DNA from: Nitrosopumilus sp.
Lineage (GTDB): Archaea; Thermoproteota; Nitrososphaeria; Nitrososphaerales; Nitrosopumilaceae
Direction of reading: 5' to 3'
DNA: 64,000 nucleotides
NCBI GenBank assembly: GCA_965249555.1
Contig: OZ252243.1
Span: 1,792,001 to 1,856,000 of the forward strand
Within the stretch, counting starts at the first letter, position 1. Each line of letters starts with the position of its first letter. The position numbers were made by a program, and so were the translations under genes. The notes under the pieces are model-generated. The model searched no databases and was not told where the DNA came from. It worked only from the letters and a program-made list of their open reading frames with translations. Positions 1-64,000 of this stretch are shown here, in pieces.

Positions 1-366
1 TAAACTAATTTCAAAAAATGAGTTTGTAGTTTCTCAAAAAATCCTTTTGTTATTAATTGGCGGTTCCTTCCCTGCTGGAATGTTTGCCATGCCTCATTTG
101 CCATCCTGGCTTTTTTTTATTAAAATTCTTTGAGCTTATTGATCAGGATGCTCTTTTATTTTTACATATACACAAAACAAAAAGGTCCGAAATACCTCCA
201 ATACCCTATTAATTCTTAAATGCTTTTTAGTCTTACATTATGTTATGCGAACAAGTAATCCCAAATATAGAAAGTACATGTATGCTTTAATGGGTGTGTG
301 TGCTGCAATTATACTATTAGTGAATATGTAATTTTAAACGGTCTTTGAATTTATTTAAAATTCCAT

Positions 367-621
367 TCAACTGTTGTATGCAATTAAGATATTTTCAGGT
401 CTGTGTGCAGATTTGATTAGTTGGGATGGAATCTCTTTCCAAATACCCCTCTGTTGCAATTCCTGGAATCGCAGATATGCAGTAGATTTTGAGCCGTATT
501 TCTCTGGCATGTCTGCCCACCTGCAACCCATAGTTAATACAAGCAATATTCCGTTGATTATTGTTCTGTCACTATTCCTTACTCTTCCAGTTTTGGCAGA
601 TGTGATGCAATTGTGCTCCAT
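367..621 (-). pseudogene. IS5-family transposase N-terminal fragment (DUF4096-like)
   Basis: DRTIINGILLVLTMGCRWADMPEKYGSKSTAYLRF motif typical of IS5/IS427 ORF-A; no DDE half follows. Confidence 0.8.
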
Positions 622-831
622 TGAGCATCTGACATTTCTTTATGAATCATGAAGACATGTCTGTGTTGTTGGATCCATATTATCATCAAATATTTACAAA
701 ATGATCAGTTTTAGGATGAGTTGGAAATCATCTAAGAAAATATTTGACAAAACTCCAATTATTATGTAATTACTATTTGTTTAACCAAAAACAATAATGA
801 CTGTTTAGGCATAAAATATTAGGATTTTAAA

Positions 832-1270
832 TTATTTTGTACTTTCCATTTTTTCAATGTTTGTAATAGCTTGCATGATGACATTGTAAATTGATTTTCC
901 GTAATTACTGTATTTTTGATACTTGAATATTTTTGTTACAACTGGTTTTACCGTAATTTTAAAACCATCAGAAGTTATATATTCTTGAATTTCTATTTTC
1001 TATTCTTCAAATTTTTGTTCTTCTCCTTTGTCTTGAGAAGTCCAAGGTTCGGCAGATGTACGTTTTAAACCATCAGGTACAATTACAGTAACTGCATTCA
1101 GGGTATCTAATACTTGATCTGAATAGCCTTCTGGAGTAAAATTAGGATTAAAAAAGATTTTTTTACTACTATTTCTTTAATCAAAGTTCCATCTCCGTGA
1201 ATGGTAAACCTACTGTAATCTTCTTTGAGTACAACAAAATCAGTTTCTTTAGAAATAACTTGTATAATTT
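832..1270 (-). pseudogene. Hypothetical protein downstream of hicAB with one internal TAG
   Basis: Manual translation ...DFVVLKEDYSRFTIHGDGTLIKE...KFEE*KIEIQEYITSDGFKITVKPVV...ESTK*; the frame continues past the stop; 5' boundary approximate. Confidence 0.6.
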
Positions 1271-1276
1271 ATCAAA

Positions 1277-1501
1277 TTAAAAATCCTGTATAAATTGTTC
1301 TCTACTAATTTCGGTTTGACTTAGAATTGCATTTAATGTACCTATATCAAGTTCAGAATGTAACGAAACAGTTGTTCGTCTTACATCGGAATGAATCATT
1401 CTTACATGACTTTCACCACTTTTTCGTCTTTTACCTTCAAAACCTTGTTTTGTTAAAAATTTAATCATCTCCTTACCTGAGACCATAGGCATTTGTGGCA
1501 C
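1277..1501 (-). CDS. hicA: HicA-family mRNA interferase toxin
   Basis: 74 aa; SGKEMIKFLTKQGF, GESHVRM, H..LDIGTLNAIL motifs. Confidence 0.85.
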   Translation of the reverse strand: MPQMPMVSGKEMIKFLTKQGFEGKRRKSGESHVRMIHSDVRRTTVSLHSELDIGTLNAILSQTEISREQFIQDF

Positions 1502-1779
1502 TAGAAGGATTTTTTTATTGTGACATTAAATTCTTTAGGTTCATCATTACTATCTACTTCTAATGCAGTTTCAATGGCATCAATAATATTTAATTCAAGT
1601 TTTTTCAAAGTTTTACTTTGAGTTACAATACCGATCTCATTATTTTTTGCAACAAAAAATCCATCGTGTCCTTTCTCCACAATTACTATAAAATTATCTC
1701 GTTTTGATACAGCTGTTCGTGAATAAATTCCAGATTTTAATTTATTTGATTCAGACATTGGTGATGACATATTTTTCAC
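1501..1779 (-). CDS. hicB: HicB-like antitoxin
   Basis: IVEKGHDGFFVA...IVTQSKTLKKLELNIIDAI; abuts hicA. Confidence 0.75.
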   Translation of the reverse strand: MKNMSSPMSESNKLKSGIYSRTAVSKRDNFIVIVEKGHDGFFVAKNNEIGIVTQSKTLKKLELNIIDAIETALEVDSNDEPKEFNVTIKKSF

Positions 1780-1829
1780 TTATTCCTAATAAGGTCAACA
1801 TATGATTACCTAATATGTAAACGGATTCC

Positions 1830-1885
1830 GGCTCTGGCCAGTTCTGACCATTAACTATGCTAGATCACCAAAACTGACCAGAGCC
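1830..1885. mobile_element. 56-bp MITE-like remnant with 14-bp terminal inverted repeats
   Basis: GGCTCTGGCCAGTT ... AACTGACCAGAGCC; 1844-1885 resembles the reverse complement of the element ends at 5054 and 41712. Confidence 0.75.
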
Positions 1886-1936
1886 AATAATGAAAAATCA
1901 TACATTACAATTTTATTCATTATTACAAGCATCGGA

Positions 1937-2425
1937 ATGTCATTGGCAATAGTCAATGATATGGCAGTATCTGGTGATTTTATCGCATATGCTGCTGAAT
2001 CAAAAAATGTTTTCCCTGATGTTTCCAAGCAAATCATGCCTGATAATATGGGATACAGTCATTATGCCGATTTCAGATACACTGATTTGAATTATTATTC
2101 TGAGCTATGTAAAGATGAAAATAATGATTTGCAGGTTCCAACAATCAATCTGAGGGTCAATCCTACTTGGGACAAGTACACTTTTGGTTCACCGATTTCA
2201 GGTAGTGGTATTATTGCAGATGGTTCTGATTTTGCCATTTTAAAAATAACTGATATTGGTGGTAATAGTGTAGGTTATGAGCTTCGTGTAAACCTTGATG
2301 GAACATTTTGGATATTCATGGAGAGATCAGACATGTTTTATTATGATGCTCTTTATGGGAAATATGTTGTGACTGTCCAATATGGCAACCAATGTGTCAT
2401 GAAGACAATAACTTATCACAGATAA
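1937..2425 (+). CDS. Hypothetical secreted protein, N-terminus probably frameshifted
   Basis: 162-aa ORF; a signal-like segment KSYITILFIITSIG lies upstream in frame, but the ATG near 1890 is out of frame within an A run. Confidence 0.55.
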   Translation: MSLAIVNDMAVSGDFIAYAAESKNVFPDVSKQIMPDNMGYSHYADFRYTDLNYYSELCKDENNDLQVPTINLRVNPTWDKYTFGSPISGSGIIADGSDFAILKITDIGGNSVGYELRVNLDGTFWIFMERSDMFYYDALYGKYVVTVQYGNQCVMKTITYHR

Positions 2426-2637
2426 AATATTAGACGATTAGGTACACTACCAAATTCTTAGAGTAAACCCTTATGAAATTTGTGATAATTATTAGCTAAT
2501 CTGCTAACGAGTTGATATGTGTAATTTTACCGTATACATTGTAACGAGGAGCCGTCATTTTACGTCATAACATGATTGGTTTGGAAAACATTATGTCTCG
2601 TTCTAGAATTCAGATGTTTTTTCGTTTTCTTTTATAA

Positions 2638-4125
2638 CTATAATTTTAATTTGAATACTTGATAGTATTGATTTTCATATATTATATTATAGTGATCTTT
2701 TAACACATCAATATTTTCTGACCAAAACTTTGCAGCATTAGCAGAGTCTGAGTTAGGTTCTAATCCTAATATGACCCACTTGTTATGTTCCCACGGTTCT
2801 TTGAAAAATGATTCAGAAAGAAATGATTCTATTCCTTCATTATAATAAACTAAATCCACACCTGATGAAATCATAATTCTATGTGCCTGTGCTTTACCAG
2901 TAATTATCAAAATTTTTCCATCATCATAATTCTGATAAAGAAAATCAGATGTTTGTTTTGAAAATGGAGTTTGTTTGTAATTCCATCCACCATATGCATC
3001 AATATATGTCACTACCCCAAAAGTAGGACTGGTGATCTGAAACACAAACAAAGCAGTAACAATAATGCCTAAAACCAATTTCTTGCGGATTTTTTCTAAT
3101 CGTAACAATGCAATAGAGGCTAAAGCAATTGCAAGTGGCGCTAAAAATGTTGCAAATCGTGAGTTAAACCATGATAAATTCATCTCTCCTATGCCAATTA
3201 ACATGGTAAGCAAAGTAAACAAAACAGGCAGAGACATGAAAAAATAAATAAAAGTTGGAACTGTTTTTATTTTTTCTCGTAAATATGCAAAATATCCCCC
3301 TACTGCAAAAAGTAATAAGATAGGACCAAAAATCATAGTTGCAGCAGCCCCATAAACAAAGAGAACGTTTTGTGGTTGAAGATACAAAAAGGCCCTATGT
3401 GGTCTTTCTACAGCTTGTGATGATGCTGCATAAAACTCTGCATTTGCAAATTCAAGTGGATTATCAAAAGTTAATTGATGCCATCCAACCCAAAATAATA
3501 TTCCCGAAAATGAAATAAGTGAAATTAAAATTACGACAATTACTCTTTTATCTCTACTTTTTTTGATTGCAAAAATAATTGTAAATAATACTAGAACTGG
3601 AGCCAATACCCATGCTTCATACCTGCACAAGGTTGCAAGAGAAATAAAGATAGATGAAAGTAAAATATATTTAAAATTAATATCAAATCGTAATTGTATT
3701 AGAAATTTCTGTAAAAAATACACTGATGCTATAAAGAATAACAAGAATGGCGCTTCAGTCATAGCAGTAACTCCCAAGTACAACAAGTTTGGGTTTGATG
3801 CGTATAGTAACCCTCCAACTATTGCAATCCATGGTCTTTTAGTTTGAGTGAAAATAATTTTATAAATTAAAACAGATGTCAATGCATGTAGTGGTAAATT
3901 TACTAGTCCTGCAAGACCTGAGCTAAACAAGGAATCCACTAGAGAAAATGGTAACATCATAAGATGAGGCAATGGAAGCCAAACTGGTCCTAATTGTATT
4001 ATTTCCGGATTATTAGAGTCAACAAAACTTCTTGCCTTTTGTAAATGCGATACAGCATCTCCGTAGTATAACAAAGAATTCTCATCAATTAGAAATAATA
4101 TTCCAACTGTGGTAGTTTCCATCAA
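2638..4125 (-). CDS. GT-C membrane glycosyltransferase (PMT/ArnT-like)
   Basis: Polytopic; YYGDAVSHL, VWLPLPH, AMTE, CRYEAW motifs. Confidence 0.8.
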   Translation of the reverse strand: MMETTTVGILFLIDENSLLYYGDAVSHLQKARSFVDSNNPEIIQLGPVWLPLPHLMMLPFSLVDSLFSSGLAGLVNLPLHALTSVLIYKIIFTQTKRPWIAIVGGLLYASNPNLLYLGVTAMTEAPFLLFFIASVYFLQKFLIQLRFDINFKYILLSSIFISLATLCRYEAWVLAPVLVLFTIIFAIKKSRDKRVIVVILISLISFSGILFWVGWHQLTFDNPLEFANAEFYAASSQAVERPHRAFLYLQPQNVLFVYGAAATMIFGPILLLFAVGGYFAYLREKIKTVPTFIYFFMSLPVLFTLLTMLIGIGEMNLSWFNSRFATFLAPLAIALASIALLRLEKIRKKLVLGIIVTALFVFQITSPTFGVVTYIDAYGGWNYKQTPFSKQTSDFLYQNYDDGKILIITGKAQAHRIMISSGVDLVYYNEGIESFLSESFFKEPWEHNKWVILGLEPNSDSANAAKFWSENIDVLKDHYNIIYENQYYQVFKLKL

Positions 4126-4279
4126 AATGACAACAATGAAAATTATGCTCGAAACTTTTGCTGTATTTTGAAGAGTGGTTGACAGTTACTAGTTCACAAA
4201 TTTCTAATTTAATAATCTTTCATAGATAGTATGAAATAGGATTATTTTAGAATCCATTTAGATAATAATTGACAGAAAA

Positions 4280-4522
4280 TCATAGTTTCCTTAATAATGT
4301 GGATCTGGGTTTGTCCGGCTCTATGTCTTCATGCATGTCCACGTTGCTGACAACCCTTGCCTTGTAGCTTAGCCATCTGTTTTGCATGTTGCGAAACTTA
4401 TGATTCCCATCAATTGGTTTTTCTGTCTCTTCAAATTTCTCACAATTCATAATGTATTTTCCAGAAACCCTAAACATCTCTGCAACACCTTTTCCTAGTG
4501 TCTCATCATCCAAATAATTCAT
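4280..4522 (-). pseudogene. C-terminal fragment of a class I SAM methyltransferase
   Basis: EMFRVSGKYIMNCE motif; the SAM-binding N-terminus is replaced by ilvE sequence. Confidence 0.55.
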
Positions 4523-5053
4523 CAGCCCACCCTTCCATTTCCAATCTTTACCTTGTCTATCTGAGTCACTGATTTTACCTCTGCAGCTGTTCCTGTCATG
4601 AATATATCATCTGCATTGTAAAGATCATCTCGTTCCAGACTGCTCTCAACAACAAAACCGCCGTTCTTCTCAATAATTTGAATAATACTGTCCTTGGTAA
4701 TTCCTGCCAATCCTCCTGCTGAAAGTGGAGGGGTTTGAATAATGTCATCTTTGACAATGAAAATATTCTCTGCACTGCCTTCTGCAACTTTGCCGTGATA
4801 ATTTAACATGATAGCCTCGTCGTATCCATTTTCTAGCGCTTCCATTCTTGCAAGAGCCGCATTTGCATAGTTTGATGCTGCTTGCACTGTTTTTATAATT
4901 GCATCAGTAATTGTTTCCTTTGAGAATTGCATCTTCATTGAGTATAATTTTGCAGATTTAAAAAATCTGTCAACATGTTCTGGCAGTCTAAAAATCGCCT
5001 ATCCCTTCAAAGTATTATAGCATCTGATCCCTTCAAAAACTGATGTCGAATAG
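4522..5053 (-). pseudogene. ilvE: Branched-chain amino acid aminotransferase pseudogene
   Basis: YSTSVFEGIR, FRLPEHVDR, AEGSAENIF, LAGIT, TGTAAEV motifs; internal stop, internal deletion (IIKTV|QAASNY), both ends truncated. Confidence 0.85.
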
Positions 5054-5161
5054 GGCTCTGGTCAGTTCTGGTGATCTAGCATAGATAGTGGTCAGAAGTG
5101 ACAAATATGGATCTTCTCAAGATTGCCCGACCCCCTTGAAAAAACCCCTGGTCAGAAGTGA
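5054..5161. mobile_element. Transposon end with subterminal TGGTCAG repeats
   Basis: 83 bp (5054-5136) identical to 41712-41794; begins with the MITE inverted repeat; truncates ilvE. Confidence 0.7.
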
Positions 5162-5180
5162 TATAAAAAATTCTTGAATA

Positions 5181-6472
5181 CTCCCATACGAAATCGTCTC
5201 CAACCCTACTGAGGACACTTACTAGCGTGCTTTGCTGAATCAGGACATCTCAGATATGCCTTGCATCTTATACTTTTGCTGTGTCAGTTCATGATTTTGT
5301 GTACGATACACTTTCAGAATTTGTTAGCATGTACCCGGATTATTGCAAGCATCCGGTCTTGCAGCTGCCACCTTTGTTTTCTTCTCTTTGCAATTCTGAA
5401 ATAGAATGATTCCATTCTTTCATCAAATCGTACTGTAGTATTTGCAGCCTCTACCATTGCGTTACGTAACCATGCAGAACCCCTCTTTGTTATTCCGCCT
5501 CCTCGGTGCACATCTGCATTCCTGTGCGATGGCGCAAGTCCTGCATATGAGACTAGTTTTTCTGCTGATGCAAATCTGCTGATGTCAACTATCTCTGAAA
5601 TTATTGTCAATGCCGTGACATAGTTTATTCCAGGAATGGTCATTAGTAGTCTTGTTTTCTCATCCTCATTACTGCAATCTTTATCTCAATTGTGTTGATC
5701 TGTTTTTGCGTCATATCTATGGTATCAAGATATGCATCCATTGCCATTCTATCAGATTAATTTCATGCAACCATCGTACTCCTTTCTGCGAGAATGTCTT
5801 TGTTGTAGGCTGGGTGTAATCATATTTTGCAAGTATTGCATAAATCATGTTTTTGTGTCTTGAGACACTTCGCACGCGATTCAGTCTGGTTCTTACCAGA
5901 CTGTATAGTCTCTATAGTATTTTTCTGGTACGAATGAGCTGTACACCATGTCTGCTCTTAGCAAGTCTGCCAATACGTCTGAATCAAGTTTGTCGTTTTT
6001 GAGCTTTGCCTGTACAATTATCTTGGTCTTTGCAGGATGTGCAAGAATTGTATCAATTCCATGGTCCTCTAGTGTGTCATGTAGTCTGATCCAATAGTTT
6101 GCAGTTGATTCGCACACTGCCTGTATGTCATTGCCATATGTCTTTTTGACGTGTTTGATAAAACCCATTATTCCATTTGTGGTATTATCAAAGCTTGTCT
6201 GCTCTAGCTTCTCTCTGGATTCCCGTTTTATTGTTGCAACACATTTCTTCTTGTGAATATTAATTCCTATGCTGATCATACCATCACCTCCTTTTTGATC
6301 AAATTGCCTGATCTAGCGGAATACTCCCATTCACCATCTATGTGGTATTTTGTTTTCCGCTCACTTTGAGTTAGTCTGTCAAACGCCCTTGTACATGGCA
6401 ATATTCATTCAACTCTCAGGCCCAACAGTAGGTATACATCACAAGATATGAAAAAGATTTCGTATAACGTCT
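5181..6472 (-). mobile_element. IS110-family element, copy 1, frameshifted transposase
   Basis: ORFs 5893-6279 (RuvC-like, ESTA, KNDKLDS) and 5314-5643 (TIPGI, SYAGLAP); subterminal IR ATACGAAATC/GATTTCGTAT; CT at both ends; near-identical to 20956-22250. Confidence 0.92.
6310..6420 (-). ncRNA. Putative IS110 bridge RNA, copy 1
   Basis: Two stem/internal-loop/hairpin modules (GAGTT..AACTC and AGCGGAA..TTCCGCT); loops contain TTGACAG and TGAAT (match insertion flanks) and ATGGGAG (matches element end). Confidence 0.7.
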
Positions 6473-6589
6473 ATCAAGTCGAAATTTCCCAAAATATGTA
6501 CTGTATAGTTTTGGTGATCTGTATGGGGAAAGTTCAGCATGAAATTCAATTCAGAGAGAAGATTCACATCTCTATATTGTGCTAGGATC

Positions 6590-6763
6590 CCTTAACAGCA
6601 GTTGGCAAAGTCTGCATTGAGGGCTTTTTGCCAAAAGGGAGGGGGCATGGCAAAGCATCATGGAGTGAGCCCGGGCAAATTTTTACCATACGCCGAAGGT
6701 GGAATACAGAAACTAATTCATTTGATCCGTTGCAAGTGTATGGGGGTATGATGCCCAATCACC
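6590..6763 (+). mobile_element. Degenerate IS1595 right-end remnant
   Basis: Encodes IEGF...MAKHHGVSPGKFLPY, as in the 50022-50844 element; ends in TIR ...CCCAATCACC. Confidence 0.7.
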
Positions 6764-6951
6764 ATTTTTAGGCATTGGCATTCCACTGTGAAAAATACGA
6801 TCAAAATTATGAGATCCCTTGAATCTCATTTTACAAAACTTTACACATATGCATATCTGAGCTATGCCCAAATTACTCACGATTGCCAAATTACAAGCTT
6901 AAAAAATCAACCTTTAAACCTTTTATAACTACAAATTATTTTTGATACAAT

Positions 6952-9900
6952 GTGAATAAAATGTTATTTAATGCGTTAGTGGGGGGGGGGGTTGTCCTGT
7001 TTGCCATATCACTTCTTGCAAGTGCTGAGGCTCAAGCCCCAATTGCACCTGTCCCTCCTGTAATTGAAGAAGGAGAAATCTTTTCGACAAACATTGAGAT
7101 TACATGGGGTGTGGTGGATGGTGCCACATCATACACAGTGTACAGAAACGGCGCTAACCGAGGAACTACTACTGATACATCATTCATTGATTATGGTTTA
7201 ACTCCTAATACAGAGTACACTTTTCGTGTCGTAGCACACAATAGTGCAGGCCAGACAGCAAACTCTGCTTTTTTTAAAGTATCTACCACATCTGCACCGA
7301 CCTCTTTTAGTGCCCCAGCACCAACTTATGCAGATACTCAGACGGCAATCGAGGACGGCACTATTAGTATTGAAAAGAATAATTCCAGAGACGATCAAAT
7401 AGATATATCTTTTGTACCGAAACAAGTCGGTGTATATTCTATTGAATATGGTGCTTTCAATACTGAAACTGTTAGTGTTAGTAGTGGTCAGACAGATATA
7501 CGTAAAGTTGTACCCCCAATAACGATAGGTTATGGTTTTGATCAAGATATCATCATTTCCTTTAGAGAAGGAACATCTGATCTAGTTGAAGTTGCAAGGG
7601 CACATGTAACGACTGTACCTACACCAACTCCTACACCTAGAGTAACAGATGTCACTTCGACAAGTATAACGATTGAATGGGATGCAGTGGCTGGTGCCGG
7701 ATACGATATCTTTAGAAATGGCGTGGAACAAATAACTATCACTGGTTCATCATACCATGATGATGAATTAGATCCCGAAACAACTTACACTTATACTATC
7801 AGACCAAATTACATAAACAATACTGTTGGGCCCACTTCTGCTCCATTGGTTGTAACCACCTTGGAATTACCACCTGCTACTCCAGCACTTGTACTGGGAG
7901 AAGTCACTGACACAAGTATAGCACTTTCATGGGGTGCAGTGGATAATGCCGACAGTTACACTTTGACCAGAATTGTTGCAGGCGGTAATATAGTAGTGGT
8001 ATCCAGCAATGTATTGACTGCCATTGATACTGGCCTGGCTCCTGCAACTGATTACAAGTATGTCATTGTGGCAACAAATACTGCCGGGACAAGTACTCCT
8101 TCTGCAGAGTTTGCAGCATCTACAACTGCAGCACCAATTGATACTACACCACCAGTAATCACAGTAACTCCAGAAGAAATCACTCTTGAACTAAACTCAC
8201 CTGCACCAACACTTCTTACTGGAGTCGAAACTGATGATGGCTCTGCAATTACTATATCCGGAACTGTTGATGTTACCACAGTAAACGATTACACTATCAC
8301 TTATTCCTCAACTGATGGTACAAACCCAGCTGTTGATAAAACCAGAATATACAAAGTAACTGATACCATACCACCAGTAATCACAGTAACTCCAGAAGAA
8401 ATAACTCTTGAACTAAACTCACCTGCACCAACACTTCTTACTGGAGTCGAAACTGATGATGGCTCTGCAATTACTATATCCGGAACTGTTGATGTTACCA
8501 CAGTAAACGATTACACTATCACTTATTCCTCAACTGATGGTACAAACCCAGCTGTTGATAAAACCAGAATATACAAAGTAACTGATACCATACCACCAGT
8601 AATCACAGTAACTCCAGAAGAAATAACTCTTGAACTAAACTCACCTGCACCAACACTTCTTACTGGAGTCGAAACTGATGATGGCTCTGCAATTACTATA
8701 TCCGGAACTGTTGATGTTACCACAGTAAACGATTACACTATCACTTATTCCTCAACTGATGGTACAAACCCAGCTGTTGATAAAACCAGAATATACAAAG
8801 TAACTGCAGCACCTGTCCCAATCCAGTTAAATACCATACAAATTAATCAGAATGCTAACGTTATAGATATATCATTTGTACCGCTTCTTGCCGGTACATT
8901 TGATATTTCATATGCTGGTTCAACCCCACAACCACAAACTATCGATTCGGCCCAAACAGGTACCGCTTTAGAGTTTTCGGTAACCCTCGATTCTGGTTTT
9001 GCCGGCAATGTCTGCATTGAATTTGATGGTGATGAGATTTCTTGCAGTACAATTCGGATTGAACCTGACGAACCCACACTTGTTCTCGGAGACGTTACTC
9101 ATGATACCATAGGGTTCACATGGAACTCTGTAAATAATGGCCACAATTATATTCTGACCAGAGTTATTGAGGGTACTGATAAAATAGTGGTAGAAGGCAT
9201 CAATGTACTTGCTGGCACTGATGATAACTTGGAACCTGAAACCGAGTACACATATGTAATTTCAGTGAGCACACCTGATGGTGACTTCAATGATGAATAT
9301 AGTCCGTTTTCTGTAACTACACTTGCAGCACCTGCTACTGAAACGCCGGCAATAGAGGCAAACTCTTTTGAGGTTACCAATCCGATAGATACAAACGCAT
9401 TACTTGTAGAGTTTGTAGCCTTAAAGGCAGGCACATTTACGATTACGGCAGGTGCGTTGACTGACACTGTTGATGTAACAGATACAGATGTAACAGATGC
9501 AGCAGTGAAAAGTAAACAGATAACAGTCAACCCTGAATTTGATGGCGATGTAATCCTCTCATTTGACGATGCGACAGTTGCAAGCACACCTGCATCTCTA
9601 CTTGCAATCAGGGCAGGCTCTTTTAGTTATACTGGAGATGCTGCTGGAGATGTAACTGTATCCTTTGTTCCGTTAAGGGCAGGCACATTTACAGTTGAGG
9701 CAGGTGATGCCAGCGATGACATAGTTGTTGGTACTGGCGATATAGGTAACACTGTATCATCCGATCCGCTATCCCTTGGCAATGGTTTTGATAGTACTAT
9801 TCTCATTTTATTGAATAATCATGTATATCTAAGGCCATCAGTATTGACTCTACCTGGCATCCCGACACTTGAGGTAGAAACCCCTACTCATAACAGTGTA

Positions 9901-11685
9901 ACGCTCTCATGGAATAGAATTGCCAGTGCAACAGGTTACGTACTGAGCAGAACTAGTGGCGGAGCAACAACTGAGATATCAGTCACTGGGATCTCATATG
10001 CTGATACCTTGGAACCTGAAACAACTTACATCTATTCCATAAGGACAGTGGCAGCAGCTGGAGACAGTGCCGCCTCTAATGTCGTGTCTGTAACTACACT
10101 TGCAGCACCAACTGATACAACTCCACCTGCCGCACCCGTACTTTCTGCAGGAACAACTACTGATACAACTATATCACTTTCATGGACTGCAGTGGATAAT
10201 GCCGACAGTTACACTCTGACCAGAATTGTTGATGGCATTAATGATGTTGAAGTGGCAACAGGCGATATATTGACTGCCACTGATACTGGCCTGTCTGCTG
10301 ATACAGATTACAAGTATACCATTACGGCAACAAATACTGCCGGGACAAGTGATCCTTCTGCCGAGTTTGATGCAAGGACTGATGCAGCCAATACAAACCC
10401 ATCACCTGCCGTGTACACTCTCAACGATACACCTCATGCTACTGACGGAGATAAAGTAGTTATAACCTTCACATCGTCACACACCGGTGATTTTACAATT
10501 GAATTTGATGGTGGTCGTACCATTGACTTTACAATTGATGATGCAGCCGTCCCATATATTCACACAGAAACAGTTGGGTATGATTATAATGGCAATATTA
10601 TCATTTCAATTGCCGGCGGTGCCGAGGTTGCAAGGGAATCTGTAACGACTGAACCTGAAAACCCAAAGAAAAAAGGTGGAGATTCTAATGAATGGAAAAC
10701 AAAGCCAACCTTTGGCAAACATTGGAATAATCAAGCAGTACAGCTAGTTGATGACGGCTTTGTCTTTAATGGCATGCCATTAACCATTACAAACAACTGG
10801 CACACTGACTTTAATATGACTAGCAGCATTATTGGTGATAACAATACAGTCCACATCAAAGGCTATGCAACAAATGGCCTAAAGTCCGTATCTCTATCCC
10901 TTGGAGTTCCAGAAGTTGGCCTGAAGACTAATGCAGAGTCCCACATTATAGTGAATGTAAATAGCAACTATACTAGTCCTGCAGGTTATGACATTGCAGA
11001 TATAGTCCATGAGCAAAAAGAGGGACTAGTAAATGAGGACATGACTAGCGCATCCATTGACAAAGTCAAATGTACATCATCAGATACTGCAGAGAGGTGC
11101 TTTGATGTTACCATATCATTTGTAATAATGGCACCATTATCCCATGAAGTATTGGCAATTAATGCAGTTGACAAACAACGTTACTCTACTACCACATATA
11201 TCAACGAAGGTGTAGAGTTTGTGGGAGAAGCATTACTTGCAGCAGCAACTCATGAGTTAAAACAAAAGCATGGCAACCAGAATCCGTTTGAGACCATATC
11301 ACTAACCCAGCAGGACAGACGTTACCAGGTCTGGGAGGACCAATATGGATACATATGGTCACAAAATGACTATGGCACCTGGTTGCAGATTACAAGACCT
11401 GATATGCAACAAAGAGATGATCTGCCAACAAGCGTAATGACTAGAATTCATTCAAACTTTGCAAATCTGGTAATTGATGAGCAGGATAGGGCAACCCTGA
11501 TCTTTGATAGTAAGGCAATTCAGGGAACCTTGGATGAATCATTCTCATATGATATGCCATTAAGACTGGACAGAGTATCAGATCCCGCATTGCTGGAATC
11601 ACTATCCATACAAGAGATGCTGGCCCAGGAGATGCTGTGTGACTGTATGATATATGATGACTCTGATCTTAGCTGGAATGACTAG
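6952..11685 (+). CDS. Giant secreted FN3/Ig-like (DUF5011-type) repeat surface protein, paralogue A
   Basis: 1577 aa; signal peptide; FN3 motifs (W..V.GA..Y..YRNG, L.P.T.Y.Y); DTTPPVIT modules; C-terminal ~340 aa shared with 41898-46763. Confidence 0.9.
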   Translation: MNKMLFNALVGGGVVLFAISLLASAEAQAPIAPVPPVIEEGEIFSTNIEITWGVVDGATSYTVYRNGANRGTTTDTSFIDYGLTPNTEYTFRVVAHNSAGQTANSAFFKVSTTSAPTSFSAPAPTYADTQTAIEDGTISIEKNNSRDDQIDISFVPKQVGVYSIEYGAFNTETVSVSSGQTDIRKVVPPITIGYGFDQDIIISFREGTSDLVEVARAHVTTVPTPTPTPRVTDVTSTSITIEWDAVAGAGYDIFRNGVEQITITGSSYHDDELDPETTYTYTIRPNYINNTVGPTSAPLVVTTLELPPATPALVLGEVTDTSIALSWGAVDNADSYTLTRIVAGGNIVVVSSNVLTAIDTGLAPATDYKYVIVATNTAGTSTPSAEFAASTTAAPIDTTPPVITVTPEEITLELNSPAPTLLTGVETDDGSAITISGTVDVTTVNDYTITYSSTDGTNPAVDKTRIYKVTDTIPPVITVTPEEITLELNSPAPTLLTGVETDDGSAITISGTVDVTTVNDYTITYSSTDGTNPAVDKTRIYKVTDTIPPVITVTPEEITLELNSPAPTLLTGVETDDGSAITISGTVDVTTVNDYTITYSSTDGTNPAVDKTRIYKVTAAPVPIQLNTIQINQNANVIDISFVPLLAGTFDISYAGSTPQPQTIDSAQTGTALEFSVTLDSGFAGNVCIEFDGDEISCSTIRIEPDEPTLVLGDVTHDTIGFTWNSVNNGHNYILTRVIEGTDKIVVEGINVLAGTDDNLEPETEYTYVISVSTPDGDFNDEYSPFSVTTLAAPATETPAIEANSFEVTNPIDTNALLVEFVALKAGTFTITAGALTDTVDVTDTDVTDAAVKSKQITVNPEFDGDVILSFDDATVASTPASLLAIRAGSFSYTGDAAGDVTVSFVPLRAGTFTVEAGDASDDIVVGTGDIGNTVSSDPLSLGNGFDSTILILLNNHVYLRPSVLTLPGIPTLEVETPTHNSVTLSWNRIASATGYVLSRTSGGATTEISVTGISYADTLEPETTYIYSIRTVAAAGDSAASNVVSVTTLAAPTDTTPPAAPVLSAGTTTDTTISLSWTAVDNADSYTLTRIVDGINDVEVATGDILTATDTGLSADTDYKYTITATNTAGTSDPSAEFDARTDAANTNPSPAVYTLNDTPHATDGDKVVITFTSSHTGDFTIEFDGGRTIDFTIDDAAVPYIHTETVGYDYNGNIIISIAGGAEVARESVTTEPENPKKKGGDSNEWKTKPTFGKHWNNQAVQLVDDGFVFNGMPLTITNNWHTDFNMTSSIIGDNNTVHIKGYATNGLKSVSLSLGVPEVGLKTNAESHIIVNVNSNYTSPAGYDIADIVHEQKEGLVNEDMTSASIDKVKCTSSDTAERCFDVTISFVIMAPLSHEVLAINAVDKQRYSTTTYINEGVEFVGEALLAAATHELKQKHGNQNPFETISLTQQDRRYQVWEDQYGYIWSQNDYGTWLQITRPDMQQRDDLPTSVMTRIHSNFANLVIDEQDRATLIFDSKAIQGTLDESFSYDMPLRLDRVSDPALLESLSIQEMLAQEMLCDCMIYDDSDLSWND
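6981..6991 (+). repeat. G11 homopolymer in signal-peptide codons
   Basis: GT-G11-TTG; identical tract at 41927-41937. Confidence 0.9.
8149..8806 (+). repeat. Three near-perfect 222-bp tandem repeats (74-aa Ig-like module)
   Basis: Units start at 8149, 8371 and 8593. Confidence 0.95.
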
Positions 11686-11721
11686 GTTCCATCATATCTT
11701 TTGAGAATTATATGTAATTAT

Positions 11722-11998
11722 GGTGATTGGGTATCTACTACCCCTAAGATTATTATGGAATATTTCACAAAAACAATGGATGGATTTTGTATCATTTGCA
11801 AAAACAATCCCTGATGAATTATTAATACAATTCCTGGAATCAAAATATGACAAGAATCCTTCCCGTACTTTTTGCAAAAATAAAACTCTCTGTACCAAAG
11901 ACAGAGACAAAATGAGATGGCATATCTGAGATGTCCTGATTCAGCAAAGCACGCTAGGAGGTGTCCTCAGTAGGGTTGGAGACGATTTCGTATGGGAG
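11722..11998 (+). mobile_element. Chimeric IS1595 left end fused to an IS110 terminal segment
   Basis: TIR GGTGATTGGGTA.CTAC.CCCCTA then transposase start; 11919-11998 is the reverse complement of IS110 end 5181-5260; repeated at 46798-47074. Confidence 0.85.
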
Positions 11999-12151
11999 AA
12001 CCTTACAATATAACCAGTTTTAATATCATATAGGATAACAAAATGTATGGAAAAATCCAAATTGAAACCTGATGAACCATGGGGAAAAAGAGATGATGAA
12101 GTATTTGAGAGATATGAAAAAAGTCTGAAAAAGAAATCAAAAAAGTAATAC

Positions 12152-12439
12152 ATGTCTCATGTTCTTCAAGTGCAGTTTAATTCAGAATTCAATGAAGATA
12201 AAATATTACACTCTTTTGAAATTCAATTTGCAATAATTGATGCTGTGGCTAGCTGTTCTGCTGATATCATTCGAGATAAATTTGCCAATGTTAGATGTGC
12301 AGATTTAATCCATGACAAGATAAGAAGAAGGGTAGGAACAGAAAATCTCTATGTTTATGCAATTCTTAAAAAACACGTTTTAATTTTTGTAGGAGTTAGG
12401 GAAATTGGAAAGAAAGTAAAATTGTATGATGAAGCATAA
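12152..12439 (+). CDS. Hypothetical protein, possibly a fragment
   Basis: ORF only; an upstream ATG near 12047 is in another frame. Confidence 0.35.
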   Translation: MSHVLQVQFNSEFNEDKILHSFEIQFAIIDAVASCSADIIRDKFANVRCADLIHDKIRRRVGTENLYVYAILKKHVLIFVGVREIGKKVKLYDEA

Positions 12440-12737
12440 CTGTTATATGATAACAGTTAAATTTACAAAAAAAGCCCATAGCCAAAAACACATATGATTT
12501 TCCAAACATTACAGAGCCCGAGTATCGTCCTCCAACAAAAGTTGCAAATAACCCCGCAACTGCCATGGCAACAAAATATGAAATATCTGTAATATTGAAT
12601 TTAGATCCATCTATCACAATTAGTGCATATTGATATGCCACAACGAGACCAAAAATAATTCCAATAACTTTGTAATTCAGTTTACTTCTAGATGGGTCTT
12701 TTTTGTCTGAACTACTTTCTAGATGAATATCCTCCAT
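12396..12737 (-). pseudogene. Truncated polytopic membrane protein
   Basis: Three TM helices, RYSGSVMFGKSYVFLAMG, then abrupt loss of pattern. Confidence 0.5.
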
Positions 12738-12865
12738 TTTACTTAACGTATGAAAAAATTAATTTCATTTAAATTTGTGCCTGTAAAACAATAAAGTTTG
12801 TTCATTTGAACAAACAATCCCAGTCATCTAGGTTGAAAAAATATCTACTAAATTAGAAAAAAAGA

Positions 12866-13003
12866 CTAGTGGCTGTGTCCACAACCACAGGAATCATGGT
12901 CTTCATGTCCTTGAGATTCTTGTCCTGCACATTTAGAACATTTCTCTGAACCTGTTGGTGAGAAAAATCCTATACCGCAAGAGATACATTTTTGATTTGC
13001 CAT
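12866..13003 (-). CDS. Small Cys/His-rich metal-binding protein (45 aa, not in ORF track)
   Basis: MANQKCISCGIGFFSPTGSEKCSKCAGQESQGHEDHDSCGCGHSH. Confidence 0.75.
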   Translation of the reverse strand: MANQKCISCGIGFFSPTGSEKCSKCAGQESQGHEDHDSCGCGHSH

Positions 13004-13097
13004 AAATGAAATCAGTTTGTAGCAGTATTTGATTCTTTTTCCTATGATCCTTGGTTCATTTTAGACCTTAGATCTGTAATGTATGTATTTTCAGCCA

Positions 13098-13500
13098 TCA
13101 ATTGAATATCTCTCCAAGTGTAAATCCAATGTTTGTAGCAGTTTTTTCAATTTCTCCAAGTATATCTTGTGAAATCGTCCTAGTAACATTCATCTCTGTC
13201 CATTCACTGTCATGTATTTTTTCCAACTCTTGATATAATTCTTTTTCTGGCTGTATCACATAACTATACACTTTTTCCCCAATAATGTGTTCTGTAACTT
13301 TCATACCACATTTTTCAAATATTTTGATCTCAGTTTTACAATTAATTTCTGATTGTTCTTCATTTTCATCATGATCTACAATTATACGAATTCCTTTTCT
13401 TCCATCTAGAATCATTACTGAATGACCCTCTTGCATGTATTTTGTTTTCAGTCTTTCTTTTATAATTGCAAAATCAATTTTAGATGAATCTTCTTTAATA
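13098..13500 (-). CDS. Hypothetical protein; true start probably downstream of the ORF-track start
   Basis: ORF 13098-13616 overlaps the upstream gene. Confidence 0.55.
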
Positions 13501-13524
13501 TCTTTTAGGAAATCATACGATATT

Positions 13525-13875
13525 TTATCCAGATGGGTTTGCATTTCCAACTTCACTTGATTCATCATTCTTTTTGAATACTCTGTATTCTCCAATAATT
13601 GAACTACATTTTTCACAAGTGTATTGTCCTCTTTCTACTAGTATCAAATTGTCTGCTACTTCCTCATTGGTACTTTCTTCTAATTTTACCTTTGGTGGAT
13701 TATCAAATTCTGTTTCACAATTTTTACAATAATGTTTGAACATTTTTTCAGTTTCAAGTTTTCCAATTGGTGCCAAAAATAATTTTCCTACTCCTAAATC
13801 TGCCTTTTTTGCCTGCTCTTCAGTTAGTTCTGCTATGATATATCCACCAGAACCTTCAACTTTGAATTCTGCCAA
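13525..13875 (-). CDS. Conserved thaumarchaeal zinc-ribbon protein
   Basis: CKNC...CEKC pairs. Confidence 0.75.
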   Translation of the reverse strand: MAEFKVEGSGGYIIAELTEEQAKKADLGVGKLFLAPIGKLETEKMFKHYCKNCETEFDNPPKVKLEESTNEEVADNLILVERGQYTCEKCSSIIGEYRVFKKNDESSEVGNANPSG

Positions 13876-13898
13876 TTTACATTGATGTGATATATGCG

Positions 13899-14550
13899 TC
13901 AGATAAGCTTTATGGTCTCAGATAATGATTGCACAGTTTTTTCAATAAGATCCATCCTTTTAGAATGATAAATTTCTAAATGCATTTTTTTAACAAAATT
14001 TTCTACACTTTTCTTTGGAAAACTATCTAATTTGTTAAATGGTATAATCATTAGATGTAATTTTTCAGCAATGTTTCCAGATTGAGGTGGGATATAATAT
14101 TCAACATTTTCAAAAGTTTTTGCACCAAATTTTTTATAAAAACGAATTCTATCTTTTCTTATCTCTCTCATCAGAATCATTTACATCTTCTAGCTGAATT
14201 TCTAACAACAGACCAAGAAAGTTCTTTGATTTCATAACTTTTATACAATATTGAAGTAATTTTGAACCTATTCCTTTTCTCTGGAAGGAATCATTAATTA
14301 CCATATAATCAAGCAGTGAAACTTTCTCATCGGGAAGTTCACATACTAAAGCAAATCCTATTGTTAAATTATTTTCTTTGACTAGATATAGATGATATTT
14401 TTCGTCATTTCTTACCATCGCATTTAATTTCTCGATTGGTCTTCTCTCAACAGCTGGAAAAGAATTCATGTATAGTTCTTTAAGATTAGAATCTACAATT
14501 TCATCTTCTTCAACAATTCCAATTGCCATACAAGCTGGATTTTCTGGCAA
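13899..14550 (-). pseudogene. GNAT acetyltransferase split by a frameshift
   Basis: 5' ORF has FQRKGIGSKLL; 3' ORF has RIRFYKKFG; they overlap at 14149-14180. Confidence 0.8.
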
Positions 14551-14664
14551 TGCATAAACTTTTCATGTAATATCTCTGATGAATTTCTTTGATTTCCCAG
14601 GCTAGAACGAATCTATGTTGGAGAAAAACAGTAGATTCTTATCTAAAATTTTTAGGGAAAATCT

Positions 14665-15519
14665 ATGGATAAAATAAAGCAAAATTCTCCAGTATTATTC
14701 TATTTTAATCATTCAAAAAAATGGCTGATGAAAATTTCAAAAAAAGAATCTCTTCATACACATATTGGGGTAATCAAACATTCTGATGCAATTGGAAAAG
14801 AATATGGTTCCAGAGTAATGACTAACAAGGACAAGTATGTCTATGTTCTAAAACCAACAATGTATGATTATGTAATGAAAATCCAACACGGTACACAAAT
14901 TGTTTATCCAAAAGATCTTGGATATATTGTTGCAAGAGCTGGAATTGGAAGTGGCCAAAAGATTTTAGAAATTGGAACTGGTAGTGGTTCATTAACCTCT
15001 TTTGTAGCTAGTATTGTAAAACCTCGTGGTCATGTATACACTTTTGATGTTAATGAAAATTTTATGAAGATAGCTGAAAAAAATATCAAAAAAGCAGGGG
15101 TTTCAAAATATGTCACACAACATAATTTGGATCTAAAAACTGCAAAAAAGATGCCATTAGAAGATATGGATGTGGCGTTAATTGATTTGGGTGATCCTTG
15201 GGTAGTAATTCCCCAAGTGCGCAAGATGCTAAAAAGCAGCGGTTCAATTTTTGCCATTTGTCCTACAATGAATCAATTAGAAAAATTAACTATGGCTCTA
15301 GTTGAAAATGAATTTACTGATATAGAATCAACTGAACATATTTTGCGTACAATAGAAGCTAGAGAAGGAAAAACCAGACACTCTTTTCAAGGAATTGGCC
15401 ATACTACCTATCTCTGTTATGCTAGAAAGGCATTTTTTGGCAGAGCCACAAAAAATACTAAATCAAAAACCGGCAAAAAAACCACGAAAAAAGCTACTAA
15501 AAAAACTAGTAAAAAATAG
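14665..15519 (+). CDS. trmI: tRNA (adenine-N1)-methyltransferase
   Basis: TQIVYPKD, LEIGTGSGSLT, DLGDPW, GHTTYL. Confidence 0.93.
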   Translation: MDKIKQNSPVLFYFNHSKKWLMKISKKESLHTHIGVIKHSDAIGKEYGSRVMTNKDKYVYVLKPTMYDYVMKIQHGTQIVYPKDLGYIVARAGIGSGQKILEIGTGSGSLTSFVASIVKPRGHVYTFDVNENFMKIAEKNIKKAGVSKYVTQHNLDLKTAKKMPLEDMDVALIDLGDPWVVIPQVRKMLKSSGSIFAICPTMNQLEKLTMALVENEFTDIESTEHILRTIEAREGKTRHSFQGIGHTTYLCYARKAFFGRATKNTKSKTGKKTTKKATKKTSKK

Positions 15520-15582
15520 CCTCAATTATTTATTCAAACTCCAAAACAAGATTTATTCCTCTATTTTTTAGAGTATATTGTA

Positions 15583-16446
15583 ATGGTAAGAAGGAATCTT
15601 TCAGCATCTATTGTTAAGAAATTCATTCCTGCACGAAAATCAAAGTCTAGAAAAGGTGATAATGGAATTGTATTGGTAGTTGGTGGAAGCTATATCTATC
15701 ATGGCGCTCCGATTTTATCCTCAATTGCTGCATTTCGATGTGGAACTGATTTAGTTTATACTTCTGTTCCGAAAATTAACGTAGCACCAACACGTGCAAT
15801 TTCCCCAAATCTTATTGTCATTCCTTTAGTTGATCAAAAATTAACTCGTGGTGCTGTAAACAAACTTGTAGGTGCATTACCCAGACATCTAGATTCTGCA
15901 ACCATTGGCATGGGTCTTGCAATACAAGACAAAAATGCATTATTACTTTTAGTTAAATCACTTTTAGATAGAGATGTTAGATTATCATTAGATGCAAGTG
16001 CATTAATTCCTGAAGTTGTCCCTCATTTAGCAAACAAAAATGTTGTAGTGACTCCACATGCTGGAGAATTTAAGCGGTTATTTGGGGAATCACCTTCTAA
16101 CTCAAAAAATGAGCGAATAAAGTTGGTAGAAAAAAATGCAAAGAAACATGGAATTACCGTTTTACTAAAAGGTGCAGTAGATGTTATTTCAAATGGTACG
16201 ACTACATATCTTTATGAGAAAAAAATTCCTGCAATGACTGTTGGTGGTACAGGAGATGTTCTTTCAGGGTTGGTTGCAGGAATGCTATCCAAAAATCGTA
16301 ATGCTTTAGAATCTGCTGCAGCAGCTACCTTCATCAATGGATTGGCAGGAAAAGCAGTTCAAAAAAAATTAGGACTACATATGACATCAATGGATCTTTT
16401 AGATGAGATTCCATCTGTGATGAAACCATTTGATAAGATTGCGTGA
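15583..16446 (+). CDS. nnrD: ADP/ATP-dependent NAD(P)H-hydrate dehydratase
   Basis: KGDNGIVLVVGGS, TPHAGEF, GGTGDVLSG. Confidence 0.93.
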   Translation: MVRRNLSASIVKKFIPARKSKSRKGDNGIVLVVGGSYIYHGAPILSSIAAFRCGTDLVYTSVPKINVAPTRAISPNLIVIPLVDQKLTRGAVNKLVGALPRHLDSATIGMGLAIQDKNALLLLVKSLLDRDVRLSLDASALIPEVVPHLANKNVVVTPHAGEFKRLFGESPSNSKNERIKLVEKNAKKHGITVLLKGAVDVISNGTTTYLYEKKIPAMTVGGTGDVLSGLVAGMLSKNRNALESAAAATFINGLAGKAVQKKLGLHMTSMDLLDEIPSVMKPFDKIA

Positions 16447-17804
16447 TTTACATGAATGCACTAAAACACGTAGATTCTAACCTAGATAACCTTATTTCCG
16501 ACCTACAAATTCTCATACGACAACCAAGTGTTTCAGCAAAAAATGAAGGAATTGAGGAATGCGCAAAACTTGTAAAAAAACTATTAAAAAAATCTGGCTT
16601 AAAATCTGAAATCCTACGATTGAAAAAGGGAGTAGCCCCTATTGTTTATGGCGAAATAAAGTCAAGACAAAACCCAACAAAGACTCTGATGTTTTACAAT
16701 CATTATGATGTACAACCAGCTGAACCCTTTGACTTGTGGGATTACCCTCCATTTAGTGGCACAAGAAAAGGAAACAAGATCTTTGGGCGTGGTGCAACTG
16801 ATGATAAAGGTGAATTAATTACAAGAATCAAAGCAGTTGAGGCATATCTAAAAACTACAGACGATGTTCCTTGTAACATAAAATTTGTAATTGAAGGTGA
16901 AGAAGAAACCGGCAGCGCTCACATTGAAGAATATCTAAAAAAATACAAAAAGAAATTTTCATGTGATGGAGTAATTTGGGAATTTGGATACGTTGATGCA
17001 AAAAATAGACCAATAATTGGTCTTGGAATGAAAGGATTATTGTTTGTTGAATTATCCATAAAGGAATCAATTATTGATGCTCATTCAAGTTTGGCAGTAT
17101 TGATAAAAAACCCTGCATGGAGATTAATTGATGCCATCAAGACACTTCGAGATTCAAATGGAAAAATTCTCATAAAAGATTGGTACAAAGAAGTTACACC
17201 ATTCTCAAAAAAAGACTTGGAACTAATTCGAAAAGAACCATTTGATGAAAATGTTTTCAAAAAGGAATTTGGAATCAAATCTTTTGTAGGAGGCAAAAAA
17301 GGAATGGATGCAAAAAAGGCTTTAGTTGGTGGCGCTACGTGTAACATTGCAGGATTTGTTTCTGGGTATACTGGTGATGGGGCAAAAACAGTTCTTCCAG
17401 GTGATGCACTAGTCAAAATTGATTTTAGATTGATACCTAAAATGGATCCAAAAAAACAAGTAATGAGATTAAAAAGACATCTCAAATCTAAAGGATTCAG
17501 TGATGTTAAAATCAAAATATTTCATGGTGAGGCAGCTGCCAGAACCCGTTCTTCAGAACCATTTGTTGCTCAGGTAAAAGCAGCAGCTGACAAATCATTT
17601 GGAAAATCTATACTAAATGTTTCAAATGCTGGAACTGGTCCAATGTATCCATTTGTTGATATTCTAAAGGCTCCCTGTATATCAATAGGAAGTACATACA
17701 TGTTTTCTAGAATTCATTCTCCAAATGAATTTGCCAGAGTTGATTTGTTAAAGAAAACAACAAAGTGTATCTGTTTGATTATGGAAAACTTTGGAAAAAA
17801 CTAG
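16443..17804 (+). CDS. M20/DapE-family metallopeptidase
   Basis: HYDVQP, GRGATDDKG, EGEEE, IHSPNE. Confidence 0.92.
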   Translation: MIYMNALKHVDSNLDNLISDLQILIRQPSVSAKNEGIEECAKLVKKLLKKSGLKSEILRLKKGVAPIVYGEIKSRQNPTKTLMFYNHYDVQPAEPFDLWDYPPFSGTRKGNKIFGRGATDDKGELITRIKAVEAYLKTTDDVPCNIKFVIEGEEETGSAHIEEYLKKYKKKFSCDGVIWEFGYVDAKNRPIIGLGMKGLLFVELSIKESIIDAHSSLAVLIKNPAWRLIDAIKTLRDSNGKILIKDWYKEVTPFSKKDLELIRKEPFDENVFKKEFGIKSFVGGKKGMDAKKALVGGATCNIAGFVSGYTGDGAKTVLPGDALVKIDFRLIPKMDPKKQVMRLKRHLKSKGFSDVKIKIFHGEAAARTRSSEPFVAQVKAAADKSFGKSILNVSNAGTGPMYPFVDILKAPCISIGSTYMFSRIHSPNEFARVDLLKKTTKCICLIMENFGKN

Positions 17805-18217
17805 TGAAGACATCTAGGTAATTTTTTGATAATGTGTGCAAGTGAAATTCTTCCCGGTCCTGCAATCATAATTACTATAGATGATGCAAGAAGAATCAAA
17901 TCCAACTCTACTCCCATTTCACCTGTTAAGCTTTGAGCTCCTTTGACATGGAAAATAGCACCTAACATAATGATACAAAGTAATGATGCCGATAATCTAC
18001 TGAGAACTCCTATAACTAACAAAATTCCTGGAATTAATTCTGCTAATGCAATTGGAATTTGCATTTCTACTGGAAGTCCCATCATTGGCAAAAAGTCTGC
18101 AAATCCAGAATCAAATTTACCAATTCCATGAACGATAAAGATTACGCCTATGGCTGATCTTAAACCCATAAAGACAACGTCATTGAGGATTTTCTCTTTA
18201 ATCTCACTTGTAGTCAA
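17801..18217 (-). CDS. DoxX-family membrane protein
   Basis: LR..IGVIFIVHGIGKF, AELIPG, GPGRISL. Confidence 0.88.
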   Translation of the reverse strand: MTTSEIKEKILNDVVFMGLRSAIGVIFIVHGIGKFDSGFADFLPMMGLPVEMQIPIALAELIPGILLVIGVLSRLSASLLCIIMLGAIFHVKGAQSLTGEMGVELDLILLASSIVIMIAGPGRISLAHIIKKLPRCLH

Positions 18218-18311
18218 TATGACTAACTGAAATCTTTAGTATAATTATTTTACTCATAATTACGCTTGACATGTAGAAAGCCCTTTATTATGCTGCAAAA
18301 TTATTTGAACT

Positions 18312-18908
18312 ATGTCAATGTATATGCCAGGAGCAACTGCTGTTGGAATTACTTTTGATGGCGGTGTTGTTTTTGCCAGCGAGAAAAGGATCGCATTTGG
18401 AAACTTCCTTGTAAGCAAATCAACCAAGAAAACATTTTCTATAACTCCCAAAGTAGGTGCAACTTGTGCCGGCCTTGTGGCAGATATGCAAATCTTAACC
18501 TTACAAATTTCAGCTCTTGCAAAAATCAGAAAAATGGAAATTAAAAGAGATGTACCTCCAAATACTGTTGCTAAAATGATGTCGAATATGATGTATGAAC
18601 GAAGATACTTCCCATTGTTGACCCAAGTGATTGTTGGCGGTGTAGTTGACAAACCAATCATGTATACTCTTGACCCATTAGGTTCTGTACTTCCTGATGA
18701 ATATGCAGCAGTTGGAACTGGTGCTGAAATGGCATTAGGTGTATTGGATCCTCAATTCAAAGCAAACATGACAAAAGATGAAGCAGTTGATTTGGCCAAA
18801 CGTGCAGTTCGTTCAGCAGCTCTTAGAGATTCAGCAAGTGGTGATGGTTTAGATGTTCTTGTTATTACTAAAGATGGTACTGAAGAATTCACAGAAGAAA
18901 TCAAATAA
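18312..18908 (+). CDS. psmB: Proteasome beta subunit
   Basis: GATAVGI, AGLVADMQ, DPLGS, RDSASGDG; Ala occupies the usual Thr1 position. Confidence 0.93.
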   Translation: MSMYMPGATAVGITFDGGVVFASEKRIAFGNFLVSKSTKKTFSITPKVGATCAGLVADMQILTLQISALAKIRKMEIKRDVPPNTVAKMMSNMMYERRYFPLLTQVIVGGVVDKPIMYTLDPLGSVLPDEYAAVGTGAEMALGVLDPQFKANMTKDEAVDLAKRAVRSAALRDSASGDGLDVLVITKDGTEEFTEEIK

Positions 18909-18937
18909 GTGTAAATCTTAATTTCACAAATACAATT

Positions 18938-19414
18938 TTAATCGTAAATCGTTTTTCCAGATTCCCAAAATTTATCTGAAATATAATGCAAATTTTCCAC
19001 CACTTCCCCTTTTTCCATATTTTCCAACTCTGAGCTAGAAATCATTGCCTTTCCAACTGCTAAAAACTTGTGTTGAGATTCCTCGACAATGCAAACAATC
19101 TCGTCTTTCTCAAACTCTGTAAATTTTTTAATTCCTGGTCTCATGACATTTGCTCCTTTACACATGAATTTCACAGCCCCCATATCCACCATAACATTTG
19201 GAAATTTTTTAAGAGTATCAGTTTCTGATAAAAATGGTAAATAATCATCATTAATTTTTAAAATCTTTATTCCTTTTCCTGTGATGATTTGTGCCTCATC
19301 TGAAATTTGATGAACTTTGAGATTTTTTAATTTAGGACATTCAATTTCCCATCTCTCTGAAACTGTTTTTAGCAGTGCTGATGTTTCACTTTTTGAAATT
19401 AGATTGGATTTCAA
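18938..19414 (-). CDS. PUA-domain RNA-binding protein
   Basis: VDMGAVKFMCKGANVMRPGI, HYISDKFW. Confidence 0.9.
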   Translation of the reverse strand: MKSNLISKSETSALLKTVSERWEIECPKLKNLKVHQISDEAQIITGKGIKILKINDDYLPFLSETDTLKKFPNVMVDMGAVKFMCKGANVMRPGIKKFTEFEKDEIVCIVEESQHKFLAVGKAMISSSELENMEKGEVVENLHYISDKFWESGKTIYD

Positions 19415-20421
19415 GTTTTTGCAATCTCTTGTCTGATGTCTAACAAATCTCTTAGAATGGAACTGGCAGTTTCTGTTCCACCAGCTCCTTTTCCAATAAT
19501 TGTTTGTGTACCTGAATGCTCTGAAGTAAAAGCAATTGCATTCAGTGTTCCATTAACACATAATGGATCATCATTTGAGACTTCTTTTGGTCCTACGATT
19601 AGTTCTTTGTTACATGATGCAATTAGTTTTACAGCACAATTGTTTTTGGCTGCTTTTTTAATGTCTTCTGTTGTAACCTTTCGAATTCCTGTACAATTGA
19701 TATCCGGCATTGTAACCTTCATTCCCATTACCCAATTTGCAAGAATTACTAATTTGGCTGCAGCATCTAGTCCGTCTAAATCCAAAGATTCATCAGCTTC
19801 TACATACCCCTTACCTTTGGCATCTTTGAGTGATTCATCAAAAGATAATCCTGTAGTCATATTTGATAAAATGTAATTTGTTGTTCCATTTAGGATTCCT
19901 GCAAATGATGTTATTCTTTCACCACTTAGGCTATTTTTAGCATAATCTAGAATTGGAGTTCCTCCTCCCACAGTTCCGCTAAATTTTAACATAACTTGAT
20001 TGTATGTGGCAAGTTCCATAAGAGATGGGAATGCTAATGCCAGAGGACCTTTATTTACTGAAATTACATGCATACCTTTTTTCATGGCAGTTGTAATGTG
20101 TGTCATTCCCGGTTCTGCGTCTTTGTAGTTACTTGCAGTGGTTTCAATTAACACATCTGCCTCAATATTTTTTATCATATCAACACCTGACATTGTATTT
20201 TTTGTGTTTGCATAATTTTTTACTGTTCCAGACTTTTGCTTTACTTCAACAAGCTTTCTAAATTCCAATCCTGATGGATCTACAGCACTGCCTTTACTAT
20301 CGAAGACTCCAACTATTCTCGGTTTTAGTCCATATTTTGCATAGAGATCCTCTGTTCTTGAATCAAATAATTTGACTAGACTTTGACCTACAACTCCAAA
20401 TCCACATAATATTATTCTCAA
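19411..20421 (-). CDS. hom: Homoserine dehydrogenase
   Basis: GFGVVG, NKGPLA, GILNGTTNYIL, DAAAKLVILAN. Confidence 0.95.
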   Translation of the reverse strand: MRIILCGFGVVGQSLVKLFDSRTEDLYAKYGLKPRIVGVFDSKGSAVDPSGLEFRKLVEVKQKSGTVKNYANTKNTMSGVDMIKNIEADVLIETTASNYKDAEPGMTHITTAMKKGMHVISVNKGPLALAFPSLMELATYNQVMLKFSGTVGGGTPILDYAKNSLSGERITSFAGILNGTTNYILSNMTTGLSFDESLKDAKGKGYVEADESLDLDGLDAAAKLVILANWVMGMKVTMPDINCTGIRKVTTEDIKKAAKNNCAVKLIASCNKELIVGPKEVSNDDPLCVNGTLNAIAFTSEHSGTQTIIGKGAGGTETASSILRDLLDIRQEIAKT

Positions 20422-20516
20422 ACCCCTTCATTCCTTTTTGATGTATAGTTACAGTTCATTTCATTACACTTTTGATTTTAATATAATTAATTGTGTATAA
20501 TACTTAAAACAATTTA

Positions 20517-20900
20517 CTAGTTATTTCTGTGATTTTGGAAACATTCTCTACAATATACTGGTCTGTCGTCTTTTGGCTTGAATGGTATCTGACAATCATT
20601 TCCACAATCGCCACATTTTGCGTCAAACATTTCTCGTGGTCTGTCATCTCGTCTGCCATAGCTGCCACCACCAGATCTTCCACCATAGCTGCCACCACCA
20701 GATCTTCCACCATAGCTGCCACCACCAGATCTTCCACCATAGCTGCCACCACCAGATCTTCTTGGTGCTGGTTTATGATTTTGGAAACATTCTCTACAAT
20801 ATACTGGTCTGTCGTCTTTTGGCTTGAATGGTATCTGACAATCATTTCCACAATCGCCACATTTTGCGTCAAACATTTCTCTATCTCTATCAAATGGCAT
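20517..20900 (-). CDS. CxxC-x17-CxxC domain protein with two identical domains and a Gly/Arg-rich linker
   Basis: CGDC...CREC twice; about four 27-bp repeats encoding RSGGGSYGG at 20657-20761. Confidence 0.9.
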   Translation of the reverse strand: MPFDRDREMFDAKCGDCGNDCQIPFKPKDDRPVYCRECFQNHKPAPRRSGGGSYGGRSGGGSYGGRSGGGSYGGRSGGGSYGRRDDRPREMFDAKCGDCGNDCQIPFKPKDDRPVYCRECFQNHRNN

Positions 20901-20955
20901 GTCTTTCTAAAAAGTGGTAAAATCGGGTTGTACTTAAACTATTGTAAAATTGATT

Positions 20956-22250
20956 CTCCCATACGAAATCATCTCCAACCCTACTGAGGACACCTCCTAG
21001 CGTGCTTTGCTGAATCAGGACATCTCAGATATGCCTTGCATCTTATACTTTCGTTGTGTCATTTCATGATTTTGTGTACGATACACTTTCAGAATTTGTT
21101 AGCATGTACCCGGATTATTACAAGCATCCGGTCTTGCAGCTGCCACCTTTGTTTTCTTCTCTTTGCAATTCTGAAATAGAATGATTCCATTCTTTCATCA
21201 AATCGTACTGTAGTATTTGCAGCCTCTACCATTGCGTTACGTAACCATGCAGAACCCCTCTTTGTTATTCCGCCTCCCCTGTGCACATCTGCACTATCCC
21301 TGTGCGATGGTGCAAGTCCTGCATATGAGACTAGTTTTTCTGCTGTTGCAAATCTGCTGATGTCAACTATCTCTGAAATTATTGTCAATGCCGTGACATA
21401 GTTTATTCCAGGAATGGTCATTAGTAGTCTTGTTTTCTCATCCTCATTACTGCAATCTTTATCTCAATTGTGTTGATCTGTTTTTGCGTCATATCTATGG
21501 TATCAAGATATGCATCCATTGCCATTCTATCAGATTAATTTCATGCAACCATCGTACTCCTTTCTGCGAGAATGTCTTTGTTGTAGGCTGGGTGTAATCA
21601 TATTTTGCAAGTATTGCATAAATCATGTTTTTGTGTCTTGAGACACTTCGCACGCGATTCAGTCTGGTTCTTACCAGACTGTATAGTCTCTATAGTATTT
21701 TTCTGGTACGAATGAGCTGTACACCATGTCTGCTCTTAGCAAGTCTGCCAATACGTCTGAATCAAGTTTGTCGTTTTTTAGCTTTGCCTGTGCAATTATC
21801 TTGGTCTTTGCAGGATGTGCAAGAATTGTATCAATTCCATGGTCCTCTAGTGTGTCATGTAGTCTGATCCAATAGTTTGCAGTTGACTCGCATACTGCCT
21901 GTATGTCATTGCCATATGTCTTTTTGACGTGTTTGATAAAACCCATTATTCCATTTGTGGTATTATCAAAGCTTGTCTGCTCTAGCTTCTCTCTGGATTC
22001 CCGTTTTATTGTTGCAACACATTTCTTCTTGTGAACATCAATTCCTATGCTGATCATATTATCACCTCCTTTTTGATCAAATTGCCTGATCTAGCGGAAT
22101 GCTCCCATTCACCATCTATGTGGTATTTTGTTTTCCGCTCACTTTGAGTTAGTCTGTTGGACGCCCTTATACATGGCAGTAACCATTCAACTCTCAGGCC
22201 CAACAGTAGGTATACATCACAAGATATGAAAAAGATTTCGTATAACGTCT
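20956..22250 (-). mobile_element. IS110-family element, copy 2, frameshifted transposase
   Basis: GIDVHK; same breaks and ends as copy 1. Confidence 0.92.
22088..22198 (-). ncRNA. Putative IS110 bridge RNA, copy 2
   Basis: Same stems as copy 1; target-loop sequences differ. Confidence 0.65.
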
Positions 22251-22324
22251 GTCAAGTTGACAATGCTTTGTTTCACAATTTTCCCCTGTAGTGCCGAGAC
22301 TTGGAAAATATCTTAGCAATATGA

Positions 22325-23197
22325 TTATGTATTATCTAACTCCTCATTCCCTAACATAACTAAAGAGTGATTATTTGATTGTAGTAGGAGTAATTCTCCT
22401 GTCATTTCAGGCTTGTTACAGTATAATTTCTTATAATAATCTGCATATTTTTCATGTAAATCATAAATTTTATCTTCCAGTACCTCATCATGATCAAACA
22501 AAGCAATATGGTTTTTTACGAGGAAATTACGGTGCATTGGATACCCATGTGATAAGAATTTTTCAGTAAATGTTTTTATCATTTTATCTTTATTTTCTAT
22601 TTTTTTCTCTGTAAGTATTTCATCTAAATATTGTTTACATGATTTTTCTGATGCTCTATATGCACCTATTAACAATGCAGGTATTTTATCTGTTAAATTT
22701 AATTTTACTAAAGGATCCTGAACCCCTTCTATGAAACTTATAGATTCTTTAATAGAATGTGCAGGTACAAATGAATTTGTTTGTGGATCTCTAACCTGAG
22801 GATCAAGAGGTCCTAATTCACCAGCCTTACAAACAATTAATTCATCAGCACCAAGAGCAATCAATGTTGCAGCACTCTTAGCATAGAAAGGCACTATTAC
22901 AGTAATTTTATCTGCATAACTTTTAAACAAATTTAGAATTTTATATGCTGAATTAATGTCTCCACCACATGATTCTAAAAGAATATCCAAATGATCCAAG
23001 TGTTTGAGTTTACGTAGTATTTTGTTTAATGATACGCTAGTTTGAAAACTGATGGATTGGTGACATATGACAACTAAAACTTTTGATTTGCGTATTTCTT
23101 CTATTTCTTTGATAAGTGTTTTAGTTTCATCTAATGTACAACCGTTTGAGTCTTGGTTTTGTGATGGTTTTTGTTCAGGATTTTTTGAGTCGCTCAA
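22325..23197 (-). CDS. SDH-family ClpP/S49-like serine protease
   Basis: LESCGGD, PFYAKSAATLIALGADE, GELGPLDPQ, SHGYPM. Confidence 0.88.
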   Translation of the reverse strand: MSDSKNPEQKPSQNQDSNGCTLDETKTLIKEIEEIRKSKVLVVICHQSISFQTSVSLNKILRKLKHLDHLDILLESCGGDINSAYKILNLFKSYADKITVIVPFYAKSAATLIALGADELIVCKAGELGPLDPQVRDPQTNSFVPAHSIKESISFIEGVQDPLVKLNLTDKIPALLIGAYRASEKSCKQYLDEILTEKKIENKDKMIKTFTEKFLSHGYPMHRNFLVKNHIALFDHDEVLEDKIYDLHEKYADYYKKLYCNKPEMTGELLLLQSNNHSLVMLGNEELDNT

Positions 23198-23381
23198 TTT
23201 CTTCTACTAATGATGAGAATCCTTCACCTTGTAAATCTTTCAGTATTCCTTCTTTATCATTAAATTTCCTAATCGGTCTTACCCTTGTTCTAAGTTTTTT
23301 ATATTCTAAATATTCTTTCAATGCTTTCTGTTCTTTATGAGTTAGAGAAATAGATTTGATGATGCCTGTTGAGTTACTCAT
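23175..23381 (-). CDS. Small hypothetical protein overlapping the protease start
   Basis: 68-aa ORF with 23-bp overlap. Confidence 0.55.
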   Translation of the reverse strand: MSNSTGIIKSISLTHKEQKALKEYLEYKKLRTRVRPIRKFNDKEGILKDLQGEGFSSLVEEIERLKKS

Positions 23382-23755
23382 ATTTTGACTTCACCCATTT
23401 CTCTAAAATTCCAAGTATAAAAATCAATTAACCATGTATTATAATTAATTACAGTAAGTTGATCCATATCTGAGATAGTCATGATTGGTATAAAAAAATT
23501 ACGATGAGATAAAGCATTGATCTCAAAATCCATTAATTTTTGAATTCAGATAAGACATGGATTTTATGTATTCTATAACCCAACAGGCATAAAATTCAAT
23601 TCAGATAAGATCTGTATTTCTGTATCCCGATAACTTCACAGTATCGTAAAATTAGCCTTTGAATCAAATTACTGTATCTTCATCAATCATCTCTAATTTT
23701 TTAGTATCTATAAAAACAGGATAAAGTTTTATGATGTATTATACTAAAGCAGTTT

Positions 23756-24085
23756 ATGATAAAAATCGAGGCTATTGTTAGAAATTCAGTTTTACATGAA
23801 ATTCAAGATGAACTAGCTGAAATAAGAATTCCAACTTTTTCAGCATATCAAGTCCAAATTACGGGACTTCATAGAGGTCATGGGGGATTGAAAAGTAAGT
23901 CCAGTGATTTTATCCCTAAAACGAAAATAGAAATTCTTTGTGCAGATAAGGATGAAGAAAAAATTCTTGACACTATACAAAAAGCTGCAAGTACAGGAGA
24001 AAAAGGAGATGGTGTGATGTTTACCTATAATGTTGATAAAATAATAAAGATAAAAGACAAGCAGACAGGCGATAACGCACTATAG
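23756..24085 (+). CDS. glnB: P-II family regulatory protein
   Basis: KIEAIVR, PKTKIEI, TGEKGDG. Confidence 0.85.
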   Translation: MIKIEAIVRNSVLHEIQDELAEIRIPTFSAYQVQITGLHRGHGGLKSKSSDFIPKTKIEILCADKDEEKILDTIQKAASTGEKGDGVMFTYNVDKIIKIKDKQTGDNAL

Positions 24086-24119
24086 CAAAGTTTCTAAAAT
24101 AATTTTTTCAATAACATGA

Positions 24120-24524
24120 TTAGACATCATTGTCTTTTTCGTGATGCAATGAAATCGAGTTGATACAATATCTAGAGTTTGTAGGCTTTGGTCCGTCATC
24201 AAATACATGACCTAAATGTGCTCCACATTTCTTACAGTTAACTTCTGTGCGAACCATTCCATGTTCTGTGTCAGAAATGTATTCAATTTTATCTTCTGAG
24301 ATTGGCTTCCAAAAACTTGGCCAACCTGAACCTGAATCGAACTTTGTATCTGATGAAAAAAGTTCTTCCCCACAACATACACACTTGTAATCTCCTTCAA
24401 ATTTACTGTAATTGTATTTTCCAGAAAATGGTGGTTCTGTTCCATGATTGATACAGATCTCATATTGATCCGGATTTAGCTGCGCTTTCCATTCTTCAGG
24501 TGTTTTAATAATTTTTTCTGTCAT
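24120..24524 (-). CDS. msrB: Peptide-methionine (R)-S-oxide reductase
   Basis: [26 protein letters not shown]. Confidence 0.96.
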
Positions 24525-24560
24525 AATCTATTCAATTTCTTTTGATATTAGAATATTCTT

Positions 24561-26201
24561 CTATTTTTTTGACTTCTTTCTTTTGGCTTCTATTCTCTTT
24601 TCTGATTCGAATCTCTCTAAATCATATTCCTTCAAATCCACAAATTTCATAATTTTACTCAAATTAGGATGTACTTTGTTTATTTGTTTGAACATTTGTT
24701 GTGCAACCTGTCTGTAATCTGTATGTCCTTGTGGAATTGTTCTTAATTCAATTAGATGACAAGCTTCCCTAAGATTGAATTTCATAAAATATGGATAGTT
24801 GTATGCAAAATTTACAACATATTGTCCTTGTTCTGGATATTTTTTTCTAATCTTTTCAAATGTTTCTTTGGTTTTATTCATGGAATCCTTAAAGTCTTTT
24901 TCAATTCCAAGAATCTTGATTTCATTTGGAATATTATATCCATGATCCGTTGTCAAAAGTTGTCTTTCTAGAGTTAAAGCTCTATGTCTATGAAGGTCTC
25001 TGAACATTCCAAAGTTATTACACAAATCAAACGTATAGTAGATGTTTTCAAATGCCCTTGATGGCCTATGACGTCTATTTGTTCGAAGTTTTACAAATTC
25101 ACCGATTATTTTGGTTTTCTTTTCTTTTGAAAATTTTCTTACTTGCTGTAAAATATTTTGATATGATGTACTTGGTGACTGTTCATACAATATACTTGTG
25201 ATAATTTTATCCATTGCAGTTTTTTCTGATTCATAATCAACAAGATTTGTTATTACCCCCTTGGTTGATTTTGATTTAATTTCTTTTAGTGTAATTGATT
25301 TTGATTTATTTTTAATATCCTTAAGATACTTTTGAAATGCTTTACCATATTTGTCATCTGCTCGTCTAACAAATGATTTGATGGTTGTATCGAGTTCTTT
25401 TTTGATTTTTGAGGCTAAATCTTGCTCTTCTCTTAGTTCAGATGAGCTTAAAATTGTTAGAAGATATTCAAATGCACGGCCATTACCTGTGATTCCAACA
25501 TTTGTCAAAGTTGATGCAGGTAATAATCCTCTAAGAATATCAAGTGCTTTAGCTTTTGTTGAACCTTTGTAAATCATATTGGCAGATTTTACATCGCCTT
25601 CATTTTTTAATTTAGAAAATAGTTTTTCTTTCCCATCTGCTGAATCTTTAAAACTATATTTTTCTATAGGATATTTTTCTCTGACATAGTTTACCATTGG
25701 TTCTATGTTTTTTGAATAAATATCAAATGAAAAATTACAAGTCTCTTCATACATATCTGCAAACCTTGATTTTCTAATTTCAGGATCTCTGTAAAATCTA
25801 TACTTTCCTTTTTCTTTTTTATTCCATACCACATATCTTGAAGATTTTTCTAAATAAGATAAACCAATTCTTCTGTCCTCAATTTTTTTTACCGCAATGT
25901 TTGACAAACCTTCAATTGCAATTTGTGCTTCACCTAACTCTGCAACTGAATCATCACCGTATTCTAAAAGAACTCTGTTGTAAAATTCCTCACCTCTGTT
26001 TTTATTTTTTAAAAACTCATCAAGAAAAATTCTTCTCATACTTTTATTGGTTCTACTATATCTTGACATCAGTGCTCCACGATCAACTTGTTTAGGAGTA
26101 ATTATTGCAAATACATTGTTGCCAGTATTTGAAAAGTGGTCTGATAGAATCTTTTTTTCTTTAATTGAAAACTCTGACAACACCAGTGTGCAGTTTTTCA
26201 A
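24561..26201 (-). CDS. thyX: FAD-dependent thymidylate synthase (double-domain)
   Basis: [26 protein letters not shown]. Confidence 0.9.
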
Positions 26202-26212
26202 TTATTAATAGT

Positions 26213-26506
26213 CTATTTCTTTTTTCCAATTTGAATGAGATCGGGACCTTTGTCTCTGTTTTTGTCATTTCCTTTGCCTTGCCATCTCATCAACACTTCT
26301 TTGAAACCTGCTGCATCAGCTTCATTTTCTGTATACATCAATGTTGTAATCCAATATCCCTTTTTTGCAGTTTTTCCACCAACAGAATTCATCCAAAAGT
26401 CATTTGGTAAATTCTCCAAATTTTTACTGTCAGGATCTTTTGCAAGTTCAACCCATCTGCTTGCGACAAAATTCAAAATTTGCTCAAGTTCTTCTCGCTG
26501 TATCAT
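26213..26506 (-). CDS. Conserved hypothetical protein
   Basis: 97-aa ORF co-oriented with thyX. Confidence 0.65.
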   Translation of the reverse strand: MIQREELEQILNFVASRWVELAKDPDSKNLENLPNDFWMNSVGGKTAKKGYWITTLMYTENEADAAGFKEVLMRWQGKGNDKNRDKGPDLIQIGKKK

Positions 26507-26639
26507 GTATGTGCTATTACGCCTCTAGATTTTAAAATTACTGAAAAGCGACCAATTCTGAGTTTGTGAAAATAATCTTACTAAAACTAATAACATTACT
26601 TACTCTTTATCGGTTATACAAATCCCATAACTATATCAC

Positions 26640-27530
26640 ATGACTAACGACGAAATCGATATTATCGGTAAAAACGTCAAAGACATGTACGGAACATTCA
26701 TGGGCAAAGTCGTAGGAACAATAACTGACATTGATGGTAGTATCCAATCCATTGGTATTGACTGCGGTTCACAAGGATTACAGCAAATCCAATATGAACA
26801 ATTAGTAGTTCAAAACGATGTTGTTATTTTCATACCAAAATGGAGACTTGACTCTCAAAGACTCATTCGTGAAAAACAACTAACTCTACGTCGTCTAAAG
26901 GCATTGATTGATATTGTTTCTGAAAATGATGACATGAAAGCAGATGCAGAAATCATTCATGAAAAATACAAGTCAAAACTTGCAACATTAGATGAAACAG
27001 AAAGAGAAATCAAAGCCAAACTTGATGAAAGATTAACTGAGTTAGAAGAACAAACAAAGTCTGCAAAGATGTTAATGTTTGATGCAAATGTACAATTCAA
27101 GAGCAATGAAATCTCTAATACAACATTTGATACCGTGAAATCATGCACAAATGAGGTAATTGAGCGTGTTACTCACGAAAAAGCAGAAATTGCAAATGTA
27201 AAGAGTAGAATTACAGATCTTGAATTAGAAGTGCAAGAAATATCTGCCCCTCCACAACAAAACATCCAAGAATCAGCCGTTTCATATCTGGAGACACCTG
27301 AATCACAACAAGTAATTCAGTCCATACTTCCAGAAGCACCAACAGAATCAATAGAAGCACCTTCAGAACCAATTAAAGTAGAGGCTCTACCAATACCAGA
27401 ATCTATTCCAGAACCCCCACACGAATCTGAAGTTGCACCAACATTTCCAGAACCACCCAAACAGGTGACACAAGAAACTCCAAAAGAAGATAACGATAAT
27501 GATTGGCTTGCTAGAATGGAAGTACAATAA
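26640..27530 (+). CDS. cdvA: Cell division protein CdvA
   Basis: N-terminal PRC barrel (IGKNVKDMYG), coiled coil, Pro/Glu-rich tail. Confidence 0.85.
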   Translation: MTNDEIDIIGKNVKDMYGTFMGKVVGTITDIDGSIQSIGIDCGSQGLQQIQYEQLVVQNDVVIFIPKWRLDSQRLIREKQLTLRRLKALIDIVSENDDMKADAEIIHEKYKSKLATLDETEREIKAKLDERLTELEEQTKSAKMLMFDANVQFKSNEISNTTFDTVKSCTNEVIERVTHEKAEIANVKSRITDLELEVQEISAPPQQNIQESAVSYLETPESQQVIQSILPEAPTESIEAPSEPIKVEALPIPESIPEPPHESEVAPTFPEPPKQVTQETPKEDNDNDWLARMEVQ

Positions 27531-27581
27531 TTTTTTTTTATTTTTCTTTAACATTTAGAAAGAACCACATTCATACACTTT

Positions 27582-29504
27582 TTGATGTCTGAGACTTACA
27601 ATATTGGCCTTGGAAATAATGACTCTGAAATAAGAAAAAAAGCAAACTCTGATTTTGTATCTTTTTGGGATGAGCAGGCAAAGAACCTCTTTTGGTTTTC
27701 ATCTTGGAGAAAGACCTTGGATTGGCAGCCTCCATTTGCCAAATGGTTTGCTGGAGGCACAATTAACGCCTCATATAATGCCCTTGATGTGCATCATGAT
27801 ACGAAGGCTAACAAACCTGCTATATTGTGGGAAGGCGAAAATGGTGAATCCAGAACCATAACATACGGTGATTTGTTAATTCAAGTCAAAAAATTCTCAA
27901 ATGTTCTAAAGTCATTGGGTGTCAAAAAAGGAGACCGAGTTACTATCTATCTTCCAATGGTACCTGAATTACCAATTACCATGTTGGCATGTGCAAGAAT
28001 TGGTGCTATACATACAGTAGTATTTTCTGGCTTTAGTGCGGCATCAATTAGAGATAGAATTGATGATTCTAAATCCAAAATAATCATTACTGCTGATGGC
28101 GGATATAGAAGAGGAAAGATTGTTAAACTCAAAGAAGTAATTGATGAAGCAGTCAAAGACTTTGATTTTGTGGAGAATGTTGTAGTTCTTGAGAGAACAA
28201 AAAACGAAATTTCAATGACATCAAAAGATAAACTTTGGAATGATCTGATGAAAGATGCGTCTGATCATTGTGACGCAGAAAAATTAGATAGCACTCACCC
28301 TCTTTACATATTATACACATCAGGAACTACTGGAAAACCAAAAGGAGTTTTACACGGAACTGGTGGTTATCTGACACACTTGTATTCTACTTTCAAGTGG
28401 GCATTTGACATTAAAGACTCTGATGTATTTTTTTGTACTGCTGATATTGGTTGGGTAACTGGTCACAGTTATGTCGTTTACGCTCCATTGCTTCATGGTG
28501 CAACTGAGATAATGTATGAGGGTGCACCTGATTACCCTGATGTATCAAGAATGTGGGATATTTTACAAAAATATAAAGTTACAATTTTCTATACAACACC
28601 TACTGCTCTTAGAATGTTTATGAAATTTGGAGATGATATTCCAAACTCCTTTGATCTTTCTTCGCTTAGATTACTTGGAACAGTGGGTGAACCAATTAAT
28701 CCAGAAGTTTGGAGATGGTATTTCAAAATCATTGGAAAAGAAAATTGTCCAATTATTGATACTTGGTGGCAAACTGAAACTGGTGGTATGCTAATTTCTC
28801 CATTACCTGGATTAGAGACAATTCCACTAAAGCCTGGTTCAGGAACCCATCCAATTCCAGGCGTAACTATCTCTGTGGTTGATGAAAATGGGGCTGATGT
28901 ATCTCCAAATACAAAGGGATATCTTGTAATCAAGAATCCTTGGCCTGGCATGCTTTTGACATTATGGGGTGATGATGAAAAATACAAGGATGTGTACTGG
29001 TCAAAATATGAAAATTATTACTATTCAGGTGATTATGCACTAAAAGATGATGATGGATATCTTTGGTTACTTGGACGTGCAGACGATGTACTAAAAGTGG
29101 CAGGTCATAGAATTGGAACTGCAGAACTTGAAAGCTGCATTGTATCTCACAATCATGTTGCAGAGTCTGCAGTATGTGGAATCCCTGATGAGATTAAAGG
29201 TGAAGTAATTATTGCATTTGTCGTTCTTAAAGAAGGAGTAATAAAAAATTCTAATGATTTAGAAACAGAACTTTCAGAGAAAATACGTAAAGATATTGGT
29301 GCAATTGCAACACCTACACAAATCTATTTTGTTTCAAAACTTCCAAAGACACGTAGTGGAAAAATTATGCGAAGATTGCTAAAAGCAATTGCAAATAATG
29401 AAAAGATTGGTGATGTCAGTACTTTAGAAGATAGTACTGCTGTAACTGAAGTTCAAAGTGTGTTTGAAGAACTACAAAAATCAATTAAAGAAAAATCAAA
29501 ATAA
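27582..29504 (+). CDS. acs: Acetyl-CoA synthetase (AMP-forming)
   Basis: YTSGTTGKPKG, DTWWQTETG, LPKTRSGKIMRR. Confidence 0.95.
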   Translation: MMSETYNIGLGNNDSEIRKKANSDFVSFWDEQAKNLFWFSSWRKTLDWQPPFAKWFAGGTINASYNALDVHHDTKANKPAILWEGENGESRTITYGDLLIQVKKFSNVLKSLGVKKGDRVTIYLPMVPELPITMLACARIGAIHTVVFSGFSAASIRDRIDDSKSKIIITADGGYRRGKIVKLKEVIDEAVKDFDFVENVVVLERTKNEISMTSKDKLWNDLMKDASDHCDAEKLDSTHPLYILYTSGTTGKPKGVLHGTGGYLTHLYSTFKWAFDIKDSDVFFCTADIGWVTGHSYVVYAPLLHGATEIMYEGAPDYPDVSRMWDILQKYKVTIFYTTPTALRMFMKFGDDIPNSFDLSSLRLLGTVGEPINPEVWRWYFKIIGKENCPIIDTWWQTETGGMLISPLPGLETIPLKPGSGTHPIPGVTISVVDENGADVSPNTKGYLVIKNPWPGMLLTLWGDDEKYKDVYWSKYENYYYSGDYALKDDDGYLWLLGRADDVLKVAGHRIGTAELESCIVSHNHVAESAVCGIPDEIKGEVIIAFVVLKEGVIKNSNDLETELSEKIRKDIGAIATPTQIYFVSKLPKTRSGKIMRRLLKAIANNEKIGDVSTLEDSTAVTEVQSVFEELQKSIKEKSK

Positions 29505-29505
29505 T

Positions 29506-30036
29506 TTATTGTTTTAATTTTTTCAAATCAACTGTGGAAAGCATTTCAAACATTTCTTCAAGTCCATCATATTCTGATTTTGAATTTTCATCTAGTTGCT
29601 CATAATCTTTTTCTTTGATCTCATCTAGTTTGTTATTTGCTTTTCTAAAAAATTCTTCATATTCTTCAATTTTTTCATCAGTCATTTGTGTTAAATCAAA
29701 AATCACTGTATTACTTCCAAGCAAATTTTTATTTTCATCATAAAGACTTGTTGCTTGTAATAATCCTGAAAAGGTAGTTTCATCTAGTCTCTTGAATGTG
29801 ATCTTTCTGTTGGTTACTTTTCCTGTATCAAACCATGTTTTTAGAGAGTCATTCATAGCCTCCCATGCTTCTTTAGGTACATGCTCAAAGATTGGTCTGC
29901 CTAAAACCTCCGATTTGGCATATCCTAGATTTGCAGCATACGTGGAATTACAGTCAAGAATTATTCCAATTGAATTTATTCTCCTCCACATGACTGGCGC
30001 ATCTTTGAGCGTTTTTCTTGCTTCAGTTTGAGGCAT
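29506..30036 (-). CDS. PAS-domain protein
   Basis: GIILDCN...LGYAKSEVLGRP...LYDENKNLLG. Confidence 0.85.
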   Translation of the reverse strand: MPQTEARKTLKDAPVMWRRINSIGIILDCNSTYAANLGYAKSEVLGRPIFEHVPKEAWEAMNDSLKTWFDTGKVTNRKITFKRLDETTFSGLLQATSLYDENKNLLGSNTVIFDLTQMTDEKIEEYEEFFRKANNKLDEIKEKDYEQLDENSKSEYDGLEEMFEMLSTVDLKKLKQ

Positions 30037-30077
30037 TTTTTAAAATTAGATTGACTAGTTATTAAATTGAAATCTTT

Positions 30078-31265
30078 TCAAAACCACTGATTGGGTTGTA
30101 AAATTTCTTTTAATTTCATTATCTCATGCGAGATTTCTTTTCTAATCGTGTTGCTTACTGTTTTTTTACTGTAATCTTGTAAATAGTACATAGAGTCTAA
30201 CATGATTCTTATAATTTCAGTTACTGATTCAAAAATTTCTTGATTTTTCTTTTTTCTTACATCTCTCCCTTTCAAATTTTTTTGGAGTATTTTTCGTATT
30301 TTCTTTGTTATTGATACCATAATCTTTGGTGATGATTCATGGAATTTTTTATCTGCATATAGTTTCTTTATTTTATTTTTGAGTCTTCCAAAGTTGTTTC
30401 TATTGGATAGATCTTCAAAGTCAGTCTGTGTGAATATGTCTTCCATTTTAACACGTCGTATTCTTGATAATCGCATTGGTATTTTTTCGAATGTTCTGAA
30501 AATTTGTTGCAGTGATTTTTCATCTTCATCCATAATAAATCGTAATAATTGTTGAATAATATCATCATATTCAGATTTTTTTCTAATTGAAGAACCTACT
30601 TTGACGGGATCAATGACTGTAAAACTTTTAGATAGATTCACTTTGATTTCTTCTGGAATTTGAATTAAATGAAATTTATCTTGTCTGTCTGGCTCTACAA
30701 CTAAGGTTGAAAATGGAATTAATCGTAGAGGTGGGGGTAAAATTGCAAATATGTTGTGCAAAAACATCAATTCATCTGTTTTTACCAAAGCAATTTTTTT
30801 CCTTGAAGAAATTCTATGTAACATTTCTCCAAGTAATTTCACATCTTGTTTTTTAAGGAATTTAAAATCAGGGGAAATTGAATGCGTATCTATGTTTACT
30901 TGTTTTAATTCTCCACGGAGCGATTCATTTTGTATGAAATATTTTTCAAAAACCCTTGAATCAAAATCTAACTGTTCAAATTCATTTTCATTTATTACAA
31001 ACGTGTGATTGTAAAGGGTGCCTCTTCTTCCATCATAACCTATGCCTATATTTTTGATAATACTGTATACAATTTTGTTATTTGGTAGAATTAACAAAGA
31101 TCTTGATTCCTCGAATCCACTTATTTTTACTCCTAACGGATAAAGGTACTTTGTAAGTTTGGATATTATTTCATCAGTGATTCCGGCACTTTTTGCAATA
31201 ATTTGATAGCCCTCGTTATTTCCTATTTTACCTGCAGTGTAAATGAAATGATCACATTTTGGCAT
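30078..31265 (-). CDS. GAP1-N2-like (GTPase-associated) domain protein
   Basis: N-terminal HFIYT...GYQIIAKSAGI...YDGRRG...NHTFVI pattern; directly follows a GTPase. Confidence 0.55.
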   Translation of the reverse strand: MPKCDHFIYTAGKIGNNEGYQIIAKSAGITDEIISKLTKYLYPLGVKISGFEESRSLLILPNNKIVYSIIKNIGIGYDGRRGTLYNHTFVINENEFEQLDFDSRVFEKYFIQNESLRGELKQVNIDTHSISPDFKFLKKQDVKLLGEMLHRISSRKKIALVKTDELMFLHNIFAILPPPLRLIPFSTLVVEPDRQDKFHLIQIPEEIKVNLSKSFTVIDPVKVGSSIRKKSEYDDIIQQLLRFIMDEDEKSLQQIFRTFEKIPMRLSRIRRVKMEDIFTQTDFEDLSNRNNFGRLKNKIKKLYADKKFHESSPKIMVSITKKIRKILQKNLKGRDVRKKKNQEIFESVTEIIRIMLDSMYYLQDYSKKTVSNTIRKEISHEIMKLKEILQPNQWF

Positions 31266-31269
31266 AGGA

Positions 31270-32148
31270 TTACTCTAGTAGATTTTCATGTAACCACCAA
31301 AGAAACTCCGTGTATGCCTGATGGCTGTATGATAATGGCTTTGCAACTTTTGGTGCTTTTGTAGAATCGATTTCATTCTCTCTGTTTCTTTGTACATCAA
31401 CATGAACCATAAAATATTCTCTTTCTCCAACATGAATATCTTCAAGAGTGTTATGGAATCTTCTCATCCATTTTTTAACTAATTCTTTAGCAGGCACGTT
31501 TCTATCTTCTAAACTGTCTGCTTTTGTAAGCACTATTGCTATTGGCGTATCAATTCTTCCATTTTTTGAAGTATTTGTTGATTTTTTAAATTCTTGTATG
31601 GTCGTTAATGTTTGGCTATATTGAGTTTGAACATTTTCCCAATCTGTTTTCATTTTTGAGCAATCAAGTAAAATTACATACATTTTTGCATATACTGCAT
31701 ATATCATTTCACTATAGGACTCACCTTTGACTTTTCCCATCTCACAAACTTTTACAACTCGTTCATCCCCTCTTATTTCTTCACCTAAACACATGTTTTT
31801 GTAATCCTCGCCAGAAATGTCTGGAAGTTTAAACTCTATACTGCTTGCAGTAGCTCCTGTTCCACGCATCTCAAAGATGATTTTGTCTCTTGATAGTTGT
31901 GGTGTTCTTTCTGGAAATTCTCCTCCTCTCATACTATTCTCACATAGTTCAAGAAATGGTCTTCCCTTTTTTGGGTGTGCTCGTAATTCTGGATGTTCAT
32001 CTAGAAAATGATTGTCTATTGCATGACTTAGTAAAGTGATAAACACTGTTTTTCCAGTTCTACTTGGGCCTAAAACCGCTACGTTATTTTCATTTAGAAT
32101 AGTTTTAGATGCCTTTAATATTGGAGCCATCTTGTCTTCTATGCCCAT
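31270..32148 (-). CDS. TRAFAC-class (double-GTPase-like) GTPase
   Basis: G1 GPSRTGKT, G2 FPERT, G3 DISGE, G4 TKAD. Confidence 0.8.
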   Translation of the reverse strand: MGIEDKMAPILKASKTILNENNVAVLGPSRTGKTVFITLLSHAIDNHFLDEHPELRAHPKKGRPFLELCENSMRGGEFPERTPQLSRDKIIFEMRGTGATASSIEFKLPDISGEDYKNMCLGEEIRGDERVVKVCEMGKVKGESYSEMIYAVYAKMYVILLDCSKMKTDWENVQTQYSQTLTTIQEFKKSTNTSKNGRIDTPIAIVLTKADSLEDRNVPAKELVKKWMRRFHNTLEDIHVGEREYFMVHVDVQRNRENEIDSTKAPKVAKPLSYSHQAYTEFLWWLHENLLE

Positions 32149-34295
32149 TATACACTCAACTCCGCCATACTGTTTATTTCGTTTTCGGTTTTATTGAATT
32201 TTTCAAAATTTAATATGTAAAAATTAGATGAACCATTTCTACCTAGTTCTGGATCTGATAATCCTATACAAGCTCTAGCTGTACCTACTGATTTGTGATT
32301 CACTTTTGGAAAATACTGCTGTTCGTAATCAAGGAATCTGTTAATCTGTTTTATAATTATATCATCAACATGTCCTATAGAATTATAGCCTAAAGCAATC
32401 ATATCATCTGTAAATCTGTTTATTGTTGGATGAGTAGATTGTTCTCTCATTGGGAATCTCCAACCAAAATAAGCCTCTATGTTTTCAGGAGTTGTTTGCC
32501 TGTCCTTGTAGGGAAAATGTGGTATGTTACTAAATGTTACAAAAACTTCTTTTTTTATGCTGAATTTCCTAACAGTTTCTTCTTTTACTAATGCATCAAT
32601 TCTATTTCTAATCATTTGTTCAGAAATATCTCCGCCTATAAGTAACGAAACAATTTCTTTAAGGAGTTGCCTGCCTCCACGAATTAATCGTAAGATTAAT
32701 TGTTCTATTACATGTCTCCTAAGTTTTTCAAAAATTGGTGCAACTATTCCAGTTTGTTCAGCAAGAAGAGATATTTGATCAAAAATTGGAACTACGACTT
32801 CACGCATGGGATTCATTTTTTCCTGATGGATAATTTCTCGCCATACTTCTTCCCAGTCAAATTTTCCATGTTCAAACTCTCTTGGTTGATTTAACGAACC
32901 TTGAGATAGTTTTGCCATATCTTGAATATCTCCTTCTCTACTAGCTACTGCCTTTAGCAAAAAGACATATTCATTTCTTAATATCCCCACTTTTAATTTT
33001 CCATACTCCACATAATCTGCAGTTTTAATCATGATGTCAGATAATGATAAATCTCTCAATACTCTTTTTGTAAACAGATCAATTCTGCTTCTATCTGCAT
33101 GAGTCAATATATCATCTGGATATAGGCGTAAATCTTCTTGTGAATATTCTGTTTTAATCAATTTTTCATACCCTAATTGTTCCGTAATGACTTTGCGTAA
33201 AATTTCAAAATCAGATAATTTTTCAACTATTATATCACAATCTTTAGTAACTGCTTTGAGATTTTTCAGTCTCATATTTTCTCCACCTATGAGAAATATT
33301 TGCATTGGGTTTGTAATGTTATTTCCTATATCTTCAAATAATGATGATGTAGCTGGTGGTACAATATATTTTTCCGATTTAATTTCATACAGTTCTGCTT
33401 TTGATACAAATTCACTCCATGGGAGAAATATACTTTCATCTTTTAATTTTTGTCTTCTAATGTATGCTTCAACATCTAACCACACTGAAGATATGCCAAA
33501 AGAAATTGCAATTTCTCTTAATCGTTTAGTATCTACTTTGTTTTTATTATGAACATAAAACACTATTGACATGATCAAACCTAGTTTATCATTGGCTTTG
33601 TAAGCTGTCAATACTGAATGAATAATTATATCATGAATGTCTAGTGGTTCTTTTTGTTTAACATAGTAATCATATGGAGACTCATATTTTATTCCATTAT
33701 TTGTAAATACTGAAAAAGATGTTAATTCTCCTTCAGTTATTCTTCCACTCATAACTTTTTTTATAGTTTTTTCTTTATCTATGTAAATTACTTCTGCATT
33801 TGGTTCATACATTTGCTCTCTTTCAGTTTTTAGGATTCTTGCAAAATCTATCAACTCCGTTTTGGAAGGATCGATGTGTATTCTTTCAGGAATTTTCCGC
33901 CAATGATACCCTTGAGTGTCTGTTTCTTTCTGTATTATCCCTATTGCCCCAAAATCAGATATTGCTCGATATATCGTAGCTGTGGATAATCCGGTATTTG
34001 TCACAATTTCATTAACGGTTAACAATTCTGTCAAATAAGAAAATACAAGTTCATTGGAGTCACGTAAAAGATTCTCTAAATTCCATTTCTGGGATATTTT
34101 TTTTAGTAATACTGTTTTTGCATTTTTTTGTAGTTCTATAACATTACCTTCTTTTTTGATAAAACCATCTTGAAGAAGTTTTTTTATTTGGTAATTGAAT
34201 TGCCATTCTTTTACTCCACTGATTTCTTTTAATGTCGCAGTGTCATGAATGTCATTAATTATTTCCTTGATAATCGATATGGATGTACCATTCAT
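32148..34295 (-). CDS. wHTH plus DUF6036-like pol-beta nucleotidyltransferase multidomain protein
   Basis: HTH LTVNEIVTNTGLSTATIYR; LIGG...KAVTKDCD; RIDLF; LLK..SREGDIQD. Confidence 0.75.
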   Translation of the reverse strand: MNGTSISIIKEIINDIHDTATLKEISGVKEWQFNYQIKKLLQDGFIKKEGNVIELQKNAKTVLLKKISQKWNLENLLRDSNELVFSYLTELLTVNEIVTNTGLSTATIYRAISDFGAIGIIQKETDTQGYHWRKIPERIHIDPSKTELIDFARILKTEREQMYEPNAEVIYIDKEKTIKKVMSGRITEGELTSFSVFTNNGIKYESPYDYYVKQKEPLDIHDIIIHSVLTAYKANDKLGLIMSIVFYVHNKNKVDTKRLREIAISFGISSVWLDVEAYIRRQKLKDESIFLPWSEFVSKAELYEIKSEKYIVPPATSSLFEDIGNNITNPMQIFLIGGENMRLKNLKAVTKDCDIIVEKLSDFEILRKVITEQLGYEKLIKTEYSQEDLRLYPDDILTHADRSRIDLFTKRVLRDLSLSDIMIKTADYVEYGKLKVGILRNEYVFLLKAVASREGDIQDMAKLSQGSLNQPREFEHGKFDWEEVWREIIHQEKMNPMREVVVPIFDQISLLAEQTGIVAPIFEKLRRHVIEQLILRLIRGGRQLLKEIVSLLIGGDISEQMIRNRIDALVKEETVRKFSIKKEVFVTFSNIPHFPYKDRQTTPENIEAYFGWRFPMREQSTHPTINRFTDDMIALGYNSIGHVDDIIIKQINRFLDYEQQYFPKVNHKSVGTARACIGLSDPELGRNGSSNFYILNFEKFNKTENEINSMAELSV

Positions 34296-34339
34296 TTAGT
34301 ATCATTAAACCACATAGATATATAAAGTTTAGTGATTAT

Positions 34340-34357
34340 ATGATACTAAAGTATCAT
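34340..34357. promoter_or_regulatory. Palindromic operator in a divergent promoter region
   Basis: ATGATACT-AA-AGTATCAT, plus a half-site next to the start codon at about 34295-34305. Confidence 0.6.
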
Positions 34358-34473
34358 TATGCCCTATAATTATATAATGATTATGGTCATATGAGACTAG
34401 AGTACTACATCTATCATTAAAATTTTCTTTATCATAATATTGAGGAGTCAATTATTAGAAATTGTAGATCTCT

Positions 34474-35034
34474 TTGGAATTAGTGAAAAGTGCGGAATTA
34501 TTTGCAAAAAAGAAGCATTCTGGAATGATGAGAAAAGATGGCATAACTCCCTATTCAAAGCATCTAGAAGCCGTAGTGAATAGACTCAAAAGTCTAGGTG
34601 TTGTGGATGAAGAACTTCTTTGTGCAGGTTGGCTTCATGATACGATAGAAGATGCTGATGCCACTTTTGATGACTTGTTTGAAAAGTTTGGAAGCAGAAT
34701 TGCAGTATTGGTGTCAACTCTATCAAAAGATATGTCATTGACTAGAAAACAAAGAGAGCAAATCTATGTTAAACAACTCAAAGAAGCATCATTTGATGCA
34801 AAACTGATCAAACTATGTGATATCTCAGCAAACTTGAGTGATTTGAAGAATTATGATGCATCAAAATCAAAAAAACTACGTCAGGTCAGAAAAGTAAGAC
34901 ATTATCTAGCAGTTATCAAAAATGATCTGATAGAAAATAATGACTATCCAAAAATTACTACTCTATTGGAAAGCATTAATCAAAGTTTAAAGCAATTTGG
35001 ACAAAGAACCATATCGTTACAGCAAAAGAGATGA
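34474..35034 (+). CDS. HD-domain hydrolase, SpoT/Mesh1-like
   Basis: RKDGITPYSKH, AGWLHDTIED, IKLCDISAN. Confidence 0.88.
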   Translation: MELVKSAELFAKKKHSGMMRKDGITPYSKHLEAVVNRLKSLGVVDEELLCAGWLHDTIEDADATFDDLFEKFGSRIAVLVSTLSKDMSLTRKQREQIYVKQLKEASFDAKLIKLCDISANLSDLKNYDASKSKKLRQVRKVRHYLAVIKNDLIENNDYPKITTLLESINQSLKQFGQRTISLQQKR

Positions 35035-35322
35035 GGAAATAATTATTCTAAAGATCACTCTAGTCTTTCTGCATCATACAGACCATGCCCGCAGTGATTT
35101 CTATTGGTACGAGAATAAATATGAAAGATATTTCCACAGTTGTAGAATCTGAATATTGTGTATGTTATGTATTAGTTGACACATAATTACATTTACGCAT
35201 TTTTTACATTGGATACTGTAACAGCTTGTCTAGAAAAAAATTAAAGTAACAAAAGAGGAGTAAAAATTGTGCCTAAAATAAAAATCAGTCCCATTAAAAA
35301 TTACAAAATTTTACAAACTGTA

Positions 35323-35940
35323 TCACTTTGAATTAGATTGATCTGTAGTTTGTTGTTTAAAGAAAGAATTGTACATATTAAATTCATTTTCAATAATTTT
35401 TCTTCTCTCTCTGCTTTCTTGTTTGATTTGTCTTAGTTGTGATTTCATAAAACCACGTTTTTCTTTTGATAATCTATCTTGTTCTTCTTGTTGTAGATTA
35501 AGTGGTTCAAATTGTTTGCATTCTGAACCATAGTGACCAATCTTAGTCCATTTTCCATCTATCCTAATATATGCTGCCAGTTTTGTACAATCTACTTTAC
35601 ATTCACCATGATAATTTCTGTACACCATAAAATCACCTAAAGTGAAAAGAATCTTCCTTGTGATGGATTGTACATTGATGACATTTTTGAATCTATTCCC
35701 TCTGTGTTGTTTCATAAAATACGCAACTGATTTTATTTTGATAAAATCCTCATATGCAATACCGTATCCTAATTCTGTTGTAGATAATATTCGTAAAATG
35801 CCTATTTTTCTGCCTAGCATGAATGCGTGATAGACTGCCTCTTCCCTTGCTTTTTGCGTCTTTTTCTTTGTGAATTTATGCCCAAATTTTCCTGCAGTCT
35901 TTTTGATTGATTTTTTGACCTACCTTTAGCATGGATAGAC
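35323..35940 (-). pseudogene. Degraded or fused hypothetical ORF(s)
   Basis: 165-aa ORF with broken upstream extension; no family recognised. Confidence 0.3.
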
Positions 35941-36066
35941 ATGTTGCATATTGTGGTCTAACTTTTACACCAGTCTTTTTGTGGTTTGAATTTTTTTAGA
36001 ACTTTATAGAATTGTTTTACCACAAAAATTGGTCATACTCTAAAGTATAAAAGATGAATTTGTTAG

Positions 36067-37089
36067 CTAAAACCACTGATCTAGATTTTGACTCTTTTTC
36101 TCTAGTGCTTTTTTTAGTCTGTTTAGGGTTGCCTGAATTCTGTCTTCTGAGAAACTTCTCTCTTTTACAAGATAGTTTGTTATTGCCTCATAATCTACTT
36201 TATCAAAGACAATCTCATCAATATCAGTTACATCTGGCTCCAAAAAGATTTTTCGTATCTGCTGAAACTCTATCTCTTGTAATTGTTCTTGAATTTGTGG
36301 TATGTCTTCTAATCTTGAATGCTGCTTTATCATTTTTAGTGCTGTCTTTGGACCAATCCTATCAAAACCATTTGGATTAAAGTCTGTTCCAATTAAAATT
36401 CCAACATCAACAAGCTGCTCTCTTGTAAATCCTAATGCATCAAGTGTTTTTTGTGTCTCAATCATCTCTGGAACAATATCGATGTAGGTGTTTCTATTTG
36501 GCAACTTTCTTCTTCCACTGTTAGTAAAATTTCTGACTAATCTTTTTGCACCACATAAAATAGAATCAAAATCCTGGCTTGCAGAAGCGTATGCTTGTCC
36601 TGTATTTGTCAGATGTGCGGCTGTTGCTTCCCCCTCTGATGCTGCTTCTATAAATGGAATGCCAAAACATGTTAAAAGTTTTTTTGATTCTTTCACCATC
36701 CCATCTTTCATACTGGTTGTTTGTTGTGCATATTTTCTTGCATCTTCCATGTTTCCATCAGCGATTGCTTTTTCATATTTGATAGTTGCATCTTTCTTGA
36801 TCTGTTTTCTACGTTCAATTTCTGCTGTTTTTAGTGACGGTGGTTTTCCATCAAAGACATAGACTGGTTTTATTCCTAAAGATAGAAAGTTGACATTTCT
36901 GTATAACAGACCACTTAGATGACTAGTGATTCTTCCTTCAGAATCTGATAATTGTAATCCGTCTGGACCTCTAATACTTGCTAAGAATTGGTAGATCGCA
37001 TTGTATGCATCAATTGCAATTATTTTAGTTGAAAATGCTTCTAGACTTGTTTTCTCCCTTACCACCAAGTCCTTTAGATTTAGTCCCAT
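36067..37089 (-). CDS. fen: Flap endonuclease 1
   Basis: [36 protein letters not shown]-terminal QNLDQWF PIP box. Confidence 0.97.
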
Positions 37090-37172
37090 AGGATTCTGTT
37101 GTAATTTATGCTATTTTGTGTTTGTCTTTGACATTTGGTTTGTTTTATTATGGAGAAAATCTCAGACTAGAT

Positions 37173-37254
37173 GCCGGGGTAGCCAAGTGGTAAGGCGGCC
37201 GTCTCGAAAACGGCTACGCGCAAGCGTGCAGGGGCTCGAATCCCTTTCCCGGCG
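37173..37254 (+). tRNA. tRNA-Ser(CGA)
   Basis: Cloverleaf; GCCGT-CTCGAAA-ACGGC anticodon arm; long variable arm; G73. Confidence 0.93.
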
Positions 37255-37296
37255 TTGATCTTTTAATTTAAAATCATTACATGTTGTATAGAATTC

Positions 37297-38538
37297 GTGG
37301 TATTGATGGTGTCTGGCCCTCTCATTATATTATTGACACATAATCGCCCAAAGATTTTGAAGCGTTGTATTTCTACTGCAATAAATCATAGTAAAATTGC
37401 ATATAATGCATATTGGATAGTACTGGATGATTCTAACCCTGAACATGTCCTAGAAAATCTAGATGTGTTAAATGAATTTGCAAATTTGGGATTAGATGTA
37501 ATTCATCTTACTGAATCAAAACAATTAGAAATTTTTAAAATTATATCTACACATACGTTAAACAAAGATTATGAAATCCTTTTTGAAAAATCTTTTCATA
37601 GGGATATATCTGGACTAAGAAATTTTGGTTTATTTTTACATTTTATTTTCAAATCTGATTTGACTTTTTTCCTTGATGATGATATGATTAGTTGTTCTAA
37701 TTCTGATAAAGTATGTTTTTTTGATTATGCTCAAAAAACTTTTGATAGTTCTGAGAACTGTATAATTGGCTCTACATTGATGGGAATTTTAGATGAGAGC
37801 TATGTCGGTAGATTTGCTTATCTGGCAAATCATGATATGAATTCAATTTTTCAGCAAGATATTGGCCTTAGTTATTCTGAAAATGAATGGACTTTTGAAA
37901 ATAACCCTCTTTGGATAGACTCTATACCTTCCGCTGAAGAATGCTCTACTCATACAAGTGCTGGGTTATTGGGTTTCAAATTAAACTACGATTCTGTAAT
38001 TCCTTTTCCATCTGGGTATAATGAAGACTGGAATTGGTGTCTTTTACAGACCGCACTATATGGAACAAAAATTAACAAAACAGAATTGATAGCACATCAT
38101 TCACCTCCATCTTTTTTTAAACCAAAACAAGAAGGGATTTTGTGGGAGATGATGGGGGAGTGTATTTTTGATTTGATTTTACAATCTTTGAAATTAAATA
38201 ATTCATCAACCCTAAAAGATATTGAAACAAAAATAAAACCAAATGACGTTATTGATAAAAAAATTGGCACGTTGGATTCTTTAATAGACAATGTGGAAAA
38301 ACATATTGAAACTTTTTCTCAAATAAAAAAACAAGAGTTAAAGGACTATATCCTTCAAATAAAAAATGCTAGAAACAGTCTTAAGAATTCAAATATCTTA
38401 TCTCTTGTTAATTTGTGGTTTAGTGATTTAAGTAAACGCTCCACTGTATTTTCATCTATGATTCAGGATGATGATTTATGCAACCAGATTAGAATCTCAT
38501 TAGAATTTGTAAAACAAAAAAAGAATGTGGCAACATGA
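37297..38538 (+). CDS. GT-A fold glycosyltransferase-like protein
   Basis: LTHNRP, VLDDS, GLRN, FLDDD, YNEDW. Confidence 0.7.
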   Translation: MVLMVSGPLIILLTHNRPKILKRCISTAINHSKIAYNAYWIVLDDSNPEHVLENLDVLNEFANLGLDVIHLTESKQLEIFKIISTHTLNKDYEILFEKSFHRDISGLRNFGLFLHFIFKSDLTFFLDDDMISCSNSDKVCFFDYAQKTFDSSENCIIGSTLMGILDESYVGRFAYLANHDMNSIFQQDIGLSYSENEWTFENNPLWIDSIPSAEECSTHTSAGLLGFKLNYDSVIPFPSGYNEDWNWCLLQTALYGTKINKTELIAHHSPPSFFKPKQEGILWEMMGECIFDLILQSLKLNNSSTLKDIETKIKPNDVIDKKIGTLDSLIDNVEKHIETFSQIKKQELKDYILQIKNARNSLKNSNILSLVNLWFSDLSKRSTVFSSMIQDDDLCNQIRISLEFVKQKKNVAT

Positions 38539-39350
38539 GTGAATCCTTGATTAGTTTTAAGAGCATAGATGGATTAGTCTTAAAGGGAACACTAAGAATT
38601 GCAAAAGACTCACCAAAATTTGCAATATTGTTTGTACATGGAATTACTGTTGATAGAGAAGAGGATGGTTTTTACACCCAATTTGCAAAAAATATGGATA
38701 GCATATCTACCATATCATTTCGATTTGATTTACGTGGTCATGGTACAAGTCAAGGAAAATATGAAGAGATCACACTTGCAGCAGTTATCAACGACATTGA
38801 TTCTGCTGTAGATGAATTTCAAAAACATATTCCATCTCATATCCCTTTGATCATCATTGCTGCAAGTTTTAGTGGAGGTTTGGCATCTAACTGGGCATTT
38901 GAGCATTCAAATAAAGTGCATTCTCTTGTTTTGCTTAATCCTCTGTTGAATTATGGTGAGCATATGCTCTTTTCAAAGTGGTTTTGGGTTGATGAAAAAA
39001 TTTCAGTTAAAGGTAATGAACTTCTCAAGACACAAGGATGGCTTCCACATGGAGACTTTAGAATGGGACCTAAACTGATAGATGAATTGTCAAATTTAAA
39101 ATCATTTGAAAAAATAAAATGTCCTTCTATTCCTGTTTTGGTAGTTCATGGTAACAAAGACAGTGTGGTTTCTTTTGAAATTGCCCAAAACTATTCTGAT
39201 TCAAATAGTAATTCTGCATTTGAAATAATTAATGGTGCTGATCATGGATTTACCAGTCCAAATGATGATAACATGTTACATCCAGACACAATTCATTTTA
39301 GGGACACTGTATTTGAAAAAGTGGTTAACTGGATTAAAGATAGCACATGA
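38535..39350 (+). CDS. Alpha/beta hydrolase
   Basis: FVHG, FDLRGHG, AASFSG, VHGNKD, GADHGF. Confidence 0.88.
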   Translation: MSESLISFKSIDGLVLKGTLRIAKDSPKFAILFVHGITVDREEDGFYTQFAKNMDSISTISFRFDLRGHGTSQGKYEEITLAAVINDIDSAVDEFQKHIPSHIPLIIIAASFSGGLASNWAFEHSNKVHSLVLLNPLLNYGEHMLFSKWFWVDEKISVKGNELLKTQGWLPHGDFRMGPKLIDELSNLKSFEKIKCPSIPVLVVHGNKDSVVSFEIAQNYSDSNSNSAFEIINGADHGFTSPNDDNMLHPDTIHFRDTVFEKVVNWIKDST

Positions 39351-39934
39351 GTGAAAATCAACCAAAAATCATTGGTAATGGGGTATGGATTGATCCGAGA
39401 GTTACTTTTGGAAAAAATGTTACAGTAGGTCATGGTAGTTGTATTGGTTATCCAGATGAGGATGAATCTGAATTAAAAATAATGGATAATGTTTCAATTG
39501 GCGCATTTTGTGTTATATCCATGGGTAGTGTGATTGAAAAAAATGTTTCATTAGAGCATTATTGTAGAATTGATAGTAATTCTACAATTGGAGAAAATAC
39601 AAAGTTATTGTATGGTGCTAGAGTACATTGGAAAGTTAGAATTGGACATGATTCGATAATCGGAGGAAATGCACCCGATAGAACTATCATTGGAAATAAG
39701 GTGCGACACTTTGGACGAATAGTTCATGCACAACGAGATCGTTCAGGAGGATGGGATGCAACTGAAGAACCATCTCCTGTGATATGTGATGGAGCATTAA
39801 TTGGTGCAAATGCAATAATAATTGGAGGTATCGAAATAGGTGAAGATTCAGTTATTGCAGCAAACGAAGTAGTCAAAGAAAATGTGCCTAAAAAATCCAT
39901 TTTTTCACATGGAAAAATAAAACCAATAACATAA
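39347..39934 (+). CDS. Hexapeptide-repeat (left-handed beta-helix) acyltransferase
   Basis: Repeated IG..V.I hexads. Confidence 0.85.
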   Translation: MSENQPKIIGNGVWIDPRVTFGKNVTVGHGSCIGYPDEDESELKIMDNVSIGAFCVISMGSVIEKNVSLEHYCRIDSNSTIGENTKLLYGARVHWKVRIGHDSIIGGNAPDRTIIGNKVRHFGRIVHAQRDRSGGWDATEEPSPVICDGALIGANAIIIGGIEIGEDSVIAANEVVKENVPKKSIFSHGKIKPIT

Positions 39935-39974
39935 TAAAAAAGAAAAAAACCATAATTATCTATAAACTAAGACT

Positions 39975-40160
39975 ATGACTCAGGAAACAGAATCAAAGAT
40001 ACAAGAATCAAAAATTCCAACTGTTGAACTAATTGCACATTTTAGGGAAAAATGTAAAATTTGTGGTCATCACCGAATCATGCACAACGAATTAGGAAAA
40101 TGTGAAGGCGTAATGAACAAACCATGCAATTCTGGTTGCGATAGTTTTGAATCCGAATGA
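39975..40160 (+). CDS. Small Cys/His-rich protein
   Basis: CKICGHHRIMH...CEG...CNSGC. Confidence 0.65.
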   Translation: MTQETESKIQESKIPTVELIAHFREKCKICGHHRIMHNELGKCEGVMNKPCNSGCDSFESE

Positions 40161-40198
40161 TTTGTCTTTCAAGTCTTTAATACGATATATTTTGTAAA

Positions 40199-40852
40199 TT
40201 GTTTGTGGATTCAAACATTGGAGATAAAATTTACCCTGAAGGATATGAGCCCAAAGAAACTCCGGGATCATCTGATCCTACTGTGAGAAATCAACTACTT
40301 GATTTCATCTTACAGTCTGGGTCTACTGAAGAAGTTGTAAATACTGATTTGTTTGCTGTGATGGCAAAGAGACGTTCGACACGAAAATTTTCTGACAAAC
40401 CAGTTGAAACTACAAAAATAGATAAAATTATTGCAGCAGCCGATACTGCGCCTACCGCTGGAAACTATCAGGGATTTGAAATCTTTTATCTCAAAAGTCC
40501 AGAAAAGAAAAAACTTCTAGTTGAAGCATGTAACAAGCAACCTTATGTTAACGCTCCAGTTGTGTTGATTTTCTGTAAAAATCCATCTAGAGTAAAATTT
40601 GATTTTCCTGATTATGTTCTTAAAAAATTTGCCATACAGGATGCAACCTTGGCTGCAGGGTATTCTCAGCTTGCAGCTCAAGCGTTAGGATTAAGCTCAA
40701 TTTGGATTGGTATGTTTGATGAACAAAAGGTGATGGATATTATTGGAACAGATCTGGTCCCATCATCTGTATTGTGTATTGGATATCCAGAACAAACAAA
40801 ATTCCCAAAACCAAGAAGAAATCTCAAAGACTTGGTTCATGTAACTTGGTAA
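40199..40852 (+). CDS. Nitroreductase family protein
   Basis: RRSTRKF, APTAGN, LGLSSIWIG. Confidence 0.92.
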   Translation: MFVDSNIGDKIYPEGYEPKETPGSSDPTVRNQLLDFILQSGSTEEVVNTDLFAVMAKRRSTRKFSDKPVETTKIDKIIAAADTAPTAGNYQGFEIFYLKSPEKKKLLVEACNKQPYVNAPVVLIFCKNPSRVKFDFPDYVLKKFAIQDATLAAGYSQLAAQALGLSSIWIGMFDEQKVMDIIGTDLVPSSVLCIGYPEQTKFPKPRRNLKDLVHVTW

Positions 40853-40904
40853 GGCGTACCTAGAATTCTCCAGATTTAAATAATCATGGATACTGGTTTA
40901 ATTC

Positions 40905-41138
40905 ATGACTGATGCATATGTGATGCTAAATTGTGAATTAGGTGCAGAGGCTGATATTATTGAAAAACTCAAGGAACTTGAAGAAGTAAAAGATGTCTTT
41001 GAGACAATTGGAACTCATGACATGATGGTTAAATTACAAGCAGATAATTTTGAAAAAATTCGAGAAATTGTTTCTTGGAATATTCAGAAATTACCCAAAG
41101 TGCGTTCTACTGCGACTCTCATAAAAAAGGGTAATTAA
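40905..41138 (+). CDS. Lrp/AsnC ligand-binding domain protein
   Basis: AYVMLNCELG...GTHD...VRSTATLI. Confidence 0.88.
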   Translation: MTDAYVMLNCELGAEADIIEKLKELEEVKDVFETIGTHDMMVKLQADNFEKIREIVSWNIQKLPKVRSTATLIKKGN

Positions 41139-41231
41139 GAACACAACAAATCATCAAGAAAATTATGACACTTGTCATTAACATTCAAATTCCAAGAAAT
41201 AAATAACTAATCTGACTTTCAATAATGGTGT

Positions 41232-41342
41232 TCAGCCAGATATCTCAATCATTTTTTTACCACAATTTGGGCATGTTACATTTGTATTGCGTTCTGCCAA
41301 CGTCATTGGCATGTCACAATTATCACAATTCCAAGTTGGCAT
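41232..41342 (-). CDS. 36-aa zinc-ribbon peptide (not in ORF track)
   Basis: MPTWNCDNCDMPMTLAERNTNVTCPNCGKKMIEISG. Confidence 0.6.
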   Translation of the reverse strand: MPTWNCDNCDMPMTLAERNTNVTCPNCGKKMIEISG

Positions 41343-41343
41343 A

Positions 41344-41485
41344 CTATTTCAAAGCTTTACGAAGAGTGTCATTTACTATTCTGGAATAACTACATGAGGA
41401 CATATCTTGTTGAATTATTTTTGCTTGTCTAATTAAGTTTTTTATCAATATCATTATCAATTATAATTGTAATACGTTTACTCAT
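41344..41485 (-). pseudogene. Ribbon-helix-helix-like small protein, frameshifted
   Basis: MSKRITIIIDNDIDKKL / RQAKIIQ...SYSRIVNDTLRKALK in two frames. Confidence 0.6.
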
Positions 41486-41711
41486 TTGTGTTTATAATTC
41501 TTGTAAATTCTATAATAATATGTGATCATTTCAAAAAATGAACAGTCATCAATTAGTTATAATGTGGATTGAGGCGTAATTTTTCTCATAATATTTTACT
41601 TTTAGGAGATTTTAATGCCAGCTCAAAGCCCGATTATCATTTTTAAAAAACACTTTACAAGAACGAGAAAGGACTAAAGATTGGATCATACGCCAGATAC
41701 GGGCTTTCTTG

Positions 41712-41794
41712 GGCTCTGGTCAGTTCTGGTGATCTAGCATAGATAGTGGTCAGAAGTGACAAATATGGATCTTCTCAAGATTGCCCGACCCCCT
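41712..41794. mobile_element. Transposon end identical to 5054-5136
   Basis: 83-bp identity. Confidence 0.75.
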
Positions 41795-41897
41795 CCACCA
41801 TATCTGAGATATCCCAAATTGCTCACGATTGTCAAATTACAAGCTTAAAAAATCAACCTGTAAACCTTTTATAACCACAAATTATTTCTGATACAAT

Positions 41898-44800
41898 ATG
41901 AATAAAATGTTATTTAATGCGTTAGTGGGGGGGGGGGTTGTCCTGTTTGCAATATCACTTCTTGCAAGTGCAGATGCTCAAATTTACGCACCTGGCCAGA
42001 CGGCAATCGATGGAGACTCTTTTGAGACTAGATCACTTCCAACCCAAACAGTGGTAAACTTTGACCCCCTCAAGGAAGGCGTATACACTGCTACGGCGGG
42101 CGGACAGACCAAAACTAGAACTGTTGTATCAGATGACCTTAATGACGAAGTAACTATTTCCTTTAATATTGCGAGTTCTTCTGTTAATACTGTCATCTTG
42201 TCATATGGCGGTGAGGAAGTTGCAAGGCAGACTGTAACGCGTAATCCAACTACAATTAGTGTGGGAGACGTCACTAGTACAAGCATTGAGATTTTATGGA
42301 AGACGCGAGATAATGCCTTTGACTATCATGTGTATAGAGATGGTAAACTACAAGGAAATCTCAACTTCCTCTACAGCGACCCCCGCACCGGCGGCGTTAA
42401 TACTGGTCTGACTCCTGGAACGACCTACGAATATTATGTCGGAGTATCTTACTTTGATCCTCCCTTGACTGTTAACTCTAATACTTTGACTGTAACTACA
42501 ACTGTACCTGATACAGAAAAACCAGTAATCACAGTTAATGAAGAATCATTCTCCATCGAGCTTGGAGAAACATACACGCCATTCACCTATTCTGCAACTG
42601 ATGATACTGATGGAGATATCGCAGGTGGTGTAATTGTTGACGGAGATACAGTTGATATCGATGTAGCTAATACTTACACTGTTACCTTTGATGTAGCTGA
42701 TGCGGCTGGAAACCTTGCAGAAACAGTAACTAGAACAGTTACAGTTACAGATACTACACCGCCAGAAACTCCCGTACTTGGACTGAGAGCAGTCACTGAC
42801 ACACATATAACGCTTTTCTGGGGTGCAGTGGGTAATGCCGACAGTTACACTTTGACCAGAATTGTTGGCGCAGAGACATCAGAGATACCGGACATTACTG
42901 GTACATCATACAATGATGATTCCTTGGAACCTGAAACAAATTACAAGTATACCATTACGGCAACAAATACTTTTGAGACAAGTGATAGTTCTAACGAGGT
43001 CACTATAACTACTCTTGCTACCACAACAATAACTTACACAGCTGACCAGACGGCAATAGAGGCAGACTCTTTTGATGTTTACGTAGTTCTTTCTCTTGAT
43101 GAGGTATTTGTAGAATTTGACCCCCGCCATCTAGGCGTATACAGTGTTACGTTGGACGGAGTGACCAAAACTATAGCTGTTACACGAGATAACTTGGATG
43201 ACACAATAGTCATCACATTTGATTATGTGAATTCCTATGTCGGCAATGCCGTCCTGTCATTTGACGATAAAGTGGTTGTAAGGCAGACTGTAACGAACGA
43301 GTCAGCACCAACAGTAGATGCTGTAAGAAATGCTGATAATTCCATTACACTATCCTGGAGTAATATAGTTGCCAACGATTTTATTATTTTTGTAGTTAAA
43401 GACGGTATTTCTGATGAATTGGCTAGGTTTGCTGATAGTCCACAGACTATTACGGATCGTGACTTGCTTGACAAAATAAATGATAGTGATGCAATTGGTG
43501 TAGCAGGTCTTGGTGAGGATACGGGGGTTGCTCAGGATGTTATAGATGCTATAACTGCTGCTATAACTGATGGTCAATTAGATGACACCATTCCTGCTCA
43601 AAACCCTGAGGCACCTGATACTACAGCACCACCAGTTCCTGCAATTACCACGCCATCTGCAACTGTTGGCGCATCACCAATCACAATTAATGGCGGTTCA
43701 ACTGAAGCCGGGGCAACTATAGAACTATTCCGTGGAGGAACATCAGTTGATACGACAACTGCCGATGGAACAGGTGCTTTCTCATTTACAGGAGTTGCAC
43801 TAGATGAAGGTCCCAACTCTTTTACTGCAAGAGCATCTGATGGAGTCAACATATCTGGTCCATCACCAGCTATAGTCATTACGCTTGATAGTATAGCACC
43901 AGTAATCACAGTAAATCCTCTTACCGTTACACTACCAGCTGGCTCAGCACAACCTGACTTGCTTGAAGGAGTCATAACTGATGATGGCTCTCCAGTTACT
44001 CCATCTGGAACTGTCAATATAGACACGCCAGACGATTACACTATCACTTATGATTCCACTGATGGTACAAATACAGCTGTCTCTGCAACTAGAACATACA
44101 CAGTAACTGTAGCAACTCCACCTGCTACTGAAACGCCGGCAATAAAGACAGGCTCTTTTGAGGTTACTAATCCGATAGATACAAACGATTTACTTGTAGA
44201 GTTTGTAGCCTTAAAGGCAGGCACATTTACGATTACGGCAGGTACGTCTACTGACACTGTTGATGTAACAGATACGGATGTAACAGATGAAATAGTGAAA
44301 AGTAAACAGATACCAGTCAACCATGAATTTGCTGGCGATGTAATCCTCTCATTTGACGATAAGACAGTTGCAAGCACAACTGCATCTCTACTTGCAATCA
44401 GGGCAGGCTCTTTTGATTATACTGGAGATGCTGCTGGAGATGTAACTGTATCCTTTGTCCCGTTAAGGGCAGGCACATTTCTAGTTGAGGCAGGTGATGC
44501 CAGCGATGACATAGTTGTTGCTACTGGCGATATAGGTAACACTGTATCATCTGATCCACTATCCCTTGGCAATGGTTTTAGTAGTGATATTCTCATTTTA
44601 TTGAATGGCGATGTATATCTAAGGCCACCAGTAGTGACTCTACCTGGCATCCCGACACTTGAGGCAGAAACCCCTACTCATAACAGTGTAACGCTCTCAT
44701 GGGATAAAATTGCCAGTGTAACAGGTTACATACTGAGCAGAACTAGTGGTGGAGCAACAACTGAGATACCAGTCACTGAGACCTCATATGATGATACCTT

Positions 44801-46763
44801 GGAACCTGAAACAACCTACACCTATTCCATAAGGGCAGTGTCTATAGCTGGAGACAGTGCCGCCTCTGATGTCGTGTCTGTAACTACACTTGCAGCACCA
44901 CCTGATACAACTCCATCACCAACTCCACCTGATACAGAAAAACCAGTAATCGCACCAGCAGGATCTGATACAACAATTGAGTTAACTCAAACCAACACTT
45001 ACAATGAACAAGGCGCTGCTGTAACTGATAATGACCCAGCCTACTCTGGAACAGTAGCAGCAGTCTCTGGTGATACACCTGACACCAGTGGTATAGGGGT
45101 ATACACCGTAACATATACTGCACCAGCTGATGCGGCAGGTAACACACCAGACCAACAATCAATTGTAATTACTGTAGTTGATACCACACCACCAACCTTT
45201 GATGTTGATGGTAACACAGCTGACTATGCAACTACAGTACCATTTGGCGGAGCATACACCCCAGGTGTAATTAACAATGCATCTGATATCTCAGGAATTG
45301 CATCCAGTACAGTTGGCGGTGAAACAGTCAATGTCGACACTTCTGGAGAGTATGTTGTAACTTATACTGTAACTGACAACAATGGATTACCTGCTACCAT
45401 CACTGAAACTGTAACAGTATCTGCAGCACCAGCAGTAGATGCTGTAAGAAATCCTGATAATTCCGTTACAGTATCCTGGAGTAATATAGAAACTAATCTC
45501 CCCAATGAATATGTTCTTACTATTGGTGACGGTAGTAATGATTTTGATACTTTCACTCCAACTGTAGAATCAAATCAATATACTATCACTACTACTATAA
45601 CTCGTATCATCGATCTAAACGATGCTAATCAAGTTTGTATAAAGGGTGTTGGTGTAGATAATAAAATATGTGAACCTGTACCTGAAGCATTTGATATAAC
45701 TAGTGGAGATGGTAGCACCACTAGTATACCTTCTGACACACCAAAGAAAAAAGGTGGAGATTCTAATGAATGGAAAACAAAGCCAACCTTTGGCAAACAT
45801 TGGAATAATCAAGCAGTACAGCTAGTTGATGACGGCTTTGTCTTTAATGGCATGCCATTAACCATTACAAACAACTGGCACACTGACTTTGATCTGACTA
45901 GCAGCATTATTGGTGATAACAATACAGTCCACATCAAAGGATATGCAACAAATGGCCTAAAGTCGGTATCTCTATCCCTTGGAGTTCCAGAAATTGGCCT
46001 GAAAACTAATGCAGAGTCCCACATTATAGTGAATGTAAATAGCAACTATACCAGTCCTGCAGGCTATGACATTGCAGATATCGTCCATGAGCAAAAAGAG
46101 GGACTGGTAAATGAGGAGATGACTAGCGCATCCATTGACAAAGTCAAATGCATATCATCAGATACTGCAGAGAGGTGCTTTGATGTTACCATATCATTTG
46201 TAATAATGGCACCATTATCCCATGAAGTATTGGCAATTAATGCAGTTGACAAACAACGTTATTCTACTACCACATATATCAACGAAGGTGTAGAGTTTAC
46301 AGGAGAAGCATTACTTGCAGCAGCAACTCATGAACTAAAACAAAAGCATGGCAACCAGAATCCGTTTGAGACCATATCACTAACCCAGCAGGACAGACGT
46401 TACCAGGTCTGGGAGGACCAATATGGATACATATGGTCACAAAATGACTATGGCACCTGGTTGCAGATTACAAGACCAGATATACAACAAAGAGATGATC
46501 TGCCAACAAGCGTAATGACTAGAATTCATTCAAACTTTGCAAATCTGGTAATTGATGAGCAGGATAGGGCAACCCTAATCTTTGATAGTAAGGCAATTCA
46601 GGGAACCTTGGATGAATCATTCTCATATGACATGCCATTAAGGCTGGACAGAGTATCAGATCCCGCATTGCTGGAATCACTATCCATACAAGAGATGCTA
46701 GCCCAGGAGATGCTGTGTGACTGTATGATATATGAGGACTCTGATCTTAGCTGGAACGACTAG
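41898..46763 (+). CDS. Giant secreted FN3/Ig-like repeat surface protein, paralogue B
   Basis: 1621 aa; shares signal peptide, a central block (about 44120-44910 vs 9330-10120) and the C-terminus with paralogue A; other modules differ. Confidence 0.9.
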   Translation: MNKMLFNALVGGGVVLFAISLLASADAQIYAPGQTAIDGDSFETRSLPTQTVVNFDPLKEGVYTATAGGQTKTRTVVSDDLNDEVTISFNIASSSVNTVILSYGGEEVARQTVTRNPTTISVGDVTSTSIEILWKTRDNAFDYHVYRDGKLQGNLNFLYSDPRTGGVNTGLTPGTTYEYYVGVSYFDPPLTVNSNTLTVTTTVPDTEKPVITVNEESFSIELGETYTPFTYSATDDTDGDIAGGVIVDGDTVDIDVANTYTVTFDVADAAGNLAETVTRTVTVTDTTPPETPVLGLRAVTDTHITLFWGAVGNADSYTLTRIVGAETSEIPDITGTSYNDDSLEPETNYKYTITATNTFETSDSSNEVTITTLATTTITYTADQTAIEADSFDVYVVLSLDEVFVEFDPRHLGVYSVTLDGVTKTIAVTRDNLDDTIVITFDYVNSYVGNAVLSFDDKVVVRQTVTNESAPTVDAVRNADNSITLSWSNIVANDFIIFVVKDGISDELARFADSPQTITDRDLLDKINDSDAIGVAGLGEDTGVAQDVIDAITAAITDGQLDDTIPAQNPEAPDTTAPPVPAITTPSATVGASPITINGGSTEAGATIELFRGGTSVDTTTADGTGAFSFTGVALDEGPNSFTARASDGVNISGPSPAIVITLDSIAPVITVNPLTVTLPAGSAQPDLLEGVITDDGSPVTPSGTVNIDTPDDYTITYDSTDGTNTAVSATRTYTVTVATPPATETPAIKTGSFEVTNPIDTNDLLVEFVALKAGTFTITAGTSTDTVDVTDTDVTDEIVKSKQIPVNHEFAGDVILSFDDKTVASTTASLLAIRAGSFDYTGDAAGDVTVSFVPLRAGTFLVEAGDASDDIVVATGDIGNTVSSDPLSLGNGFSSDILILLNGDVYLRPPVVTLPGIPTLEAETPTHNSVTLSWDKIASVTGYILSRTSGGATTEIPVTETSYDDTLEPETTYTYSIRAVSIAGDSAASDVVSVTTLAAPPDTTPSPTPPDTEKPVIAPAGSDTTIELTQTNTYNEQGAAVTDNDPAYSGTVAAVSGDTPDTSGIGVYTVTYTAPADAAGNTPDQQSIVITVVDTTPPTFDVDGNTADYATTVPFGGAYTPGVINNASDISGIASSTVGGETVNVDTSGEYVVTYTVTDNNGLPATITETVTVSAAPAVDAVRNPDNSVTVSWSNIETNLPNEYVLTIGDGSNDFDTFTPTVESNQYTITTTITRIIDLNDANQVCIKGVGVDNKICEPVPEAFDITSGDGSTTSIPSDTPKKKGGDSNEWKTKPTFGKHWNNQAVQLVDDGFVFNGMPLTITNNWHTDFDLTSSIIGDNNTVHIKGYATNGLKSVSLSLGVPEIGLKTNAESHIIVNVNSNYTSPAGYDIADIVHEQKEGLVNEEMTSASIDKVKCISSDTAERCFDVTISFVIMAPLSHEVLAINAVDKQRYSTTTYINEGVEFTGEALLAAATHELKQKHGNQNPFETISLTQQDRRYQVWEDQYGYIWSQNDYGTWLQITRPDIQQRDDLPTSVMTRIHSNFANLVIDEQDRATLIFDSKAIQGTLDESFSYDMPLRLDRVSDPALLESLSIQEMLAQEMLCDCMIYEDSDLSWND
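41927..41937 (+). repeat. G11 homopolymer in signal-peptide codons
   Basis: Same tract as 6981-6991. Confidence 0.9.
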
Positions 46764-46797
46764 GTTCCGTCACATATTTGAGAATTATATGTAATTA

Positions 46798-47074
46798 GGT
46801 GATTGGGTACCTACTACCCCTAAGATTATTATTGAATATTTCACAAAAACAATGGATGGATTTTGTATCATTTGCAAAAACAATCCCTGATGAATTATTA
46901 ATGCAATTCCTGGAATCAAAATATGACAAGAATCCTTCCCGTACTTTTTGCAAAAATAAAACTCTCTGTACCAAAGGCAGAGACAAAATGAGATGGCATA
47001 TCTGAGATGTCCTGATTCAGCAAAGCACGCTAGGAGGTGTCTGCAGTAGGGTTGGAGACGATTTCGTATGGGAG
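46798..47074 (+). mobile_element. Chimeric IS1595 left end plus IS110 end, second copy
   Basis: Near-identical to 11722-11998. Confidence 0.85.
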
Positions 47075-47570
47075 ATTCAATGACTCTCACAAGTTATGCG
47101 CATATGCCGGAGTCGTGCCATCAGTTAGAAACTCTGCAGATTACATTATGGCAGCATAACCAAAAGGGGAAGCATGACACTACGATGGGTTCTCATCCAA
47201 TGCGTCCATACCCATGCACTGCATGCCAAGAACAGTGACATTACAAAATTTTACAATCGCATTAAGAAAAAGAGAGGCTCATCAAAAGATGTAGTTGCCG
47301 CATCATCCCAGATTCTGCGAGTGATTTACTGGATGCTAAAAGAGAGGAGAGAATTTGTACAGAATTACAGTTAGGACTGCAAGTCGCGTGTTAGATGTTG
47401 AGGGACAAGCCTCGTTTCTTTAACTGCGAATAATCCTAACGAAGGGATGAAGATAGCATTGAGGAACAAGCCTTGTATGGATACATGTCCGTCATCTTTT
47501 GATTGAAAGCATTCCCTAGCGAAAGATATGCCTTGGGATGCAAAAAAGTGGGAAATGTATAAAAACAATT
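47075..47570 (+). mobile_element. 3' part of a second IS110 lineage (transposase C-terminus and non-coding end)
   Basis: KLCAYAGVVPSVRNS...ITKRGSMTLRWVLIQ...VAAS..ILRVIYWMLKE; right boundary approximate. Confidence 0.8.
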
Positions 47571-47622
47571 CACATGGATCAATCTTATTACCATTTCCTA
47601 AATTTTCTTGATTTTAAGAAAG

Positions 47623-47673
47623 TGTTACATTAGAGACATGGAATCAGGGGATGTTACATTAGAGACATGGAAT
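47623..47673 (+). repeat. 22-bp direct repeat, period 29
   Basis: TGTTACATTAGAGACATGGAAT at 47623 and 47652. Confidence 0.9.
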
Positions 47674-48214
47674 TATATAAAAACGCCTTTAACAAGAATT
47701 CTACACTATTCCAATATGAGTAAACATTTTATATTTCCTACTCTAAATTATTCTATGGGAAATTCTAAAAGAACTCCTAATGAACAGAGATCCGATGTTA
47801 ATCAGACTCATGAAAATAACAATCCAGAACGTCAAGCAATGCTAGATAATCGTAGTAGACAGATAAATAAAAAACAAAAATAGAATTTGTTTGACTTTTT
47901 TTTAAAATTCCACACATATTGTCGTCACTTTAATTTCCAAGTTAAATGCTTTTTATCTAATATTTTGAATCTAAATTAACATTCAACCCAACATTGAAAA
48001 TATAGATCCTGCTATTTTTACTACAACTTCACACATTGGTGCGATTTTAATACATTTTTCATAGAATTTTTTAAATTTTTTGTATGTTGAATACATATTA
48101 TTGATTTTAAAGATCAGCAAAAAGAATTCAGAAATACAGTTTGAAAAATTTAGACCTCGTTTTGGAATTAATGATATGGGAAAAGGGTCAGATGGAAATT
48201 ATTTCATAAATTAA

Positions 48215-48345
48215 AAGGGTCTGTGAGCTCATCTTTCGATGTCTCATACCTGTTCATACGAGGCTTATTCCTCAATGCTATCTTCAGCGAGCTCATCTTT
48301 CGATGTCTCATACCTGTCCAGGAGACCGATTAACAATACCTCCTT
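48215..48345 (+). ncRNA. Repeat-spacer-repeat RNA-like element related to the DUF3800-downstream motif
   Basis: 29-bp exact repeats at 48225-48253 and 48289-48317 with a 35-bp spacer; hairpin and 3' ACCG..TAAC.ATACC shared with 52458-52530. Confidence 0.65.
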
Positions 48346-48787
48346 ATTTTTATTAAATGTTGGTAATGACAATATTTGATAATCTAATGAAATGGGCCAA
48401 AACTAACAATCAGGATCCATTTTAAATAATACATTTAACACCATAATAATATGTATGGAATGGAATATTATGAAAATCACCCATCTTGTAATCCTTCTTT
48501 AGGACAAGATATAACAAAAATTCATTTCCGTAATAAACACCTTCATGCTGTGTGTAATTCAAAAACTAACAAATGTTCTGAACATTATGATGAATATCAT
48601 TTACTAAAACCGCTAGTTACTGTGATGTTACTAGGTTCTGAGTGATCAAGGATCTATTTTATTAATAATGATATTTGTTACTAATTATGTCTGAAGATGA
48701 CGAAAAACCTGCAAAAGGTGTAACAATCGGTACAAAACCAGTGTTTAAAGAAGAATACACTGCAAATAGAGATAAAAAGAAAGATAA

Positions 48788-49100
48788 TGATTAGTGAAGA
48801 AATTCTCTTGAATGAAGTTAATGCCAAATACACTCGTCAGTTAACTTCTTGGACATAATTAAATCACAAATCATCTACTTTTTTGCAATTAAACGGATTA
48901 CTTTTATCTATAATTGTTATTGGAATTTCTACGGCTACTATAGATAACTATGCATCTTTACTATTAATTTTTTCATCTAGTGCTTGGCGCATAGACCAAC
49001 CTTGATTATTCTAATACTTCTCTCAGATCAAACTTCTAGTGATTCGGATATTACTACACTTGTAATTAGTGGATTAGTTTTAATTTTATTTTCATATACT
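48788..49100 (+). pseudogene. Degraded membrane protein with premature stop
   Basis: MISEEILLNEVNAKYTRQLTSWT*LNHKSSTFLQLNGLLLSIIVIG...; boundaries approximate. Confidence 0.4.
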
Positions 49101-49132
49101 TCCCAAAGAAAAAAAACTACAAAAAAGGGGTC

Positions 49133-49471
49133 ATGACAGATATGACCTATATCATATTCTTTGTATTAGGAGTATTTTGTGGTTTAGGAATTCTTCTTGG
49201 GATTGATTCAGCGTATGGGATTGATTATCAGAAAGCAGATGCTGTTGATTTCACATATGGGATACCCGTAGCAATTGGAGGTCATGCAGCACTTGCCTTT
49301 TTTACATTAATGGCTATGACAGTTTCAATTATCAGGATTTCAAGGGTTGAAAGAAAACTAAAAAGAGCCAACAATACTAAATGGATTCCATTTGTTGGAG
49401 GAGTAACTGTAGGTTTTGGAATAATTAATGCACGCAATTTCTTTGTAAATGGCATACCTCCATTATGGTGA
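49133..49471 (+). CDS. Small three-TM membrane protein
   Basis: Three hydrophobic segments; purine-rich RBS-like AAGGGG upstream. Confidence 0.55.
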   Translation: MTDMTYIIFFVLGVFCGLGILLGIDSAYGIDYQKADAVDFTYGIPVAIGGHAALAFFTLMAMTVSIIRISRVERKLKRANNTKWIPFVGGVTVGFGIINARNFFVNGIPPLW

Positions 49472-49924
49472 AAATTAATAAAATAGGTACTAAATTTCTC
49501 ATTAAATTTTTTCTAAAAAATCACTGTTGGCCAGCGTGCTAATTTCTTTTTTATCTTTAATTAACCCTTCAGCTTTTGGAATCATTCTAGGAAAAAACGA
49601 AGTTACAGATAACATCAATATACAAATACAAAATAATGACAAAAATTGTCTTGTGTTTTGCATCAATTGTAATCAATTAATATTTATCAAAGTTTGCTAA
49701 AAACATTTGTTGGTTATTTTCTTATTGTATATATGATTATATTTTAGTAGGTTCTAATTATGATATACTTTGACGATAACCAATATCTGAGATTTGTATA
49801 TCCTTATTTACAAAATTTGTATAAAAGTATCATACATTTGAAATAAAAAAATAGGCTAGTTTATTGGTAGCCCATACCACTCGAAAACTGACATTATTAG
49901 GATCAATCAGATTAAAAACTTTGT

Positions 49925-49995
49925 GGGCTGGTAGTTTAATGGTAGAATTATCACTCGAAAACTGGTAGGTCAGGGTTCGATTCCCTGCCAGTCCA
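49925..49995 (+). tRNA. Atypical tRNA-like gene (Ala-type acceptor, ambiguous CGA/GAA anticodon)
   Basis: GGGCTGG/CCAGTCC-A acceptor; D-loop AATGGTA; T arm CAGGG-TTCGATT-CCCTG; irregular anticodon arm ATCA-CTCGAAAAC-TGGT. Confidence 0.7.
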
Positions 49996-50021
49996 CACTA
50001 GAAATGATTATATTTTACTTT

Positions 50022-50844
50022 GGCGATTAGGTACCTACTGCCCCTAACATATACTTCAACAATAAATTAAACAAATTACAATCCCTGTTGTTGTAATCCC
50101 CATTCCATCTCTCTTGATGTACAGTAAAAATTTGCCTAGACTCACTCCATGATGCTTTGCCATGTTCTCTTTGGCAAAACTCCAAAAGCCCTCAATACCG
50201 TTAATGTAAACATCACTTTTGCCAAACATCTTGCTATGATCTATTGAGAGATGTTTGTAGCCATTGAACACAAGTGAATCACATCCCTTTCACTTGTCAA
50301 TGTATACAATGCTTCCTTTTCTGACCTTCTTGATGGTACTTGCAAGTAATGTTTTAGCTTTGACGTTATTTACAATCTCAACGTAAACCCTGCCGTTTCT
50401 CTCTAAAATTCCAAACACAATGGTCTTGTTTTTGGCACCACGTCCACGATTTCCCATTCCTTTTTCCTCCAAAATACCCCGCCTCGTCAGCCTCAATCTG
50501 GCTCTTTAGAACCTTGTCTGTATCTGCCAATTCCTCAAGTATGGAATATCTGATTGCATCAAATGCCCTCAGAGCTGTCTTGTAACTTTTGCATCTGCTC
50601 TGTTGCAGTCTTGGCAGACACGGATAGCCCAAAGAGCTTGATCAGTGAGAGACATTTGGAATTCTAATCAATGAGAATTTGGAACTGGAAAACGGTCTGA
50701 AATCTTTCTGGCATTTTGTGCATCTCATTCTGTCCCTGCCTTTCATGATATAGAGAGCTTTGTTTTTGCAAAAGATACAAAATCCATCCATTATTTTTGT
50801 GAAATATTCCATAATAATCTAGGGGCAGTAGGTACCCAATCACC
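50022..50844 (-). mobile_element. IS1595-family element with multiply frameshifted transposase
   Basis: 25-bp TIRs; IEADE..YFGG, RGRGAKNKTIVFGILER, INGIEGFWSFAK. Confidence 0.9.
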
Positions 50845-50912
50845 ATGATATAATTTAGATTTAATCAACACTTTTCTTACATTTAATTAAGATCAGTGCC
50901 TATACAACTCAA

Positions 50913-51089
50913 ATGGCTGATGAAAAAAATGAGATCGAAAAACTCATTGATAATATGATTATTGGTGGCGATGAGTTAGTTGACAATCTAAAAACTATCT
51001 TACCCAATTCACTTGCAGAATCTATGGTTATGTTTCATGAATCAAATGTTACAAATCTAAAGAAAATCAAAGAATTCCTTAACAAATAG
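50913..51089 (+). CDS. Small hypothetical protein (58 aa, not in ORF track)
   Basis: MADEKNEIEKLIDNMIIGGDELVDNLK...KEFLNK. Confidence 0.65.
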   Translation: MADEKNEIEKLIDNMIIGGDELVDNLKTILPNSLAESMVMFHESNVTNLKKIKEFLNK

Positions 51090-51154
51090 ATTCAAAGTCT
51101 TGATTCCTATTATTGCTACTATATCCTTTTTAATCACTGTTTGAAATTTTTAGT

Positions 51155-51535
51155 GTGACTAGATCTAGAACTATTTCCATTGTTGTAAAAAAGAAGACTG
51201 GAGATGCATTTGATGCAATTTTAGAAATCCCTCCAAAGATGATGCCTGATGCAAAAATGAATAATGATGGTTGGTGGTTCTTTACTGGCCCTCATGGTAA
51301 ATCTAGACTAAAATTCAATGAAAACAAGTCATTTGGAATTTTAGATCATCAATTTGTTGATGAAGAATCTTCTTGGGATGTTCCAATGCGAGTGGTTCCT
51401 AGTGGTGATTTCTCTGAAGTTGTAATTACTTTGAATAAGCCTGCTGAATTAACTGATGTTCAGTTTGATCAAAGAATATCCGAAATTGGTGAGATGATAG
51501 TTGCAATGAAAAATATCCTTGAATCTGACTCTTAA
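51155..51535 (+). CDS. SRPBCC-like conserved protein
   Basis: FGILDH...VPMRVVP motif. Confidence 0.7.
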   Translation: MTRSRTISIVVKKKTGDAFDAILEIPPKMMPDAKMNNDGWWFFTGPHGKSRLKFNENKSFGILDHQFVDEESSWDVPMRVVPSGDFSEVVITLNKPAELTDVQFDQRISEIGEMIVAMKNILESDS

Positions 51536-51713
51536 TGTTTTGATTTAAAATTATTTTTGCGGATAGAAATTCATTACATATCTAAAAAATTGAAATTTCA
51601 GTAATTACATAAAAAATCATTTCAAATTATGTCTGTATTGTCAAAATAATACCTCTCTGAGTTAACAGTAAACACAGTTCTATCTTTTTATCTCACACAT
51701 GATATTTTGAATC

Positions 51714-52457
51714 ATGTATTACTTGTACATTGATGAAAGTGGAGATTCAGGAGATTATTTAGATGAATCTAATAAAGTCATAGAGGGAAGTTCCAAATTT
51801 TTTACTCTGGCTGGAATCATAGTAGATGATACTCTAAAAACGAATCTAGATAATGAAATTAATTCCATAAGTGACAGATATTTTTCAACTATTTCACTTC
51901 CAGAAAATTTCAAGATTCATTATCATCCATTAAGAAACAAACGTCCTCCATATGACAAATTATTAGATAGTCAAAGGTTTCAATTGGCAAATGACATGTT
52001 TGAACTCATCAAAAAATCAAACTGTCATCTTTTGTCAGTTACAATAAATCTAGAACGTCATTGTAAAAAATATGGCATACCTGCCAATCCCAAAGCATAT
52101 GCCATGTTGATAATACTTGAGAGGTTTCAAGATTTTCTTGAGGAAAATGGCGCGGAAGGCAGAGCAATTTATGAAAAATTCAATAAAAAAGCAAGGAAAA
52201 AAGTGGAGCGTACAATAAGAGGATTGAAGGAAATTTTACGTTTTAGACATTATAAAGAATTAGACAACATCCGAGGTCATGTGGAAAATGGAGATCCTAA
52301 GATATCTCCAATATTACAACTTGCAGATTTCTTTGCATATGCCGTATGGATAAAACGAACCACTTCTGATGCTTCCAAAGATAGATGGCTTTCAATCAAA
52401 GACAAGTACTATCGATTAGATTATGGTTGGTATAAAGCAGGAAATGTTGAAATCTAA
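51714..52457 (+). CDS. DUF3800-family protein (RNase H-like fold predicted)
   Basis: N-terminal YLYIDESGD, C-terminal LQLADFFAYAV. Confidence 0.88.
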   Translation: MYYLYIDESGDSGDYLDESNKVIEGSSKFFTLAGIIVDDTLKTNLDNEINSISDRYFSTISLPENFKIHYHPLRNKRPPYDKLLDSQRFQLANDMFELIKKSNCHLLSVTINLERHCKKYGIPANPKAYAMLIILERFQDFLEENGAEGRAIYEKFNKKARKKVERTIRGLKEILRFRHYKELDNIRGHVENGDPKISPILQLADFFAYAVWIKRTTSDASKDRWLSIKDKYYRLDYGWYKAGNVEI

Positions 52458-52540
52458 AGGCGATTCCTGAGCTCTCTTGCGAGTCTCATAGTTAGCATTA
52501 CACCAACGGAACCGTACTAACTATACCAATCTCTATTTTT
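52458..52540 (+). ncRNA. Putative DUF3800-associated structured RNA
   Basis: Hairpin TGAG-CT-CTC-TTGC-GAG-T-CTCA; stem ATAGTTAG/CTAACTAT; CGATTCC can pair with loop GGAACCG (pseudoknot); T-run follows. Confidence 0.65.
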
Positions 52541-52892
52541 TAAAGGTTGGGATTCTCAAATCATTTTAAAAATATCCATAATCATCAAATATTTTATTTA
52601 CGTACAAAAGCTAAACCCCTCTTCTGAGGACTCCAAGTGGAGTAGATCTTAAGGTCCTGGTGTTAGCTGGTGTTATACTACATATGCCCTTAGGCCAACA
52701 GTTCCTGATGTTTCCCGGTAATGCAGTTTGTGGTGTTGCCATATGTATGAGGCAGACTGCCGGGGTTGCTTTTCAATAATTGTCAAATCAACCAAATTGC
52801 TACCAAGTCTCTTTTCAATCTCGTCTGATACTTTGATGGCATCTTCCCAACTTGAGAAGTATGTATCAACCTTCACACACAAATCAATACAA

Positions 52893-53363
52893 TTACACAG
52901 AGTGGTTTGTTTCAGATGTGATGGAAAAGGTCAGTACAAGAATGAATTTGTAATTGCATTGATTACAGGAATATTTTTGTCTCTTCGTTCCATTTTTGAG
53001 TTTTCTGAATCCACGTTTTACTATTGTAGTCGAATTGCATTTAGGACAAACTTGCGGATTGTTTATTCTCTCAATTTTATTTTCAGTGATGATATTTTCC
53101 TTTAGAATGATACAGCTCTGAATATGCTTGCAGTGTTTGTTGTCCTGTATTCTTAATAGGTAGTGAAAATCTCCACATTCACAAGTCCATACGTCAGTTT
53201 TTAAGAGCTTTCTGACATTGTATGATTTGTCTGAACTTTGAGAGTCTACAACGTAGTGATTTTTTGTAATCTTTCTGATGGAGTTTGTCTTTGAGAAAAT
53301 CTGTATTACTTTTTGTTTCCTTGAATCAATGCTAATAGGTAACATTATAGGTAATATAAACAT
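52893..53363 (-). pseudogene. SWIM-finger plus zinc-ribbon N-terminus of an IS6/IS1-like transposase, truncated
   Basis: WTCECGDF...CKHI; CPKCNS...KRGFRK...QKYSCNQC; DDE domain missing. Confidence 0.75.
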
Positions 53364-53412
53364 TAGACTAGTTTATAGGTAACATTATAGTCAGGTCATT
53401 AAACTTACCTAT
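53335..53412. promoter_or_regulatory. Repeated operator-like sites between transposase and AbrB gene
   Basis: ATAGGTAACATTATAG at 53335 and 53375; ATAGGTAA at 53347; inverted TTACCTAT at 53405. Confidence 0.6.
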
Positions 53413-53592
53413 ATGCCTGAAACAAATGTTACAAGGTTAGTTTTGGCAAACAAAAGCAATTCTTTGAGAACTACAATTCCAGCTCACATCATAAGACAAT
53501 TCAAACTAAGAGAGGGTGATCAGTTAGAATGGAGTCTTGAGGTAAAAGGTGGAAAAATGGTATTGGGAGTAACACCAAAAAAATCAAAGTGA
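53413..53592 (+). CDS. AbrB/MazE-type DNA-binding protein (59 aa, not in ORF track)
   Basis: SLRTTIPAHIIRQFKLREGDQLEW. Confidence 0.85.
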   Translation: MPETNVTRLVLANKSNSLRTTIPAHIIRQFKLREGDQLEWSLEVKGGKMVLGVTPKKSK

Positions 53593-53752
53593 TCATTCAT
53601 GATAGTCAATGATAAGTTTAAAAAAAAGAATTATGATAGTTGGGCAAAATTAGATTAATAAGGGAAATAAAGGGACTAGCAAATCAAGTAAAAAAATTGA
53701 TGATTATTATATTATACCCGAGGAATAATTATCTCAATAGGGATGAATATGT

Positions 53753-54337
53753 ATGGGAATCAAAGAAAAAATACTAGAAAATGGAGACGAATTACAGAAA
53801 TTTCTGATTTTGTTAGCGAATGCTAACAATGAACCAATCAAAGGGCGATTAAAACTTCAAAAAATGATGTTTTTGTTGTCAGATAAAATTGAAGAAATCA
53901 AGAATCAAAGTAGTTATGATGCAGACAATTATGGTCCATATAGTGAGGTAGTTGATGAAGAAGCACAGTATTTAGAACAAATTGGAGTACTTTCAAGCAG
54001 ACCAGGTGAAATCATTCTAACTAAAGAAGGGAAAGAGATTGCAAAAGAACTGATTAAAAAAGAAAACAAGAATGTTTTAAATGTATTAAATGAATATAAA
54101 AAATTCTTGAATGATCTAAGTAGCAAAGAATTACTTGCTTATGTATACTCAGCTTATCCAGATATGACTGAAGAATCCATCGAATATGAAAATCTAAAAC
54201 CAAATATAGAAAACTATATTCTATCACTAGTAAAAAAACAGAAAATTAGTGCACAACGAGCAGCTGAATTATTGAATAAATCACAAGAATACATAATTAA
54301 AAAAATGAAAGAAAAAGGCATAATGATATTAGGATGA
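53753..54337 (+). CDS. wHTH antitoxin-like protein with C-terminal UPF0175-like HTH
   Basis: GRLKLQKMMFLL, YGPYS, KISAQRAAELL. Confidence 0.7.
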   Translation: MGIKEKILENGDELQKFLILLANANNEPIKGRLKLQKMMFLLSDKIEEIKNQSSYDADNYGPYSEVVDEEAQYLEQIGVLSSRPGEIILTKEGKEIAKELIKKENKNVLNVLNEYKKFLNDLSSKELLAYVYSAYPDMTEESIEYENLKPNIENYILSLVKKQKISAQRAAELLNKSQEYIIKKMKEKGIMILG

Positions 54338-54340
54338 ATT

Positions 54341-54479
54341 TTGAAAATATTAGATACATCAACTATAATTGCAGTATTTAATGAGATTAATTGTCCCGAA
54401 TTAATTGATAAAATAATACAATTAGGACATGACTTAGCAATACCGTCTTACATAATGAATAGTGAATTATTAGATAAAT
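54341..54479 (+). pseudogene. PIN-domain toxin 5' fragment cut by an IS
   Basis: MKILDTSTIIAVF...LAIPSYIMNSELL, then IS terminus. Confidence 0.65.
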
Positions 54480-55620
54480 GAGACTTGGGCATAATGATTT
54501 ACAAAAAAACCAAGACTTTTCTCTAACAACAAAGCATTCTTTTCACAATCCTTGGATTCCCACTTCCAATTACACAATTATAATACACTGCCAACTGATA
54601 CACCAGCACGCAAATCAGCACGAATGATTGTACGTTCTCAAGTCCTTTCACCGGAACTGTTCTAATGTTAAACGTATCCTTGATTATTTCAAAGAGTGGT
54701 TCAATTGATATTTTTCTCTGGGAGTATAATTTCCGACCAACTGCTGAATTGTAAAACCCTATCAACTTTATTCTGGCTGGCGGCGTAGACGGGTATTTTT
54801 TGACCGGACAGATTAATCTCATGGCATTATTCTTAGTTGACTTGTATGGTTTGGAATCATCATATGCCGGATCACACAGTATGTTATTCATCAATCCAGA
54901 AAGTGACCCAATCAATTTCTCATATGGCTTGCTATCATGGACATTTGCAGTAGTTACACATGCAGATAATGGAACTAGTCTTTCCTGTACTGCAACTCAT
55001 GTGTAGTTTGTATCCATACACCCAACCCTTTGATTTGGAGAATCCCCACCTGGCATTTGTGTCAATTCCTGCAATTGGTAGGTGATTCTTTTTGATGTCT
55101 GATTTGTGCCATACTGGACCTGAAGCTTTTAGCATTGAACTATCAACTGATGCTGATTCACTATTCACCAATCCTTCTGAGACAAACAAATTTCCTACAG
55201 TGTTAATAATTTCATTGATTGGCAAGCATTGAAATCTTCTGTCAATTGTCCTTCTGTCAGGGATTTGGTTTAGTCTGCAAACCTTGAGTAATTTGTCATT
55301 GGTACATTTGATTGAGAGAAAATAATGCAGTGTGTTGTTACTTGGAATTCTCATCCATGACTTTACGATGAATAACTGAACCATCAGAACAGTTGAATAG
55401 ACATATGGCCGTCCTCGTCTCACTGCATTCTCATACAGAGACAGTGTTCCAACCAGATACAAAATACTAATAAGAAATGACTCACATAGAATCTTGTCAG
55501 GGATTTTTATTTGTTTTGTAATCATTCCAATGAACAAAACATGATTGAGATCCTTGGCTTTTTCTATTTGAATAATTTGAGAAATCGGTTAAAAATTAGA
55601 ATGGATTATGCCCATGTCTC
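54480..55620 (-). mobile_element. DDE_Tnp_1-type IS (IS4/IS5/IS982-like), frameshifted
   Basis: 16-bp TIR GAGAC(T/A)TGGGCATAAT; RRGRP, PDRRTIDRR, VDSS, YGYKLH, CDPAYD, RKISIEP. Confidence 0.88.
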
Positions 55621-55654
55621 ATATAGTTATCAAACACTTTAGGAGTACCAAGAG

Positions 55655-56059
55655 TGTGAAGGAAAAGGATCTGTATCATATAATTGAGAGTACCGGTCCC
55701 TTTGCAAAAAAATATTCTTCTATGAGGTTCCAATAGGAAAGTGGGCCACAAGTAGAAAAAAAATAGATATGGTATGTAGAGAAAATTATAATATTATGAT
55801 TTCAATTGAAGTAAAAATTAGTGACTGGAGAAAAGCTCTACAGCAGGCTTTTAGTAATCTGTATGTGTTTGATTATTCCTATGTAGCTTTATGGCACAAG
55901 ACCGTACCGAATGTGAACACGGCTATCTTTAAAAATTTAGGTATCGGAATACTCAAAGTGGATGATTTTTGCAAAGAAACAGTAAAGGCCAGGAGATCAA
56001 AATTGATTGTTCCCAAATGCAAATTTGACAATAATATGCTGATTACAAATGCCATATGA
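55655..56059 (+). pseudogene. PD-(D/E)XK nuclease-like fragment
   Basis: YEVPIG...IDMV...SIEVKISDWRKALQQA; frameshifted 5' part. Confidence 0.55.
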
Positions 56060-56145
56060 TGAAGTATATTTCCAAAGATTGGAAGAAGATAATCCTGAAG
56101 ATTATGAAAAACTAAAATCTAAAAAATCCTCTTAATTCTGTTTCT

Positions 56146-56490
56146 TTAGTCTTTATCAGAATCATCAGAACTTTCATTTTCTCTTCTACCTGGACCTACC
56201 CTGTCTTCTGGTTTTACCTTGTTGTCCCAGTTTCCTTTTACTCCTTTCACTAAAGCAATGATTCCCGCACCCGTAAATCCAATAATTAGTACAAAAAATA
56301 ATGTTTGATCAATTATCTTAAATGAACAGTTGATTTCAATTGGTGCCTTGTCATCAGAGTACTTGAAGCATGTTTCAAACTCATTTGACTCTATTGTAGC
56401 TGCTTGATAATTATGCCCAAACACTCCAAGAATAATAAATCCTACAAAGATTAGTGCAATACCAATCATAATAAATCTCATATCGCTCAT
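56146..56490 (-). CDS. Two-TM conserved hypothetical protein
   Basis: Hydrophobic helices, KGNWDNKVKPED. Confidence 0.7.
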   Translation of the reverse strand: MSDMRFIMIGIALIFVGFIILGVFGHNYQAATIESNEFETCFKYSDDKAPIEINCSFKIIDQTLFFVLIIGFTGAGIIALVKGVKGNWDNKVKPEDRVGPGRRENESSDDSDKD

Positions 56491-56542
56491 GTTTCCCCCC
56501 TTGATTTATCGTATTTACATTTTGGCTTGAAAATTTTTAGTA

Positions 56543-57004
56543 TTATTTTTCAAGTGATGTTTTGAGGTTTTCAAGTGATGCTTCATAAAATGAACCCATA
56601 AATGCAAGAAACTCCAAAAATTGTTTTTCAGACATCTTTTTACTGTTAAGATATGATTGCCATGTTAATTGAACTATCTTTTTTGATTTTACATTAATTG
56701 AAATTGTTGCAACATATGCTCTTAATGGCAAACCTTCAGTCGCAATGTATGTGAAATATTCTTTATCTTTCCATGCAACAACATGCTCTTCAATTTTACT
56801 CCCATCTGCAAATGTAATTAGTCTAATTGCACCAACATTTCTTTTCTTTTTAGAAAGGTAAATTGTCTTTTTTACATCCACTACCCATGTTGGCAATCCT
56901 GCAATGTTGCTGATTTTTCTCCAAACTTTGTCTTTTGATGCTTTAATTGTAATTGTCTTTTTTACAGAACCAGTATGGAATGATTTTTTTGCAGTTTTTA
57001 CCAT
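56543..57004 (-). CDS. SRPBCC/polyketide cyclase family protein
   Basis: IKASKDKVW...VGAIR...IEEH. Confidence 0.82.
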   Translation of the reverse strand: MVKTAKKSFHTGSVKKTITIKASKDKVWRKISNIAGLPTWVVDVKKTIYLSKKKRNVGAIRLITFADGSKIEEHVVAWKDKEYFTYIATEGLPLRAYVATISINVKSKKIVQLTWQSYLNSKKMSEKQFLEFLAFMGSFYEASLENLKTSLEK

Positions 57005-57081
57005 ATTATAACCTGAAAACTAATGGATTTTAAATTTTAGTTGTACAACCATTTTTAATCCCCATAAAATAATGATATCAA

Positions 57082-58362
57082 ATGGTATTTGGATGGGGGA
57101 AAAAGAAGCAAGAAGAAAAACCTACAAGGAAAATTCCTCAAGAAAAAGAGGTACAGCTTTCTAACGTCCCTAAAATTTTGGCTGATCTCACTCAATTACG
57201 AGAATCACAAACCGTCTCTGAGATAAAATATCTGAGAAACAATACTGAACCCTTGATAGATGATCTGATAAAAATAGGAAGTGTTCTTGCCAAAGATAAT
57301 CTCAAAGTTGATGATATTGACAAACATCTTGCAATTATTGTGGTTAGAGGTAAAAAACAGGTAATTGATGTTATCAAAAAAGATGTTGTACATTTACCTG
57401 AAATTTCATCAATTGATGATGCAAAAAAACTAAACTTTTCACTAAACCAAGTACTCAAAAAAGTTGGTGATGTGTTGGGAAGACAAACCCGAGTAATCCA
57501 CATCTTTGCCAAAAAATATGCAACTCAGTTAAAAGTAAATCTTGAAGTAATGAACAGAAATCAAAACGAGATTCATAAACTATTAAAAAATTATGATTTT
57601 ATACAATCGAGTTCTGATGAGATACTAGATACGCTGAATCAAATTAAGACTCTAAGTGAATCACAATTAGAAAAAAACCAAAAGATTGGTAATGCGAGTA
57701 AAATTACACAGTCACTAGATGAAAAAATTTCATCAATACAGAATTCAATTGAGGAGGTAAAGTCCTCTGATAATTACAAAATGTATGTTGATTTGAAAAA
57801 TACATTAGATACATTTAGTGCTGAAAAATCAAAGATAAAAAATGTAGTTAATACACAATTTACAAAAATTTCTCGTCCTCTTAGTAGATATGAATATGGT
57901 TCTTCTTTAGACAAAGAACAAAAAAATCTCTTGACCAAACTAGTTAACGATCCATTTACTGCACTTCTTCCACAAACCAAGGATTCTATTATTTTGATTT
58001 TAGAAAATGTTAGAAAAGGAATTTTTTCTGGTTCTATTTCTGTAAAAGACGTTGACAAATCATCATCTCAGATTACAGAAACCGAAGAAGCACTTGACGG
58101 ATTTATAAAACAGATTTCTGAATATTTAGAAAAATATGAAAAGATGAAAAGTGATCTAAATGCTCTTAATTCCGATGAACTTGTATCTTTGGAACATGAA
58201 TTGACCAAAAACATCTCATTTAAGGAAGATTCACAGCTTAAATCTGAAACTTTTCAAGGAGAAATTGATGATATTGATTCCAAGATACCAAAACTTGTAT
58301 CTGAAATTGAAGAGAAACTAAGACACTTTTCAAATACAAAATATTCTGTCTTACCTCCTTAA
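57082..58362 (+). CDS. Conserved coiled-coil protein
   Basis: 426 aa, MVFGWGKKK start, heptad-rich. Confidence 0.75.
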   Translation: MVFGWGKKKQEEKPTRKIPQEKEVQLSNVPKILADLTQLRESQTVSEIKYLRNNTEPLIDDLIKIGSVLAKDNLKVDDIDKHLAIIVVRGKKQVIDVIKKDVVHLPEISSIDDAKKLNFSLNQVLKKVGDVLGRQTRVIHIFAKKYATQLKVNLEVMNRNQNEIHKLLKNYDFIQSSSDEILDTLNQIKTLSESQLEKNQKIGNASKITQSLDEKISSIQNSIEEVKSSDNYKMYVDLKNTLDTFSAEKSKIKNVVNTQFTKISRPLSRYEYGSSLDKEQKNLLTKLVNDPFTALLPQTKDSIILILENVRKGIFSGSISVKDVDKSSSQITETEEALDGFIKQISEYLEKYEKMKSDLNALNSDELVSLEHELTKNISFKEDSQLKSETFQGEIDDIDSKIPKLVSEIEEKLRHFSNTKYSVLPP

Positions 58363-58393
58363 AATTAAATTAGTTCAAAACTGAAGAGTTTTT

Positions 58394-58801
58394 ATGATTT
58401 TCAAGAAGAAAAAGTTTGAGCGCAAAGTGTTATTGCAAAAAGATGTACTTGATAGCATCTTATCATATTGCAAAATGAACCATCCAAACGAAGGAATTTT
58501 GATTCTAAAGGGAAAATCCAAAAATGGAGAAATAAAAATAGATGGGCTTGTAATTCCTCCTTTCAGTGAGACTGGTCCTACATTTGCAGGATTCCCTCAT
58601 TCGTTTTTACCATTTGATATGAGCTATCTTGGAATTGTTCATTCTCACCCGAGTGGTTCTGCAGAGCCATCTGTTACTGACTTGCATAATTTCTTTGGAT
58701 TGGTATCACTAATTGTAAAATCTCCGTATGATGATGATTCTATTTTTGCATGGGATAGTAGTGGAAATTCTATTCCTCTCTCAATTGTACAAAGTTTGTA
58801 A
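58394..58801 (+). CDS. JAMM/MPN+ metalloprotease
   Basis: HPNE...VHSHPSGSAEPSVTD. Confidence 0.92.
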   Translation: MIFKKKKFERKVLLQKDVLDSILSYCKMNHPNEGILILKGKSKNGEIKIDGLVIPPFSETGPTFAGFPHSFLPFDMSYLGIVHSHPSGSAEPSVTDLHNFFGLVSLIVKSPYDDDSIFAWDSSGNSIPLSIVQSL

Positions 58802-58871
58802 AATATCTGATGAAAAATCCAAAAAAGACTGACAAAACTTTATATCCAATTTTTAAGATACTTTTAATGAA

Positions 58872-59195
58872 TTGTTCAATTTAAAATCTTATCTAGTTTT
58901 CCTATTTGCATCACTTGCTGTTAGTATTGGATTACAGATGATCCTTCCATTCCCATACGGTTTGGGGGCTGCACTGGCAATCTTTATTGCATTTCCATTA
59001 TTTTTAAGAAAACGATACATGAATCGTATGCGTGGTTATGGTGGCGACTCTGAAACAAAAGGTGGTGGATTCTTTGGAATGGGTTCACAAGATAGCCCGG
59101 GTAAAGTAAAGTATGTTTGCCTTGTCTGTAACAACAAACACAAAGGTGGTACTTGTCCACGTTGTGGATCCAAAATGCAACGAGCTGATTTTTAA
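58872..59195 (+). CDS. Membrane protein with C-terminal zinc ribbon
   Basis: Two TM helices, CLVC...CPRCGSK. Confidence 0.75.
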   Translation: MFNLKSYLVFLFASLAVSIGLQMILPFPYGLGAALAIFIAFPLFLRKRYMNRMRGYGGDSETKGGGFFGMGSQDSPGKVKYVCLVCNNKHKGGTCPRCGSKMQRADF

Positions 59196-59208
59196 TCGTG
59201 AAAGCAAG

Positions 59209-59526
59209 ATGACATTAGAAGAATTAAGAAAAAAAGTTCTATACCAAAATTCTATTGAGATATGGATTGGAGCAAGCAAAGAAAAAAATATGGACTGGTT
59301 TGATACTGAAAATTACAAAAAATTCATTGCTTTTCTTCTAAAAAATAATCTAAACATGAAACAAATGCCCATTTGCTTTGATGAATCAGACATAGCATCT
59401 GAAGGCGGACACAGCAAAAAAGTATTTGCTAACAAGTTGGCAGCATTCAATGATGAGAATTCATCATGCTATTCAATAAAATTGAATGATGGTAATATTG
59501 AACTAATTCGAAAATTCGATCTCTAG
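59209..59526 (+). CDS. Conserved hypothetical protein
   Basis: Likely start MTLEELRKK within ORF 59113-59526. Confidence 0.65.
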   Translation: MTLEELRKKVLYQNSIEIWIGASKEKNMDWFDTENYKKFIAFLLKNNLNMKQMPICFDESDIASEGGHSKKVFANKLAAFNDENSSCYSIKLNDGNIELIRKFDL

Positions 59527-59531
59527 TTTTA

Positions 59532-60899
59532 TTATCGTTTTAACTTTGGATTAACTATTACATCAAGTGCATTTCCAATAAAGACAAATGCAAGACCTGT
59601 GATGGCAATCATTACTCCTGGCGGCATTATCCACCACCATAACCCTCTAGCTGCTGCACCAAACGTATTTGCATCATGTAGGATCTGTCCCCATGTTGGA
59701 AATGATGGATCTCCTAATCCCAGAAAACTAAGCCCAGCTTCTGTAGTAATTGCAGCTGGAACTGATATTGCAATACTTGCAAATGCATAAGGTAGCAATT
59801 GTGGCACAATGTGTTTGAGAATTATTTTGGAATCTTTTTGCCCCATCATGTTTGCTGCATCTACGTAGCCTCGAGTTTTGATCTGAAGTGACATACTTCT
59901 TGACACTTTTGCTATTCCTACCCAGCCAAACATCATCAAAAACCCCACCATCAAAAATATGCTATTGCTAATTGTTACTGAGAGTATGATAAGAAATGGA
60001 AGTACTGGCAGTGCATAGATTACATCGTTGAATCTCATCATTGTCTCATCCGTTTTTTTACCCTTGAATCCTGCATAGACTCCATAGAGCAATCCCATAA
60101 TCACTGATGCAATTGCAACAACAATGCCGATGAATAATGCAAGTGGTGTTCCCCACAATAATCCTATTGCTAAATCTCGTCTTAGCTCATCTGTTCCCAT
60201 TATTCCAAAAGCTTTACCTCCAATGATTAGTTTTGATTCTGGAATTTGAGTTTCAGAATTCACTGAATACAAATCTATTGAAAAGACATAGTTTCCTTTT
60301 AGTGGCTCATTTGTTTTTGTTTTTGAAAAAACAATGTCTTCAGCTGATAATTTGTCAATAGTAAATGCAAATAGTTCTGATTGTAATGACAAGTTTTTCT
60401 TTATTGTTGCATCTGTTGAAAAAATCCTTTCACTGTGAATCGTTTTTGAATTTGAGAATGGAAGTGATGTTGTTATCAATTCAAGCTTAATACCATCAGG
60501 TCTAATTACTGTCATTTGTAGTAAGGGTGATCCAGAATATTCTGATGAAAACTCATAGATGAAATCATTTGGAAAGTCATCATAATTAAAATTCAATCCA
60601 AACTGATGTGATGTAAGTGAAATTTCTCCTTGTGAATTTGTTTGAATGCTTGGAGTTTCTAAGATTTTGTGCTCTGGAATCTTTTCTGTCATAAAGAGGT
60701 TCACCCAAATTGGAATTGCGACCTTTGGATATGAAATCCAGTGACCTGGGTTATGCCACTCTTGAAATGTCTCAAGTGGAATTGCAATCATGGCAATAAT
60801 TGATATTGCAACAAGTATTGCAAGAATTGTAATACCTGCAATTCCCATCTTGCTTTTGAGAAATTCTTGCTTTATTTCCTGAGGACTTATACTGCTCAT
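59532..60899 (-). CDS. Peptide ABC transporter permease (DppC/OppC-like)
   Basis: MGTDELRRD, YVDAA..MG, EAGLSFLGLG. Confidence 0.93.
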   Translation of the reverse strand: MSSISPQEIKQEFLKSKMGIAGITILAILVAISIIAMIAIPLETFQEWHNPGHWISYPKVAIPIWVNLFMTEKIPEHKILETPSIQTNSQGEISLTSHQFGLNFNYDDFPNDFIYEFSSEYSGSPLLQMTVIRPDGIKLELITTSLPFSNSKTIHSERIFSTDATIKKNLSLQSELFAFTIDKLSAEDIVFSKTKTNEPLKGNYVFSIDLYSVNSETQIPESKLIIGGKAFGIMGTDELRRDLAIGLLWGTPLALFIGIVVAIASVIMGLLYGVYAGFKGKKTDETMMRFNDVIYALPVLPFLIILSVTISNSIFLMVGFLMMFGWVGIAKVSRSMSLQIKTRGYVDAANMMGQKDSKIILKHIVPQLLPYAFASIAISVPAAITTEAGLSFLGLGDPSFPTWGQILHDANTFGAAARGLWWWIMPPGVMIAITGLAFVFIGNALDVIVNPKLKR

Positions 60900-61960
60900 T
60901 GGCCTGTCCTCACTCTTGGATCAAAATAACCATAAAGCAAGTCTGCAATGAAAATGCTAACAAGGAAAAATACTGTGAGAATGTAGGTGGAACCAATAAT
61001 TATTGGCAAGTCCATTACTGTGATTGCTTCAAAGTATAGTCTTCCCATACCTGGCCAATCAAAGACAGCTTCTGTGATGATTGCACCGCCAAGAGAACCT
61101 GATAAACTAAGTGCCAAAATTGTCACAATTGGTGGGGCTGCATTTTTTAGAGCATGAGAATAGATTATCTTTTTTTGCTTGATTCCAATTGTCTTTTTAG
61201 CCATGATGAAATCTTCCTGCATGATTCCAACCATGAAATTTCTTACCAAGTAAGCCCATGAACCAAAACCAATCATTACAATTGTAATCAATGGTAATGC
61301 CATGTGATACAACAATGTCCCAATGTATCCTGGATCTGATGATGGAATATCTGGAGTTGCTCTTGCAGGAAATATCTGATACGTAAATGCAAATAGGAAA
61401 ATCATTAGCATTCCTATCCACCATACAGGAAAACTAGAACTAATTATTGCAAAACTCGATGTCACTCTATCCACAATAGAGCCCACTTTACTGCTAGATA
61501 ATGCTCCCAGAAAAATTCCTATAATTGATATGATTATCGTAGCTGTTGTAAACAGCAGAATTGTTCTTGGAAGTTTCTCTAAGATGATGTCTCGTACATC
61601 AGAAGACCCAGAGTCACTAATTAGAAATGTCGCATTCCCAAAATCCAGTAGCAGTATTTTGTACATTGTAAGGCCTATTCTTTGAGGCGAATACCATGGC
61701 TCATCTAATCCTAAAATCTTGATTCTCTGGTCTATCTGACTCTGAACAAAGGCCTCAAATTCTTTAACTGATGAAAAACTTTGAGATATTGTATGATCTT
61801 CAGTTATCTCAGATCTAACCTGAAATACAATTCCTTGTTTTAATATGATATCCATGTTAGAGCCAACAAGAGCGATTGTAATCAACAGTGTAATCATCAA
61901 AACACCAAACATTGTTACCATTCTTGTGGCAACGTATCTCTTTAGACCCAATAATCTCAA
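60896..61960 (-). CDS. Peptide ABC transporter permease (DppB/OppB-like)
   Basis: HALKNA, ITEAVFDWPGMG, DPRVR. Confidence 0.93.
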   Translation of the reverse strand: MRLLGLKRYVATRMVTMFGVLMITLLITIALVGSNMDIILKQGIVFQVRSEITEDHTISQSFSSVKEFEAFVQSQIDQRIKILGLDEPWYSPQRIGLTMYKILLLDFGNATFLISDSGSSDVRDIILEKLPRTILLFTTATIIISIIGIFLGALSSSKVGSIVDRVTSSFAIISSSFPVWWIGMLMIFLFAFTYQIFPARATPDIPSSDPGYIGTLLYHMALPLITIVMIGFGSWAYLVRNFMVGIMQEDFIMAKKTIGIKQKKIIYSHALKNAAPPIVTILALSLSGSLGGAIITEAVFDWPGMGRLYFEAITVMDLPIIIGSTYILTVFFLVSIFIADLLYGYFDPRVRTGQ

Positions 61961-62059
61961 GTGAAAAAATTGCTTTATAATAATTTTTTGTGAGGAAAAT
62001 TAGTCAAACAACTACGATGAATTGTGAGCAACTCGTGAAATAATTAAAGAATAAAAAGT

Positions 62060-62350
62060 GGTATGTATCAAGCACTTTAGATGTTTCCTGATTGATTCAT
62101 GAGTGTTCTCAACTTTTATGTTTTGTAATATCTTTCCGTCATTATTCATTGTTGCCACTTGAAGAAATTTCTTGTGCAAGTCAATGCCAACATACATGCT
62201 CTTGTCTTTTTTTACCCTAATCTGTTTCTTTGGACTTTTCTTGGAATACGATGAATTACGAATCTTGGAATTAGATTCATTTCCTATGCTATCTGATTTC
62301 CTTCTTTTTGTATTCACATATAGCTATTGATTTGTGCGTGAAGGTTGATA
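62060..62350 (-). pseudogene. IS110 transposase 5' fragment
   Basis: MYVGIDLHKKFLQVA, truncated shortly after. Confidence 0.8.
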
Positions 62351-62615
62351 CATACAATTCATCAATACTCTACTACTACTAAGCTGTTGCCTTACGTAAG
62401 ACAAGGTATTTGATATAATAATAAAATACAATTGTGATTTTTGTTTTTTGTAATTTTTAGGCACAAAATTTTGCCCTCATCTCTTATATTTCCTCTCACG
62501 TTTACGAATAAAATGCGGTCTAAAATGAGAGAGAAAAAAATCAATTTTGCACAATACAATATCAAGTTTAGGCCGAACATGAAGTTTAGATAAGATGATA
62601 TCCTATCAATTCTTA

Positions 62616-63452
62616 TTAATTTTCTTTTTCAAATTTAGTAATCCATGTTTTAAGATCTATTATGGATTCTTGAGGTAATTCTCCTTTAACTACTACTGGA
62701 AATGCAAATCTTTTTTGTAATTCTAATACTAAATTTTCTTGTCCAAATGGATAAATCTGATCTTTAAATTGCCATAATAATCCTTTTTCTTCTTGAATGA
62801 TATCTCGATGTATCTCTTGCCATCTACATGCAAATATTGGATATATTCCTAGAAATCTACACATTTCTAACTTGGTAACAATCTCTGATTTTGGAGTTTG
62901 ACTCAACATATTTTTTATTTCTACTCCTACTGCAATTTTTCTTACTTTATGTTCTGCAATAATATCTAATATGTGCTTTGTTCTAGACCATTTTTTTCCT
63001 CTATAGGTTCTAACATATTTCTCCTCTAAAATTTCAAATCCATTTGCTCGTAATTCATTTTTTACCAAATAATGAAGATGCTCACCAACCATCTTAGCTA
63101 TCTTTACATCAGAATATCTGGAAATCCAATATGCCGATTTTTCTATTTTACCTAACATGTTTTTTTCAATGTTTTCTATTGGCGGTCTTGCTGAAAAATA
63201 GAATCTTGCATTTCCTACTCCTTGAATATTATATTTGAGAGATTGTAAAATCCCCAAATCTTCCATATTGTTTAATGCATTTTTTACTTGACTTGTAGAA
63301 TATTCCTTTTCTAGCATTACCTGTATAGCCGATTCATGTCTGGGTGTTTTTTTTGGTCGATTAGAACTATCAAAAAAAAGCCCAAATATGCTCTTTTTTA
63401 GTTTAACATCCATATTTTCTTTGCGTAAAACATGAATTTGTATTTTACGCAA
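62616..63452 (-). CDS. wHTH plus PD-(D/E)XK endonuclease-like protein
   Basis: GE...GF......LDIIAE...GVEIKN. Confidence 0.6.
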   Translation of the reverse strand: MRKIQIHVLRKENMDVKLKKSIFGLFFDSSNRPKKTPRHESAIQVMLEKEYSTSQVKNALNNMEDLGILQSLKYNIQGVGNARFYFSARPPIENIEKNMLGKIEKSAYWISRYSDVKIAKMVGEHLHYLVKNELRANGFEILEEKYVRTYRGKKWSRTKHILDIIAEHKVRKIAVGVEIKNMLSQTPKSEIVTKLEMCRFLGIYPIFACRWQEIHRDIIQEEKGLLWQFKDQIYPFGQENLVLELQKRFAFPVVVKGELPQESIIDLKTWITKFEKEN

Positions 63453-63529
63453 TATTTTTAACTTTTTTCAGCCTATTTCTTCTATTTACTAAATGAGCTA
63501 GGAATTATAACTCCTCTCGTAAGTGGTAA

Positions 63530-63644
63530 TCAAGATCTTACGGTGCTAATCCTTGATTAATTTAGCATATAATATTCGTTAAACTTTATAATGTATATAC
63601 TATATTTGCTAAAATATGCTAAAAATAGCACCGTAAGATCTTGA
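63530..63644. repeat. Perfect 19-bp inverted repeats enclosing a TATA-containing 77-bp segment
   Basis: TCAAGATCTTACGGTGCTA at 63530-63548 and TAGCACCGTAAGATCTTGA at 63626-63644. Confidence 0.9.
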
Positions 63645-63645
63645 C

Positions 63646-64000
63646 ATGACAGAAAAAACAACCGTAGACATCACACCTGACAAGAGCTTAATTCAAAAAT
63701 TAGGGCTTACTGGATATAGAACAGCTGAGGCTATCTCAGAATTACTAGATAATTCCATAGATGCAAGAATTGGAGAAGATACAGAACGTATCGATGTAGT
63801 CTTAGATTTTGTTGGAAAAACTATCTCAGTATCTGATGATGGGTATGGGATGAATCTTGAAGAATTAGAAAAAGGGTTGACTATTGCAAAAGGAACAAAA
63901 CTGGAAAAAGAGAAACTAGGAAAGTTTGGATTAGGGATGAAAAGTGCATGTTCTACACTAGGAAAAGAATTCACAATTACAACGTCAAAAAATAATTCTG
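63646..64000 (+). CDS. GHKL (MORC/MutL-like) ATPase, runs off the window
   Basis: Manual translation MTEKTTVDITPD...AISELLDNSIDA...SDDGYGM...LGKFGLGMKSA. Confidence 0.88.
   Translation, partial: MTEKTTVDITPDKSLIQKLGLTGYRTAEAISELLDNSIDARIGEDTERIDVVLDFVGKTISVSDDGYGMNLEELEKGLTIAKGTKLEKEKLGKFGLGMKSACSTLGKEFTITTSKNNS

Follow-up and report, generated by a model that had tools for sequence, protein, structure and literature searches.

G11 tracts in the signal-peptide codons of two large, predicted surface-protein genes of Nitrosopumilus: candidate phase-variation switches in an archaeon

Two paralogous genes for large, predicted surface proteins of Nitrosopumilus (genes A and B) each carry exactly 11 consecutive G within their signal-peptide codons, and on balance we favour the reading that these runs are contingency (phase-variation) tracts of a multigene surface-protein family. 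Phase variation through repeats is regarded as a characteristic mark of host-adapted bacteria, and on/off contingency switches of this type, known from bacteria, are to our knowledge hardly documented in archaea; few nitrifiers of seawater or sponges are as abundant as Nitrosopumilus-type archaea. An initial annotation of the same DNA had proposed that 5' poly-G tracts turn archaeal surface genes ON and OFF. This proposal is strengthened here by the rare codon GGG being repeated three times, by a related pair of loci (L013 and L014) and by alternative-frame N-termini in two other lineages, and it is weakened by the tracts of the window (the whole 64-kb stretch of DNA analysed) sharing one 5' module and both being G11, and by most homologues having either no tract or mixed glycine codons. 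The archaeal assignment stands, as the window encodes CdvA and all 30 related loci belong to Nitrosopumilus or Nitrosopumilaceae.

Results

Position, frame and rarity of the G11 tracts

Both tracts read GTG GGG GGG GGG GTT (V-G-G-G-V) on the forward strand (Table 1). As initially annotated, sequence and translation place G11 at both sites in frame within codons 10–14, counted from GTG 6952 in gene A and ATG 41898 in gene B; counted from ATG 6961 or 41907, the start used by the database entry P0003, the same codons are numbers 7–11. The pattern G8 has 8 matches in the window, all within the two tracts, compared with an expected 0.23 (sd 0.53), and 0 of 100 dinucleotide-preserving shuffles of the 64-kb window reached 8 matches. 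In a census of homopolymer runs, G runs of 5 nt (n = 8) and 11 nt (n = 2) were found and none of 6–10 nt, while C runs measured 5 nt (n = 11) or 6 nt (n = 1), which leaves the two tracts as the sole G/C runs > 6 nt in 64 kb and thus agrees with the earlier statement that nothing comparable occurs elsewhere in the window; the longest A and T runs are 8 and 9 nt, respectively.

The G+C content is 34.5% for the window and 40–43% for the two large genes. GGG accounts for 52 of 568 glycine codons (9.2%) in the 33 other ORFs of the window and for 9 of 211 outside the tracts in the two large ORFs, where the remaining Gly-Gly pairs (15 of 15) are written with non-GGG codons. Homopolymer runs ≥ 5 nt number 4 and 9 in the large ORFs (4.7 and 4.8 kb) versus 341 in 30.6 kb of other ORFs, the 4 of gene A being spread over the 4694 nt located 3' of its tract, and owing to this depletion the 5' tract is the single long run of each gene. 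In length or number the tracts exceed what would be predicted from base composition and codon usage, as is expected of a repeat contingency locus, and both genes hold such a long uninterrupted repeat (G/C, roughly ≥ 8) in the 5' coding region. A G-quadruplex at the tract was considered and rejected, because a single G11 cannot give four G-runs, and an Rfam scan of the window returned two tRNAs only, with no known RNA element at the tracts.

Table 1. Coordinates of the main features within the 64-kb window
Feature	Position	Strand	Evidence or remarks
IS110-family element, transposase split into pieces	5053–6279	-	Pfam DEDD_Tnp_IS110 5.8e-15, Transposase_20 1.5e-22
Upstream half of 5' module, gene A	6867–6951	+	TATA-like TTTTATAA at 6921–6928
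Gene A, predicted secreted multi-domain surface protein, 1577 aa	6952–11685	+	ORF; Pfam domains; conserved C-terminal domain
Signal-peptide coding region, gene A	6952–7032	+	VNKMLFNALVGGGVVLFAISLLASAEA, then QA; n/h/c layout by eye
G11 tract, gene A	6981–6991	+	In frame; from base 3 of codon 10 to base 1 of codon 14
Three tandem 222-nt repeats, gene A	8136–8806	+	98–100% identical; each one Ig-like unit; repeat family D1
Conserved C-terminal domain, gene A, ~350 aa	10624–11682	+	Homologue searches
Shared 3' flank of genes A and B	11722–11999 vs 46798–47075	+	98% identical, repeat D7
Upstream half of 5' module, gene B	41813–41897	+	TTTTATAA at 41867–41874
Gene B, paralogue of gene A, 1621 aa	41898–46763	+	ORF, translation, Pfam, repeats
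G11 tract, gene B	41927–41937	+	In frame
First in-frame start codon (GTG) after tract, gene B	42051–42053	+	Residue 1 of paralogue P0005

Genes A and B and their shared 5' module

The two products, described as giant in the initial annotation, are 1577 and 1621 aa long. Pfam domains of gene A are fn3 (4.9e-27) and Bact_surface_Ig-like (6.3e-11), and according to its translation gene B has an identical signal peptide followed by a different central domain array, while its C-terminal domain (45702–46760) is again 95–97% identical to that of gene A. The C-terminal domain has no Pfam match; its AlphaFold model (pLDDT 81) consists of two beta-sandwiches and two helices, for which generic Ig-like matches alone were found in the PDB (TM ~0.2) and no usable match in the Atlas. 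Searches returned 46 homologues at E ≤ 1e-3, together with 680 cluster representatives at E ≤ 1e-3 and 195 at E ≤ 1e-30, and in the matches listed by the cluster-representative search the domain is situated at or near the protein C-terminus. Judged from sequence, genes A and B are members of a Nitrosopumilaceae family of large surface proteins defined by this ~350-aa domain. The signal peptide (by eye) and the fn3 and bacterial-surface Ig-like domains predict that the products are surface-exposed, and the same features suggest a possible role as adhesins or in other interactions. Archaeosortase sorting signals comprise a short motif, a hydrophobic helix and a basic tail at the C-terminus; an anchor of this kind (PEFG- or PGF-CTERM) was discarded, as both proteins were seen by eye to end in an acidic ...CDCMIY(D/E)DSDLSWND without a hydrophobic tail.

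At their 5' ends the genes share a promoter and signal-peptide module of 169 nt (6867–7035 versus 41813–41981; direct repeat D9, 95% identical in the alignment), and since both tracts lie inside this duplicated module, they count as one evolutionary event and not as two. The TATA-like element, recognized by eye from the general archaeal consensus, lies ~24–31 nt ahead of GTG 6952, a spacing that would suit a leaderless or short-leader archaeal mRNA. The similarity of the two 5' regions ends abruptly upstream of ~6850.

Consequences of a change in tract length

Each gene is built from a conserved promoter/signal-peptide cassette, a variable fn3/Ig-like array, the conserved 350-aa C-terminal domain and the conserved 3' flank, with G11 placed in what would be the hydrophobic core of the signal peptide. 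We propose that G11 is a contingency tract. Slipped-strand mispairing at replication would add or remove one G, translation from the sole start region would then end after 24–53 codons, so that neither signal peptide nor protein would be made (OFF), and with a further slip to G11 or G14 the gene would be ON again. As the paralogues would switch independently of each other, a clonal population would show different subsets of the family.

When the tract was changed in silico to G9, G10, G12 or G13, a stop was reached after 24–37 codons in gene A and after 41–53 codons in gene B, so that the gain or loss of one or two G would put the gene out of frame and leave it without its product. The G12-type frameshift product is 33 aa long and cannot be lengthened without crossing a stop. 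No annotated short ORF matching the G10-type frameshift product of gene B (P0182) was found; as short frameshift ORFs often remain unannotated, this absence says little.

Behind the tract of gene B, the first in-frame start is reached only at codon 52, with no in-frame ATG, GTG or TTG in 41938–42050. The protein entry P0005, encoded on the same chromosome as the window, begins exactly at this first in-frame start downstream of the tract position, and its residues 1–92 equal residues 52–143 of P0002, bar the initial M versus V. P0004, from the window's own genome, likewise lacks a signal peptide at the protein level, as do P0006 and P0044, all four being known here from protein sequences alone. 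The N-terminal 150 aa of gene B used as a query retrieved only P0002, P0005 and P0003, all of the window's chromosome.

Tracts in related loci

The survey set comprised 30 genomic loci taken from genome contigs other than the window's own chromosome. A G/C run ≥ 8 at the 5' end of a family gene was present only in L013 and L014 among these 30 loci, in 6 of which the open frame ran to the edge of the locus and the 5' end was not covered; L024 has an internal run of this size. In low-GC Nitrosopumilus loci the G/C runs are bimodal in length, with 5–7 nt, then 9–13 nt, and none of 8. Two assemblies without a tract have no run > 6 in 9 loci (181 kb) and none > 7 in 6 loci (126 kb), respectively. 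Most homologues in other Nitrosopumilus genomes carry no tract, and Gly triplets of other signal peptides are encoded by mixed codons (e.g., GGG GGA GGG, GGG GGT GGA, GGT GGC GGA). Long in-frame tracts also occur mid-gene (C11 in L018, C13 in L024), and the 5' position is therefore not universal.

The initial annotation had suggested looking among other paralogues for frameshifted G10 or G12 alleles, and such a case was found in L013 and L014, two paralogues of another Nitrosopumilus assembly that share a conserved 5' cassette. L013 carries G11(TGG)6 in frame with a signal-peptide-like start, whereas in L014, with G12(TGG)5, the signal-peptide frame hits a stop and an intact 2926-aa ORF continues in another frame; over the ~270 aligned nt of the cassette, the sole length difference is in the repeat. 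The in-frame allele belongs to a gene in at least 7 ORFs, which may be a decaying pseudogene or poorly assembled.

Alternative-frame N-termini were recognized in two further lineages. All 18 codons (18/18) of the N-terminus of P0031 are compatible with the other frame of the P0033 signal peptide, up to the GGGG run. In the second lineage, reading P0015 at +1 recovers the P0009 signal peptide up to the PPP run in 28 of 29 residues (shuffled controls ≤ 15), an alternative-frame reading of P0008 gives 23 of 29, and among the seven proteins with a PPP(P)LEPS junction, two (P0009 and P0049) are in frame with the signal peptide and five are not. P0007 and P0013 were set aside as '+2 frame' versions of the same signal peptide: their 9/9 and 6/9 matches would agree with this reading, but they are not significant alone when shuffled controls also reach 9.

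DNA methyltransferases of restriction-modification systems are the other classic class of phase-variable genes, and in L011 the gene for an N6/N4 DNA methyltransferase, located beside a BglII-like endonuclease, has at its 5' end a G9 run that is out of frame by one base. No sequence relationship links the four signal peptides that carry a tract, and the tract occupies different sites in them (in the h-region, ahead of the cleavage site or immediately behind it), which argues for independent origins. It is possible, if slightly too bold to call probable, that some Nitrosopumilus lineages have a multi-locus 'phasome', in which 9–13-nt G/C tracts arose separately in no fewer than four unrelated signal peptides of one giant surface-protein family and also at the 5' end of a restriction-modification methyltransferase.

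Discussion

Weighing the alternatives

Wrongly called homopolymer lengths in long-read assemblies could account for each of the OFF alleles, in which case the tracts would be real and the out-of-frame versions (L014, L011, P0031, P0015, etc.) would be errors followed by false annotated N-termini. The OFF evidence consists throughout of single consensus sequences, taken from MAG or chromosome assemblies, no runs are more difficult to call than those of 9–13 G/C, L013, which stems from the same assembly as L014, contains a great many frame breaks, and the 5 of 7 out-of-frame proteins of the poly-P lineage represent a ratio that systematic under-calling could also give. We nevertheless rate this explanation as unlikely, considering that out-of-frame cases come from at least four different assemblies and involve both G and C tracts, that the 8.8-kb ORF of L014 stays open downstream (with no run > 5 there to test the assembly), and that a consensus miscall at such a tract is what mixed-length reads would themselves produce. 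In the window, 33 other ORFs remain open through 51 runs of 7–8 nt, which indicates that its assembly is not generally homopolymer-error-prone. We find it distinctly unlikely, too, that the tract is a static feature, with the three glycines simply forming part of the signal peptide (e.g., as a flexible break of the h-region) and both copies derived from one recent duplication or gene conversion with no relevant switching. The window itself displays no length variation, given that both tracts are G11 in a cassette 95% identical between the genes, and Gly-rich stretches without a homopolymer are found in the signal peptides of the homologues L016, L017, L027 and L028. A peptide, however, does not need three consecutive rare GGG codons flanked by G, homologues with Gly triplets use mixed codons, and related genes present both G11 and G12 alleles as well as alternative-frame N-termini.

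Broken IS elements and gene fragments abound in this genome, which makes plain gene decay plausible, with the tracts acting as mutational hot spots and the out-of-frame copies being dying pseudogenes of IS-rich, possibly host-restricted genomes instead of selected switches. The window's split IS110 copies, IS1595 fragments and truncated class IV aminotransferase fit such one-way decay, as do the fragmented L013 and several close relatives without N-termini. Old pseudogenes would not be expected to stay intact for 2926 codons past the tract, as in L014, or for 280 codons, as in the methyltransferase of L011; moreover, the tracts appear to have arisen independently in four unrelated signal peptides and the bimodal run lengths suggest that long tracts are maintained and not eroded, so we hold decay to be improbable. 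An effect at the RNA level is conceivable by analogy with bacteria, where long homopolymers cause RNA polymerase slippage: G11, being close to the 5' end of the mRNA, might provoke transcriptional slippage or ribosomal frameshifting and so adjust how much full-length protein is made or restore expression from out-of-frame alleles, with no heritable switch in the DNA. Differing DNA lengths were seen directly, however, and slippage is best known for A/T runs, so that this explanation appears very improbable indeed. If the tracts are contingency loci, as we favour, their length would change reversibly and at a high rate in vivo, and the switching would presumably be adaptive, e.g., against viruses, hosts or grazers.

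Comparison with known phase-variable systems

In Neisseria opa and in oipA, sabA and hopZ of Helicobacter pylori, repeats are located within the signal-peptide codons of multigene families of surface proteins. Genes A and B resemble these systems in having the repeat in signal-peptide codons, where a different number of units puts the gene out of frame and cuts translation short, and in comprising several paralogues, each with its own tract behind a conserved 5' region. The bacterial repeats, however, are CTCTT pentamers or CT dinucleotides as opposed to the mononucleotide G11 of an archaeon, their products, beta-barrel outer membrane proteins, are unrelated to the 1600-aa fn3/Ig-like arrays, and their switching has been measured, whereas in Nitrosopumilus it is inferred. 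The Vlp and Vsa families of Mycoplasma are variable lipoproteins in which a homopolymer decides between ON and OFF. They share with genes A and B the multigene organization, a conserved promoter/signal-peptide cassette, a variable repetitive body and the homopolymer, but their tract is a poly-A in the promoter spacer that acts on transcription, while the tract found here is in the coding region and would act on translation. Poly-G tracts of Campylobacter jejuni are concentrated in genes for surface structures and their modification. From what is generally known of that species, it has in common with Nitrosopumilus an AT-rich genome, G/C runs ≥ 8 far beyond expectation from composition and bimodal run lengths; it differs in being a pathogen with measured rates and with tracts mostly in glycosylation, capsule and flagellar genes, compared with giant secreted proteins and presumed switching in a chemolithoautotrophic archaeon. 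Poly-G tracts of C. jejuni are mentioned in PMC539331. A survey of homopolymeric tracts that included 18 archaeal genomes proposed 5' tracts as a general switch for gene inactivation, the bias towards the 5' end having been found there for poly(A)/poly(T) tracts of at most 8 nt; the accessible part of its text describes no archaeal surface-protein case (PMC2831843).

The literature searched held nothing linking Nitrosopumilus or Thaumarchaeota with phase variation, slipped-strand mispairing or homopolymer switching, and the sole co-mention of 'Nitrosopumilus' and 'phase variation' in it, as far as the available text of that paper goes, is an unrelated study of the haloarchaeal lipobox. Two surveys of archaeal restriction-modification systems mention phase-variable systems for bacteria only, and a 2025 review points to the distribution of phase-variable loci over archaeal phylogenies as a topic for future study from which evolutionary explanations could benefit (PMC11868660). 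If the multi-locus phasome were true, populations of these ammonia oxidizers would diversify their surface coat and methylome stochastically, in the manner of bacterial pathogens adapted to a host, and no repertoire of this kind would have been described in Archaea before. Acting on the largest surface proteins as well as on a methyltransferase, a heritable stochastic switch would be relevant to the evasion of viruses or hosts, and likewise to the meaning and annotation of 'frameshifted' genes in Nitrosopumilus-type genomes.

Flanking regions and mobile elements

The IS110-family element (Table 1) lies ~0.6 kb upstream of gene A, and an 84-nt piece of it (5053–5136) recurs identically at 41711–41794, directly upstream of the 5' module of gene B; the IS110 repeats in the window are D3, D4 and D12. 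ORF fragments in the shared 3' flank of both genes look, by eye, like the start of the IS1595-like fragments at 50290–50812.

Poly-G tracts in two surface-protein genes

Gene A and gene B, two paralogous large secreted surface-protein genes of the window, each carry a run of exactly 11 G at codons 10–14 (GTG GGG GGG GGG GTT, V-G-G-G-V), and these in-frame tracts, described in the initial annotation, were borne out in coordinates, codon positions and frame. The window has 34.5% G+C. A G8 search of both strands returned eight overlapping matches (0.23 expected), every one within the two tracts, and this count was reached in 0 of 100 dinucleotide-preserving shuffles. The claim that no comparable G/C run occurs elsewhere in the window agreed with a whole-window homopolymer census, in which eight G runs of 5 nt, none of 6–10 nt and two of 11 nt were counted and the longest C run was 6 nt.

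Homopolymers of at least 5 nt numbered four and nine in the two large ORFs (4.7 and 4.8 kb) and 341 in 30.6 kb of other ORFs. Their density was about 1–2 per kb in giant ORFs (6992–11685 and 41938–46763, and 2207–10987 of the related locus L014) vs about 11 per kb for the remaining ORFs of the window, and the G+C content of these giant ORFs was 40–43% vs 30–35% in their surroundings. As the large ORFs are so poor in homopolymers, G11 is the single long run of each gene, and it is placed where a frameshift does most damage: when the tract was changed to G9, G10, G12 or G13, a stop was predicted after 24–53 codons, and the first in-frame ATG/GTG/TTG downstream of the gene B tract is a GTG at 42051.

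Both proteins share a signal-peptide-like N-terminus, MNKMLFNALVGGGVVLFAISLLASA(E/D)AQ, and contain fn3 (4.9e-27 and 1.9e-12) and Bact_surface_Ig-like (6.3e-11 and 9.5e-23) domains by Pfam, as well as a C-terminal domain of about 350 aa that no Pfam model matches. The family of this domain comprised 46 proteins at E ≤ 1e-3 in a 90%-clustered collection. In a 50%-clustered library, 680 cluster representatives matched at E ≤ 1e-3, of which 195 did so at E ≤ 1e-30; among the rows listed the match lay at or near the C-terminus, and proteins reached 7532 aa. Its AlphaFold model (pLDDT 81) consists of two beta-sandwiches and two helices, and comparison with the PDB returned generic Ig-like folds only (TM about 0.2). 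Gene A also contains three tandem 222-nt repeats (98–100% identical) that encode identical Ig-like units; they are a recent expansion and a possible second source of size variation.

Coordinates of genes, tracts and mobile elements in the window and in related loci (L handles)
Feature	Location	Position (strand)	Description
Gene A	window	6952–11685	1577 aa; G11 at 6981–6991
Gene A tandem repeats	window	8136–8806	3 × 222 nt
Gene B	window	41898–46763	1621 aa; G11 at 41927–41937
IS110-family copies	window	5053–6279 (-); 20953–22057 (-)	near-identical; transposase split alike in both
Solo IS110-family fragments	window	41711–41794; 47037–47374	adjoin the giant genes
Class IV aminotransferase ORF	window	4522–4938 (-)	truncated
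Zinc-finger protein gene	window	20517–20900 (-)	
Three-gene cluster	window	30078–34295 (-)	
5' cassette tract	L013	466–494	G11 then (TGG)6; in frame with signal-peptide-like start
5' cassette tract	L014	2176–2202	G12 then (TGG)5; signal-peptide frame hits stop; 2926-aa ORF in another frame
Methyltransferase	L011	13227–14105 (-)	G9 at 14058–14066; N6/N4 DNA methyltransferase (PF01555, 2.8e-56)
Mid-gene C run	L018	16145–16155	C11, in frame (PPPP); large surface-protein gene
Mid-gene C run	L024	9898–9910	C13, in frame (PPPP); large surface-protein gene
IS transposase, two copies	L012	21–29; 14969–14978	A8G9 and A6G10, equivalent position
G run	L001		G10, intergenic

Shared cassette and mobile elements

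A 169-nt module (6867–7035 vs 41813–41981), extending from about 85 nt 5' of the start codon to a few codons past the signal peptide, is shared by genes A and B at 95% identity and includes, about 24–31 nt upstream of the first start codon, TTTTATAA, which by eye looks like a candidate archaeal TATA box. The C-terminal domains are 95–97% identical and the 3' flanks match over 278 nt at 98% identity, while the central domain arrays differ. Both genes are flanked by IS110-family and IS1595-family fragments, and the 84-nt piece directly upstream of the gene B module recurs at 100% identity at the end of the IS110 copy 5' of gene A. The two genes belong to a cassette-like family, and their G11 tracts go back to a single event and are hence not independent of each other. 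Next to an IS110 copy lies the truncated aminotransferase ORF, which covers profile positions 118–223 of 223; this ORF and the abundance of IS fragments point to gene decay still under way in the genome.

Tracts in related loci and proteins

All 30 genomic loci carrying the C-terminal domain came from Nitrosopumilus MAG chromosomes or a Nitrosopumilaceae assembly (nine assemblies in total); in six of the 30 the open frame extends to the locus edge, leaving its 5' end outside. Ten G/C runs of at least 8 nt were found, and run lengths in the low-GC Nitrosopumilus loci were bimodal (5–7 nt, then 9–13 nt, none of 8 nt). Two of the ten lie in the 5' cassettes of paralogues L013 and L014 from one Nitrosopumilus assembly, whose alignment begins about 115 nt 5' of the tract and continues into mature-protein codons; within the shared cassette the sole length difference is inside the repeat. 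The check for a G10/G12 frameshifted paralogue proposed in the initial annotation thus turned up an out-of-frame G12 (L014) vs G11 (L013), albeit in a genome other than that of the window. Against this parallel, the L013 gene is broken downstream into at least seven ORFs and is either decaying or badly assembled. The number of TGG units after the G tract varies as well, which is frame-neutral and alters the length of the signal-peptide Gly run.

The G9 of the L011 methyltransferase lies just after the start codons, its ATG one base out of frame with an intact 280-codon body, and the adjoining gene encodes a BglII-like restriction endonuclease (PF09195, 3.1e-22), a layout resembling that of a phase-variable, phasevarion-like methyltransferase, here in an archaeon. 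The C13 of L024 stands immediately upstream of the conserved C-terminal domain, and slippage at such mid-gene C runs would yield a truncated secreted protein without this domain. Composite homopolymer length differs between the two L012 transposase copies, whose surrounding frames are fragmented, and the remaining two long runs (L023, L026) belong to a 65% G+C genome and are hence uninformative. Tract use is lineage-specific: G/C runs reach at most 6 nt in one assembly (nine loci, 181 kb), where the signal peptides of L017, L027 and L028 contain Gly triplets with mixed codons, and 7 nt in another (six loci, 126 kb), where L007 has a mixed-codon Gly triplet a few residues past the signal peptide.

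Among the family proteins (P handles), P0033, P0037, P0038 and P0040 share ...FLA(A)GGGG(I/V)SLIQEADA within a normal signal peptide, and dynamic programming indicated that one DNA could encode, in two frames, the P0033 signal peptide and the N-terminus of P0031, MHDKVLPVGCYSSHLLSRGGGG, at 18 of 18 overlapping codons. In a PPP(P) lineage of seven proteins, two (P0009, P0049) have a signal peptide in frame with the PPP(P)LEPS that follows it. Read at +1, P0015 recovered 28 of 29 residues of the P0009 signal peptide (shuffled controls ≤ 15) and P0008 23 of 29; P0007, P0010 and P0013 lack a signal peptide and begin a few codons upstream of the P run, and the alternative-frame test on their short N-termini was not significant. 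Two entries from the window's chromosome also lack a signal peptide: P0004, and P0005, which equals gene B from residue 52 (92 residues identical apart from the initial M vs V) and whose start coincides with the next in-frame start codon 3' of the tract position.

Contingency-locus reading and its rivals

The best reading of the G11 tracts is probably, though far from surely, a bacterial-type contingency locus: replication slippage would shift the frame within the signal peptide and turn the gene off, a second slip would turn it on again, and the paralogues would switch independently of each other. The anatomy, the codon anomaly and the predicted truncation are established, and equivalent tracts coexist in and out of frame in at least four assemblies. 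The phase-variation reading of the initial annotation was thereby supported in part; the rate, reversibility, function and benefit of switching are what we infer. A switch mechanism is credible and multi-lineage in this archaeal group.

Three static glycines passed on by duplication are a rival reading. As to codon choice, 52 of the 568 Gly codons of 33 other window ORFs are GGG (9.2%), as are 9 of 211 outside the tracts in genes A and B, whose remaining Gly-Gly pairs are all (15/15) encoded with codons other than GGG. Homopolymer miscalls in a long-read consensus could also produce frame variants, but the 33 other ORFs remain open across 51 runs of 7–8 nt. One-way pseudogene decay would suit an IS-rich genome; however, the 2926-codon ORF behind the L014 G12 and the methyltransferase behind the L011 G9 are intact, which speaks against old pseudogenes. 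The slippage might also act at the RNA level.

In Neisseria (opa) and H. pylori (outer-membrane proteins), multigene families carry repeats within their signal-peptide codons, and the window genes may work like these, like Campylobacter poly-G genes and like Mycoplasma Vlp/Vsa cassettes. Slippage switches are ordinary in bacteria; the literature searched contained no description for this archaeal group and no link of Nitrosopumilus/Thaumarchaeota to phase variation, slipped-strand mispairing or homopolymer switching. Slippage in vitro is reported for archaeal PolB and PolD (PMC4134008). In the sections available, a homopolymeric-tract survey by Orsi and colleagues that included 18 archaeal genomes reports a bias towards the 5' end for poly(A)/poly(T) tracts of up to 8 nt but none for poly(G)/poly(C) or for longer tracts (PMC2831843); a 2025 review leaves to future work how phase-variable loci are distributed across archaeal phylogenies (PMC11868660); a 2025 preprint states, with no details alongside, that contingency loci 'have been described in archaea' (10.1101/2025.10.21.683753); and two archaeal restriction-modification surveys mention phase-variable systems for bacteria alone or in reference lists (PMC10609329, PMC11033074).

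Other genes of the window

Other window genes encode CdvA, a proteasome subunit, an XPG/FEN-1-type nuclease and ThyX; this gene content and the related loci mark the source as a Nitrosopumilus-type archaeon. Two treble-clef zinc-finger domains (PF23477, 2.7e-37), with four GGSYGGRSG repeats between them, occur in a small protein whose gene contains an internal 117-nt duplication (96% identical). The three-gene cluster encodes GAP1-N2 and double-GTPase (DO-GTPase1/2) domains, a set associated with conflict or defence systems, and a 715-aa protein without a Pfam match.

Follow-up and report, generated by a model that had tools for sequence, protein, structure and literature searches.

Probable off-array CRISPR spacer integration in an orphan DUF3800-type element of a Nitrosopumilus genome that holds twelve similar units

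Introduction

Off-target integration by Cas1-Cas2 has been seen in E. coli over-producing Cas1-Cas2, where it spawns neo-CRISPR arrays (Nivala et al. 2018, Nat Microbiol, via 10.1101/148544, PMC6698737, PMC7054753). As the citing papers present the work of Nivala, Shipman and Church (2018), natural evidence was only circumstantial and concerned two other species. Among the titles listed in our literature search, none dealt with off-array integration as a natural, genome-wide event. In Haloarcula hispanica, a type I-B system with a 30-bp repeat duplicates 29-33 bp when the spacing of the repeat motifs is altered, according to the accessible part of the source (PMC4872114). Another relevant group of sequences accompanies DUF3800 genes, which are described in the portion of Weinberg et al. 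2017 (PMC5737381) available to us as associated with 11 dissimilar RNA motifs of unknown function, DUF3800-I to XI.

Here we analyzed a repeat-spacer-repeat unit at positions 48225-48317 of a 64-kb window, meaning the whole stretch of DNA under study, from the 2.23-Mb genome of a Nitrosopumilus sp. It is like the E. coli neo-CRISPR cases, as the citing papers present them, in its spacer-sized insert, its repeat-length duplication, its non-CRISPR site, its occurrence in a genome with Cas1-Cas2 and the self-derived inserts. Unlike those cases, it is natural and free of over-expression, the genome has two systems and keeps about 13 such events, and the duplication measures 29 bp against a 30-nt repeat. 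With the H. hispanica type I-B system, again as far as the accessible part of PMC4872114 goes, it shares the 30-bp repeat class, a duplication size set by the integrase and the range of aberrant duplications (29-33 bp). Unlike a canonical type I-B array, it has no leader, no shared repeat (13/30), no adjacent cas genes and a single spacer that matches the genome itself.

The element that the unit interrupts is, in its usual form, like DUF3800-I to XI, in the portion of PMC5737381 available to us, in being a putatively structured element beside DUF3800 genes, with a T-rich terminator-like run and a UAA in a conserved single-stranded stretch. Unlike them, it has no Rfam match, is predicted to form a three-stem junction behind the stop codon and is found in one genus; it is set apart from the eleven motifs by the Rfam scan alone. 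Unlike an IS110/IS1111 bridge or seek RNA, the locus is neither an IS end nor a target site, and it matches no Rfam family. We propose that the unit was probably made by off-array spacer integration.

Results

The unit at 48225-48317

The two 29-bp repeats are exact copies with a start-to-start distance of 64 bp, and they flank a 35-bp spacer (Table 1). This arrangement, which the initial annotation had described, was confirmed both by reading the sequence and by a repeat finder (family D6). Only 22 isolated exact two-copy direct repeats of at least 26 bp with a gap of 1-600 bp occur in the 2.23-Mb genome; given this small number, the unit exceeds chance. The 29-bp repeat had no second match in its own genome (BLAST of 48200-48350), and a 26-mer of it had no exact match in two public collections, genome_contigs and metagenome_contigs. 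A bona fide CRISPR array was rejected at this locus: the repeat is unique in the genome and unlike those of the two resident arrays (A and B, described below), there are only two repeats and one spacer, and the window is devoid of cas genes.

We did not find an orthologous empty site in 40 relatives, which gave spurious short matches only (the match in L046 is coding sequence), or in genome_contigs or metagenome_contigs. The locus is present in three sequencing runs of one study, which was possibly the source of the assembly. Contigs from two of these runs cross it unchanged, and no shorter, insert-free variant was seen in the three. For this locus, the uninterrupted form is known from divergent paralogous motifs only.

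Table 1. Features of the locus and its neighborhood (positions in the window; names of the unit's parts follow the reading that we consider probable)
Feature	Position	Strand	Support or remark
3' part of IS110-family element	47073..47579	+	transposase gene end plus ~200 nt of non-coding 3' region
Nearest protospacer copy	47446..47480	+	3' non-coding region of truncated IS110 copy; 31/35 to spacer reverse complement
Putative orphan DUF3800-type 3' structured element, split by 64-bp unit	48213..48334	+	
Copy 1 of probable duplicated 29-bp target (ectopic 'repeat')	48225..48253	.	exactly identical to 48289-48317
Probable inserted 35-bp 'spacer'	48254..48288	-	reverse complement equals the sense of the IS110 + strand
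Copy 2 of probable duplicated 29-bp target	48289..48317	.	sequence and repeat finder
Intact DUF3800 gene	51714..52457	+	PF12686, E 5.8e-18
Uninterrupted DUF3800 3' structured element (predicted)	52455..52533	+	model R1, 83.9 bits

Source of the spacer

The reverse complement of the spacer matches the neighboring IS110 copy (47446-47480; genome 1839446-1839480) at 31/35, exactly as annotated before. Ten other IS110 copies match better than this neighbor (32/35), and there are 21 other matching places in all with six mismatches or fewer, every one of them a copy of one IS110-family element. Similarly, BLAST of 48200-48350 against the same genome gave 22 matches to query 56-87 (E 1.3e-8 to 6.8e-6). 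No perfect match was found among the genomic IS copies; in the best ones (32/35), the mismatches fall at spacer positions 1, 14 and 34. The family assignment is illustrated by an intact copy, L035:691-1806, with PF01548 (3.9e-25) and PF02371 (1.7e-21).

Next to the unit, query 304-810 of 46770-47620 matches about 20 genomic copies at 90-94%, and the IS copies stay alignable to about window 47579, which we took as the 3' end. Counted from the transposase stop, the captured segment begins after about 75 nt, and about 99 bp of IS sequence remain between it and the 3' end, so it is an internal piece of the IS. Thus, the initial annotation was right to place the source in the 3' non-coding region of IS110 but not to call it an IS end, and the neighboring copy that it named is not the closest one. 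The stretch 47446-47480 holds a GAGG-loop-CCTC hairpin whose loop differs between IS copies. The captured segment presumably comes from a structured non-coding region downstream of the transposase, as in IS110/IS1111 bridge or seek RNAs. A contiguous spacer match of 32 nt is far longer than the guide-target pairing of those RNAs.

Some other features were observed in this neighborhood. The truncated IS110 copy abuts an IS1595-like end (window 46770-47075; 97-98% to other copies), of which an inverted partial copy lies at 50760-50857 (within the region 50009-50857), with 66-nt arms that are 92% complementary. A tRNA gene (49925-49995) sits between the IS1595-like end and its inverted partial copy. 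In addition, an exact 22-nt direct repeat (47623-47644 and 47652-47673, spaced 29 nt; repeat finder family D13) occurs about 45 nt past the IS110 3' end.

The interrupted DUF3800-type element

When the 64-bp unit (spacer plus one repeat) was deleted in silico, the locus aligned with the 3' flanks of DUF3800 genes. The aligning flanks were window 52455-52533, C1:296479-296551 (genome coordinates, G000:C1, are written in this form) and those from five other genomes of the genus. Their common anatomy consists of a closing stem P1, hairpins P2 and P3, then ACCGUA..UAA and a T-rich run, and all three stems are present in the locus once the 64-bp unit is removed. In the locus, GGTCT (48218-48222) is predicted to pair with AGACC (48323-48327) as P1, a pairing already noted in the initial annotation. 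The P2 hairpin falls within the 29-bp repeat, and P3 (CCTG/CAGG) is divided by the insertion. GATTAAC closes the element, and a T-rich run comes after it at 48345-48355.

We surveyed the pairing in an alignment of seven natural copies, from which the 48213-48334 locus was left out. Pairing was kept in 82% of cells, compared with 72% in shuffles (0/500 reached the observed value), and 9/18 pairs were changed on both sides (1/500 shuffles). Comparatively, slid controls gave a pairing of 30-44%. For seven related sequences, these pair counts are suggestive of a P1-P2-P3 structure. A covariance model, R1, was built from the same seven-copy alignment, again without the locus. At the interrupted locus it matched 48213-48280 with 16.9 bits (E 0.066; genome-wide E 0.8), the second-best match in the window. 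Therefore the resemblance to the motif behind the intact DUF3800 gene, seen by eye in the initial annotation, is real: removal of 64 bp restores the alignment and R1 ranks the locus second in the window.

R1 also detected an orphan copy at C1:22998-23076. Within the genus, 14 of 121 genomes gave a total of 20 other matches with E 0.01 or less. Their spans are all 73-90 nt, so none carries an insert, and the multi-repeat versions that the initial annotation had envisaged did not turn up in this search. No Rfam family was found at either element copy, at gathering score in the whole window or with E up to 10 in 46500-53000; thus neither a DUF3800 motif family nor a CRISPR-related family was recovered at the locus. 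A search upstream of 48215 for a DUF3800 coding remnant (tblastn, three DUF3800 proteins) gave noise only.

Judged by alignment and predicted pairing, 48213-48334 is an orphan, interrupted member of the DUF3800 3' element. This element lies right behind DUF3800 stop codons, with copies also in L064-L080. As a conserved element without an Rfam family, it is a candidate for a twelfth DUF3800-associated RNA motif.

Resident CRISPR-Cas systems

As the initial annotation stated, no cas genes were found within the 64-kb window; the genome elsewhere, however, has two Cas1-Cas2 modules and two arrays. There are two Cas1 genes (311 and 299 bits), with Cas2 and Cas4 beside each, and no further Cas1 homologs were found in the genome. 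Since both Cas1 genes are CRISPR-linked, a casposon-type integrase is unlikely. System A has a Cas4-Cas1 fusion and Cas2 and adjoins array A, whose 48 repeats measure 36 nt and whose spacers range from 35 to 44 nt. System B is of type I-B, with the full gene set (cas4, cas1b, cas2, cas6, cas8b, cas7, cas5 and cas3) and an array of 61 repeats of 30 nt. The spacers of array B are 35-41 nt long, namely 35 (12), 36 (25), 37 (17), 38 (4), 39 (1) and 41 nt (1).

The type I-B adaptation genes (L043:168-4155; G000:C1:1613967-1617954) are broken up by insertion sequences: cas4 and cas1b are separated by an IS1595, and cas2 and cas6 by an IS66. The cas1b frame begins at the IS1595 insertion. Its original start and first residues are gone, and there is no start codon until residue 31.

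The dimensions of the unit were compared with those of both arrays. A spacer length of 35 nt is found in 12/60 spacers of array B and 2/47 of array A. The 29-bp duplication is one short of the array B repeat (30), the array A repeat being 36, and the period of 64 is one below the smallest period of array B (65). In a tolerant scan, the unit (29 + 35) was the sole B-sized ectopic event in the genome, and no further growth beyond its single spacer was seen. What makes the unit CRISPR-like is that its dimensions are those made by the genome's own adaptation machinery.

The sequence of the repeat shows no such relation. It has no significant similarity to the repeat of array A or array B, and its best identity to the latter, 13/30, is usual among 3000 random genomic sites (P = 0.71). 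On the same figures, we discarded an apparent ATC-N4-GAT likeness of the ectopic repeat to that of array B.

Among the 107 array spacers (A and B), none had a self match longer than 20 nt. Without self targets among them, a PAM could not be derived from the arrays. No consistent PAM-like flank was found among eight protospacers of ectopic inserts or from the composition of spacer ends; the spacers of array A have an AA bias at one end only.

Two small units were also noted. Two perfect array A repeats form an orphan mini-array at C1:1884690-1884801, a site remote from array A itself. At C1:1607941-1608087, 1.8 kb from array B, three repeats of a degenerate A-like type (23/36) form a unit.

Twelve sister units in the same genome

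Twelve further units of the same architecture were identified in the genome. Their first repeats start at C1:16547, 19053, 23778, 202366, 305877, 649261, 1219275, 1268457, 1882077, 1948572, 2050963 and 2053378. Their repeats are each unique and about 36 bp long, and they enclose inserts of 32-43 bp; the periods are 69-75 bp. The duplications centre on 36 bp when single edge mismatches are allowed; one A-sized unit has only 28 exact bp. These sizes fit array A (36 + 35-44), and the twelve units are consistent with off-array integration by the Cas4-Cas1/Cas2 system of that array. Among the 22 isolated repeats, 16 have a gap of 20-59 bp and six a gap of 60-600 bp, and 11 combine a repeat of 28-39 bp with a gap of 32-43 bp. 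The units at C1:16547 and C1:19053 were dropped by the isolation filter and added back to the count of twelve. Left out of the ectopic count were C1:82220 (an IS end) and C1:1608017 (the degenerate A-like repeat, 23/36). Weaker candidates of the tolerant scan also stayed outside it (C1:18807, 95142, 512985, 664917 and 1864121, and C1:162032, which resembles a tandem repeat).

We found that 8/13 inserts match a distant place in their own chromosome. Seven of these belong to sister units (32/32, 35/35, 33/33, 36/38, 35/37, 36/40 and 32/38), and the eighth is the insert at 48254-48288 (32/35). The sources of the sister-unit inserts are ordinary genes of the chromosome, a tRNA-like segment among them. 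The difference between off-array inserts (8/13) and array spacers (0/107) would be expected if off-array units are not used in interference, so that self-matching inserts are not counter-selected. One of these matches was inspected by eye: insert C1:2050998-2051035 (event 2050963) matches C1:601745-601782 at 36/38, and the source resembles the T-arm region of a tRNA.

For two events, paralogs show the site without an insert. The event at C1:1219275 lies in a multi-copy element. Its repeat was mapped once together with the left flank and once together with the right flank; the two alignments fall on the same paralogs and overlap by 36 bp, which shows that these paralogs hold a single copy and no insert. 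For the event at C1:23778, both repeats map to one position of a paralog, at window 399.

All five events inside open frames of at least 244 aa have a period divisible by 3 and keep the frame. The remaining events are in short frames or pseudogenes, and the 48225-48317 unit is intergenic. We read the frame-keeping of the in-gene events as a signature of selection.

Three of the 13 ectopic events lie less than 1 kb from the genome's five DUF3800 genes or motifs: the one in 48213-48334, C1:23778 (702 bp from the motif at 22998-23076) and C1:649261 (567 bp from the DUF3800 gene L044:6438-7130). This is far above the roughly 0.6% of the genome that such neighborhoods make up, in what was a post hoc count. 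The proximity may reflect DNA that is tolerant of insertions, non-essential and rich in IS.

The distribution along the chromosome was also noted. Cumulative GC skew of the whole genome changes direction at about 0 and 1.0 Mb. One of these turns has four of the seven single-copy self protospacers close by, at 965-1099 kb, and the other has three ectopic landings, at 16.5-23.9 kb. Naive adaptation is biased towards replication termini, which this clustering recalls.

Discussion

In our judgment, the 48225-48317 unit is likely the product of stray spacer integration ('neo-CRISPR') by a CRISPR integrase, with an orphan DUF3800-type element as the landing site. We infer the following order of events. 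A resident Cas1-Cas2 integrase would have captured a 35-bp fragment of an IS110 copy, i.e. self DNA; with more than 20 copies, IS110 is a large capture target. Two staggered strand-transfer attacks, about 29-30 bp apart, would then have occurred in non-CRISPR sequence, and gap repair would have duplicated the 29 bp between the attack sites. The landing site would have been an orphan copy of the conserved element that normally stands behind DUF3800 genes, and the insertion would have split it. Accordingly, one part of the initial annotation is retained, that a DUF3800-type element gained a piece of a mobile element together with a 29-bp duplication of itself. The other part, a DUF3800-guided system against IS110, is not.

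The likeliest author of the integration is the type I-B system, in view of its 30-nt repeats and spacers mainly of 35-38 nt. By analogy with the altered H. hispanica repeats, a duplication of 29 bp would lie within the range of a type I-B integrase when the repeat motifs are absent or displaced. System A, with its Cas4-Cas1 fusion and 36-nt repeats, is a less likely author. As cas1b lost its start to IS1595, system B may be unable to integrate today. If it is indeed dead, the event at 48225-48317 would predate the IS1595 insertion or be the work of system A.

Several points speak against ectopic integration. The duplication is 29 and not 30 bp, no protospacer is perfect, the repeat has no likeness to the resident ones, and there is no PAM-like flank. 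In addition, the type I-B cas1 is damaged, and no orthologous empty site was found. One rival explanation is a Cas-independent repair patch, in which template switching or break repair copied 35 bp of the IS and duplicated the flanking 29 bp. A multi-copy IS is an easy ectopic template, and neither repeat similarity nor a PAM links the site to a Cas integrase. However, a repair patch leaves unexplained why insert lengths (32-43 bp) and duplication lengths (about 36 bp in 12 units, 29 bp in one) match the two resident arrays, and why other gap sizes are scarce (6/22 at 60-600 bp). No microhomology is evident at the junctions either. We consider this explanation improbable.

A different question is whether the integrated unit has acquired a function. 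Its origin would be ectopic as above, and it would now be transcribed as a putative antisense regulator or guide acting on the IS110 3' non-coding RNA. In its favor, repeat identity has been kept, and the captured segment includes the conserved hairpin of the IS 3' region. The unit is also bounded by a TAA-proximal start and a T-rich run of the kind typical of transcripts of the motif. Nevertheless, the repeats are unlike Cas6 substrates, DNA targeting would strike more than 20 chromosomal sites, and the single spacer gives no sign of growth. A functional unit of this kind seems quite unlikely. As the ectopic repeats differ from both CRISPR repeats, processing by Cas6 is not expected. Since more than 20 IS copies on the chromosome would become targets of a working crRNA, the stray integration is probably inert, as far as its sequence allows one to judge.

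It could also be imagined that DUF3800 RNA loci are preferred landing sites or partners of CRISPR integrases, and that the unit is a nascent guide-bearing RNA, antisense to the guide-RNA region at the IS110 3' side, which would damp transposition. The closeness of three of the 13 ectopic events to DUF3800 genes or motifs, noted above, hints at this; we regard it as very unlikely.

The initial annotation itself favored a Cas-independent system, in which a DUF3800-associated RNA scaffold with an IS110-derived guide would direct a DUF3800 nuclease against IS110 RNA or DNA. The unit does lie inside what appears to be a genuine DUF3800-type structured element, a + strand transcript would have an antisense orientation relative to the 3' non-coding region of IS110, three of the 13 ectopic units have a DUF3800 gene or motif less than 1 kb away, and the association of DUF3800 genes with RNA motifs of unknown function, as given in the accessible portion of PMC5737381, would suit such a role. 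These observations are outweighed by others. The locus has no adjoining DUF3800 gene or remnant, and the homologous loci (20 matches in 14/121 genomes) are never seen with spacers. The twelve sister units have unrelated repeats, lie mostly away from DUF3800 features and carry spacers from ordinary genes. Furthermore, the dimensions follow the resident CRISPR arrays and not the motif, and stems P1 and P3 are broken by the insertion while the element is not extended. With spacer-free homologs, no adjacent DUF3800 gene and twelve unrelated repeats, the DUF3800-guided reading is unsupported, and we hold it to be highly improbable.

Equally improbable is an IS110 scar, the alternative that the initial annotation offered, in which a full IS110 once stood between the repeats and lost all but 35 bp by internal deletion. 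In its favor are the IS110 origin of the insert and the presence of an IS110 fragment 741 bp upstream. However, the kept segment, with about 75 nt between it and the transposase stop and about 99 bp between it and the 3' end, is internal and contains no terminus. Two precise internal deletions would be needed, the same architecture occurs with non-IS inserts, no complete IS110 was found between the 29-bp repeats in 40 relatives, genome_contigs or metagenome_contigs, and we know of no 29-bp target duplication made by IS110-family elements.

Stray integration would account for a structure that might have passed for a new RNA-guided system. The analysis also pointed, as a by-product, to a conserved, putatively structured element behind DUF3800 genes that lies outside every Rfam family. 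With the twelve sister units, about 13 off-array events seem to be retained in one genome, which would be a new natural case of a known mechanism; for the event at 48225-48317, we consider this origin likely. The merits of this record are that the dimensions sort to two resident systems, that some inserts are perfect self copies, that empty-site paralogs exist for two events and that the in-gene events are in frame. In this way, the genome keeps a natural record of the sloppiness of adaptation, of its cost and of a possible origin of new arrays.
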